The translations under genes were made by a program, and so were the position numbers. A stretch of 59,236 bases of DNA, counting the filler, from Sphacelaria rigidula (taxonomy: Eukaryota): NCBI GenBank assembly GCA_964200075.2. It is 7 parts of 7 records of this genome, joined end to end, with 100 filler letters (N's around TTAATTAATTAA, not from the genome) between each part and the next. Parts side by side here need not be neighbours in the genome. Positions count along the whole stretch, not along the records: positions 33,910 to 42,285 come from CAXNAA020011334.1; 6 more parts are not named here. One strand, given 5' to 3'. Shown here one piece after another: positions 1 through 59,236 of the stretch. The notes beneath the pieces are model-generated. The model worked only from the letters and a program-made list of their open reading frames with translations. It ran no database searches and had not been told where the DNA came from. How positions within the stretch are numbered: the first letter of the stretch is position 1; every line of letters starts with the position of its first letter.

Positions 1-2954
1 GTTTCTGGCCATTTTTCGTACCTTTCTTAGGCAAAAAACGAGAAGGTATACCTTTTCTAGGCCATTGCCCTTTTTTTAAACTTATGTGCATAAAAACTTG
101 ATCACCAAGGTTGTGTAACAGAGGTACCCGATTCACTAGAGTAACCGTGGTTGCAACAACCATGGCTGGGAAATCACAACCCAATATCACGCTAAGCGCC
201 AAACACGGCATTTGCATATGCTCTATCTGCGATCCTTCTTGGTGTGTGCGTGCAGGTGGAGATTTCTGGAGCCGTAGAAGGCAAAGCTGAGTGGCCATCA
301 CACCTCAAACCCGTGGCCTGGCACAATGGTGGTGAGACCTCATGAACTGGTTGAGTCGAATCGTGCCCTAGATTCCGAAGTTTTTTTCAAAATGAGAGGT
401 ACCTAGCTTCCCGAGTGAACTTGAAGTGTCTACGCTACATGATTCCTGATTTTAAAGGAAGTTTCATGCGCTCGATCGCGCGATGGTCTGTTCATTTGTT
501 CACCTGCACTGGATTCTACGGCGCGGAATTATTCATGTGCTCTTGAAAAGTGACTTTCCGGAGCAACCAAGGCCATAGCCACACGGGCCATCCCAAACTC
601 CCCGCGAAAACGGATACCCCGCATCGTCCCTTGTTGTAACCCACAATGCACCGGCAAACCTGAAGGCTGTTCACTTATGAGACGGCTTCAGGGAAACCAT
701 GGCACTTCTCTTTATCTGGAACAATCCCTCATAAGCACAACGGTTTGCCTACAGTACACGACAACGAGCACATTATTATACCTGTTCACGAGGGGTGGTG
801 CATGTGTAAGTTAGCGCGCAACACACCACTTATCATGTGTTCAAAAATTGGCGGGAGCAGGGGTGCTCAAATCGAGGCGCTTCATTGAGCTACCAGACGG
901 AGTGTCATACACATGCTATGTATCTTCTCACGTATGAAGCGAGTGTTAAGAGCGGTCACCTCGCTAAGATTTGAGGCTGTACATCGCATTGTGGGCAAGT
1001 GAAAACTAGTTTGCAACCAGATGTATCTAGTTTGAGCTTAGTCTCACAAGTGTCTGATTTTCGTAGTTGAAAGTGCGAGGACGTGAGTAGCAGAGAGCGC
1101 CTGTTTGGATGAACTCGCTAGATACCAGTCGACGCAGCGGGACTGCTGATCTAATCTGCGATACCAGAAAGAAAGGCACGTACTGGGGGAGACATGAGCC
1201 AGTCCTTCGAGGCCAGCGAGTCATCCCGAGGACGGGGAGGAACCAGAAGTGAGAACAAAACAAAAAACTGTACCCTACCGATCCTGACCCACACATAACG
1301 TAAGTGTTCGCAGGGAGACCCTACACTGAAATAATCCATGCCTCTTACTCTAAATATCAACGATATGTGACTCATACGCAGTATTTGTAAGCGGTTTTGG
1401 TATACCGACATTCGACCGGGGCCACACATTAGAAATATGGGACTTGTATCGTGGGTGAAAACGTAGGTCGAACCACGTGACTGGAGACCAACACCGTTCT
1501 GTGCACACATGTCGAGCAGGGCCTTTCTTTGCCGGGTTTGGGTGGTGAAGAAGGGGAGAAACATAGCGGAGGAAGGGGAGGGAAAAGGAAAATGCAGAAC
1601 GATGTAAGAAGGCCGAACCAAGCAGAGTGTAGGGGCTATGATCTGCCAACTTGAGTGCTCGGAGTACAAGTTGGCCATGCATTTGCAGTCGAGACATACC
1701 CTCGCTTGGGCCATGATTAGCATTCGTGACTTGGACCGTGAGTAGTAAAATTGATGAGTACTCCAGATCGACAACATACGGCCAGCTTCTCCTGCAGCGA
1801 TGAAGCTGGTGGTTGTTGCCAATAGCACATTCCGAACAGCCCACCCATCCAACGTGCACTCGATCAACGTCTGTGTTCATTGTGATCTTACTTTCCATCG
1901 TGCGAAGGAGGCCGTGCTTGACATCGCTCCCTAGTTTTAATAAGGCCCATGAGTATCTATATGTGCGTTTGGTCACTCCTGGAACCGATGCGGCTGCTCG
2001 GGTCGGAGTTCATACTGCTTCTGTGGCGGTATAAGGGAAAAGTGTAGCATATTTGTGAAACATCAAACTCAGGGGGAGCGGAGGCATTAGGGGGTACAGG
2101 ATTTGACAAATGTGCGACCCCCTGCTCTGCACGTACGCTTTCTGTGCAGGGGACATGGTTCGCATGAAGCTCGGACTCTATCACTCCACCAACAATGTGG
2201 CCGACGGCGAAGTAAGTCGGCCTTCCTTCACGAACAAAGGACGGAAAGACGACAGCGTTTGGTAGGGATAAAACGTCTGCCTTGTACGAACGGTAGAGAC
2301 ACACAGTGACGGTTGAAGATTGTTTGCCCTTCTCTTCTCGTTTCAACAAAAAGGGTCCCATTGGAACAGAGTATATCTCACCGGCTGCGTACTGTCGGCG
2401 CTCTTCGTTGGTCAGGTGGAGTACAAGAATATCTCCGTAGAAGGACCCGCGGGTGTCATCAGAACCTCCACCAAGGGAGTTAAGGATACCGGTATACCCG
2501 AGGGAATTATGCACTTGGGTTGCATTCAAGATGACCCTTCCGACCGGGTCCTTCCGATTTTATATTCGCACAAGAAAATGAGCAAGGAGGTAAGCCCAGT
2601 CCTGCACGCGAGAAAAGGTACTATCATCATATTTTCCCAACCCACATCACCCTGTCATCAGTTGAATAATACTTACCGAAGTGATATGTGTTAATCCCTG
2701 CGTGCGGATCCCAGCAAAAAATACAAAATGTACGTCCAGGGCAAGAAAAAAAGACTGAAGCAACGCGCATTGCAAGGAAATGATTTCACACAACGTACGG
2801 TCAAACCAGCCTGTACCACGCGCGCTCTGATTGATCATTTGACCACTTCCATCATCTCACACAAGGCCCGCACAAAACTATGGCCTGCTGGTAATATGCT
2901 TAGCAAGGCGATGGGACGGACAGATTGACATAGATGTCGACGTTAACTGAGGCC

Positions 2955-3202
2955 TGTGACGCCAGCCAGTGGAAGCACTGTTGGATCACTGCTGTTGAGG
3001 GACTCCCCAGTCGTATTGGTCTCAGTTTCAGTTGTCACCCTTTACAGCATTCTCGTTATTTAGGAGTGACCTTCCAAGGCACCCACCTAGACACGCCAGG
3101 GCATCAACCTAGTGTCCCCGGTCATTATCGAGATCATCACTACCAACGGTCACTATCCATATCATCACTACCAACTCAACGTAACGGCGTATTTTCGTCA
3201 CA
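2955..3202 (-). repeat. 3' LTR of family A element
   Basis: Matches 7601-7848 with 8 substitutions; a G-rich PPT-like tract (GGGGGTGC on minus) abuts it. Confidence 0.95.
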
Positions 3203-3276
3203 GCACCCCCAAAGCGCGTTGGACGAAAATCGATCAACAAGCTTGACACAAAGATAACGCCAGAACGATGAGTAAG

Positions 3277-3505
3277 TCACAATTGAATACCAAACTCACT
3301 CGCAATGCGAGCAGCAACGGCACGAGTCACGCGCAATTCACGCAACTCCTTCGTAAGAAATTCCGGAGCGGCCTAAAAGTACCCTTGAATGGCTCCCACG
3401 TACGCTCCTCAACTTCGAAACCAACCCAGTCCACCAACACGATCAACGAACGGTCGTCTGCTTCTGCCACTCGGACAATATCAGCCATCTAAAATTGCCC
3501 CTGAT
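3277..3505 (-). pseudogene. Chromodomain at the integrase C-terminus
   Basis: Minus strand reads MADIVRVAEADDRSLIVLVDWVGFEVEERTWEP, matching chromo motif V.W.G.....TWEP. Confidence 0.8.
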
Positions 3506-4352
3506 TCAAAGTATGCTGGAACACGTCCTCAACGTCAGCCGTAACATTAAGCTGCGAGTCTGCATAAAAACGCAAACGAGCTACATGGGCGGTCTGAACA
3601 CAACCTGAAACAATTTTCTAAATCTCAAACACGTGCGGGTGCTGAGCACCAACCACTCTCCATGGACCAGTCCACGTCGCCATCAACTTGGGCGTAACAC
3701 CCGGACGACGCACGGGTGCATACAAGACATAGTCACCTACCTCGAAATTCGGAAATTCCAGCCCCGACGAGGATCCCTCACGTCTATGCGTACGTTCAGC
3801 GGCAACACGTTCCTGCACTTCAACGTGGAATCGTCCTTGCAAGTCCAAGACTCCTTGCAATGCACTCTTAATTTGAACATCGTCCAAAACATCACACTTC
3901 CATTCCCCCGCCGACGAAGACGCGAGCACCGATTAAGGCGTCCGAGGGGCACGACCAAACATCACGCGGTACGGCGTACTATCGTGAAGACGACGATACG
4001 CTGTATTGAGCGCCCATTGCACCGCCGGCAACACGCCCGCCCACTCGGAAATCGCTCTAAGCTGCTCAAGAAGAATAGAGCGGAGAGCACGAACTACTTC
4101 CTTGACCATGCGTTCGCATGTACCGTTAGACCACGGAGAATACGCTACCGCGAACTGGTGATCAACGCGCAAAGCGTCTCGCAGGCGGGCCAAAATCGAA
4201 TTCTTGAAATGCGTGGCGGTATCACTCACTCATCCACACACGGGGCACCCCCAAAGCTTTGCACCAATTCAGCAAAGCTGCAGCGGTCGATTCAGCAGTA
4301 CACACTGCTACTGGTTTCAGAGGCACGAAGTTGCTCAAGTCATCCATGTTTA

Positions 4353-4819
4353 GACTGCTGCCGAGATAGCCCCCCCCGAACCGGCCAAAAAGGTGCACGG
4401 AGGCTGTAATGCGGGAAGAGGACCGCGTGCTTAGAGGACCGCGCCGTAGTTCAAAACACTTCAGGATCGACGTTTTTCAAAACCAATCGGGCCAGTCCCT
4501 GCAGGTACGACGCCCCTGGCTTGAACGCTAACACTGACCCTGACCCTAACCCTAACCCTAGGGATGTTCGAATTCCGTTGCGATCCTCTCAAGCACGCGG
4601 TCCTCTCACGCATTACAGAGGCGATGATCATAAAATACCGATATAGCTGGTTCCGTGCTGGATGACGCGATTCATTTGGGCGTCATAGCTGATTTCTGAT
4701 TCTACACGCCTCTCATGTGGGCAAAATTGCTGCCAACGATCCCCATAGTGGGATCGCAGCCGATTTGTCGGACGGTCTCCGGTGCACTTCTTGTGGGGGG
4801 GGCTATCTCGGCATTTGTC
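4353..4819. mobile_element. MITE-like insertion in the integrase (GAC...GATAGCCCCCCC TIRs)
   Basis: TGCCGAGATAGCCCCCCC at 4359 is inverted by GGGGGGGCTATCTCGGCA ending at 4813; the insertion splits integrase RYILGM / MDDLSNFV; no clear TSD. Confidence 0.8.
4404..4618. mobile_element. Nested MITE with ~35-bp TIRs, 3-bp TSD and internal telomere-like repeats
   Basis: CTGTAATGCG..GAGGACCGCGTGCTT / AAGCACGCGGTCCTC..CGCATTACAG; AGG TSD at 4401-4403 and 4619-4621; CCCTGA-CCCTAA-CCCTAA-CCCTA at ~4538-4560. Confidence 0.85.
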
Positions 4820-7600
4820 ATTCCCAATATGTATCGAAACCCAGCATCCTCCGACAAACCTTGGGAAGCGAGAGGGCCACTCTCGCCCACGTACAAAAAG
4901 CCAAAACGAACAACTTCATTCGGCCTGGTCCCATGGACCGTTTCGCCGAGCGGGCGGGGAGCAACATCGCCCGCCCTCGAGTCAGCACAGTGAAGACACC
5001 GGCGAACAAATTCGCGCACATGAGTTTCTATCCCCTGCCAGACACAAAAATCTTGCAAGCGCATGAGCGTCGCAGCCACACCACAATGCCCGGCGTCGCG
5101 CATGTGCGCGCAAATCATCAGACGTACCTGCAACTGCTTGTCAGAACTCAGAATCCACACAACGTTACGGCCACGCACATGCACACGAAACAGACCTTCC
5201 ATTTCCAAGATAGCAGTACCAACGTCCGGCTCGAAAGATTTCACATCCGCATCTTCGGCCCCAAGGTCTTTTCGTTGCGCTTGGCGGGCAACAGATTTGG
5301 ACGGCATCGATTCATCCGGTTCACACGGATCATACACAGCCACAGCACGCACAGGCATTTCAATTTCAACTGTAGGGAACTGCATGGCCAAACTACCCCA
5401 TTGGCACTAGATGCATCCGGGAACATAAATACCTGGCAATCAGAACGAGGATGGAACAGCGTCACGGCATGAGCCACCAGATCCTTCGCTGCCGCCCAAG
5501 CCTGCCCTCCGTCCACGATGCAGCCTCCTTCGGAAACGCCATATCCGGACTGGACCACCCCGTCTGCATATTCCGTAACACCAACCCGAGCGCCAAAAGA
5601 GCCGCCATGCACAACACCAACCAACTCGACTTCACTGGATCGTACCGCCGCGGCTTCGTCTTCACCGCGGACGCCCCAGGTTTTAGCTGAATACGCATGG
5701 GCTCCACGCGCGTAGGGGGATCACCCCGCAGCGCGCGACGAAACGTGTCGACGCGGCGATGCAATATGTCGCCCAGGCGCTCCGCTTTGCTTTTTGCCAC
5801 AGCATCCGTCACGCTCTCCTTCAGCACGACCTTCCGAGCGGACTCCTCTTCCGCTGGAATCATTAACATGTCCGGGCCGCGCTCTACTAAGCGTTTCACG
5901 GCCGCATCCCGTTCCTCGGTCACCTGCCCCCCAGCCTCCTGAAAAGCATCCACCGACAAGCTCACGCAACGACTGCCCGAAAAGGCGGACGTCTCCCCAT
6001 GAGAACCAGGCAGAGACATCCGCGTCTTGATGGAGTCCTTCAACCGCTCATACGGGTCGACTTCTGGATCCTGCAGCATCGGCAGCCCCAGAAGAATAAC
6101 GCCATCCGATCCTGGCACAATCGCGAACGAGATCAGAGGCAACGGCGCCAGCCTCCAAGCAGTCTTGAAGGCTAGCTGCAACGGAGCAGTACGCTCCGTG
6201 ACTAAAACATGCTGACCTGACGCAGTGACTGCCTGCCGCGCCCCAAGCGAAAACGGGATGCGCAGCGGCACACCCGGGAGTTGAAGTTTCAGCATCTCAA
6301 CCATATGCACCGGCAGACTAGTGAAATGGGCGCCAGAACCAAACACAGACCGACCCACAATGGCTCCACGCTGCCGTTGGTTTGGAAGACATAACTCCGC
6401 CGGAATGCATCTGTCGGCAAGCTCGACGGGAACTATTTCCGGTGACCTACGCACTGATAATCCCACTTGACGCCACGGCTGCGCAAGCTGCGCAAGCTGC
6501 GTAGGCGAAGACGCCCCGGCAGGTTCAAACGGCACCGCCGGTGGGTATGACCCCCAGCCAGCAGACCAAGAATTTGGCGAACCTCCGGCCAATGCGTCAG
6601 CAGGCGTCGCGCCTGGCGCTGCTGCCGGTGTCGCCGCCGGCGCTACCACCGGCGCCGGCGCAGTGTTCGACACTGTATAAGTCGGTCGCACCTGCACCGC
6701 CCGTTGCGGAGCAGCAGCACCTACGGCGGCGCCGGACCCATAACCAGGCCCATGCTGACGCCGCTGTCCCTACTGCTGCTGCTGCTGCTGTTGCTGCTGC
6801 GGGCTCGCCTGCGACCCTCCATCGCTGGAGGATCCGCCGCCGCCACCACGGTTACCTCGTCTTTTACCCTTGTGCAGACGATGCTGACGGCGCGCGGCAT
6901 GAGACTGCCCAGACGTTCCAACCGGAAGACGTTGGACAATCGCGCGTGCAATGGCCGAACTGGCCACAACAGTGGTAAGTGCCCGCCGCATGCCCAGCAT
7001 GCTTCCTGATCGCCGCAACCAGTTGCGGCGGGGTGATGGTGATTTTTTTATGCTCCAAACGAGCAAACACTCTCTGCACATACTTTGGCACTTGTTGAAC
7101 CATTGGCACCACCTGATGCCGCACAGCACCCCCTGCGTTAGCGTGCTTCACACGCTTCTTGTACTGAAATTACTTCGTAATAAAAGTGCGAGATGCACTC
7201 TCTGAGTACCCATCCCCGTATTGGGGAGGTCGCAATACTTCCCGCATAACCACGGGCGTCAAGCTGGTCGTAGTCCACGAACCGGTCGCCATGCGCGTAG
7301 CTGCAACCGGCTACGTGCGAACTTTCACAGTCCAGCGGACTTTCGCGAATTGCACACTTCCTTGCCTCGTCGCCGCACCACACAGTCGCAAGAGCCTCCA
7401 AACTCCCACGGTACGCAGCTTCAGCAAATCTCCAGTCTGGATCAATCATAGGTCAGCCTCCTTTCTGCAGCCACCACGAGCTTGAACCCCCGCCACCCGT
7501 CCGTGATGTCAGGTTGTCCCCAGCTGCCAAACGCACTCCGCCGAAATTCTTTTCAGCAGATTTCTAGCACTAACTCTAGCACTAGTACTGATATCGATCT

Positions 7601-7848
7601 TGTGACGCCAGCCAGTGGAAGCACTGTTGGATCACTGCTGTTGAGGGACTCCCCAGTCGTATTGGCCTCAGTCTCAGTTGTCACCCTTTACAACACTCTC
7701 GTTATTCAGGAGTAATCTTCCAAGGCACCCACCTAGACACGCCAGGGCATCAACCTAGTGTCCCCGGTCATTATCGAGATCATCACTACCAACGGTCATT
7801 ATCCATATCATCACTACCAACTCAACGTAACGGCGTATTTTCGTCACA
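7601..7848 (-). repeat. 5' LTR of family A element
   Basis: Direct repeat of 2955-3202 with 7-bp inverted termini. Confidence 0.95.
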
Positions 7849-8378
7849 GGCCCTTGTCAACTGCCCTGAGCATCGGTCTGCTTGAAGTTGACACCACGAC
7901 GGGGGCAGCGACGACATCTCTCTCGAGTCCCGACTAACTGACCAAGAGGATACCATTAGGACAAACTCCTGCAACAATTTTTCTCTGCGCGGCGCTAGTA
8001 GGTGTACATATCTTGGAAATAGAACATATTCTGTTCATATGCTCGGGATCCCTTCTTGTGGTTTTATCCAAATGTGTGACCAACATCTGTGCTTTCGCTT
8101 TGAGGTATTCTCACCAGAAAAGAGTGCAAGGCCAATTGTGCAACCTTGATATAACTTGCTCGACTCGCTGATTGCTCGAGCACAGTTTGGTTTCAGATCG
8201 AGGACCGCGCTATCTAATTGTGTATTACCATTACTTCGAAGTAATACAAGCAGCGATTTGTTTTGCGCAAACGCCAAGTCCTTCGAGAACAATGCTACGG
8301 TAGGGGTGCACGTGTTTCGCGGAATTTTGTCTGGTTCAGGGGCTCCTAACGATTCTAGACGCACAAGAATAGTTGTCA

Positions 8379-8478
8379 NNNNNNNNNNNNNNNNNNNNNN
8401 NNNNNNNNNNNNNNNNNNNNNNTTAATTAATTAANNNNNNNNNNNNNNNNNNNNNNNNNNNNNNNNNNNNNNNNNNNN
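8379..8478. other. Artificial contig-joining spacer (44N + TTAATTAATTAA + 44N)
   Basis: Exactly 100 bp with a six-frame stop linker; identical to five other spacers. Confidence 0.98.
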
Positions 8479-8694
8479 CCCATGTCCCCTCCCACTATCC
8501 CCTGATACCCCTTGTAATAACTAGCATCAGCAACACCCCCCCCCCCCCCCCGATGCGAGGTCATGATCATGAGTACCCCCCCCCCCCATTTGCGAAAAAA
8601 CAAACAAAAAACTTCGTCGGCGCAAAGCACTCACGTGCTGCGTGCACATCATGAAGCATGCGAAGGGGAGGACGATTCACCCCTACGCGTATAT

Positions 8695-8754
<60 letters not shown>
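8695..8754. repeat. (AGC)20 microsatellite
   Basis: Perfect 60-bp trinucleotide run. Confidence 0.97.
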
Positions 8755-10076
8755 TAGCACAAACAGCTCGTGTGAAAAACACGACGCAACAGGCCGTACA
8801 TACCGCAAACCACCAACGGCTGCAGTCAAAACACTCGTCGCCCATCGCTGCGGGTAACATGTGCGTTGTCCTCGAAGGCTCACACGGGGCGAACACTACG
8901 TGCGTACGGTACGGTATAGACTGACTCTAGCGTAGCCGCAACCCGCACAACGCAAAGCGTGTACCCGATCCGTCCCCCGACCCCACCCCCGACCCCCTCC
9001 GGCGAAACATGCCTCCCCTGTTCGCACTAAGAATGGCAAAATCTCGCACATGAAAAAACAAAACTCCGTCCAAGACCACAGACATTCCTTGTATAGCCAG
9101 GAAACTTACAGAATTCTACGAAGTTCCCCTGCGCTGCACGCATCATCGTTATCATTGTCTTCGAGTGCTCTCCGTGTGGTTGGGGGGAGGGGGGGGGGGA
9201 AGGGGGAGTCAGTCGCCTCCATGCCTTTTCCACGAGTCCCAAGCCCTGTACAACGAAAGAGACGGCCAAAACGGCCAAGTTCACACCCTCTGGTGAGCTC
9301 CGAAAGCCGTCAAAACTCTGTGACAGCCAGTTTTTGTTTTTCATTCGGCCAGATGATGAACATGAAATACTGCAAACGGATACAGACACGAACACGCACC
9401 TTCGCGCACAAGGTTCTGTTCCATCCTTAATATATACTCTGAAGTATATATATACAGTATATCTTGTCGTTGTTCGCAAACAAGTGCTGAGACCGACACT
9501 TAGAAACACGCATCACATGATAATGAAACAAAAACGAGTAACAATAATAAAACAATATCTATTTGACGTCCGTATTCTTGGAAGAAACCTTCCCGCCTTT
9601 CCCTCCACGCGCCGCCCTGCCCGCCTTCACACCATCTAGGATAAACAAGCGGTATGGTGGCCAGGCAATGGGCATTTTCGAAATATGGTCAGCAGGATCA
9701 ATCACACAGTAATTTACTCTTCCCCTCGTTCTCCCGTAGTCGTACTGCGCACCCCAAACGTTTCTGTAAAGGAGACGTTTCCCTCAACCCGTATGAGCTA
9801 CTACGTAGTACATGTTAGCACAGTCAACGGATCTACGAGAGAAGTGCACTGCAGCGTCAAAGCAGTAACCGACGCAAAACGCCTTGTTTCCGGCGCACCG
9901 CGACTTGCTGAGGAAGCACAAACAGCAGTTACTTGTAGAAAAGACAGAACGTGTGAACACAGAACTCAACCTCAGCTCAAGAAATTGATGGGTAGAGGGT
10001 TACGAAATGTACCCCCGCGATGTTCGCCATATTCCAGATATATCAACATATATATCGAGTCGAGAGGCTGAGAGAG

Positions 10077-10151
10077 TTATGCCTGCACATCTCTAGCCTT
10101 GACCATGTCCAGCATGTTGAGCGCCCCGCACCCTAGGAGCTGCTCTGGCAA
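10077..10151 (-). CDS. EDR2_C/DUF1336-domain protein, last exon
   Basis: cag|LPEQLLGCGALNMLDMVKARDVQA*, completing the conserved E-LPE-x-LLG motif in frame. Confidence 0.85.
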   Translation of the reverse strand: MPEQLLGCGALNMLDMVKARDVQA

Positions 10152-10826
10152 CTGCTCCATGTTCCGGCAGTTGCCATTCGTTGTTGGTCGTTGGAGGGCG
10201 TTGCCGTTGTTTGGCGGTGGGAGTCATCGCAGCAAGATACGGTTCAAACGACGTAACAGAGAAAAACATCAGGCAGGTGAAGGCATCGATTTTGAGCACG
10301 CAAGGCAACACGCAAGACGTTTCACGCCTGAATCACCGATCGAACACACTCGAACGCAAAACATTGTATTGTATCTCAGACATGGTGCATGTCTAGTGTT
10401 GCATCATCGCCGAACATACGAAAGCTTGCATCCGAAAATGTCGAGCGTATCGACAGAAGCCACACTGAACGCTTGACTGTCGCTCAGATGCGATGCTATG
10501 AAATTCGAACGAACGAACTTCTGCGCAGCATCTTCCACCCAACAGCCCGTGGAAGAGGACAAGCGGGTCGCATCTTCACCCAGAGGGTCGCAATCCCCTC
10601 AAAAATAGTGCTCCCCTGTTTGCCCACATGAGTAAAACACGCCGAGTTCCGGCATCACCGTCACAATCATCGCGACGTCATAATTCCAAAACACTTCAGA
10701 GTAACGGGGAAAACAGCAATACACAAGGCTAGCGAAACAAACGAACAGACACACACACACACTTGCACGGACGCACGCGGGTGCAAAAAAAAAAGCGTCC
10801 AGAGTATCAATTAAAAAAACACTCAC

Positions 10827-11271
10827 CTCGTCATCCTGCCTGCCCTCAATCAAGAACCCGACGCTGATGTTCATCAGGCCAAACTTCGGCTCCAGCTTAT
10901 GCAAGCCCTTACGCGCCAGGAACGACCATTGTCGGACATTCACGTCCATCTCCAAAAACTCATCCGGGGAGAAGCAACCGCTGGCGCCGCTGCCCTCCAA
11001 GGCGCGACCTGCATCGCCGCCGCCCGAATTTGTCTCTCCAGACCCCGATTCTGTCGCATGTGCCATGGTCTTTGCCCCCCCCTCTCCTCTCTCAAACGCG
11101 GCCTCCCCGGTGGGTGTTCGGAGGCCTCGCACGAGGGAGCCACTCTCCGTGATGAGCACAGGTTTTCCGTTGAAGGGGCCGACTAACCGTTGCATCTTGA
11201 TGGCGTCGAGGTTGTTGACGACGGCCAGCGCCTTGAACCGCTTTCGTACGGCGGGTTCCGTCTCCGCTCGT
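10827..11271 (-). CDS. EDR2_C/DUF1336-domain protein, penultimate exon
   Basis: RFKALAVVNN...FNGKPVLI...FLEMDVNVRQWSFLARKGL...VGFLIEGRQDDE|gtgagt, typical EDR2 C-terminal motifs. Confidence 0.85.
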
Positions 11272-12263
11272 CTTGAGAGCACGAGAGAGTGAAATTTGGA
11301 GACAGAGTGGGAGATGACGGGAAGGGGGGGACGGTTATATCATACAATTCACCGTGGAATTAAGTATGCACATTACTGTGATGCCGACACAAATTGGAAC
11401 ACGTGTGCGTGCACACAGCAGCACAGTACAACACAGGTGAGTGGTACATGACATGCTGTACAGGGAATACGTCATTGGTCAAAACTTCAACGTCGCAGTA
11501 GTATATATGGAGAATATTTCGAACTCACGAGCGTGCAGCATACTTTGTAACGAGGCGTCCACGAGATTCAATGCTGATTTTAGTGTGCAAGTTCCTCCGC
11601 ACCCGCCCCGGGAGATGACTGATCGGGCCAACGCCAATACTAGGGGCCCGGTGCGCGGATTTGTGCTACACTTTGTGCGGGGGTACACATGCGTTTGCGA
11701 CCGCTCGAACGGTCGCGCGATCGCGGTGGTCCTGCAGTGTTTCCGGCGGGCATGAACATTTCGAGAGAGGATCTATTCTCACGAGGGCTTGGCAAGGCAA
11801 TACCGAGATCCTCGAAGAAGACGTACGGGACCGGGGCGCAGCCCCGGGTCCCGTGCGGCTTGTAATATGATAAGATGATAATCGACCAGCACAACACACA
11901 CATCTTGAATGTATCAGTCAATAAGCTTGGTATTCATCGAAGTGACGTTCCCTGCATTGCCCAGAGGGAGACAAATCGATCAGGCGTGCAGCATTCGTTT
12001 CTCTCTTTCCCCACGGCTACCATCACGAGAACGAATGCGAGACAAACATCGGGCAAAACAGAAAACTGAACAAGTCCAGCAGCCAACACTATTTTTCGGA
12101 AACAAGCGTGAAAACCACCCGAGTGTTGCCGTAACAAACCCCTGAACTCACAAGAGCCCTGCTACGGCTCAAACAAATACGGGAAGAAAAAACAAAGGAA
12201 GAGAGGGAGGAAGGGAGGCAGGAAGGGAGGGAGGAAGAAAACGGGGAAAGAAGGAGAACCCAC

Positions 12264-12412
12264 CGGAAGTAGTTGGCCAATAGCCGTACCGACGGCGTCG
12301 CGGACTCCAGGTTATCCAACGCCCGCACAGTCTCCTCCCGAAGAGAAAAATAGAAAACCGCGTGCAAAGTGGGGCCATCCTGGTTCGATCCTTTTTTCAT
12401 CAGGTTCGGCCC
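12264..12412 (-). CDS. EDR2_C/DUF1336-domain protein, internal exon
   Basis: cag|GPNLMKKGSNQDGPTLHAVFYFSLREETVRALDNLESATPSVRLLANYF(R)|gt; ends in phase 2, compatible with the next exon. Confidence 0.75.
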
Positions 12413-14924
12413 CTGTTCCGTTTCGTCGAGTGCGGCAAGGAACGATCGTCGTTGGATACCGAAAGCGCCTTTTCACGGTACTGAACAGCACAGTGATGGG
12501 TAGGAATGGGGGCCGATTCTGGTTACAATATTTCGGGAAAGTGCGCACCGACTACTGTACGTATGGCAGAGGAGGTGAAGCCCACACGAGCCAATCAGTA
12601 TCAATCACAAGTACACGCGTCACCTCGAAATAACGACCACGATCATACAAAATGCACCATCATTATGTTACATTACACAACGACCCTGTGGCTGACGTTG
12701 CTGGACACCTGTACACAGGGTTACATTAACAGGAGGATAAAAAGTGCTGCTCGTGTTGTTGCTACGCCCCTCATGTTGCTTTACGTTGTTGGGCCGATCG
12801 CGCAACGCGGCTATCTCGGCAACGAAGCGGAGGATCGAACTGCGGTTCCTTGTGTGCGCTTCGCACACACCCAATTCAGCTCGAGACGTGAGGTTAGTGG
12901 CTTCGCGCATGATCCTAGGCCGCCGACAACCCAAATATACAAAAATCATGTGTTTACAGCTTTTGGGGTATTTTCCGGTCAGCTGTCGCCAATTGAGCAA
13001 AGTGTGTAACCTCTTGGCCTAGCTGTTGTCTGTGTCTGCGGGAGGCACGACAAAACAACAAAGCGGACTTGTTCGAAATGAGAATAATCTAGGAAACGTG
13101 AGAGCCGCGTTGTGATCAAACAGACTTGAACCAAAATTGGGGGGCGTGGGAAGGAGTTCATCTCTCGACGAGTGCAGCACTCAAGTACTCAGAGTCATGG
13201 AGTTTGCCTTCGGATCCGCGCACATTGAAATGGTGTAGCGAGCGGTTCAGGGAGGGCACGAGCAGTAACGCGCAACGAATCCGTGCATTGAATCCCCAGC
13301 ATTGGGATTTTTCTGCTTTTTCCGCGGGGATGCGCGGGCAGCACTTCAGCGCGTATCTGCTCAACCAAATTCATCACATCTTGAGTGACCGCTGAGCGCT
13401 CGTGCGCCTTAAAGATCTTACATATACGTAAAGAAATAAATGTACACTGGTGGTAGGCCACGGCTGACGCACGTGGCTGCACCGCCGCAGGTACCAACGC
13501 CACGGTTCTCGCACGCGGGGTGGTTTTGAACAAAAATGCGAAAAGCTAAAACGACGTCAACCATAATTAATAAGGACAAGGTATGAGCAAATAAGGGCTT
13601 CCAGCCCCACGGATAACATGATGAGCGTTATTGTACACACACGGCCTTTTGGCTACCCCCAAAATTACTCCAGGGCGGTCAACTTTTCGAGCCTCTGGAA
13701 GAATTGAACGCTTCCGGAGGCGTTCTTGCCTCCGGAGGGCCACGCATCCCTCCGGAGGCATTTTGCTACCCGAAAATTCCTCCGAAGGGGTGCGCGGCCC
13801 TTCAGGGTGGTAGTGTTCGGTTTTCTCCACAGGGATTGAAGGCCCCCGGAGGCTTGTTATGCCTTTGGAGGGCCGCGCATCCTCTCAGTCGTCGTCATCC
13901 CCTCCTGACGAAGGGTACGATCCCGATTGATCGTAAAAGAAGTGACAGAGTCAAGAGCGAATAATGGGAAAAAAACGAATGCCAAAAAACCACGGTGTTT
14001 GCTAAACCGAATACCAAGAAAATCACGGTGTTTGCGAAACACCACCCGTCATAGTGAAGGAAAATCGCTCATGTAGGGACAGCGCGATGCGGGCTGCGAA
14101 GTCTGTGGGCAATATGTGCGGTGGGGAACAATCGGTGAGGATTTTCGTATTGGATTTACGGTCCGTCGTGACAGCGGATAGCGAAGGTGGACTCATATTT
14201 TTGCCTCTCGTGTGCGTGGGGTGCTGTCGGCGTATGATACACTTGAACCGTCACCGCGAACAATGTATGTCACGTTCTCTATGAACAGAAAACAGTGATA
14301 TGCCCCGTATAATTGCTGTGTCCGATAACACCGCCGCGACATGGGAGGCTTCCTCCCGACCCGCCTACAAATAGCTGCCTACCTGTACTTGTTTATAGTG
14401 GTACAGTGGGTTGTTGCCGTTGTGTTTCACAACAACAGTACTGCCGTAGGTGGCTGGACTTCGGGCGGAGCGGTGACCAGTACAACAGTACAGTCACTAC
14501 AGCATAGTGCCGACATAGGTGACCATAAAAGTGACTTTTGAACTTCGTGGGAGCACGGCTGATTATTCCGCAGTCGGCGCATGGTCTGGAGATAACAACG
14601 TGAATGAACGACACTATATCTTCACAAGCTAGGCAGAGCAAACACGCAGAGACATCCACAGCACAACTGCAACAAACAGAAGCGCATTTTACAGTCACCA
14701 TGATGATGTCTGTTCCAGCAAACACGACGCCGTCGACGTTGGGTTTAGTGCACAGCTGTGTACACAAGCACATGTAGCTGGTGTTCTTTTTTTATAGGTG
14801 TGGTTGTAGTTCTTTGGAGAGGCAAGCAGAACACGCGAACCGGCTCCGTGAGGGGTAATGCCGCCGCAAGCCACAAACTGAATATTTGAACAGATGTCAA
14901 ATAAAAAGTTCAAAATTGTAATAC

Positions 14925-15199
14925 AGTTCAATACTGAATTAAATATTGAATTTATACAGTGTAGAGGTTGAACATACAACAGTGCCGTCCACGCTGTGGA
15001 CAGGACAGCGATTGTGCAGGGCAGGGACTGAACAATGAAGTACTGCTGTGGTAAGTTTGCTGTGGCTGGTGCTCTTTTGCAATCGCTCTCCACTCTTGGG
15101 CGTTGTGTGAGAAAAAATCCCAGATCGCTCTGAGACTCGAGCCCACGACCCAACCGTCACAAGATTTCGAGGATACCAACTGAGCCACCGGGGCGACCG
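14925..15199 (-). mobile_element. tRNA-derived SINE
   Basis: A box TGGCTCAGTTGG, B-box-like GGCTCGAGTC, degenerate TTCAAT-type tail; head related to 33595-33690. Confidence 0.6.
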
Positions 15200-15334
15200 G
15201 TTTTATGAAGATAGCACCTGTGGGTGTGGTATTCTTACGCGTAATCATATGTCCGTGTGTAAGTTCAGCTTTGAATCTTTCAATAGCCATCAAAAGAAAT
15301 TACAGTTTGCAATTCTGTACTGTCGTTGTGTAGT

Positions 15335-16145
15335 CCAACTGCAGACTGTAAAGCTACTCAACCGATAATATTCGCAATACTACTACTGTGATATCTGTAA
15401 GGTGGGTATTTTGAACTAGAGGCACCCTCAAACGCTGTGCTGATACATGGGTCTTCCTACGAAAACCTCGGTTCATGACAATACATTTGCAGAGCTACTT
15501 CCCCCATAGTACACCGTGCGACCGAACTCTTCGACACGTGGGAAAAGTCGGGGTTACATGGTGATGGCATGGTGCAAGGCTGCATCTATGTGGGTATCGT
15601 TTTTTTAGCAAGCAGCTGTTCGGTTGCCAGTGCAACTGTAGAGGTACTCAACCGATAATATACGCCATGATAATGTGGTGTCTGTAAGGTGTGTTCTGAA
15701 CTGGAGGCACCCTCAACGCCCTGGGCTGATACATGGGTCTTGCTAGGAAAAGCTGGGTTCAAGATGGTACAATTTCAGAGCGACTTTCCCCACAGTGTAC
15801 CGTGCGACTAAACTCTTCGACATGTGGGGAGAGATGGGTTTGCATGGTGATATCATGCTAGTTTGCTCCGAAGCTGTGCATCTATGTGGGTGTCGTTGTT
15901 TTTAGCAAGCAGTTATTCGGTTACCAGTGCAACTGCAGAGCTACTCAACAACCGAAACTTCGAATAAGCTACTGTGCTGTCTGTAAGGCGGGTGTTTTGA
16001 ACTGGAGGCGCCCTCCAGGCGCTGTGCTGATACATGGGTCTTACTAGCATTTGAGATGGCTGTACATTTGCGGAGCCACTTCCCTCATAGTATACCGTGC
16101 GACAAATTTCTTGAACATGTGGGAAAAGACGGGGTACGGATTATG
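15335..16145. repeat. Diverged tandem repeat, ~295-bp unit, ~2.7 copies
   Basis: TACTCAAC, CTGTAAGG, GCTGATACATGGGTCTT and CCGTGCGAC each recur at ~290-310 bp spacing. Confidence 0.9.
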
Positions 16146-16629
16146 TTTCATCCTGCTTGTGCGGGGCGATCGAGAAGAGTTGACAGTTTTCTTCTCTTAA
16201 ATCCGAGCGTCTGGGGTAAAATACGGTTTCGAAAAGGATTATTTTTATCTGGATAAAGTATGGTAAAACCGGACACCACCGATTCGGTTGCAGTATACAG
16301 CGGACTGACATTACGCTAATAATAAATAGGATAAATAGGATACGATACGAGCCAGGCCAGCAGTAAATCCCGCAGTCGCTTCCCCCACCACAACTTCTAG
16401 AGTTCCCCAAATCAGCGCGACTTGAGCATATCGTTGTGAACTGTAGACCAACCTGGTAACACACGACTCCGCTGCTGGTCGATTGGCGTAGTACCGGCGA
16501 TGATGCTATTGCACTGCATTGAGTACCGGGTACATCTCCTGTCATTGCGTGATAGCTTGTCTTGAGACCTTTCGTTTCGCAAAGTGCGGTGGAATTGCGA
16601 TAGACAGTTACTCCGCATAGGCACACCTA

Positions 16630-16720
16630 TCGCTGACTGTTAGCTCAGTGGATATGTTGTACACCTAACAAAAGTACAACCGGGGTCCGATCCCTCCGAG
16701 GACCATCTTGACGCCTTTTT
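16630..16720 (+). mobile_element. tRNA-like SINE head
   Basis: TAGCTCAGTGG A box, GGTCCGATCC B-box-like motif, T run; no intact cloverleaf. Confidence 0.4.
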
Positions 16721-16855
16721 CTGCAGAATGGACAATCTGAGAAAAAGTCTGGGATACACACCTGAAATGCATGGTACACATCACCAGTCGTCAAAATGAA
16801 GACACATATTCCCGCCTGTAAGCCGACGAACCGCTTGGGGCAGCGCTGATTAGAG

Positions 16856-16955
16856 NNNNNNNNNNNNNNNNNNNNNNNNNNNNNNNNNNNNNNNNNNNNT
16901 TAATTAATTAANNNNNNNNNNNNNNNNNNNNNNNNNNNNNNNNNNNNNNNNNNNN
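16856..16955. other. Artificial contig-joining spacer
   Basis: 44N + TTAATTAATTAA + 44N. Confidence 0.98.
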
Positions 16956-18355
16956 GAGTTCCTTCGGCATCAGGACGGCAGTCTCCCCCGTAGGTCTTTA
17001 ACTACTCCAGCGATACGCCTTCCTTACAACATAGTTCATATCCTATGACCCAAATCGTCATTTGTAGGTGACGCTTGTATTTTCCGTTGATACTGTCTGT
17101 ACGAGCTGGTTCAGATTGAACGCCCAAAATTCATTCCTCGGGATTTCCTCACGCCGCTTTTTCGAGTTAGACCACCAATATTTGCACACATGTTCTTCAG
17201 GGCACTATCTACAACTTAAAGGCCGTTTCTTTTCTTTTTTTGGTGTCGAGATAGTCGGGATCTGATCCCTCCCCCGGTCAAGTAGGGCAACCGCGACCTT
17301 GGATAAAAAGCCACCATATTTTTTTTTTTCAAAAACCCCGGTCTTCGAGTTTCAGATAGTGCCCTCCAGAACATGTGTGCAAATTTTCGTGGTGTAATTC
17401 GAAAAAGCGGCGTGAAGAAATGCCAAAACGTGCGCTGAAGTATAAAGAAGTCGCTAATTACTTGATTCAAGTACAGAATCGCTATTTTTGGGGGTTGTTT
17501 ATACGGGAAAAGACCCAGCCGACTCAGTTGTTTCGATTTGTGCAACAAAAGTTGATACCTATGTATCTTGGGATACCACCTAACCATCAGATGTAAAAAA
17601 ATTGGTTTTGGGGCATTCTGTACCGGTTCTCTGGGGTGTTTATGCTGGGATCCCCGGAAGCCGGTAGAGAACGGAGGAACTTTGAAATCTTGCCAAAAAA
17701 TATCATTTTTTCATTTGAAGCATCAATACCTACGGAACTGCCAAGTTTGAGGATGATCTGAGCTTTTCTCCAACAGATAAAAGGGAAATCGTCTCGAGGC
17801 TCCATGGGTCTTCCGTACGTATCATGAGTGGAAATTAGACGACGCCAAAGCTCCACAACACCGAAACATCACAGTTTTGGGAAAACTTCGACCCCGTTGG
17901 AACCGTTTTCAAATCTGTTTCTCCCGTTAGATTCTCAAGCTAATGACGGTTACTACGACTTGAACCGTGTGGGGATTCGGTGGAAATTGGGCTTGGAATT
18001 CGTGTTTTCAATTTCGGGACAATTTGAAAGGCGCCGATTTGACGAGAAATATTTTTGTCCATAGCGCCACCGCAATAGCCTAAACACAAATCCGGCTATG
18101 TCACCCTTTTCGTTTATTCGTTGCGGTCAGTATGATGCCACATTTGTGCATATTGGCTGGGTATTGCGTTCGTCATGAGCCGGGGAATAAATTTTGGGTA
18201 TTCAATCCGAACCAGCGTGTATGACTCGTTGGATTACCGGCCACTTCTGACGCATGAAGCGCTCAGCTTGCACTTTCCATGAATATAGTACCAAAAATCT
18301 GCAATTCCTACTACCCATAACTGTACACTCTAATTTTTGGCCAAGAACGAAAATG

Positions 18356-18440
18356 TTGTAATGCGTGAGAGGACCGCATGCTTGGAGGACCGCGTCGGAA
18401 GTTGAATATCCCTATGGTTGGGGTTAGGTTTAGGGTTAGT
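18356..18440 (-). mobile_element. Truncated copy of the telomere-repeat MITE
   Basis: TGTAATGCGTGAGAGGACCGCATGCTTG...ATCCCTA..GGTTAGGTTTAGGGTTAG is the reverse complement of ~4535-4618. Confidence 0.8.
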
Positions 18441-21199
18441 AGACCTTGACTGTCGGCGGTTGATGGCGTGGGTCTCAAATGCAACGACAAGTACTTGATC
18501 GTAGAGCACTCTCGTACCAGCTTGTAATGCATGATCTCCTCACATCGGAATAATTCTGGGAAGCTAGTCGCACTGTACCGAGATGTTCACGCGACCAGCG
18601 TGTGCTCCAGATTACAGCATGGACGGACTCCTATGCGCCACACTAGCAACAGTCAGATCACCACCATAGGTATCTTTTTTCACTCCGCATGTCAAAACGG
18701 TCTCTACAAGTGTTTGATCTCTCGTACACTCCCCTCAACTGGCGTGTGGCACGCTGTTCTCGTCGGGTACTCAGAGGTTCAGATGTGGGTAAAATCAACG
18801 GTGAATAGCACCCTCCAAGTTCAAATCGAATCCATTCGTTATGGCCGCACCACCGTCCTTGCTGGCATATGTATGACAGAGAACAGTAGTAGCGGTGACG
18901 GGAACATTGCCCTATTTTTCAACGACATGTTTTTCAGTGCACAGAGGCGCGTCCTGTCCGAAAGGAGAGGCAGAGAAAAATCCACCTTCGCATTGGTGAG
19001 CTCGACAGGCAGTTATAACAGGAGAGGAAATCTCTCCGCAGCTCGATGTTTCGGCACATCGAAAAATTGGGCACATGCTGGTAACATCGATCATGCCAGT
19101 CTCTCGAGAGTTTGGTAATCGCCGAGCGAGGACACACCAAGGACACGGGCGAGGAGCTTCCTCTCTGGTGATATCGTCATCGACACGCGTGTACACCGCA
19201 TTCGTTAGGTTCACCTAGCCACAGCTGCTCAACTGCTGCGTACATTTATGGGGGAAGATGGCTTCGCTCGGTCGGAAGTGTTTCGCGTCTTCCCTGCAAG
19301 AGAGAAATTCCACTTCAACCCCATATTATGTATGAACCCCATTTTCTAGAATCCACTGTTACTACATGTATGCACAAGAGCACACGATAGTGACAGCCTG
19401 TAGACAAAGTAGCAGCATTATCTCACGCCCACCCAAACTTGCCCGGACTTCTGGTAGGTACTCGAGGCACACGATACGAAACATGATCCAATGAATGTAA
19501 TCGTGGTAAGTGATGAGTTTGGGGCGGCGTACTCAGTTGTTGCTCACCCCAGTCGTTTGAGCATCGACCACGCATCTTTTTCGAGACGGAGCACGTGATG
19601 AGCTTGGGGCGGCGGCGTGTCTGCCATCTCAGCGGTCTCCATGCCAAGGATCTCTGTACACGTCTTCTGACCGCATCCGCCAACGCCTCGGCTACAAACT
19701 AGGGGACAGCAGGCTGGGTGTCCCCCCCCGTTAAAAACTCGATTTTTTTTCTTTATCTTGGGGCCTACGTGTCTCGAAATCTCTTTTTCGACAGACCCCT
19801 GCTGTACCCTGGAAAAATCCGGAGTGCCTCGTGGAATCCTCGTGTCACTGGTGTAGCCATTGTGAAACTGACGTGACCTACGTTGGACGGTAGCGAACGT
19901 CAAGGCTTGGCGATAAATTCCCTTTCTATGTAGGCAAGGATTCACCGTAGTCTAGGGGTCAGGCGGTTGGTTGAATGACTGAGCACCCGATAGGAGCAGA
20001 TGTAGAGTGATTCCCGGGGGGGTCTCGACGGTGGCGTTCTAGGTTGAGCTCTTTCTACCGACATGTTTTTGCCTAGGGTCCCAGAGTCGGCTGTACAGGT
20101 ATGAGATTTTCGGGCGTCTCGAACAACCCCACAGTTGGTACTGCTCCTGTAACGGCTTCGTCTGGTTTACACGTGATGGGAGAAATTTCTCCTCACAAAC
20201 AATATAGAAACCTCCACACTGAAGATGTTTTCCATTCGCAAAAAAAAGGGGGCGGAAGCAGCGAATCGGTCGCACGTGTTCCCAAGAAGAGCTCTGTATG
20301 CTAAATATCACTTCTTGGCCTTGACTATTCCATCCAACTCTCCTAGCTCGGAATCTCGCGTGGCTTGTGTCGCCCTCCTGGCTGTGCTGTCCTAGTCGTA
20401 GTCGGGTTGGGGGGTGATTCGATACCATGATTTCAGTTCCACGAAGCCTTTGGGGAACATCTTCGCGGCGTCTGATGACGATACCTGCGTAGTGTGGTGT
20501 GGCGTGATGGGAAGAAGCGACGCGGGCAACATGAACAGGTGATACTCTCATCTTATCGAAGTCGAACCACAGATCTGTTCACTTTTAATCATGTGTGTGC
20601 TGGTGGGGTCCATGCCCGAGCTGAGGCTCGACAAGATGAGATGATAACACATGAGCAAAGCCCGGTCGACTCTTCTCGTGTCTCGACCCTGATTTCCCGA
20701 TATTTACTGCACACCTTGATATACCTCTGGTGTTTTAAAAAAAGAGGGTCAAGCTCGGAGCAACGATTCTCCCAATGCCTCAAATAAGTCGAGTTTAGGA
20801 ACAGTTTTGGCTGACAGTTCAGGACTATTCAGGTCTATGAGTCAAGATGTTTACGAAGGAGTAGAATGAAGGGTCGAGTTCATCTCACGCAAAAGCTTGA
20901 GTACCCTTCGCCCGTGGGTGCGACCGACGGATCATACCGCCTCCACCAGCGGGGTGACTCGGAAACATTGCAGAACTAATACCGACCAACGACTTTTCCT
21001 CACCTACTTGATGTCCCTCAGTCGCACGGATACTTCGTACTCCTTGCACCGCCTGGGTGGTTCATCTGTTGGATCGACATTGCTGTGGAAAGCTTAATGT
21101 GGAACCCAGATCGCCCACCCTGGCGGTCGAAGGGTTGACAGCGCTCATCGACTCTGCACGCCCACAACGGTGAGAACAATTCGCTCCAAACAGCGTTTT

Positions 21200-23460
21200 C
21201 GCCAGATTGAGAGTCTAGCGTTGATTGAGAGTGGGCTTCACGGTTCGCTCTAGCTTGATCAACTTTTGACGTCTGTACGTTTGCTTGTAACAATGTCGTG
21301 TCCTTACAGCTACACGACGGGATCTTACTCGGGGATATCGGAGGCTTCAGTGGCAAGCTACTTCTACAGAATGCGTATAAGGCCTCGTGTGAGGGCTGGA
21401 GGGGAATTTCGGAACTGAAACTGTTTCAGACATGAATGGACCATTTATGGAAATCTGAAGTTTCATGTTTCTACTGATTCGCGAGACCAACGCAATCAAG
21501 CTGTAGAGTGGATTCATCGCACGGGTAAGGGGCTTTATTCGAGTCGCCCTCTCGCCTGGCTCGGCGAAGTATGATTGATTGATTGATTGATTGATTGTCG
21601 CATTTTACCTGACCCCCCAGGGGTCCAGCCGTGGTCTCATGATGGACGTACGTACCCAACAAAAACGAAACCGAAAACAAGCTCTGAAGAAAAGAAGGAA
21701 CAGGGAAAAAAAAAGAAAGGTCGAACAGAACGACAGAGCAGACCAAGTCCTAACAGTACAAAAAGTAATAAAAAACTCAACACAAGCAAAGCACAGAAAG
21801 AAATGGCCTACCTGGGAAAAAGAAAAAGAAAAAAGGTATAGATCAAGAAAGACCAGTCGATGAGTGAGGGAGGAATTTCTATTCTTCAAGTTCGCACTCA
21901 ATCAAAAGCTAGACTCTCAATCTGACAATAAAAAACGGTTTTCAGTGGTGTGCGTGCAGAGTTGACGAAAACCGCTAAAGATCGAGTATCTACCACGCCA
22001 TCGAGGAGGGTGGGATCGAAGTAAGCAATTGGTCACCGAAGATATGAGAGCTTGTGCGTCTCATCGCTTGTAGCAACCTTATCGGCAGGTCGAGAGTCTA
22101 GCGCCGATTGAGAGTGAATTTTTTCACGAGTCGCTCTAACTTGACCAACTTTCTTCATGTTGTATACGCGTTGTGTGTGTGTGTGTGTGTTTTGTCTGAA
22201 AACAATGTCGTGTGCTCACAGCTACACGACGAGATCCTACTCGGGGATACCAGACGCTTCAATGGCAAGCTATTTCAGAAAGCGTACAGGGCCTCGTGCA
22301 AGGCTTGGAGGGGCATTTCGGAACTGAAAACTGTTTCAGGCATGAATCGGCCAATTTCGGAAATCTGGAGTTCTATGTTTCGGGTGATTCACAAGGCTAA
22401 CGCAATCAAAATATTCATCGGATTCATCGCATGACTAAGAGCTTTGATACGCCCTGCTCCTCGCCTAGCTCGGTGAATTACTCTCTAAGAAACCCCAGTC
22501 GGTAAGTGGATGAGGATTTCCTGTTCTTTGGGCTGCCAGTCTCAATCAAACGTGAGACTGGGAACCCAAAGAATAGGAAATCCTCATCCCCTCATCAACT
22601 GGGGTTTCTTGGGGAGTAATTCACCGAGCCAGGCGAGGAGCCGCCGGACGAATGAAAGCTCTTAGTCGTGCGATGAATCCGATGTATACGTTAATTGCAT
22701 TGGCCTTGTAAACCACCAGAAATCTAGAACTCCATATTTCAACTCTTAATCTGACGAAAACCCTGTTTCTAATGGTTTGTTCTAACTTGACCAATTTTTC
22801 TTCACGTTAGGCAAGTGTGTGTGTGTGTGTTTGCCCGTAGTAATGCCGTGTGCTTGCAGCTGCACTTCGATATCCTATTTACGGATGTCAGAGGCTTCTG
22901 TGACAAGGTGCTACAGAATGCGTGTACGGCCTCATATAAGACCTGGAGGAGTATGTCGGCAGTGTAACTATTTCAGGCATTAGTCGACCATTTCTGGAGT
23001 TTCTAGCTTTTTGCCGATTGACGAGGCCGATGCAATGATAATGATAGTATACATTGGATTCATCCAACGGCGAAGGAGTCTCATTAACGAGGCGTTTCTT
23101 TCAGAATTTTTCAACTTTTGCCGGAAAACACAGTCCTGACTTCCTCGAGAAACAAAGTGCTGAAAACAACCCCGACGCTAAATTTCCGGTAAATGTGTAA
23201 TCAGTCTTGAATCGATCTATCTGTCTGACCTGGTCAACAAATCTGCTCTTACGTTTCTTGGAGAAAGAAAAAGTTGTTTTTTCGGGAAAATTCGGAGATT
23301 TAGGTACGAAAAAAAACAAATCCGTAAAAGAACACCTCTAAGAGCTTTCATTCGAGCCTCTCCTTCATTGTCTCGGTGAAATATTCCCCAAGGAACACCG
23401 ATCTACCAATGGATTGGGATTTCCGATTCTCTAGTTTCTTATTCTCAATCAAATACTTGT
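21200..23460. repeat. Array of diverged ~450-bp units with one inverted segment
   Basis: Unit (GAGTCTAGCG..CAGCTACACGAC..GGAACTGAAA..GGATTCATC..CTCAATCAAA) starts at ~21210, ~22090 and ~22780, with a partial copy at ~23340 and an inverted copy at 22553-22740. Confidence 0.85.
21572..21860 (-). mobile_element. 3' end of a non-LTR retroelement with (CAAT)n tail
   Basis: CTGGACCCCTGGGGG..AAATGCGACAATCAATCAATC on minus; the same end occurs on plus at ~57545-57640. Confidence 0.65.
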
Positions 23461-23909
23461 CCCTCAATTTGTTGAACACGTTGTATTGTTGGTAACAATT
23501 TTAGGTGAAGGAAATCGCTGTTTCGAGGTTGAACCTAGTTTTTGAACACACTCATTCGGAGAGGTCATCATGGATCTATACTCACGCTGGGATCAATGAG
23601 CACATCCTCTCCCTCTTTCCAATTCGCCGGCATCCCCACCCTGTGAAAGGTCGCCTGCTGTATAGCGTCGATTGCTCTCAAAGTCTGTAGGCGGTGGCGG
23701 AAATGTAGTAAATATCACGAAGGTTGACTGTTTCAATGACTACAACAGATTGCAGTCACAGTAGTAAATCAGGGGCTCATACACGATCTTGTGCCCTGAC
23801 CGTTAAACCGAGACTGTCATCTCTCGGCTGTCGACGAGAACTTGGCCTGGCTGCTTTATGGTAAGACCTCCGCCTTGAGAGGGAACTTGCGACACAAATA
23901 TTGAATCAA

Positions 23910-24120
23910 ATAATAAAAAGTTTCAGAAAACCCTTTTTTGTCATTTCAGAGTGCAGATATCTCAGGATCAGAGTATGACGAAACATTATTTCCCCCTCCG
24001 TCAAGTGTGGTATCCCCTTAACTTTCTTTCGTTGGGGTGTTTCGATTTATTTTGCTCTCTGATCCTGAGATATTTGCACTCTGAAATGACAGAAGAATGT
24101 TTTCCGAAACTCTTTAATAT
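23910..24120. mobile_element. MITE/foldback with ~65-bp TIRs
   Basis: TGTCATTTCAGAGTGCAGATATCTCAGGATCAGAG inverted as CTCTGATCCTGAGATATTTGCACTCTGAAATGACA. Confidence 0.8.
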
Positions 24121-24739
24121 AGGTCTTCTGTCGCTGCTGCTGAAGCGCTAGCTCATCGACGGAGCACTACACGTGAGCATGAAGATTCTTGTTCAACCTA
24201 CGCTGTGAGGTAATTTTTTCATACTAGAAACAACTACTCAACTCCATGCATGATATGACGTACTTCGCGACTCATATACAAGTGTACATGAGATCGCATG
24301 ATGAAACAACAATACGTTGCTGGTTACCCACCAATTCTGTCGGTACTGTAGTAACAAACTGTAACTGATATATTATGTTTGTTTGTTTGTTTGTTTGTTT
24401 GTTTGTTTGTTTGGTGAATGTGCTGACGTATCAGGTGCATCGCTAGACAGGGAATGTGCGCAAGTTTGCCGAACCCAGCTTCTTAGGAACACCAGAAAGG
24501 TGGACAAGCAAGGGAGAACCTTTGCGACGTACTCGGGTGTGGGCAGCTGATCTTGTGATGTTTTGCCCTGCAACATCGACCACGGCTGGATCCCTGAGGG
24601 ATAACTCAAAGTGCGACGATCAATCAAGTCAAACAAAAACATCCGTGGTCTGCAACCTCTCATACATGCTTCGATATCATACCGGTGCAATGCACCAAAG
24701 TCATTCGCATCCGCGCTATCTGTTTCCGCGTGAGACCCA

Positions 24740-25150
24740 CCTCGTAGTAGTTCTGCCCCACCGTACAGGGATACTGCGAGATAAGCTGCACTCGCATGTC
24801 CAAGTCGATCACGAATAACGTCGTCTGCAAGCCCATGCAATGAATCGGAATGACACCCACACCACATGGGAACGGGGAGTCAAGGACCCTGAGCACCACA
24901 TACGTTGAAGAGTACATCACCAGAAATCCGTGGCTGTCGCGAATCAATTAATCGTCCACTCTCAAACCTTGGAATAAGTTCAAGCGCCAGATAGGTGTAT
25001 TTCGAGCCCTTTCGACAGGGAGTTGCAACATTTCTCTTAGGAGCCATACCGCCTTCGCCCCCCGTCCCACCCTGCACAAAATCTGGATTTGCCACTGTTG
25101 TTTTCAACCCAAATGAGGATTTCTCACAGCCCAGGTAGTGCCCAGGCATC
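24740..25150 (-). pseudogene. Possible decayed tyrosine recombinase fragment
   Basis: LTPRS/(fs)MWCGCHSDSLHGLADDVIRDRLGHASA/(fs)LISQY resembles YR box II; needs two frameshifts. Confidence 0.3.
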
Positions 25151-25332
25151 CTTTACCTTTCCCTATTTGAATCAGAACCTGGTACAAGTGCGATATCGTG
25201 AGACACGACAGTGTAATGCTTTGTCGCCTCACCCCCGCCCCCTCGCCTAGCCTGGTCCGGCGAGAAGCCGGCGTGCTCCGTCCCGGCTTTGTTGGGGCGG
25301 ACGCCTGATGGGGTTGGCGTCGGTTGGCGATG

Positions 25333-25432
25333 NNNNNNNNNNNNNNNNNNNNNNNNNNNNNNNNNNNNNNNNNNNNTTAATTAATTAANNNNNNNNNNNN
25401 NNNNNNNNNNNNNNNNNNNNNNNNNNNNNNNN
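25333..25432. other. Artificial contig-joining spacer
   Basis: 44N + TTAATTAATTAA + 44N. Confidence 0.98.
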
Positions 25433-26959
25433 CTTTGTAGGGATGCGAGGTCAATGGTCTGATGACTATGGCATGCATGATCACGAGTATACCCCGCCAT
25501 CCCCACGCTAAAACATGTGAGACTGTCCCTGTACGAAAGATCCCAAAACGTTTCACGCCTCGCCACCTTTGTTCGGCCTCAGATCGCCCCTCTTTCACAC
25601 CACCATGATCACCATGTCTGTGGTTTCGAACCTGTCGCATCGGCGCTGACCGGTGTCCCTGCAGCACAGGACAACAGTGTTTAAACCGTACTGAGGTGCT
25701 CTACGCCGAACGAGAGCTCTGAAAACGTCATGAAAACATGTTTTCCTTCATCTTTTCGCGCGGTTCCAAGGGGAACAAGACACAAAACGCAGGGGTCTAC
25801 GCCTGTCCAAGACGCTGCCGCCGTTCGGTCAAGGAGCAGTGGAGAGATGTGGCCATCTGAACGCTGTATTTCGGGTGAAAACGGGAAAATGACCGTTGCT
25901 TGGCTGCCCGGCCGGTAACGCCCTGTTCGCCACCGGCCATCCGGACGAAGATTGGTCACGTCACCCGTACACACCCAAGAGCTCAAGCTTTTCACTGTAG
26001 ATCGCCTCCATCTAATTAGAAATGCGAACGTGTTAGCGCCAACCGCAATGATATTGAGCTTCGACTGTCCTTTTTTTCCGTTGAAATCGTACACCTGTCG
26101 ACGACCACCAACTTGACGGTGCTGAACGACCCTCTTGAAACTTCGGCCGCCATGACCTTGCCGATCTGGGTCGAGTTTCCGCGGTGGCTAAATGCCCCTG
26201 GTCGACCTTGTTGATCAAGTCTGAGACACCAGAAAAGTCTACAGTCCATGGAAAGAAAAAAATCATGGTTTTGCCAAGCCCCGTGCGCTCAACGGAGCGT
26301 ATCACTTCCGGGCAGGCGGCAAACCCATTCCTGTTCATTTTGCTCTCATTTTTTTGTCCGCTGTCCACACCGTGTTTGCAGTCTCCAGAAGACGTGACCG
26401 TTGTGAAGGATACACTGGGGTGGATAGATGGGTAGCACCAAGTTTTGCTGGAAAGAGAAAAAAGGAGAGAAAAAACTAGGGTGCGTGTGGTCGTGGTAGG
26501 TGGAGTGGGAAGATATATGCGCTGCGCGGGTCGTTTACGAGTCCGTGCCAATGGCTGTGAAGAGCTCCACGCGTTTCCTGGTGCCCCCGTTACGTTGGGT
26601 GACGAACTGACGTTCTCCCCCACAACAACTCCGGCAATCGAGCTATCTGTCATCCTCTAAAAGTGAACTCTGTCGTGCTCGTATTCCGATCAGCCTCTTT
26701 TCCTGTGTGGCTCCGTGACTTGAAACACAGACACAGACACACAATGGGGCGAATTAGACTGTAGCCAAGACCAAGCAAGACTTGATCCATGAACCTGGGG
26801 GACATCAACACCGATCTCTCGAACAACACGAGCATGTGCACACGACTCATGAGATGCAAAAAAAAGGTCCTTATCCTGCCTGCCCAATCCCACCCCATCC
26901 TCCACACACCCTCGAGCATCACATGACAACACCACCGCTGAGTGCATCACATCACACAC

Positions 26960-27147
26960 TTCCTCGCCTTTCGTTCGAGTTTGTGCAGCAGGGATCGGGC
27001 CTCCACCGTAGCGATTGCTCCGTCTCCGCTGCTTCTCCACGCATCGCCACCGAACTTCCGTTTGATGTTCTTGTTTGATGCAGCGGCCACGACTTTCGGC
27101 GTTTCGCCAGATTCGGAGTCGGTTGTCATCTTAGCGAGCATTGCCAA
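26960..27147 (-). CDS. Exon of an uncharacterised protein
   Basis: Pyrimidine tract + cag|LAMLAKMTTDSESGETPK...LLHKLERKAR|gt. Confidence 0.55.
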
Positions 27148-27494
27148 CTGCGGGGGTGGGGGAAACAGGAGGCGGCGGTGGGGGGAGCGGGGGGAGAGAA
27201 GGGTCACTACTGTGAGCTCACCAACCTCTCCAGCCGAAACCGTGTTTCAAACCCTGGTCCATTTGGGGACTCCCCTACTCAACCCTCATTCTGTGAAGTT
27301 GGACGCACCCATGGTGAAGACCACGGAAAACACTCGCCGAAGGAAACTCGGAAGAGGGGCTGCAGAAGCTCTAAAAAGTCCTTTGTCCCCTGTCAGTACG
27401 AGACCGTTAACCCCACTTGCAGGGTAAGGTTTACGCGCCCAGCACACGCCAACGCAAAGGCGAAAAAATAGAGCCATCACCGACACAAACTGAC

Positions 27495-27597
27495 CTGCTC
27501 TGGAGTGAGCTTCTGGCCCTGGTTCAGCTTCCTCCGTAGGAAGCTCGCCAACGCCTCGTCCTTGTTCGATACGATCTTACCCCCGGGCCAAGCGATC
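27495..27597 (-). CDS. Exon of an uncharacterised protein
   Basis: cag|g IAWPGGKIVSNKDEALASFLRRKLNQGQKLTPEQ|gtcag; splices in frame to the next exon. Confidence 0.6.
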
Positions 27598-28574
27598 CTG
27601 CGAAACGGTCACACAAGCGCACAAAGAAATGTCGAAGGCTGATGCCGTCGCTTCGCAACACAAGGATGCGTATATTCCGGAGGTTATCATACACAATATC
27701 AATCCCGCCGGCTATTTTCGAGTGTTTCGGGCTTCAAGACTACCACCACCAACTGATGATGTACCGTGAGCGACCTCAAGTTGGCACGGAGGTCGGTGAG
27801 ATCGCACAGGGGTGCGCTGATTGCGGGAAACTCCCACCTCGGGCCTGAGGTTGCTTGTTACCACCTGTGATATAATGCGGGGTATCGCGGCGAAGAATAC
27901 GCCCATGTATCGCGACGTGTATGATCGCAGCTCTACTGATCATACGTGGAACATTGGCAGTGAACAAGTCGGTTTGTCGTGTCTCTTGGTTAGTGGGTTA
28001 ACGGAATCCATTTAACACTCAAAAATAACGTTGATGTCGAAACCCAAGACCGATTGAATATTCCATTCGCTGCGCGAAAAATTAACCATTTACAGGAAAA
28101 CACAACACCACATGAAAAACGGTAATAGTAATGCTGCTGTGATTTCTTGCGGTATTGCACGGGTCGCTAACAACGCACGAGAGTGCCCGCACTTACTTTG
28201 AAATGAACCGATCGATTTGGTTCAATTGCCGCGCTGAGGTGGTTGAGTTGTGGCACGGTTGTGCGCTAAGAAACAAGAACGAAATAATGCTTGAACACAT
28301 CGCACCGGAGTGCTAAATCAATCATACGTACAGTATTTCAGGTAGGGGTGGTCAAAGAGTGCCAAAATAGCCGGAAACACACCGCCGGGGGTGTTATTCG
28401 ACGTATCAAGAAACGAAGAATACAGATGTCAACTTGTGCGAACCAACGGAACGTATCGAGCAGAACGTGCGAATTTTTTGTCGCATCGCAGTCCCACCGC
28501 CTCGTCAAGCTTGAATCTGCGCCCGGTCCAACTCACGCCTTGGCGAGGACACTGATACTCCCTGCTCGAGATTG

Positions 28575-28690
28575 AAGCCTAGTCGGACGACAACCCGGCG
28601 TGCTCCGTCTCGGTTTTGTAGGGATGGGAGGTCAATGGCCATATGACTAATGGCATGCAAGATCATGAGTACACCACCCTTCGCTCGAGG
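28575..28690 (+). repeat. Dispersed short repeat family
   Basis: CCGGCGTGCTCCGTC..GTAGGGATG..GACTA.TGGCA.GCAAGATCATGAG; related copies at ~25245-25332, 25433-25500 and 55262-55380 (minus). Confidence 0.75.
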
Positions 28691-29689
28691 GTCCTCGACA
28701 TGCCCGAGGTTGGGATCCGGGTTAGGCGAAGACTTCGGTTCAACAGAAACAAAGCGTGTTCACTCACGACTTGTGGGGAACCGGGTTGTGGAGAAACTCC
28801 CTCGCTCAAGTAGTACTGACTTGTGTTGTCAGGTACTGGTGGTCGAGGTCATTGGATAATTTTGGTTGCTTCCTTGTACATGTTGCGATGAATAACACCA
28901 AGAACGCGAACACAAAAATTACGGGGACGGCGGTGTCCCTTGCGATATGGAACGCGCTGTGCGCGTGACGGGACATGACATGGCAGGGTGCTCCTGCACA
29001 CGAGTATTGATCCAGAGCGCCTATTCGCCAAAAAAAGGTAGGCGTATACACTACACAACACAACAGGTCGAGTATAGTAGAAGCAGAACAACCCACGGTA
29101 TTGACAGCAATTGTAGACGATGGGTGCGGTCCATCTTGAGCGGGACAGAGAGCGTGTAGGCTTCAGCTTCCCACTCGGTATAGGGTGTACGGAGCGTGTG
29201 GAAACGCGACGTGAACTTCGAGTTGGCGATGTCTTGTGTTTGCACATGCAGGGCTCGGGACAAGGAAATGGACTGATTGTCGGTGTTGGGTGCCGACGCC
29301 CGGGATGATGAGCATGACCACAGCCAGCACTAGGCGTTGAAAAATGACGGTCCCGCGGTAAACAGGGCCGGGATGACAGTCCGGGTCAGCGTTTCAGATA
29401 GCTCTTGTCGCGTTGCGGCACCGCAACATATTGGTTGAAAATCTGGAAAAGCGAACATCATGCGCACACGTCCCTGCTGTGGCTTGCAGGAACGAAAAAA
29501 AAATGGGTGCGGCATTTCCGCCGTAGACGAAAAACAATGGGATACGTTGGACTAAAATAGTTTTTATGGTAGTCACCAAACTCGATCTATACGCACATCG
29601 GGGTGCGTCAAATCGGGAAACGCGTTTCACGGACCCCAATATGGGCCAGATCAGGGAAGTGTAAATCAGGATGTTACGATTCAATAACG

Positions 29690-31450
29690 TTTTTCCCCCA
29701 TTTTTCGCCAAAATCGAGGAGAACCTGAGGTTCCCCCTACCTGTAGGAAGTGATGTACGTGCAGTGACGTACGGTGGTAGGGCAACAAGCGTTTGCATTT
29801 TTTGCAAACGCAGCAGTGGACAGTAACGTCGCAGCGCAGACCGTGCCTGCCCGCGCAAGCTGCTGTAACAGCTTCGCGCGAGGTTTGACGTGCGGATAAG
29901 TGTTGACACCGTATCATGCGGCGATGGTGTGTTTCATGCTGCACCGCGCTGTCGTGTGTATCGCCATAACGTCCGGTACCGTACTATCCTAGTCCCTTGT
30001 TGTCACTGTACTTGCGGGGTGATGTTCCGCACCGCCCTGCTCAAGTCTTCTCGCACACTGCTCAGGCCGCTTCTTCTAGACTGAAAAAGTCACTGAACAA
30101 AGTTCTGGCGACCGACTTTTCTCAGCGACATTTTCAGATGAATCAATTTCCGAGACCCCATCTTTCAGTCAATGAAAAAAACCCTGGGGATTTGTACGTC
30201 CACGGCTATCATCTAGTCTGCGTGCACACGATGGTAGTGGTCATCGTTTGTGTTTCGTGCTTGTGCCAACTGCGGTACACCAACACGTTATCTTGTCCAG
30301 GTGCAAAATAAATGGGATGGCAACACACGCAGTAGCTACTAGTATGATCGGGGTCGAAAGAACAGGCGTATGAACCCTTACTTCAGCCCACCGCCGCTTG
30401 GTGCAGTAGAGTGTCGCGAGCGATGTAGTGTGCAGCAGAATGGTTTGCGTCATACCGCACACGAAAAACTCATGCGACAGTAAGTAGTGCGACAGTAAGT
30501 AGTGCGATAGCAACAGAGTCGGTACACAGGACACTACAGGGTTCACAATAGCTGATAGGCATGAGTATTAAACTATATGAGCATTCATTACAGCCAGCAC
30601 ATGTTGTATAGTAGTAACGCTGCTAGCGAAAAAGCATGCTACTGACTGTCCCTGGTCCTACGGTCATAAAGACGATGCACGGAGTGCTGCAGCAGCTGTG
30701 CTGCTACGGTACAGTACATGAAGTACAACATGCACAACTACTTCTGCTCTCACGGTACTACCCTTGTATGCGAGGAGTGTGTAATGGAGCACTTACTGTA
30801 CCATTGCGGGTGCGGTGCGTGAGGAGAGTGTAACTATTAAGACAATTTGACCTCACCGATAATTGACCACTTTCCTCGGCCAGATTTGACAAAATTTCGC
30901 CGACAGAAAAAATCTCGCAGTTTCCAGAGAGAATCTTCATGCACAATGGCCCGGAAAGACCATCCTTCATGGCAGTCACCAATGTCGATTTTTTCGAGCA
31001 TCGAGGGAAAAAAATCGAGAAACGCATTTTATGCGTACCTGGGGAGAAAAAATCGAGGTATCATCATCTCAGAACTATTTCCCCCGATTTTTTCGGAAAA
31101 AACGGGAGAAAGCTGAGGTCTCCCTGATTTTGAGGAGGTATAACTAACACGTGCATTGACGTACAGTGTTGGGATACGAGGCGTTTGATATTTTTGCAAT
31201 CGCAGCAGAAGACAGCCTCGTGACAACGCAGGGAGTGGCGGCCCGAGCCGGCTGCTGAAGCAGCTTTGCACGGGGTTTCACGTGCGGATAAGAAGTGTTG
31301 ACGCCGTACGGCGATGGTAGCAATATATGCTGCACTGCCATACACTATAGCAATCGATACTGTCCTGCAGTATCCTAGTCTGTTGTCGATGAACTGGCAG
31401 GGTGATGTATGGCACTGCACAGCTAAACTCTTCTCGCGCACTGTTTGTTC
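29690..31450. repeat. Two diverged ~380-bp direct repeats (29690-30065 and 31075-31450)
   Basis: Shared CTGAGGT..GACGTAC..TTTTTGCAA.CGCAGCAG..ACGTGCGGATAAG..TATCCTAGTC..TCTTCTCGC. Confidence 0.75.
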
Positions 31451-33052
31451 ACTGCTCCATCGTTACAGCACATGACAGTTTGGGGTCTCCACGAAGTCTA
31501 AATTCGTTCCCAGAAAAACTGCTCTTATTTCTTGCCGAAGACGGAGAAATTGACAAAACGGCCGAGTAATCTTGAACAGCACTCGTGTTGTAGCGATTTC
31601 AGGTGAAACTTGTGTGGATATCTTCAGAACTCGCCTCCAGCGGCCCTCCGGAGGCGCCTCCCAGCGGGGGCCGCTGGCGGGCCGAAATGCCGCGACACCC
31701 CTATACAACGTCCTGCGACCCATCTGAAACGCTGGTCCGGGTTGATGGACCCGGGTCATTGGTAGATCACTATAGTGAGCGGGTCGGGCCAGTGGAGATG
31801 GTGATCACCAATCACATACAACAGTAACGTTGATGTTTCAAAACAATTTTCAATTTTCGGCTTTTACTACGAGCTGGGCCAGCCTAGGCACGGATTGAAG
31901 CTCTTAAAGCAATATCTCGTCGACACGGACGAGTTGGGCTATGATCGGATGTGGTATTAATCGTCTAACCAAGGGGAAGGTGCCCATCTGCTCAAAATTT
32001 TGGGCCCATATTTAATCGTTGATCAAACACCACGTCTAGTAATTCCTGTAGGGCTGAAGTGGAGAAACACAGCACACACACCTTCGTTTTTCCTTGCCTT
32101 GATTCGAGGCAACAGAAAAAATCCTTCGCACTCGTATATGGAAACAAACATCTTGATCCCGCAAAACTTCACATGTGGACATATCGTGTCACCCACGCGC
32201 AGTTTGCTTCCGCCGTTGGTAATCCTTGCCATGCCATACAGCTAGGCGTTGTTATAGCAGGATGACGAACGGCACACGTACGAAACCGTGGAACGGGAGG
32301 GGTTTGCCTACAACACGAAGGATATAAAAATTTGGGAGGAGAATGCGAACAACCTGTCCCAGGCGAGGTAGCGAGCTCGACCCAACCCAAGCCCTGATCC
32401 TAACCCATAACCCCTGGGCTATCTATTTTCACATCGCCGAATATATTCGAATCTGTTGCAGCTCTGTACAGACAAGTACAGCTAGCTAGTACAGTGCTAA
32501 CTGGCGTAAGGGAATCCCTCAAGCAGTGTCTGATGTGTATTGTCTGATGTGTGTCGATATAACTTCCAGACCTTTCTGCGTAGAGCTCACCGTTTGGGAA
32601 TAGGGGGTGGCGGGGTCACCGTCTGCGATTGCCAAGGCTTAGCGGCCAGGTCTTCGTTGAAGGCCCGTAGGCACACGATCTTCGATGTTGATGGGGCCGC
32701 CATGATAGTTATTTTCTCTCTCCAGTGCTTGAGACTCGTGAAACAATCGCGAAAGGAAGACTAAAACTCGGAAGACCTCCTCGTGCAAGGGAAGAAACAG
32801 ACTAGACGACTCAACCAAAAACCCGTTTCCTAGAGTACGACTATTTCCAACGCGGTCTGAAACGCGTAACCGAAGTATATCTCGCCGCATTTCGCCGCGG
32901 AGCAACTCGCCCGACGAACACGCACCAGCGGCCACCTACCACATGAAAGGTACGACGCACCAGTGCAATCGACGGCTTCTGACAGAAATAGCGTCCGCGA
33001 TCGCACCACCAAAATCTCTGCGGTGGCTCGTCACGAACTGTCAAGAAGGCGC

Positions 33053-33289
33053 ATGAAGCCGCAAAGGCAGGTGTTGAAATCTCGATGGGGTCTAGACCCA
33101 GTGGTGGTTGGTGAAACGAGGAGGGAAATCGAGGAGGACGAGCTGGGGATGGAGTGCCAGGCTAACAGCCGCACAGAAGGCGGAGATCTTGAGGAAACGG
33201 AAGAAACAGGCGTGATTCTGTGGGACTGTGCTCAGGTGCTGTGGGATTTGCTGTCAAACCCATGCAGCTCACTTTCGGTGCAAGGCAAG
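33053..33289 (+). CDS. Family-16 (METTL21/EEF1AKMT-like) protein lysine methyltransferase, probable first exon
   Basis: ATG...ETGVILWDCAQVLWDLL...SVQGK|gt; TG..LWD.A..L followed by GK precedes motif I (VLELG.G) in this family. Confidence 0.7.
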
Positions 33290-33594
33290 GTGATCGGTGA
33301 GAGCGGTGAGGCAGGGTGCAGTACCGTCAGTGGCTCGTCCATAGTACAATAGAACACCCCACGACCCACGAGCGATCATCTATACAATACTGAAGGGGCT
33401 GACATGAATCTTTCAATGAGATGTGCAGCTTCGAGTTTTTAGGCGTAGATTTTTTTTCCCCCTTGGATAGCTCTTGCTCGCTGTGTTCCGCTGTCCTCCT
33501 GCTACCATTTCGACGTTCCAGCACAAGAGGATGCTGGCGGTCGCCTCGTCACACACAGGTAATGCACTTACGACAATCCTTGCGTACTGTGAGC

Positions 33595-33690
33595 CCCGTC
33601 GCCCGGGTAGCTCAGTTGGTGACTCCAAACCTCCTAACGGTTGGGATGTGGGTCCGAATCTCGGTGAAATCACACGATCTGAGGTTTATT
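33595..33690 (+). mobile_element. tRNA-derived SINE head
   Basis: GTCGCCCGGGTAGCTCAGTTGG..ACGGTTGGG..GGTCCGAATC; homologous to the head at 15120-15199. Confidence 0.6.
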
Positions 33691-33702
33691 CTCGCATCGT
33701 GG

Positions 33703-33742
<40 letters not shown>

Positions 33743-33809
33743 TGGGGGGCGGTGGGCGCGGGCGGGGGGGGGAGCGCCAGCCCCCCCACATGTCGCAATC
33801 GCCCTCAGC

Positions 33810-33909
33810 NNNNNNNNNNNNNNNNNNNNNNNNNNNNNNNNNNNNNNNNNNNNTTAATTAATTAANNNNNNNNNNNNNNNNNNNNNNNNNNNNNNNNNNN
33901 NNNNNNNNN
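33810..33909. other. Artificial contig-joining spacer
   Basis: 44N + TTAATTAATTAA + 44N. Confidence 0.98.
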
Positions 33910-34051
33910 TCCAACGCTTGGGTTCGTTCTAGCCAATGTCGCCAAAATGACGCGCTTCATGCGGCCTGAACCCGAACATCAGGCGCTGTATGGTCATTTT
34001 TTTCGTGACACCTTTAGCTGGTTTTGGGGAGGGGCTATCGTAGAAAGTGTC
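33910..34051 (-). mobile_element. Partial MITE (GACACTTTCTACGA TIR family) inserted in gypsy pol
   Basis: Reverse complement of 35516-35660; cut by the contig end. Confidence 0.8.
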
Positions 34052-36751
34052 GGAAGCGTGAAGTTGATTTGCGTCATTTTCTTCGGGAAATATTGCTGTA
34101 CTGGGTAGGAGATACCGTCCAACACCGCCCGTTGAATAAGGGATATCGGTCGATGCGCAAGGGAGCTGCCGCTCGGGAACTGGCACATGAACACTCAGCG
34201 CGGTTTGTTATGACAGGCTATAGACTTCTTTCGCGTTCACAATACATGCAGTGTTTTCATGGAAAACGATTGCCGAAAGGGGCGTATTTTTTATATAAGG
34301 CCTTGGATTCACTGTGGTGGTTGGATAAAGTTCATTTGGTCGATCCTGCGTCTGACCACTCCTACTTTATCCGTTTCCTCGATGACCCGAGCCCCCTTAA
34401 GATTCGCTTGGATGATGCTTACTACACCGAGGAGCCGACCGCTCGGAGGGGATCCTGGTGCCTCCAACGACACGACCAAAGCGAATTCGAAACAGCCGTT
34501 CCACGGAACACGGACACCGCTTGGGATGCAGATGACTCAGGATGCCGCATCCGAGTCTGCTTCCACATTCACCTTGCGTAATGTACCGCGTTCGAACCGC
34601 TTGTCTTAAACCGTAGCGTCGTTGGAAAACCATGTGCTCCCTCCCCCTCCCCCCCCTTCATCTTTTTTTCGTACTGATTAGCCCCGTACTTGTAACGGTT
34701 GATGTTGTGTTTCGTATGTTGTGTTTGATCTTTTGTTTTCGTTTTTTTGTGTTTTGTGTTTTGGTTTTCTTTGCCTTTGCGTCATTTGTTTCGATTTGTT
34801 GTTGTCTTTGTTTTTCTTTGTTTTTTTCACTTATTTTCTTCTCTTTTTGCCTCGAGCTTTGTTTTCGATTTGTTTTGTTCAATGGATAATTTTCTTGGTT
34901 AACCCTGGGTTCATCTGGCAAAGTACAAGTGATGACCGTTCCATTCCTGACCCCGAGTCTGGAACCTTGAACCTCCGTCGTCCGCGCCGTACATTCACAA
35001 CCATGCCGTCTGCTGGCACAGTTGCCACAAGTTATTTATTCTTCCATTGTTTTCATTGTACGCACATCTTGTCTTGCTTTGTTATTACATGGTCTTTATT
35101 GCTGATTTGTTTGTTCTGATGGAAGAGTTTCCGGAGAAAGCGCCAGCCATACCTGACGCCCACGTCTGGAATATTTGCGCACTTGTTCAATCGCTCCGCA
35201 CGCAAATGCCGCCTCCCTCTTCGGGACCGGTCATGACGTACCTTTTTCTGTGTCATATGTTGTCGTTTATTTTTTTGTCTTTTCGGTTGAGAGTTGCAGG
35301 AGCGAGCGCTGCATATACCTGACCTCCCTGTCTGGAATAATTGCGCTCTTGCCCAACCGCTCCGTACACACATACCGCCTCCTCCTTCGGGATCGGTCGT
35401 GACGTGTCCCCTTTTTGTGTGCGTGCCACGCTGAGTTTTGCATTAACATGGGCGATCGTAGCCGAAGCAGAATGCCTGAAATGCTTTGACCTTCTTGATT
35501 GAAACGTTTGACCCTGACACTTTCTACGATACCCCCCCCCCCAAAACCAGCCCAAAAGTGTCACGAAAAAAATGGCCATCCAGCGCCCAATGTTTGGGTT
35601 CAGGCTGCACTGCACTAAGCGCCTCATATTGGCAACATTGGCGAGAACGAGCACAAGCGTGAGAATTCCCAGCTGCTCGTTGTGCGCGGATTTTCCCATT
35701 TCGATTTACTTGAAGATTTCGCCTCCCAAAACCATGCACTTTTGGGCGGGGGGCTGTCGTAGAAAGTGTCCCCTGCTTGCTTCATACACACGATAACCGC
35801 TCCCGTTCGCAAGGACGGTTGCCACGTGTTGTCTCTCTGCTTTATGTTGCGGATATTTCGTTTTCGCCGTTGCCCAGCGTGCCCCTGGGTTTGTATTTAT
35901 TTTTGGTCTTGCTTTTTGCGTCTATGACGGGAATTTGCCATGAGTGCTCCAACGTTCCTGACCCTTGAGTCTAGAACACTTGGCCTATTTTTAAGCGAAT
36001 CCTGCCACGTTTGACCAACCTCGTTTGAAGGAGGGTCACGGGTGATGCGACGCGATAATTTATACTCGGTGATTGGTAAGTTACAGCCAGATCACCACTG
36101 ACCACGTCGTACATAGCGGTGTTACTTTTGTCATGAAGTCACGGTATAATCGGCTGCGAACGTCTCCTCATAGAGGACAATTACGTATCATGATGAGATA
36201 GATTGCTCTCCCGGAACTGTCCGTTCCGCCATGTCGATATTCGACCGTTGGTACAGCCTACAAGCTCAGAGTCCGCCACTCGCTATTTTTTTCTGTCACT
36301 TTTACCAATTTTTTGCGTACAATTACCCGCCCCTGAAATCGGTCGGTGGTGGTTTGTTTTTATCAGGGTTTATTGGACGAAGTAACGTGAAGGTACGACC
36401 GGCTGGGGTTTTTACTCCAGTTTGTGTTCGGGCCAGTCTCGTTTTAGTCCGAACGAGCAAACACTGTGAAGAGTGGGCTGCGTTGGTCCTCTCTGTCCAG
36501 TGTAGTTGTCGTGGTTCAGAAACGTGTTGGGCAATCCGCCTTGGAACTACGTAGTAGGCCCGAAGGTTGTGCATTGACTCCACCACCTTTCTTTTTGACG
36601 TGTACGGGCACCTGACCTCACAAACCGGTCGGCTGTTTTCGTATCGTCGTGTGATAAAAAAAAGAAAAACTGTACGGCTGGATCATCAACCAGACGTCCG
36701 AAGCAAGTCGTTGCTCTCACAAACATGTACCGACAGTTAACTCACGTATCA
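34052..36751 (+). mobile_element. 3' part of a gypsy element (family B): pol tail, long 3' region, putative PPT and LTR
   Basis: 34052-34540 translates to a close homologue of the 46738-47160 pol tail; purine-rich GAAGGAGGGTCACGGG precedes TGATGCG (36043)...CGTATCA (36751); LTR limits tentative. Confidence 0.7.
35516..35770. mobile_element. MITE, 255 bp, 4-bp TSD
   Basis: TIRs GACACTTTCTACGATACCCCCC / GGGGGGCTGTCGTAGAAAGTGTC; CCCT on both flanks. Confidence 0.88.
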
Positions 36752-37824
36752 TGCTAATTGGTGTTTTGTATCAAGGTATGGTGTTCGCGGGAAACTACCA
36801 TTTCCGCGACAAATTCGGCTGTACGTTGCTGGCTTTCGCTGATTGACTAGGACGAGTGATTAGCATGAACTTGGTTATCGGATTGATGAAATGCCTTGGC
36901 GGGCTTGCTTGTTTTTCCACCAATGACCTAAAACAAATCGGATACCCGGAAAAAAGTGAACTATTTATACATGTTATATATATATATGGCAGGGTAGGAT
37001 AACCGTTTAAATGATAGGTCTCTGATTTCCTGTGGCTATCCCGGAAATGCTCACGACATTCTGAAGACACTGCATTTTGTAGTATATGGTGTAATTGTTG
37101 AGTTTGGATTTTTTAGTTTGGATTTCCTATGACTCTTCTAAAGGGCTCACGGAACATGAGAACAAAAAATATTGTATCGGTGCGATTTTGTTTCTTTTGC
37201 TTTGTGCTTGTGTTTATAGGTTATTGATTTTTTTGTGCTGATCGCCCCTTCCCGTACCCCGTACCCACGAAGACTCGAATTTCAAATGGACTCTCAGTTT
37301 TCTGTGGTGTGGGAGAGGTGTGGCTCGATACACGTTCGTCCCTTTTGGAGAAGGAACTGCACTTGAACGATCCAGGATGGGCTAATGTGATGGTAAATGA
37401 CTGAGAGACGGAATTAAACCCGTTCTTTGGGATTTGTAGATGATCCCCAGAAACGACCGGCGGGTATGAACAGATTCTAGTCGGATGTGTGCTTGCGTAA
37501 CGTAGAAACTGGACTAATACAGTCCATCGTCGTTATTGCGCCTGCAGGCTGTAGTCGGATTGATTGTATCGGATAAGCCATATGGGGCACGTGCCTGCCA
37601 AAATAGGTAGATAAAAGGGCACGCGCCACAACGAGTTGGTATTTTGGCCATTGTATGCGTGGCGAGGAGTTTTTGAGGGCAAGCGCGAGCAGCGCCCAAC
37701 ATCGCCCAGAGAGAGGCTTACCGTAGAAACTAATCACAGGAAGGACCACCAGCTTTCATCTGCTCTACGCGACTTCTCATCTTCAGGACGGCAAGCCGTG
37801 GCAAGCTAACGAGAGTGAGTCACG

Positions 37825-38446
37825 TGTAACGTATCCCTTTTGTGTCCTTTTGCTTTTCCTTTATTGAAAGAGCTCGGTGCTTACTTTCAATAACAGCTGT
37901 CTGCTGTTGACAAGTGCTGTGTGCGAAATACCCTACTACTTGAGTTAACGAGTCGAAAACAGGACCAGTGGGTCTGTTACAGGGTGGATAATGACCCTGT
38001 ATAGTAGACTATAGAGCAATTGGATCATGGCTACACCTTCATCAGTCTAATGATGACTTGGTGGGAAACATATCGTGCAACTCCGTCCCCTACCGGCCAC
38101 AGAGAAAAGCACACGAAAGCAAACCAATTCTGAAGGCAAAACTGATAATCGTCGCCCGACTATTGTATTGCACTTCGTATCTGCTGACCACTGCTAACGA
38201 CACGCATCATCCACCAAGGATCGACCCACATGCTGAGCAAGGTGCTTGTGCACATCTTCACTTCTGCACTAGGACTGAGACAGGCAAGATCCACTCTGTG
38301 TTGCGTGGTTCCTACCGTAGGTTTGATCGTATCGGAATGAAAGTGTCACGGTAATTAGGTAGCCAGCGAAGTCTGGTGTGAAACGTGTCCCCGATCGGTA
38401 GAGGTCCCTGCGTGCCTAACACAGACACATCTTTGCGTCTGCGACA
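37825..38446 (+). mobile_element. Putative solo LTR
   Basis: TGT...ACA termini, followed directly by a TGG-starting tRNA complement (PBS geometry); GAGTCACG direct repeat at 37817-37824 and 38521-38528. Confidence 0.55.
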
Positions 38447-38518
38447 TGGTGTCCAATCCGAGAATCGAACTCGGGTTTCCACAGCCACAATGTGGTGTAC
38501 TGACCGCATTTTTGTACG
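38447..38518 (-). pseudogene. Reverse-transcribed copy of mature tRNA-His(GTG), lacking the 5' acceptor strand
   Basis: Minus strand: GTAC-loop-GTAC D arm; CCACA-TTGTGGC-TGTGG anticodon arm; CCGAG-TTCGATT-CTCGG T arm; ATTGGAC-A-CCA end. Confidence 0.85.
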
Positions 38519-39049
38519 CCGAGTCACGCCCAACATAAATTCAAGGTATGCTTCACCTGCTGGGTAAATTCACGGCGTCTCTGCAGCCCAGACCGCATGA
38601 GACGTTGCTCGATGGATGTGCTGACACGCGGGTGCGCCTACTTCCACAGCATGACCTACTGCGCAGCTTCTGCGCCGTTGAACAAACATCGATCTGTACT
38701 GGTACACATTCTGGATCATGACATTCCGTGCGGTACAAATCTTCCTATTGTCTGTAGAGGTGCCCAATTCAAGAGGCACGGCCGTGCACGCGCTGTCAGC
38801 ACTTTTACGCGCTGAAACTTCGCCCGCATTTCATGTACACCATGGGCAACAACCTCGTGTTGCTGAATCTGGGGTTGCGTTATGGGTGCGTGCGTATCGG
38901 GGCGAAAAGATGTCGGACTCTGTTCCGAACCATGTTTTTTGTTTTCGGCGTAACACAGCAATTTGTAGCACGGGGGTTGGGACGCAATAGGAGAAAAAAA
39001 TCACTAAAAAATCTGAATCTACTGTGGTATCTGCTGGCATTGGGTAAGT

Positions 39050-40340
39050 TACGCCCGCGTTCTGTGCCGGTGCGAACCGGCGTGGAAAACCCCAGCTACC
39101 TTGCTGCGAGGCGTTTGACCGTATTTAAACGGTCATTCCATAGTGCCAACAAGCAGGAGGCTCCTGCGGATGAAGCGGTGGAGCACTCGGTCGATCGGGG
39201 GCCCGAAATGTTCATGGACCCACCGGAGGAGAGAGGTGCAAGAGAACGTACGCTAGAGGATAGCGTGCAGCAGGCCGAGCAGAAGGGCCTGAGCGCAGAT
39301 GCCGCATATCGTCCGCGTGATATTTTGGCTCGTCGCGTGGATGCCTTTCGTTGTGCGCTGCGTGGTGATCCGCCAGCGAGCATGGAGCCCATGAGGGTGC
39401 ACCTCAAGCCACAGGCAAAGGCTGTGAAGGCCAACCCCCGACGTTATGATCCGGGGAAGACCGGGTGACTTGCTTCATGCATCACAGCTTTGTTGGCGTT
39501 TGGTTCAGTGGTCAGGAACATCCAGGCTGTGTGGGCGAGTCCAGCGATGGTAATGCCGAAGAGGGGCACATTCCGTTCGGTCAGCGACTATCAGGTGGTG
39601 AACACGCAAGTAAAACAGTCTCCGGGGGTAATGCCAAGCCAAGAAGACATGCGCGAGTTGCTTAAAGCCCCATGCTTCAGAAAGTTGGACCTGCTACAGG
39701 GGTATTGGCAGATGCCTCTGGCCCCGGAGGCTCACGAAATCTTCACGACCGTCACGCCTGACGGTTTGTTCACGCCTACTCGTGTCCCGCAGGGCGTGTT
39801 GAACGCCACGGCGTATTTCCACGGTGTGCTGACTGACATTTTGCGAGGTCTAAGCTGTAAATTGTGGGTGGATGATGTTTCCTATTTTGCTAAAACCGAA
39901 GAAGCATTGTGAGTTTTGCTTGACCAAATTTTTGGCCGCTCAGAGAGTGTTGGTCTGAGCGTCGCTGCGCATAAGTGCACCTCTTTTTCTTGCGAAGTGG
40001 TTTCGTCTGGTAAGGTGTACTCCAAGGGTACTGTTTCGCAGGATCCCGTACGCATCCCAGGTTTGAGCAATATGCGACGTCCTCAAACCGCTCGTGAGCC
40101 GATGCAGGTTCTGCAGGCGGTGAATTGGTTGCGGACTTCGCTCCCGCGCATGGCGGAAGTACTTGCGCCGCTTTGCGGGGTTTTGAAACCACTTATGGTA
40201 GGGGCTTTGTGTCGGACCAAGCGGGTGGCGCGTACTCGTATCATCCCGGAGGACGCTTGGACAGAGGATCTGCTGGCGTGCTGCGCAAGATTTGGTGACG
40301 CAAGCGGTACCGCTGTATCATCCTCGTCCAGGCGTTTCCG
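39050..40340 (+). pseudogene. Gypsy pol fragment (family A relative) with reverse transcriptase
   Basis: VDRGPEMFM..ALRGDPPA homologous to 5560-5900; RT motifs KLDLLQGYWQ, TRVPQG, LWVDDV; stops and frameshifts. Confidence 0.9.
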
Positions 40341-40749
40341 CGCTGGCTTCTGTCACTGGCGGCGAGTGGAACATAAATGTCATGGATACTGATACGTTGC
40401 GTGACAAGGTTCGAGGCGTAGTCGACGAGTAAGTGCGGTTTTGTAACGAAGTGTGCAATCTGCTGTTGCGGTGTCTCGCGAAACCAAACGTAAGCTTGCT
40501 CAGGGCCAAGCTGTGTTACCCAAGCTTGCAGTTGGCGGTTCCGCCTTTTATGCCCGTGTTTGTAGGCAAGGTATGATGCCCAAGTTTATGTCCACATACA
40601 GGTCCGTCGCGAGTGGTCGGAAGGGCGCCTCGAAAGGGATGCGTGGTCAATGGTCAAACGACTGAGGCGAGCAACCAATGACTACCCCCTCCCCCCCTCC
40701 CACTCCCCTCCCCCCTCTCTGTCTCCTCCTCGAATTATGCCGTGTCTTC

Positions 40750-41060
40750 GAGGTGAAGCCGTCCTCGCTAAATAGCACGACAACGAGCTCGAGCGCCGCA
40801 GCGAAGAAAACGTTGAACATCAGCGTTCGCTCGAAGACAGCGAAAACTTTTGCCGCAAGCTCGCGTGACCTCAAAGCACTCCGAGAGCTCCCCGTCGTCC
40901 ATGCGAACGTGAGACTGCATCCCGTCGTAGAATTTGTCGATGATTGCAACCATCCAGTCGAGAACACTAGCTGAGGCCAACGCCGACAGAAGCTCTCCGT
41001 CGACAGAGGCATGCAGGCCTTCTGGAAGGCTACGACGCACATGTCCAGCGGCATTCACTG
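40750..41060 (-). pseudogene. RTE-like LINE reverse transcriptase fragment
   Basis: SVDGELL..FYDGMQSHVRMDDGELSECFEVT..LMFNVFFAAALE, frameshifted. Confidence 0.75.
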
Positions 41061-42285
41061 TTGTCGCCCCCAGCTCCGGTAGTCGGCGCACTATGAAGAA
41101 CACGTCGGAGGTGGATCGACTACGCCGGAAACCGCACTGTTCGTGCGGAGTAATGCCACGGTAGGGGTGCTATTTCTTTTCTGGGGCTTTGTTTTGGAGA
41201 AGTCTCCCGACGACAAATATCTGGGCTTTGGTGTACAGCCTCAGAAACTCTTTTTGACTGAAACGTGCACCCCTAGACTACCGTGGCATCACTGTCCTAT
41301 AGAATCTGGTGGGCTTCGCAGCAGTCGCTTAGGCGGTTGGCCACGATCTTCAGGAGCACTTTGCGTGCGAGACCAACGGAACTCCCCTATGCTAGTTTGC
41401 AGCTGGATCGATCCCATTTCTTGTAGAGTGCTTCGGAACACGACGATTCCTGTCGGACACCAGCCGTATCGCAAACCCCGGAGCGGTCAACGACTTCATC
41501 GTGAGCAACTTTCTTGCATACACGCCACGCGGCCGCCCCCCTTCCAATGCCACACGGATTGCCGTGAAGCAATCGTCAGCGTGCACCGACGTGCTACATC
41601 TAACACTGGGTGTAATGCGCATGTGCTATGGGTGTCTATACACGTGTGTTCGGGCTAGATTATGCACGCGTTTCAGTCACGCCTGATGAGATTGCGAGAC
41701 CCGTTTCCGACTGCGTCTACTGCCGAACGAATAAGCCCACCTTCTTGGAAAGTCCATATCGTGTTTCCTTACTAGGATCAAAACGTTGACGGCAGACAAG
41801 CTGCCATGGTCGCTTGTATTTCTGCCCATTTTTTTCTCGACGAGACGCGGCCAAACGGGTACTGTGGCGATGATGAGGGGAAATTGTCAATCTTACCTCC
41901 TGGCCTCCCCCATACTTTGGGACAAAGAATACACATGTGCATAACTGAGCTAGTGTTTCGGTGTTCGCCACGACGGACACTCGATGAAGAACTTGCTTTC
42001 GATCGGGCAGTATATTTCATGTCCGCCTCACCCTTTTTTATGGTCACCCTAGTACGTTCCTTGACGAAGTAGGTTCGTTGCGGTAAACATAGTTGCCGGC
42101 TGGTGGCGAGGGTGTATGTGCGCTTGTTTTTCTCATGCTTTTTCTGTGTTTTAGGCTGCCATAAAGGTTGCACGAAGAAACGAATCCTGCACACCTACTT
42201 ACCGAGCCCCCCCCACCCCCCCCCCCCCCCCCCCCCCCCCCACCCCCCCCCCCCCCCCCCCCCCCGCCGCCCCCCGCCGCCCCCC

Positions 42286-42385
42286 NNNNNNNNNNNNNNN
42301 NNNNNNNNNNNNNNNNNNNNNNNNNNNNNTTAATTAATTAANNNNNNNNNNNNNNNNNNNNNNNNNNNNNNNNNNNNNNNNNNNN
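42286..42385. other. Artificial contig-joining spacer
   Basis: 44N + TTAATTAATTAA + 44N. Confidence 0.98.
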
Positions 42386-45300
42386 GCTGTCATGGAACCC
42401 ATCATGACAGAACGGTCATCGCCAGCGTACCCACACCACAAGCGAGAACCCACGCTGGCCGACGAGGATTTTGTTAAGTGGTGATGGTGCACTGGCTGAG
42501 TGAAAGAAAATAAATTGCCGCGGGTTTGTTGTTGAAGGTTGTTGGGGCTCGACTGTGGACCTGTGGTCGACAATGGGGTTCGAAGTAGAAGTGTGACGCT
42601 TCGTCGTGGGAGACAGCACAGTTGTTGAGGACTGAGGCGGAGCGAACGAAAATAAAAAGAAACATACTGGTAGGGTACTATCGACAGTTTTCGAGCGACA
42701 TGTAGGTCCGCGCACTCCGCACATGTAGCGGCCCATCATCTTTTGACTTGGGTGCAGTCGAAAGGAAAAAAACATATATATATATATATATATATTTGTC
42801 GAAGGCACACAACAAACCATATGCGTGTGTGTGTGTGTTGGAATAAAATGTAACAGCAAGAGACAAGAAAACAAAGGTTGTCCCCATCAACAGACATACA
42901 GTGCCACCTGGGCAACAGCGCATTAACAAACCTGCATGCCACGAAGGGAGAGACGTGTGGGATGCAGCGAACCGCAACGTCAAACCCCTCAGTTCTATTT
43001 TGAGAACACGTCGAGGCCGAGAAAAAAAATAACTACCGGATGCCGTGTCTAGAGGCAATACCAGCGCAGCTCGTGATACTGATTATAGTACCGCGTAGTT
43101 CGCTAAAAATCGCCCCGAGTCGGGAGTTGATTACGTACCACCGTGCAGGTGAACAGGCAATAAATGTACAAGCGCAACCGTAATACAAATATGTAGTGCA
43201 GTACAACAGCAGCGTACAAAGCACCAGACAGCAAAATGCACGGTGGGACACTACAGTATATATGATCTTCGCGTGGGGTAGCGGAGGGTCGGGTCAACGG
43301 TGCTGTAGCGACGTCAATTCGTTCGGATTACTCGAAGAACACCCGACACTCGCTACATCCGCGCCGTGTTCATATCTACAATGCAATATAGATGATTTCG
43401 TTCAGATAATGCAGCAGTAACGACGTATGCACACCACGGTACCTCGCCGTTCGCAACATATTGCCCGCCGAGACTATGTGGAACTCACACACACAGGACC
43501 CTGGGAAGAGGGTGGTACTGTAGTGTTATCGCGGATGTTTGGTTCACATACATGGTACAGGGTGGGGTCGGATGATGCATAGTCAACACCCAGGCTGGGC
43601 ACAAAAAAAATGTGTTGCACGATGAGCATATTTTGAGACAGCAAGAGACGGTCAACATTAGCTACTGAAGAATAAAAGGCAGGCGGCACATGCGGCGGGG
43701 TGGGTGTAGAAAAGAGTTGGTATCTGACGATGTACGGGCAACTCATGTGGGAAAAAACGGAATGGGGCAGGAGAGTCACGGTATAAATTGGATTCTACCT
43801 GGTGACTCGCATCCGCTACAGAGTAGATGGGTATCATTACTGGGGCAGTTGCCATAGATAGGCAGCTGGGACGAGAAGGTGAGGATGGTGGGGGGGCAAG
43901 TGCTATTGCTCGCGTACGTTCGCGTCGGAGTCGGCGCAGGGTGCGAGCGTCTAGTGTATCAGAGGCCTTTGAACTCATCGTGCTAGGGATAGAGGACAAG
44001 AGCAACAACTACAGACGGCTAGACGATGAACAAATAAAAGAGACGCGCATGCAAGGCACACTGGTGGTGTAGTATACACGGCAGCTCGGCAGTCTGAACA
44101 TAACGCAACTAAAACCCAAGTACAGCAGAGGCAGTGCCGGAGCTCCAACTGTGATGTGAAAGATGTGAAAGCACCTTGTGGAGATTTTAATGGTGTTCAC
44201 CAAGATTGTTTCAGGTTCAGACCTCTGCGTACGTTGTTTGGTTACTCAGCTCAGCAGCGCAGGCTGACCACAGTCGCTCTCGTGTTGCTTTCACAAAGGA
44301 GACAACGAGCAAATAATACAGACCAGAGTAGCACTTTTATCACTCAATCGATTGTATCCGAGCTTCCTCTACGGAACATAAATACAACATAAACCGAAAC
44401 AGGCCTAAGCTTTGATCAATAAAACACACCACACAAAACAGCAGCCCGACTACTGCTCTTATCTCTGGGACTCACTTTCTCGCGGTTTGTAGATACTCCA
44501 ATGGGGAAACTGGTGAATCGCAGCCAAAAACCGAGATGAGAAGAGGGAGTGATTGTAGGGGCTACTATTTTGAACGCGCTTCGCCGCCCCCTTAATCAAC
44601 ACAGCTCAGGTCAAACCATACGATCCCAAAAGGCGTGCTCATCATTACATGCCATGGTTTGGTCACTACCTTTTTTTGGATTCAAATACATGCTCTCCGT
44701 AGGACGTCAACCTCAAGGGGCAGCGAATTCTCCGCTAATTGAGCATGAAAATGTCCCATCATTCAATATCACTTTTGCCCAAGATCATGGCTACGTCCTG
44801 CAGTCACATCATATCACACTAGCCTCCAATGGGTGAAGCAATCGCAGGAGAACGCAGTGAAACGAGGTTGCTTTACCCACACATTCCATTCCCCCACACC
44901 ACAGAAAAAATAAAAATAAAAAGCAAAACAAGATACTATAATAAAAAGAAAATGTGAGACACGTTAAGAGGAGTACTGTGACGGGGACGTAGAGGGCGAC
45001 ACGATACATGGAAAAAGAAAAAAAATCCGAAGGGTGTGAAAAACGCAAGAAACGACAACTTTAGGAAACATAGCGCCAGAAGCTACGAAATATCCGGGAA
45101 TCTAGGACAAATCCGCCCTAAAAAAAAGTTGAAGCAGCGAAAATAAAAATAAAAACAAGCCGGTAGTCCATCCGCTACAAAACCTTGATATAAAGCTTGA
45201 CTGCTATCATGCGAAGGGGAAATCATGTCTCATTAGACGTCCAGTTCCGCTATCAGAGTTTGGTAAGCAGCCCGCCAAGGCGTTTCACAGTACCGGGGGA

Positions 45301-45996
45301 GCACAAACGATCGTACACTTCTTTCATCAGTAGAACGCGACGGTGTTGAATGCTCAATTGGGAAAAGAAAATCGCTGAGCGAAAGACACCAGAAACCAAA
45401 ATCAATGTGCAGCCATGAGGCAACATGATGCACCAACGTGACGATGAAGGGCGGCCCATCGAATTGAAAAGGTGCCCGTATCGTCCCACAAAGCGTCAAC
45501 GAATAACACACAACAATAGGAGATAAATCCAAGGCGGGTAATCCGATGCGTTTGTGGTGAACCACGGCAAGCATACAGAAAAAGGGGCCGATGCGGTCCG
45601 CTCTTAGATACATGCCCGTTCAGACGAGAAAATCGAGAGGGTGGGCACACAAACGGGAGGGTAAACTCCCGCCGAGCACATCAACGCGATAATTCGCCAG
45701 CAATAACCCTACAACAAAAATGAACCACCGTACTGATTTCCGAAGCGGCGCATCGGATGTACGACCTCGAGACTGCGAAAAACAAAACGACTTTTTCTGT
45801 TTGTTCTGGCGGACTGTTGTAGCAACGGAACTAAACATAATCCAAGGGAAAAGAAATATCCCCGAACATGGGACACCTAATACAGCGACCAATTACACAG
45901 AATCTGCGATGGTACTCAAGGAGAGGGCTTGTTGGACACGCAACACATAATCCGGTCATCGAAAGCCGACGTGAGTCCAACGGTATGAAGCTGTAA

Positions 45997-46016
45997 AACA
46001 CACACACATACACACA

Positions 46017-46059
<43 letters not shown>
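45997..46059. repeat. (CA)n microsatellite, interrupted
   Basis: Visible CA run. Confidence 0.9.
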
Positions 46060-46063
<4 letters not shown>

Positions 46064-46737
46064 CAAAGAAAAAAGTATGGGGGAAACGAATAACAGGGTA
46101 CGCCGAAAGAACCAGTCCGTTGGAGAGGTTGATGACGGACGTGGTTGGACAATCGCACACACCGGGTATGTGCCCCGAGAAAGGGTTGGTACGGGGCGCG
46201 TGTTGAAGAATACCAACGGGGTGCGTCGGCCGTCTCCGAATACAAAAGGAAAAACCAAAGACAAAAACAAGGAAGACAGGGGACCATGCGAGGGAGGAAG
46301 AAGTGGAAACAGGGCAGAACAAGAAAAACATGAAAAAAATATTTTAAAAAGTAAAAAAAACAAGAGCTAACAAAAAGGAAAAGAAACACAAAAGCTACAT
46401 ACAGGAACAGGCATACGCGGCAACGGTTCACTACAGAACACCGACATACGCGGTTACTGGGTACTGCCGAGGGAAACGTGGGCAACCCGGCTACACGTTC
46501 AGGGAAACGAGACCACGAGAGGGCATGGGGAAGCAGAAAAAAGACAAGGAAAAAAAAAGATAAACACGACGAGACCAGGGGGACTACGGTGGGCGGTAGG
46601 GACAAACGCAGACAACCGACTCGCATCGGTACTTGAAGAAACGACACCAACGACAAGACAAGGAAAGATAAAAAAAGTCAGGGGGGATTTCAAAGAACAC
46701 GAACAAAATCAGAAGGAACGCAAATTCGCCATCAAGA

Positions 46738-48366
46738 TTATTCCGTGTCCCACGCCGTGCCGGGGTTGCGCAAGACAGCTGTGTCGATGTCCCCTTTGTC
46801 GTGTCGTTGTAGGCACCAAGATCCTCGGCGAGCGGTCGGCATCTCGGTGTAATAATCGTCGTTGAGACGGATCTTGAGAGGACCCGGGTCATCGAGGAAG
46901 CGGATGTAATAGGGATCGTCCGCCTCAGGATCTATCAAATGAATCTTCCCCAGCCACCACCGCGAATCCATAGCCCTGTACCAAAAATATTCATCTTTCG
47001 GCAAACGTTTCTTCGAAAAAGAGCGCAGGTATTGCGAACGAGCTGCTGCGCCTTTTCGCATAGACCTATATCGTTTGTTCAACGGGCGGTGTTGGACGAC
47101 ATCTCCGACCCAATATAAAAGTATCTTTCTTCGAAAATGACTCAAATCCTCTTCCCGTTTGCACGTAACACGCATGAGGCCTTTCCAGTGGGTCTGATAC
47201 AAAACCGCAATTTTACCGCCTCGACCTCGAACCAATTGGTGGCCCGAGCTGCGATCTACCACTACACGTTCAAGAGGACCGCCAGCGTCTTCGACGGTCA
47301 TGTGGTACGGGGGGGATTTCGCCGCATACCTGGTTAGCACATACTGACTGAGCCCCATAGGCAATTGCTTGGGCAGGTCACAAGTGTCGAGAGGGGGGAG
47401 ACACGGCTTGCACCGAAGCATCGAGACCCGGTTTTTGGGTTTGACGCCAGGTTCATCCGTGGGAAAATCCAAATACATAAGCTTCTCACCTACTGGTTTA
47501 TCGTCAGGGGCGGTATCACAGGGCCCAACTGCCAAGATCTTCCAAGGACCACTCCAATTCAAGCAAAGCTTTGACTTTAACATCTTATCCGACGACGACT
47601 TAGCAGAGCTTGCACCTTGGGTTACAGTTCTCACATCGTTATACACCCATGCCCAGTCACCTACTTTGTAGACCGGACGGTTGTTCACTGCATCATCCAA
47701 TACGCGGTTTGCCTTACCTACCTTTGCTGCGTTGATCAAATTCTGCTCCCGTACCACCTCATATGCAAGACGAAGACGATTACTAACAGACATATGATAC
47801 TCAACGATATCCCGATCCAAACTCTGGTGATCACCAGAGGGTTTCCTGTCGAACACTGTTAATGGCAGCCTGGGCATACGACCAATATGAACTTTATTGG
47901 GAGCCAAGCCTGTGGCGGCATTGACGGAATTGTTGTAGTTCATTTGGACAAGGGGCAAGTGCAGGTCCCAGTCCGTTTGTCGCTCATTGGTCACTGTGGC
48001 AAGCATTTGCGCCATCGTGTGATTAACTCGTTCGGTCCCATCATTTGTGGACGGATGGTATGAACTAGTAAAAAGACGATGGGCACCCAGGAGATTACTG
48101 ATCGCGGCAGAACGTTTGCCGGCAACATGTGGGCCGTTATCGGATAACAAACGTTTGGGGACACCCCACTGAGGGATGTATGTGTACACAAGGACGTTGG
48201 CAGTCCCTTCTGCACTATAATTGGCCTCCGAAACAGCATTCATCACAGCATGTCGACTGAACCGATCCGTAAACAACAAAATGTACTTGTTACCACTACC
48301 AGTGAGGGGCAGGGGGCCAAAGCAGTCCCATGAAACTATTTCACCAGGCCCATTGGGAAGGGGCAT
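46738..48366 (-). pseudogene. Integrase core plus C-terminal domains (542-aa open segment of pol)
   Basis: VSWDCFGPLP, LLSDNGPHV, TNDGTERVN (D,D,E); WSGPW; YQTHWKG chromo-like segment; separated from the HHCC finger by a stop at 48391. Confidence 0.9.
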
Positions 48367-49494
48367 GGAGATTACCGGCCATGTAACTGTTTAACGTGAA
48401 GTTTTGCGTGCTTGGCAAAGAAGACACCGCCGAACCCACCAACGCACACATTGGCCCATACAAATCCACCAAGAAAAACGTTGAAGCATCTGAGATATCC
48501 TAGCGACGCCCAGATGCGTGGATGCTTGCGGGTGGCATTCATGGAGAACCCATGGACGCAGAAGCATCGGAATATAAATACATACGGGGGCATCACCCAA
48601 CGAACGGGCGTGACTACTTGTAGATTTCCCTCCAGGAGGGGTCGTGGGGGGCCGGTGAACTAAAAGAACAACGCCAGCATCATCCGTGTAAAGCATTCCT
48701 TTACGCGATAATTCAGTAACTTCATCCTGTGTGGGGGCTCGGTGGAGCCCTACTGGCAAAAGGAACTCAGCTTCTGGAAAGGGGGAGGGGCATCCTTTGG
48801 ATAGATAACGTATAACTGCATTACAAGCAGGTGCAGCTTGCTGTTCCCGGGTCCAATCGGCGTGAGAAAAGAGGGTCAGTTCCTTGAATACACTGTCGGA
48901 GGGGTTGTCCAAAACGCAGGGGATCAATCGCGGTGGGATGGACACGAGGCGTTATTGGGATCAAGGGCAGAAGGGGTGGTCAGTGTATTCTCAAACGGAA
49001 CGTTCACCTCTGTTCTGACGTGATGGAGGGTGTCGGATGGTGTGGTACCGGAGGTGGCACTACACGGGGTGGGGGAGGCACAGTCGAGGTCTCGACTATG
49101 GTGGGCAGAGGTGGTTTGAAAGGTGTCGGTTTTCTGGGGGCTTTGCGCCGTGGAGGTGGCGGGGGCGCAAGGAGGCTATCGGGGACTGGAATGGGGTTGG
49201 GGATTGGGAGGTTTAGGCCGGCTGCAGCCAGGGCGGCTGCCGTTTCCGTGGCACGGCGTCCTGGGATCCGGCTCGGGATGAGGTCTCGGACTTGAACCGG
49301 GAGGACGCAGTCAGTAGAAACCGGCTCTACAGTGCAAACCATCCGATGACCAGACGCACGAAATTGATCATACCCGCCGGTAGTTGCACGAATTTCACTC
49401 CCAACTGAACACAACGATCGTGGGGCCAAACTTCCCAATACAGAAGCGTGAGCCGAAGGCGTCAGCTTATGTTGAAGAAGTGCCGAGGTGTGGT

Positions 49495-50200
49495 TCAGTG
49501 AGAATGGCCTAGGAAGCCGATGCGCGTGGCTCCAATGCGGGATTTAGATGGGGCGAGCTTCAAATTGGGTTGTTTAAAACAGGCGAAGAAGGGCGCCAAA
49601 TGTTCGATGTGTTCAGTAGGTGTACTGCTGTGAACCACCGCATCGTCGGGGTACATGCGGTATTTGGACAGTCCATCAATGACGCGAAACATCACACGTT
49701 GAAACGCTCCTGGGGCGCCAGCGGCACCTTGTAGAGTGACCAGCCATTCATATAGACCTGACCTGGTGCAAAACGCCATCAGCTCGATAGAGTGCGGATC
49801 CATCACCAGTTGGTGGTAACCGGACTACATGTCGAAGTTCGAAAAACCTTTGCCCCCGCCGAGGGAGTCGATGATTTCATCTATCCGGGGAAGAGGTAGA
49901 CGTACGATTTTGGTGACTGCGTTTAATCGTTGATAATTGACGGTCAGTCGGATCTATCATTCTTCTTCCGGACGACTACCAAAGGCGAGGCCCACGGAGA
50001 CGTTGAGTGCCGTATTAACCCGGCGGACAAGTACTCGTCGAGAATTACTTGAATTGTACCCGCTAGAAGAGGGTTTGTACGGTACGGACGCATAGCGATA
50101 GGTGTCGTACCATCAGGAATGTTGATTTTGAGCGGTATAGTGTTGCAGCGGCCTAAATCTGTTGACGATTTGGAAAACCGTTCAGAGTATCGTATCAAGA
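49495..50200 (-). pseudogene. Gypsy reverse transcriptase, disrupted
   Basis: Conserved RT motifs with a frameshift near 49945, an in-frame stop and YPDD in place of the usual YxDD residue. Confidence 0.88.
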
Positions 50201-50761
50201 TGGAGCGCAACCGATCAATCACCGTGGGTGTCCAACCCTCACCAGATAAAGCAAACGCAATGTGTCTCAAATGGGGGGGAATTTCATCCCATAATCGTTG
50301 AAAACTAACACGTTGCTCTGGCGAGAAGGTATCTAGTAAGGCAGTCGGAGGGTTTGTGTCAGGCGCATCAGTCGATTTGTCTACAACCATGGGGTCAGTC
50401 TTGTCCAACGTAGCGGAACCGTTTGTCCCTGAGCTGTCTGATGATGTTTGCGGTGGTACCTTCAGACATACATTCGACAAGGCTGCCCGTAGGAGGGGCG
50501 CTGGAGCAAAACCCAACAACTGACCAGGAAGAACATCGAGACATGCAGAGGACGTGAGGGGTATGAATTGCCGACCCTCATGGACAAATACATCGGTCTG
50601 ATCAAAGAGGGGAATACTGTCTGGGGTTTGGTTGGGATTGGTTAAGTCGACCAAGTACTGTCCAGTGAGGGCGGGGGATCCGTTCCGTCTCACAAGATTC
50701 ACATGAATGTGTTGAGGTTCACGGGACAGAGAGACGACGTGGTCTCCAACATAATACAGTC

Positions 50762-50861
50762 NNNNNNNNNNNNNNNNNNNNNNNNNNNNNNNNNNNNNNN
50801 NNNNNTTAATTAATTAANNNNNNNNNNNNNNNNNNNNNNNNNNNNNNNNNNNNNNNNNNNN
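50762..50861. other. Artificial contig-joining spacer
   Basis: 44N + TTAATTAATTAA + 44N. Confidence 0.98.
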
Positions 50862-52265
50862 TTTTTTTTTTTTTTGTTTTCTATTTTTGTTTTATTTTGC
50901 CCGCCTTGAACCGACCCGGGGCCGCCCGCCGCGCCCCCCCCCCCCCCCCCCCCCTCCCCGTCCACAGGTGAGTGAAGTGATACAACCAATCTCACCGTGC
51001 TTGACAAGAGGCGTTTTTGGTACAGCCTCCTGCCGACGATATTGATGAATAAAGCACCTTTCCGGGAAAAACTCCCGATTTTGGAACAAATTTTCTCCCA
51101 CAAAGGAGCCAACATGAAACGGTTTTAGGGGAGTTATCTGGGAACAAAAAAAGAATTTCAGATGAAGAAAAAAATCAGGGCCGGAAGAAGCGGAGCCTGA
51201 AAAGAATATGGGTCACCTGCCTCAATCTGTACCCGATCAAAAATCTCACGTGAAAATCATGGGCAGGAAGCACCAAACCTCCACATGCGGTATTCCAACA
51301 CACAGCAACTTGAGTATATACACGGTACTGCTGAACAGCATGATGTTGTGTGTGCTCAACTGTTTCTCATGATAGTGAACGCATGACTGGATGTACAGTA
51401 ATGCTGCCATGATCACTGCTGCTGTTCGTTGTGCTGTAACGGCCAATGAAACGGGGACAAACGGGCCTCCGAGTCTTGCATGCAAAGCACATTTTTTTCC
51501 TTTCAAATAAGGAGGAAACCTGACCCAATACTTGCGCACGCAGGCGGTTTCGTGTGTCGATTACCTGGAGACTCGGCTAGACTGGCTCACGGTAGTCATA
51601 TGGGGTAGGCGCGTCTTTGCTCAAGGGAGTTGGAGGTTCGACCCACTATAACCCTCTGTGAACTTGGCGGAGTGCACGTGCCGCCCGACTCTCATGAGCT
51701 TCGGCCCTTCTGCACTTTTTTTAGTGATATTTGCGCCTTCTCTTTTCCCCTCACCCCCGCCTCTAAATATCTAGAATGGCACGAGCAGCCCAGTGAACCA
51801 GGGGCTTACAATTTCTGTCGGGTGGGTACGGTAGGGAACATATTCATACATACATGTATATGTAGTTGTGTTCAAAGTGTAGAATTCAGCCAAGTGCCTG
51901 TTTCAAAAGAAACAACGCGGGGGATCGGCCCGAAACGTAATTTTGAAAGAAGAAAACAAATCATGCTTCTTTTCTTGTGCACTGCCCTTCATGTCACAAT
52001 ACTCATCGCCACGTACTCTACCGAAAATTATTCATCGATTGCCTTTAACGTGAACGAGTACGCATGTTCATCCTATCCGTTCATACACTCATTTACCCTG
52101 CACAATTAGCTAGCCAGGCATCATAGAGTTCAACACCATGTACGACCGCCTCTACCATCCAATATGCATTAACCTCATATCTTGTGTGCTGGCGTATGCC
52201 GTCTGCCCCCTTCACCCTCCCTGTGGGATTCACCCCCCACCCCCCCCTCGCCCGCGCACTACCAG

Positions 52266-52532
52266 ACTACCCAGCTTGAACGGTATGGCAGCCCTTGCCG
52301 CGTCGTTCTCGAGCTCAACGGGCACGCCACCACCGCTGCATGCGTCAAGCAGCACACCATTGAAATGGACCGTTCCGTGCGTCGGTCCTCAGCTTGGAGT
52401 GAGGGGAGGTGGGGGGCGTGATAATGGCGCTCTTTCTTTGTCGGCAGCCGCTATGTCGTCTACCGATGCGACGGTCGAGGCTCCCGTGGAAAAATTCAGG
52501 AAGGATTACCAAGCGCCAGGTCATTGGACAAG
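52266..52532 (+). CDS. pepN: M1 aminopeptidase N (PepN-like), first recognisable exon; 5' limit uncertain
   Basis: ..APVEKFRKDYQAPGHWT(R)|gt carries the PepN N-terminal R.DY..P motif; ends in phase 2. Confidence 0.75.
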
Positions 52533-54429
52533 GTCTGTCGAGGGCAGGAGGGGGGGGGATGGTGTGGAAGCAGGAACAAACATCCCGAGCATCAAATGTT
52601 GAAGATGGTTTACGTTCTAGGTCGCAGTACATGTAGAGATCAGAAAGCTAATCGGTTTTGGTGTGAACTTGACAACAAAATGATCTCCCTGGGAGGAGGA
52701 GTGTATGCCAAAAGGGTTAGGCGGAACATGAAATTTGGAGCAAAATTTCGCGTACAATATGCGTTATGTTCCTGAAATCCTCAGAAGTCTGCACGAAGTT
52801 TCGATTTCCGGGTGAGGTATCGTCAAAACAGGAAAATCTACGTTGAGAAGATTTTGTATTTTGGCGGACAAATGTTCGTGGGTGGATCGATTTTGCGCCG
52901 GACTCGGCGCTTGATCATGCAGCTTGAATCCGGCTTGACGGGTTTGACACAACAAATAGAACGCACGTAATAATAAAGATACTTCCATGTTAGGTGCTTC
53001 TAAATTTTGATGGCAAATCATTTTTTTCTTACCCTTTTTTATATGGCGAAGTGGGATGCGGAGCGTGAGAAAAGGATCATTTACTGAACGGCACTTTGGT
53101 ATGCTCAAAAAATGTTATTTTACATGCACGAGTGAGTGACTGTATTGTGCTCTTGAAATTATCCAGAGATTCACGTGACTACCTATACCTGAGGTCGTGT
53201 GTGCTGATAAATTCTAGGCTTCGTGCAGTAGCCCCACGAATGCTTGGATGATGTTTCTTTGTAGGCGTATATGGACTTCATGGAAATAGGGGGTTAGCAC
53301 GAAGTGCAAAAAAGTCGAGAGATTCAAGAGAACGGGCATGCGGTATTTTATTCTTGTAGTGGAGGGAGGAGGGGTGGGGGGTGAACGCCCTTTTCGTCTA
53401 TCCCTTACTATGCAGTATGCGCGAGAATCTTCATACCTGGATGATGACATGTTGCACGGATGGCACGATCATCACTGTACTGTTTCGTAGTGCGTCGTTG
53501 GTCTTGGCTGTTGCCACACAGATAATCATCACCTGCGGCATATGCATGACAACGGTCTTTTTTAGGGAGGCGCTCTCTAGTTTGTCGAGAAATGATTGCG
53601 AACACTCCCTCAAGTCCGTCTGTTCGGTCAAAATAATTAAATATGCATACATCACAAGAGGCGGTTTGTTTAGTTCCCGGTGTTTTGTGGTGCACCACTG
53701 GATCCACGTCGTCAGCCTGTCTGTTGGTGGGTATCCTGTCTGTGTCCAGTATGGCGTTTCTTATTTTTTTCAGTACGGATACTGTATGATTGAAAAAGAA
53801 GTCGAAGCTATCCGGAAAGGATTCGAGATAGCGATGAGCGTGGACGAAATAAATCGATGGGATACGGTATCCGATGTCTGCTGTAAAAAAATCGCGATGT
53901 CGATACGATATTGGGATATTCGCTTCCAAACTTTCCCAAAACGTCTAGAATCTAGAACCAATGTGGTTTTGCATCACATCGCACATATCTTATGTTGTAT
54001 CCCGCGATACATCGTGCGATATCACGTATTGCACCATAAATTGCGGGGTACACACAATATATCGCGGGACACAAAATACGATATATCCCGGATATTTAGG
54101 GGTAGATATTTTGAGATCCGGGTTACGATACCCGTCACTGATTCGATAGTGCGTGCGTAGCGTACATATTTTTTTACTATATTATATTGTTAGTATTTTA
54201 TTTTATTTTCATCATTTGTCGCCCTTTGAACGCTTCCCCTTCCTCGGGATGACTCCGTGGTCTCAAGGGATCAACCCAACTCTCCCCCGGTACACGCCTT
54301 GCATTGTTGTCTTCCGGGATGGATCATGACTATCAGCACTCCCGCACCGCGTCAACTGACGTCAAACGAACTCAGTCGACTACTTTGTTCACTCACGTTC
54401 TCACGCTTTCCACGGTGGAAATCAGAAAT

Positions 54430-54520
54430 GAAGAAAAAACTCGACGGATCTGGAATCGAACCCTCGTTCTCTCCACCCCAATGGCGACAATCGGATCATT
54501 ACACCACCGGGGTGCGGCGG
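54430..54520 (-). mobile_element. tRNA-like SINE head in pepN intron
   Basis: Minus strand: GGTGGTGTAATG A-box-like motif, GGTTCGATTCC B box, T run. Confidence 0.45.
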
Positions 54521-55052
54521 CATGTAACCAACCACAAAATACTGCATTGTGTTCTCCGTCTCTTGTGGATACTGACTCCACGATATACTGTATACGAGAT
54601 ACTGTACCAACGTGTGTTGTAATAGCAACTTGACTTAACAGCGTCCATGTACACACGAACGACCGCAACCTGGATACATCGTAGGCATCAATGGTTGTAT
54701 TCTTGGCGAGCCAAGTTTTCGATAACACCCGCTGGATGATGACAGTATTCGCAGATTACCTTGCAATCATCTACGTCTAAGACCACGGGTTCAAGAGATC
54801 GGGCGAATGTGCGGAAATATATACAAATGCATGTGCTCATGCAATCTCGGGCAGAAACTGAACGTCCTTTTTTTTTTCAAATAATGATACCGAAGAAAAT
54901 ATTTTTCGAGTGATGACATCGACACTATCGCTCATGTCCTAAGAAAAATTAGAATAGTTTATGGTAATGAATGATGGTGATAATGATAATGATGCTGATG
55001 ACGAATTATGCAACTAATCTTGAAAAGAACCCTTTTTTTTTACCGCAAACAG

Positions 55053-55224
55053 GCATATCACCCTCGATATCCACTTGGCGTCGCTTTCGACGGTGGTCGT
55101 CGCCGAATTAGACATGGAGCGCAGCAGTGACAAGCCGGGCGAGGACTTGTTCCTGGATGGAGAAGATCTTACCCTAGTACTTGCCTACATTAGAGAGCCT
55201 GACGGCGAAATGAGGACACTCGAG
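55053..55224 (+). CDS. pepN: Aminopeptidase N exon
   Basis: cag|g HITLDIHLASLSTVVVAEL..DLFLDGEDLTL..TLE|gt; phases match both neighbours. Confidence 0.85.
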
Positions 55225-56418
55225 GTGTGTAGAGGCGCGGAGGCGTTCTCCCATTGGGGGTGAGGGGCGGGGAGGGGGGGTTGTGCTCATGATCTTGCCT
55301 GCCATAGTCTTTTAAGACCGTTGACATCGCATCCCTACTGAGCCGGGACGGAGCACGCCGGGTCTTCGTCGGACCAGGCGCGCGATCACCAATCATCAAG
55401 CGCGAAGCCATGTGTGATGTGTGATGTGTTCGGCGAGTCGCGTGAAGGGTGACATGCATCCTGCTGAGATTTTTCTGCCCGAAGCGTACAGATTATGTTG
55501 CATATGGATGGCAGACCACAATTAGTTGCTTCATGCTATAGTATCGCGATTTCCAGAGGGAGCCACTGGTTACACACGGCCTCATGGGTGTTTGTCTCAC
55601 CATCAAACACCACGTAGTACGACCGTCCTCTCTGCGCGGAGTTCGGGTTCTCCACCCCGTACAAAATGATCTGACTCGATCACCATCACGGTTACCGCAA
55701 AAAAACGCAAGCTAAAAACAATGCTCAACAGGTTGCCTAGCTTACGCAGTTAGTGGCGTGTTTTACGACGTCGTCGCCAACCGACAACCCTTGAAGGGAG
55801 GCGGAAGAGGGAAAGGGGGGCACACCATCCAGGGGTATCCGCCTGATCCGCTACGCATCTAGATTTAGTCATGATATACACGTACGCGGAGAACATTACT
55901 GGAAACACTCGCCGATGAACACGATGGTAACTCGAGAAAGGAGAACGATGATGAGGAGAGAAAAAAAATGATGAAAAGCGATAAGAACGATACTCGTACG
56001 CGCATCAAAGCGCAAACCAGAAGGAGTACAGTTTGCATGCAGTACACGTACGTGCTGCACAGTAACCGCTTGTCTAGTTAACCGTTTGTTGTACGTAGCT
56101 AAGCTCGCGGCCTGTTCGCAAAGCGACGTGTCAGTCCAGGGGACAGCGAAAAGCCCGTGCTCTTCACGTCCCAGATATTGGGATGCGTTGTTGTTTTTCA
56201 TGTCTCACATTCGCCCTTTTCCGTGAATATAGCGCCCGTGGTCACAAAGCGCCTGTGTGTGGATAGTTGCGTGTTTCTTCATTATTTTTTATTGTTCGTC
56301 TCACATTCGCCCTTTTCCAGACATCTAGCACCCGCGCCCAGTGTGTATTTGTGTTTGTTCATTGCTTTATTTTTGTGTATTGTCGGGTCTTCTGTTCGTC
56401 TTTTGGTTGTTGTGACAG

Positions 56419-56489
56419 GAGGGTACTGACTTCACGTATAGTAAAGAGGGCATTCTAGTCAAGAACAGCGCCCTTCCAGTGGGGAACAA
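56419..56489 (+). CDS. pepN: Aminopeptidase N small exon
   Basis: cag|EGTDFTYSKEGILVKNSALPVGN(K)|gtgagt; supplies the required phase 0 to phase 2 bridge. Confidence 0.8.
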
Positions 56490-57505
56490 GTGAGTACAGT
56501 GTTCCGTTTGTTTGTTCGTTGTGTGTTCGTGTGTCTGTGTGTGCATGTGTTTGCTTTTGGAAAGTCTCGAGATCATTACGATTTAGTCCGACACTAATGG
56601 GAGCCGTTTAAATTTTATTTTTCAAAAAAATTCAACGGGTGGTAACAAGATCCACTCTCATCGAACAAAATCGTGATGATTTTTTTTAATGAAAGTGACC
56701 CCCAAAATTCTAAACAGCCCCTAAATTTTGGCCAAGCGCTGAGAATCGGGAGACGATTCTAAACGCTTGAGGACCTGATTAAAATTTGACACAAGATGAG
56801 ACATTCCATGTTTTACTGTACTATGAAGCATAACACAGACGGCTCTCATGTGCTCCACCTGTCACGGCACGGTCGTGTGTCTAGACCTTGCCAAAACTGT
56901 CCAGTCTCTGCTGGAATTACCCGAGCTGCTGTACTGCTATTGTGTTCCGAACAACTGCAGTCGGCAGGCAGTGCTGTCTCGTCGAAGTTGAAAATGCTCT
57001 ACAGTATGTGTTCGTTGAAAGTTGTTTATTTCACAACGATCAAGGTCCTTGGTGCGCAGATCCAGCATTTTTATCCTGTAGCTGACAGGTGGTGTGGTGC
57101 CCTGCAAATACGGTTTGATTGGCGCTGAGGATTGACTGAGCTGCTGTACTGTCGTTGTGTCCCAGTCGGTACATAATTCTAGACACTGCCGAAAGCGCCA
57201 CCGTCATGATGTGTAGGATGCGTTGTATTGTTTGTAAAACCAACAATACTATTCTTGCCCATATCCATCATTTCTATGCCGTAATTGTTGTACGGACTGT
57301 AGTTGGTTCGAATCCTACGGACACGGTTTGATCTGGAGATTTACTGAGATGCTGAACTGCCGCTGGTCCGGTCGGTACAGAACTTAGGTGGGAACAAAAT
57401 GCTGTCAACACAAAGTTGGAAAAGTCACATAATGGCTGTGCAGCCGCTATGTCTTGTTGGGGTGTAGTTGTACAGGTGCACAGCTCCTAGGTCAAGCCAA
57501 CTTCA

Positions 57506-57539
<34 letters not shown>

Positions 57540-57544
57540 TGAGG

Positions 57545-57640
57545 GCGTGTTTCAGTTTCGTTTTTCTTGGGGACGTCTATCATGAGATCACGCTGGACCC
57601 CTGGGGGATCAGTTAAAGTGCGACAATCAATCAATCAATC
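57545..57640 (+). mobile_element. (CAAT)n-tailed retroelement 3' end
   Basis: Homologous to 21572-21690 (minus). Confidence 0.65.
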
Positions 57641-57946
57641 ATATACATGTACAACAACTTAATGTCATGAAAGTGTGTTTTTTGGTCCCCGTTCAGAATC
57701 GCGACAGGCAAAAAAACGGCGATGTTTTTTTTTTTTTCTTCCCAACTTCTCTTTTTTCTTTTATTTTTCCCTCGATGCAGCTGTTTTCGTTTTTTTTAAA
57801 GTTTAGATCCCTTCCTTCGACTTATTGCCTTTATTCCGTTGTTTTTGTTCTCCAACTTTGGCCTTCCCTGATTATTTCTTCCCTTCGTGTGGGTGTCTAC
57901 TAATACTTCCTTTTTTTTCTTATTCTTCATCGTCATCCCGGAACAG

Positions 57947-58106
57947 ATACACATTCGGAACCCAGGTCCAGATTGCGCCGGAGGGAAACACACGCCTGTC
58001 GGGTTTGTACACCTCCGGAGGCATGTTTTGCACCCAGTGTGAGGCGGAAGGGTTCCGCCGCATAACCTTTGCGCAGGACCGTCCCGACGTCATGTCCACC
58101 TACACG
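57947..58106 (+). CDS. pepN: Aminopeptidase N exon
   Basis: [39 protein letters not shown]|gtaagt, hallmark PepN motif. Confidence 0.95.
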
Positions 58107-58204
58107 GTAAGTACCGTGTCTTCACAGGATAAGTGAAGGGCCCGAGAAAATATGCTTTTGCAAATAACGCCTTGTGATTGATCGCTGCTATACTTCCTCC
58201 CCGC

Positions 58205-59236
58205 CTCAGCATACATACCTTGGCGTAGAGATATCAAGAAACTGTTCTTGGGATGCACACACAGGAAGGATGGACGTGGTCCTAAGAGACCCGCACCTAG
58301 ACTCTAGGATTAAACGATGTATCCTGATGAACGTGATTGTACCCAAGCTGAAATATGCAGGAGAAGTATGGGAGGGGAACGTGAAGTTGGTGAAGAGGTT
58401 GGAAACAGTACAGATGGCAGCAGCTAAGGAGATACTTGGATGCTCGAAAACGACGAGTAATACAGCTTTGAGAGCAGAGTTGGAAATGTACTCGCTTGAA
58501 ACAAACAGAGACGTCAGGAATTGAGGTGGCAACATAGCTTGAAGAACATGCAAAGAAGGAAATTGCCAGCTATAGTTGATGGGGCTGTATAGAAGCAAAG
58601 TACGAAAGGGAATGCTGGAACAAGGTGGGATAGAGAAGTCGAGAAAGTATGGAAGGAGATAGGAGGAAATCAAGACGAAATACTGTCCATAGGTGAAGGT
58701 GCGGGGTAAAAGACAAGAGTAAAAGATATGATAAAAATAAGGGAGAAAGGAGCGCTCAGACGCAAAGTAGACGAAGAAGAACACCTGGAGATATATGGGG
58801 AGTTGAGAGAGGGGATCGGGATGAATACATGTCTGCATGGCCCAGTGGACGCGGCGAAAAATTGGAAACTGCGATTCCGGGTGGGGGACCTGCACCTGCC
58901 AGAAAGAAGGAAATATAGGAGTAGTCGTGTGGAGGAGGAAGGAGATGGACAGAACTGCCTCTGTGGCAAAGCAATAGAGAGCAGAAGTCATATAGTGGCA
59001 GAATGTGAACTATACAAGGAGGAATGAAACGTGCTAGAGGAGGAAATGCGGGACCTGAACGAAGGTGGCATGAAATCTTTTGACGCATTAGACAGTAGGG
59101 AGAAAACGATGGTTATACTAGGAGATAGATGGTGGCCACAGACGGCGAAACAGGACCGTGATAAGATATGTAAAAGGATTTCGTGTAATGTACGGAAGAA
59201 ACGTAATGAGCGCCGGAATGTTGGGGAGGTGTTTCT
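58205..59236 (+). mobile_element. 5'-truncated LINE (RT C-terminus and CCHC-type finger) in pepN intron
   Basis: YLGV..IVPKLKYAGEVW..LETVQ..ALRAEL; CLCGKAIESRSHIVAEC; several stops. Confidence 0.85.

Follow-up and report, generated by a model that had tools for sequence, protein, structure and literature searches.

The window, a stretch of 59,236 nt of Sphacelaria rigidula DNA joined from seven parts, contains the end of a long terminal repeat (LTR)-type sequence fused to a copy of a tRNA (Table 1). The end of the repeat, ACA at 38444-38446, directly abuts TGG at 38447-38449 and an exact antisense copy of tRNA-His(GTG), with zero spacer between them, and TGT is found on the left both at 37825 and at 37975. 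This arrangement had originally been predicted to be an integrated strong-stop intermediate, in which reverse transcriptase read through the primer tRNA.

Table 1. Coordinates of the LTR-tRNA-His junction and the surrounding features.
Feature	Positions	Strand	Basis
First GAGTCACG copy, proposed left target-site duplication	37817..37824	+	Sequence
150-bp repeat segment starting TGTAACG	37825..37974	+	Contig break points
472-bp LTR-type repeat, TGTTACAGGG...GCGACA	37975..38446	+	Contig mapping, TG..CA ends
17-nt primer binding site, complement of tRNA-His positions 76-60 including CCA	38447..38463	+	Common to ordinary copies
Mature-type tRNA-His(GTG) copy, positions 18-76, 59 nt	38447..38505	-	Rfam alignment, direct reading, six ORF translations
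15-nt stretch separating the secure tRNA copy from the second GAGTCACG; not a canonical tRNA 5' part	38506..38520	.	Rfam alignment
Second GAGTCACG copy, within the 38506-38529 stretch resembling P0154	38521..38528	+	Sequence, P0154 comparison
Repeat unrelated to the LTR, also in organism B; other copies break at 38572	38572..39035	.	Matches to contigs of 272 and 494 nt begin at 38572 and run to the right
Degenerate 5'-truncated Ty3/gypsy-like pol (reverse transcriptase), two in-frame stops	39036..40392	+	RVT_1, E 7.1e-9

The tRNA copy holds the D-loop GG, the 3' strand of the D stem, the anticodon arm, a variable loop of 4 nt, the T arm, the 3' strand of the acceptor stem, A73 and CCA, as read directly down to 38447. 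The Rfam tRNA model aligns with the minus strand at 38458-38517 (29.1 bits, gathering score 29), covering model positions 10-63. In this alignment the anticodon and T stems are perfectly paired, with 5 bp each, and the anticodon loop is TTGTGGC. Hence the perfectly paired arms and the antisense tRNA following ACA with its CCA and A73, described in the original prediction, are confirmed by the sequence, but the proposed length of about 70 nt, reaching the D arm, is not. Identity to other copies and to a gene-like tRNA-His ends at 38505 (G18), and therefore the secure copy is 59 nt long, with no canonical D arm beyond this point. The D stem of the Rfam alignment pairs 38514-38517 with 38497-38500 (GTAC/GTAC), which needs a 13-nt D loop and a 5-nt insertion. 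The B-box-like GTTCGATTC is intact in the tRNA-like part, while the A-box region (38506-38517) is non-canonical compared with the D arm of organism B (see below) and of the gene-like ORF P0157.

CCA is added to tRNAs after transcription. A nuclear tRNA-His gene is expected to encode no CCA and to be followed closely by a T-run terminator, unlike the window copy, where CCA is encoded and followed by the antisense LTR. ARAGORN predicts no tRNA genes over the window, since the 5' acceptor strand is absent from the copy; consistently, there is no complete cloverleaf with a paired acceptor stem. Folding of the minus strand of 38447-38528 yields z = 0.16 and no cloverleaf, as expected for a truncated tRNA, and an Rfam E-value scan detected no further tRNA remnants in the window. 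The mature eukaryotic tRNA-His is expected to carry m1A58 and m1G37, which should block reverse transcriptase or cause mis-templating. The window copy has no mismatches at positions 58 and 37, and such a clean copy is at odds with this expectation. The copy ends short of position -1.

The repeat at 37975-38446 is dispersed and high-copy in public runs, where it has unrelated flanks and TG..CA termini. In X1 and X2, two public runs of the same organism, 935 and 923 contigs, respectively, map to a 1351-nt stretch, hundreds of them with likeness of at least 80%. Twenty-six contigs of X2 begin matching at 37975 and have unrelated sequence before it (agreement 0.38), as do four contigs of X4, a run guessed to be RNA, whereas five contigs of X1 match up to 37974 and then diverge from the window (agreement 0.77). 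Judging by these break points, 37975 is the most likely start of the abundant LTR, and the 150 bp preceding it probably belong to a different repeat or, less likely, to a long-U3 variant. The 622-bp LTR of the original prediction thus retains its LTR-type end, its TG..CA termini and its primer site, but not its length, being probably composite. The termini, the copy number, the flanks and the primer site support the view that this repeat acts like the LTR of a tRNA-His-primed element. Coverage by X4 is zero at 37822-37959, high at 37960-38465 and little at 38466-38511, though the RNA nature of this run is only a guess. The window contains neither a second copy of the unit or a second LTR, nor paired direct LTRs around gag-pol with a polypurine tract, and no full-length element of this LTR family has been seen.

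In normal plus-strand synthesis, copying proceeds through the LTR and ends 17-18 nt into the primer tRNA, and the primer binding site is thus regenerated. Ordinary copies of the repeat match the window through 38463 and then continue with one consistent other sequence (five contigs in X1 and four in X2, agreement 0.97). The tRNA-His complement of 17 nt that they share agrees with the predicted primer binding site, which occurs once in the window. The sequence following the primer site in ordinary copies is absent from the window, and its comparison with the window, together with 14 other loose-end strings, produced trivial local matches only. As ordinary members stop at 17 nt and their own downstream sequence is absent here, the window copy departs from the normal structure of an element primed by tRNA-His.

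Junctions of the same kind are found in a second organism, here organism B, and in database ORFs; these relatives are represented by the ends of contigs or by translations of ORFs, and none by readable DNA. At least 36 contigs of organism B combine an LTR-like ...CA end with TGG and 36-59 nt of tRNA-His. They start matching at 38443-38445 (8 + 19 + 9 contigs), and the matches run to 38482/38484 (7 + 7 contigs) or to 38505/07 (5 contigs). The consensus before the match, with the first matched window letters added, ends in ...TGTGACA, ...TGTAACA or ...TGTATCA. Beyond G18 the contigs read a canonical D arm, absent from the window.

Five of the six database ORFs that translate tRNA-His carry CCA, and all four that are readable past CCA continue with TG. 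The sixth, P0157, is gene-like: it has no CCA and reads ...LGLD followed by MW..., that is, A73 and then TG, possibly with a T-rich trailer (SFF). The window and P0157 share the 18-residue peptide VSTPHCGCGNPSSILGLD without any difference, and the lack of CCA in this gene-like ORF agrees with what had been presumed for nuclear tRNA genes. The full-length ORFs P0155 and P0156 share with P0157 two residues ('SC') before tRNA position 1, and their translations imply T, not G, at position -1. This T and the P0157-like leader residues may point to a precursor or gene template rather than a mature tRNA-His, which is an observation against read-through of the mature primer.

The copies differ in what surrounds the common junction. 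After CCA, the window reads TGTCGC, and organism B reads TGTTAC, TGATAC and TGTCAC; in translation, P0152 continues with C-Y-R-E, P0155 with M-L-P-T, and P0156 with M-L-T-N. The five junction sequences known past TGT all differ, and a TGTTAC-type terminus, as in the repeat starting at 37975, probably lies at other junctions. The tRNA part ends at about position 18 in the window, at about 22 in P0153, at about 14-16 in P0152 and P0154, and is of full length in P0155. P0153 adjoins a host EsV_1_7_cys motif, which is cut at profile position 21 of 35, and the flanks beyond the tRNA are unrelated in all six copies for which sequence is available, namely the window and P0152-P0156. Judging by these comparisons, the same junction, with different tRNA end points, is shared by several LTR families from two or more related organisms. 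The differences in the end points and in the sequences after CCA fit repeated independent events better than one amplified chimera. Accordingly, the premise of the original suggestion of a new tRNA-LTR chimeric mobile element, namely that the unit is multi-copy, holds in the loose sense that organism B and five ORFs have junctions of this type, while a single mobile family is not supported.

The summed word depth on 38466-38511 is 9,638 and 30,065, compared with 22-85 for single long repeat contigs, which suggests hundreds of tRNA-His-like copies, though depth does not equal copy number. Scans of viral contigs with an LTR 25-mer and a tRNA 22-mer gave no matches each. Four metagenome matches to a 19-mer from the LTR end and the primer site were rejected as chance ones, being 22-23 nt long inside unrelated sequence.

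The motif GAGTCACG, proposed as an 8-bp flanking duplication, is indeed present at both sites, but its reading as a target-site duplication is doubtful, because the second copy sits in a stretch common to P0154. In this stretch (38506-38529, 24 nt) the likeness to P0154 has a score of 16 over 8 residues, with a position-specific null fraction of 6.05e-4, and it does not extend past 38529 (frameshift-tolerant tail score 33 vs. shuffled mean 34.9). These 24 nt past the tRNA copy hint at a larger copied unit, an observation against read-through alone. With the left boundary fixed, 58 of 57,752 positions (0.10%) have their 8-mer repeated within the 60 nt that follow a unit of 622 nt, and the motif occurs four times in the window, with 1.9 expected. 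An 8-bp repeat, given a start at 37825, fits neither an integrase nor plain end joining; a complete element elsewhere in the window has a 4-bp target-site duplication. For a start at 37975, no target-site duplication of 4-7 bp is present. Both points count against the explanation preferred below. The duplication of 4-6 bp expected of an LTR retrotransposon is lacking, the 8 bp being obtained only for the start at 37825. None of the eight listed joints links 37824 to 38521, as an empty site in a paralogous copy would, a result made uninformative by the short contigs and the filtered list.

Taken together, the locus may be explained as the fossil of an aberrant reverse transcription product of a high-copy tRNA-His-primed LTR retrotransposon, being one case of a recurrent class; we assign this reading a probability of about 0.55. 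The long tRNA copy is most simply accounted for by copying far past the usual stop. The polymerase would have run on through the T arm, the variable loop and the anticodon arm into the D loop, giving a product comprised of the LTR followed by TGG and the rest of the 59 nt of antisense tRNA-His, whose replication could not be completed. We infer that this product became part of the chromosome in a non-canonical way, possibly by capture at a break or by a one-ended integrase event finished by host repair. It now lies among other repeat fragments. Read-through as the cause agrees with the contiguity of the LTR, the primer site and the further tRNA complement, which are colinear with the mature tRNA including CCA. 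Moreover, varied end points, unrelated flanks and differing post-CCA sequences form the pattern expected of repeated independent terminations. The original strong-stop read-through proposal is therefore kept as regards the copy with CCA and A73, the colinear junction and the contrast with ordinary 17-nt copies, and revised as regards the LTR length, the D arm and the duplication.

In a rather unlikely extension of this reading, several tRNA-His-primed LTR families, probably of brown algae, would regularly copy the whole primer, perhaps a hypomodified, 5'-unprocessed, CCA-tailed pre-tRNA-His lacking m1A58 and G-1, with the chimeras being reinserted repeatedly.

It is improbable that the locus is a SINE-like mobile chimera, in which a minus-strand Pol III transcript would start at a tRNA-His-like head or slightly upstream of it, run through CCA into the antisense LTR and be recopied to new sites. 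The tRNA-like part with the LTR-end junction is multi-copy in two organisms, but the copies have no common body, as their sequences after CCA-TG differ. The intact B box is accompanied by a non-canonical A-box region, and while P0155 and P0156 keep two leader residues of P0157, as a Pol III transcript would, the 5' end points of the tRNA vary. The 24 nt common to the window and P0154 and the 8-bp flanking repeat, which suits LINE-type insertion, agree with this explanation; however, the 3' end in the tRNA sense is an LTR terminus and not a LINE tail, poly(A) or a simple repeat. The thin coverage of 38466-38511 in the guessed-RNA run X4 is weak evidence against it as well.

Also quite unlikely is a fusion of the 17-nt primer site at the DNA level, or a template switch, with an antisense tRNA-His gene or pseudogene, or the copying to its end of a CCA-tailed, 5'-unprocessed pre-tRNA-His used as a primer. 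In its favour, P0155 is of full length with CCA, T at position -1 and a preceding serine codon as in P0157, and P0156 has the same 'SC', though this leader is two residues of translated ORFs and not DNA. The clean copy at positions 58 and 37 fits an unmodified template, and the flanks past the tRNA are unrelated, as would be expected for upstream regions of separate tRNA genes. On the other hand, recombination with a gene would carry the whole gene, whereas the tRNA part breaks off near position 18 in the window and, within a host gene motif, near 22 in P0153. In addition, 17 nt is very short for homologous recombination, which would have to recur across several LTR families.

The LTR-tRNA unit is followed by other repeats. 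The pol fragment at 39036-40392 does not occupy the canonical position with respect to the LTR: its relatives carry this part at residues ~500-900 of 1500-1900 aa, and all matches of 15 relatives in the tblastn search start at 39036 or later. When the gag-protease part belonging to this pol was looked for in the flanks, these relatives gave no match before 39036 in the 33-43 kb range (tblastn, E <= 0.01). The fragment is most similar to the element at 2955-7849, whose 249-bp LTRs are different. No 3' LTR is found within 21 kb downstream. Given the truncated pol, the repeat in between and the lack of a second LTR, the unit does not represent the 5' end of the element next to it in its original place. 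Hence it is highly improbable that the locus is the 5' LTR and leader of a decayed element with a heritable long tRNA-His complement, its remainder lost and the GAGTCACG repeat arisen by chance: although a plus-strand pol lies 0.6 kb downstream, 14 contigs of organism B cease to match after 36-38 nt, which a fixed, longer primer site could produce, the repeat has a chance of roughly 0.4-2% by rough arithmetic if the boundary was picked post hoc (only the fixed boundary was computed), and its second copy lies within P0154-like sequence, the sequence that canonically follows the primer site is lacking, the pol is 5'-truncated behind an unrelated repeat, and the flanks past the tRNA differ among the window and P0152-P0156.

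The preferred explanation, read-through of the primer, can be compared with known systems. The strong-stop DNA model for the origin of tRNA-derived SINEs was reportedly put forward by Ohshima, Okada and co-workers in the 1990s. The minus strand of the locus corresponds to the intermediate postulated by this model, with a tRNA body containing a B box, CCA and the antisense LTR; the differences are that no sign was found of the window unit or its relatives amplifying as one family, the bodies differ, there is no LINE-type tail, and the A box is non-canonical. Retroviral circle junctions with a tRNA copy between LTRs are said to have been described by Colicelli and Goff in 1986. As here, the copy of the tRNA primer abuts the U5 end of the LTR in such junctions, but there it is flanked by two LTRs and unintegrated, whereas here a single LTR is chromosomal and nothing LTR-like lies beyond the tRNA.

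According to PMC8599865, reverse transcriptase copies more of the tRNA when the m1A58 stop is missing, and the product fails in plus-strand transfer. [quoted passage not shown] However, in that work the products are dead ends observed in vitro or in infection, while here the product is chromosomal, extends to tRNA position 18, and has counterparts among several families of LTRs from at least two organisms. In yeast, as described in PMC11372161, Ty1 cDNA is captured at breaks, where LTR-rich pieces with nucleotides found only in cDNA are end-joined, which is a plausible route for a piece of LTR and tRNA with unrelated flanks, as considered here. These events were induced and carry few extra nucleotides, whereas here a natural locus has 59 nt of tRNA; moreover, such end joining predicts no 8-bp flanking repeat, and the window has one.

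A word search of the main text of PMC6317226, a broad survey of plant LTRs, gave no mention of tRNA-His, and the strong-stop model is not mentioned in PMC3747384. In the literature searched, with its partial coverage, we found no report of chimeras of an LTR and a whole tRNA in algae and no description of tRNA-His as a retrotransposon primer in algae or plants.

The locus documents tRNA-His as a primer of a retrotransposon. A natural, recurrent record of LTRs joined to nearly complete, CCA-bearing tRNAs would show that dead-end products of reverse transcription reach the germ line, and would provide an in vivo read-out of the stops of reverse transcriptase on the tRNA, and hence of the tRNA modification state. 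Such a record would also contain actual instances of the intermediate that has long been postulated for the way tRNA-derived SINEs arose. If a pre-tRNA served as the primer, this would be the first case of a precursor tRNA priming a retroelement, and would mean a natural, ongoing supply of tRNA-CCA-antisense-LTR molecules for the birth of SINEs.

Directly after the ...ACA of the LTR-type repeat, TGG and the complement of tRNA-His(GTG) with its CCA are read at 38446-38449 onward, in agreement with the original prediction. The minus strand of 38458-38517 matches the Rfam tRNA model at 29.1 bits (gathering score 29, model positions 10-63); the predicted pairing of both arms is seen in this alignment as two perfect 5-bp stems, CCACA/TGTGG (anticodon) and CCGAG/CTCGG (T), the anticodon loop TTGTGGC contains GTG, specific for His, and, by direct reading, the 3' acceptor strand, A73 and CCA extend to 38447. 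A 59-nt colinear tRNA match starting exactly at the CCA and at the TG..CA end of a repeat rules out chance. Nor is the copy a tRNA gene, since the CCA is present and the acceptor stem is missing; ARAGORN called no tRNA in the whole window, and passed over this copy because it lacks the 5' acceptor strand. With a probability of about 0.55, the unit originated as a primer read-through product, this reading being chosen because its anatomy is exactly that of such a product.

Features of the window
Feature	Position	Strand	Basis or remarks
Small LTR element, apparently complete	2955-7849	minus	249-bp LTRs (TGTGAC...GTCACA), 97% alike; 4-bp GGCC duplication
Pairs of 44-N blocks	8379-8478, 16856-16955, 25333-25432, 33810-33909, 42286-42385, 50762-50861		
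Poly-C tracts, 25-60 nt	33696-33745, 42201-42277, 50910-50959		
Integrase C-terminal fragment, 65-75% identical to that of the gypsy-type element	34030-34557	plus	opposite orientation, 12 kb from the 46738-49824 element
First GAGTCACG	37817-37824	plus	read from sequence
TGTAACG...	from 37825	plus	read from sequence
Repeat end ...GCGACA	last base 38446	plus	read from sequence
TGG	38447-38449	plus	read from sequence; followed by reverse complement of tRNA
Second GAGTCACG	38521-38528	plus	read from sequence
Gypsy-type element	46738-49824	minus	domain matches: rve, Integrase_H2C2, RVT_1

Contigs of four public sequencing runs (X1 and X2 of the same organism, X4, which is guessed to be RNA, and X11 of a second organism, organism B) were aligned to 37500-38850 at a likeness of at least 80%. 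The whole neighbourhood is repetitive, as hundreds of contigs aligned (935, 923, 74 and 93, respectively). Counts of contigs with loose ends rest on 24 of 533 rows and are read as lower bounds. At 38463, at least five X1 and at least four X2 contigs depart from the window into one consistent sequence (agreement 0.97), and thus in ordinary copies the LTR is followed by tRNA-His complement over 17 nt (positions 76-60), then by a leader of their own, which was absent throughout the window. At 37975, the match begins after unrelated sequence in at least 26 X2 and at least four X4 contigs (agreement 0.38, near random), and 37974 is the last matching base in at least five X1 contigs, followed by other sequence (agreement 0.77). 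Moreover, TGTTACAGGG begins at 37975, a terminus of the type inferred at other LTR-tRNA junctions. Given these breaks and this terminus, the LTR is taken as 37975-38446 (472 bp), and 37825-37974 is probably part of another repeat; that it is the U3 of a long-U3 LTR variant is less likely. Hence, the predicted 622-bp LTR stands as an LTR-type repeat with a tRNA-His primer site, but not in its length. The identification of 37975-38446 as an LTR is well supported by the sequence comparisons, although neither a second copy in the window nor paired LTRs around a gag-pol body were seen.

The tRNA copy had been predicted to span ~70 nt up to the D arm. Among the X11 contigs listed, those matching the tRNA part only cover 38434-38496, 38439-38505, 38443-38505 and 38444-38507, with 4-6 differences each. 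At least five X11 contigs run past 38505 into a canonical D arm (TA GTAT AGT before GGTCA, tRNA sense), which is also implied by the gene-like ORF P0157, whereas the window has GTAC AAAAATGC before GGTCA. Therefore, the secure copy is 38447-38505 (59 nt, positions 76 to 18), and the GTAC/GTAC D stem drawn by Rfam, requiring a 13-nt D loop, is doubtful.

Both predicted flanking copies of GAGTCACG are present, but their origin as a genuine target-site duplication is possible and somewhat improbable, because the likelier start of the LTR is 37975, where no flanking repeat of 4-7 bp was found, and because of a likeness to P0154, one of the database protein ORFs translating tRNA-His-like sequence. 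With the left boundary fixed, 58 of 57,752 positions (0.10%) have an 8-mer that is found again in the zone on the right; if the TGT was picked after seeing the repeat, its chance is, by our own rough arithmetic, roughly 0.4-2%. The stretch 38506-38529, 24 nt that follow the tRNA copy and hold the second GAGTCACG, resembles eight matching P0154 residues (score 16; position-specific null 6.05e-4, perhaps three times that with offsets allowed). If this likeness is real, the second GAGTCACG is part of something copied, not a duplicated target. No empty site appears among the contigs listed, which is no argument for or against the duplication.

The junction recurs in organism B, where at least 8, 19 and 9 contigs begin matching at 38443, 38444 and 38445, respectively, thus including CA and TGG. 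Once extended by the first matching letters of the window, the upstream consensuses end in ...TGTGACA, ...TGTAACA and ...TGTATCA, which are LTR-like as judged from these final bases, the only trustworthy ones at an overall agreement of ~0.5. The contigs track the tRNA for 36-38 nt (at least seven and at least seven contigs) or 59 nt (at least five). In at least one organism B contig (on 38445-38481), which "goes back 37", the CA-TGG-acceptor-T-arm segment is repeated in tandem.

A large protein collection was searched with ORFs spanning the LTR-tRNA junction, the relatives being known as translated ORFs, not as DNA. All candidates (2/2, 1/1 and 3/3) were confirmed, yielding six ORFs from ENA assemblies.

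Database ORFs translating tRNA-His-like sequence
ORF	CCA	After CCA (tRNA sense)	Reach of tRNA copy
P0152	yes	TPC-YRE	ends at about position 14
P0153	yes	TPC-stop	ends at about position 22
P0154	yes; starts at ATG formed by ...CA/TGG	T alone visible	at least to position 15
P0155	yes	DTM-L...	full length
P0156	yes	DTM-L...	near full length
P0157	no (LGLD-MWRSFFV)	trailer possibly T-rich, gene-like	gene

The absence of CCA from P0157 agrees, for this one ORF, with the expectation that CCA is not gene-encoded. In P0153 the tRNA copy adjoins a host EsV_1_7_cys motif, truncated at position 21 of the 35-position profile. The EsV-1-7 motif is typical of brown algae, and together with the labels of the public runs containing parts of the window ('algae metagenome' or coded organism names) it suggests that the organism is a brown alga or a relative. 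No similarity was found among the flanks beyond the tRNA across P0152-P0156, and the bases after CCA-TG vary from junction to junction. Since LTR ends and tRNA end points differ and the flanks are unrelated, these data argue for repeated independent events rather than amplification of one chimeric master; of the suggested multi-copy mobile element, the recurrence in organism B and five CCA-bearing ORFs is retained, but not the single amplifying chimera.

Plus-strand strong-stop DNA stops after ~18 nt of primer, at m1A58. Without this stop the RT copies further into the tRNA, and the product is unable to complete transfer (PMC8599865). The RT would thus read past its usual stop into the primer tRNA, yielding LTR, TGG and a long antisense tRNA-His, which may enter the chromosome through capture at a break or through a one-ended integration completed by host repair. 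Capture at breaks is known in yeast for LTR cDNA intermediates with cDNA-only nucleotides, 40/56 in wild type (PMC11372161). Anatomy and CCA fit the predicted strong-stop read-through intermediate, but three observations run against it. The copy is clean through positions 58 and 37, unexpected for a fully modified primer; the likeness to P0154 extends beyond the tRNA copy; and P0155 and P0156 have a leader-like 'SC' just before tRNA position 1, as gene-like P0157 does, implying a common T at -1. Mature tRNA-His bears an added G at this position. The shared 'SC' and T suggest that a precursor tRNA or a gene was the template in at least some events.

The unit was also considered as the 5' end of the downstream element and judged unlikely to be it: the 5' part of pol is missing, another repeat intervenes, the LTRs differ and there is a single LTR copy in the window. 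The degenerate RT-bearing frame 38758-40392 (RVT_1, E 7.1e-9) has two in-frame stops. Searched against 1.84 billion representatives, this pol had 28,221 matches at E <=1e-3; full-length relatives (1500-1900 aa) hold the part present here at residues ~500-900, and in 15 relatives every match begins at or after 39036, with nothing in either flank. The repeat between the tRNA copy and pol breaks at 38572 in other copies from both organisms. The downstream pol is most similar to that of the 2955-7849 element, whose LTRs differ (ORF 5462-6769, 53% identity over 99 aa to 39265-39561). Therefore, the LTR-tRNA piece lies outside the canonical place for the downstream pol.

The window is eukaryotic and transposon-rich. 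No LTR pair was found for the gypsy-type element or the integrase fragment. As the sequence beside the 5' LTR of the 2955-7849 element does not start with TGG, its primer is not the usual tRNA 3' end. An ORF with an EDR2_C match (10599-11339, minus strand, E 5.5e-10) is among the few host-gene-like signals. The inverted repeat 22456-22641 (89-nt arms, 8 nt apart, 89% complementary), within a direct-repeat cluster (21289-22967, spacing 638/910 nt), matches mir-74 at 36.5 bits, below the gathering score of 57, and is probably a repeat hairpin rather than a microRNA gene. A (CAG)n run (8695-8754) yields sub-threshold Rfam matches (Afu_254, isrG, mir-6132). The six pairs of N blocks, with 12 nt between the two blocks of a pair and ~8,477 nt from pair to pair, look like masking or scaffolding, not biology; N blocks partly hide the sequence beside two long poly-C tracts.

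In 1986, a copy of a tRNA was reportedly described at the junction of a retroviral circle. A search covering part of the literature found no description of LTR-whole-tRNA chimeras or tRNA-His-primed elements in algae; in a broad plant LTR survey, whose supplements may list primer types, the word His is absent from the main text (PMC6317226). The LTR-tRNA piece resembles read-through strong-stop DNA in its working and, unlike a SINE, has neither a body in common with other copies nor a tail. A tRNA-LTR intermediate is proposed in the strong-stop model for the origin of SINEs, and the minus strand of the piece looks like this intermediate.
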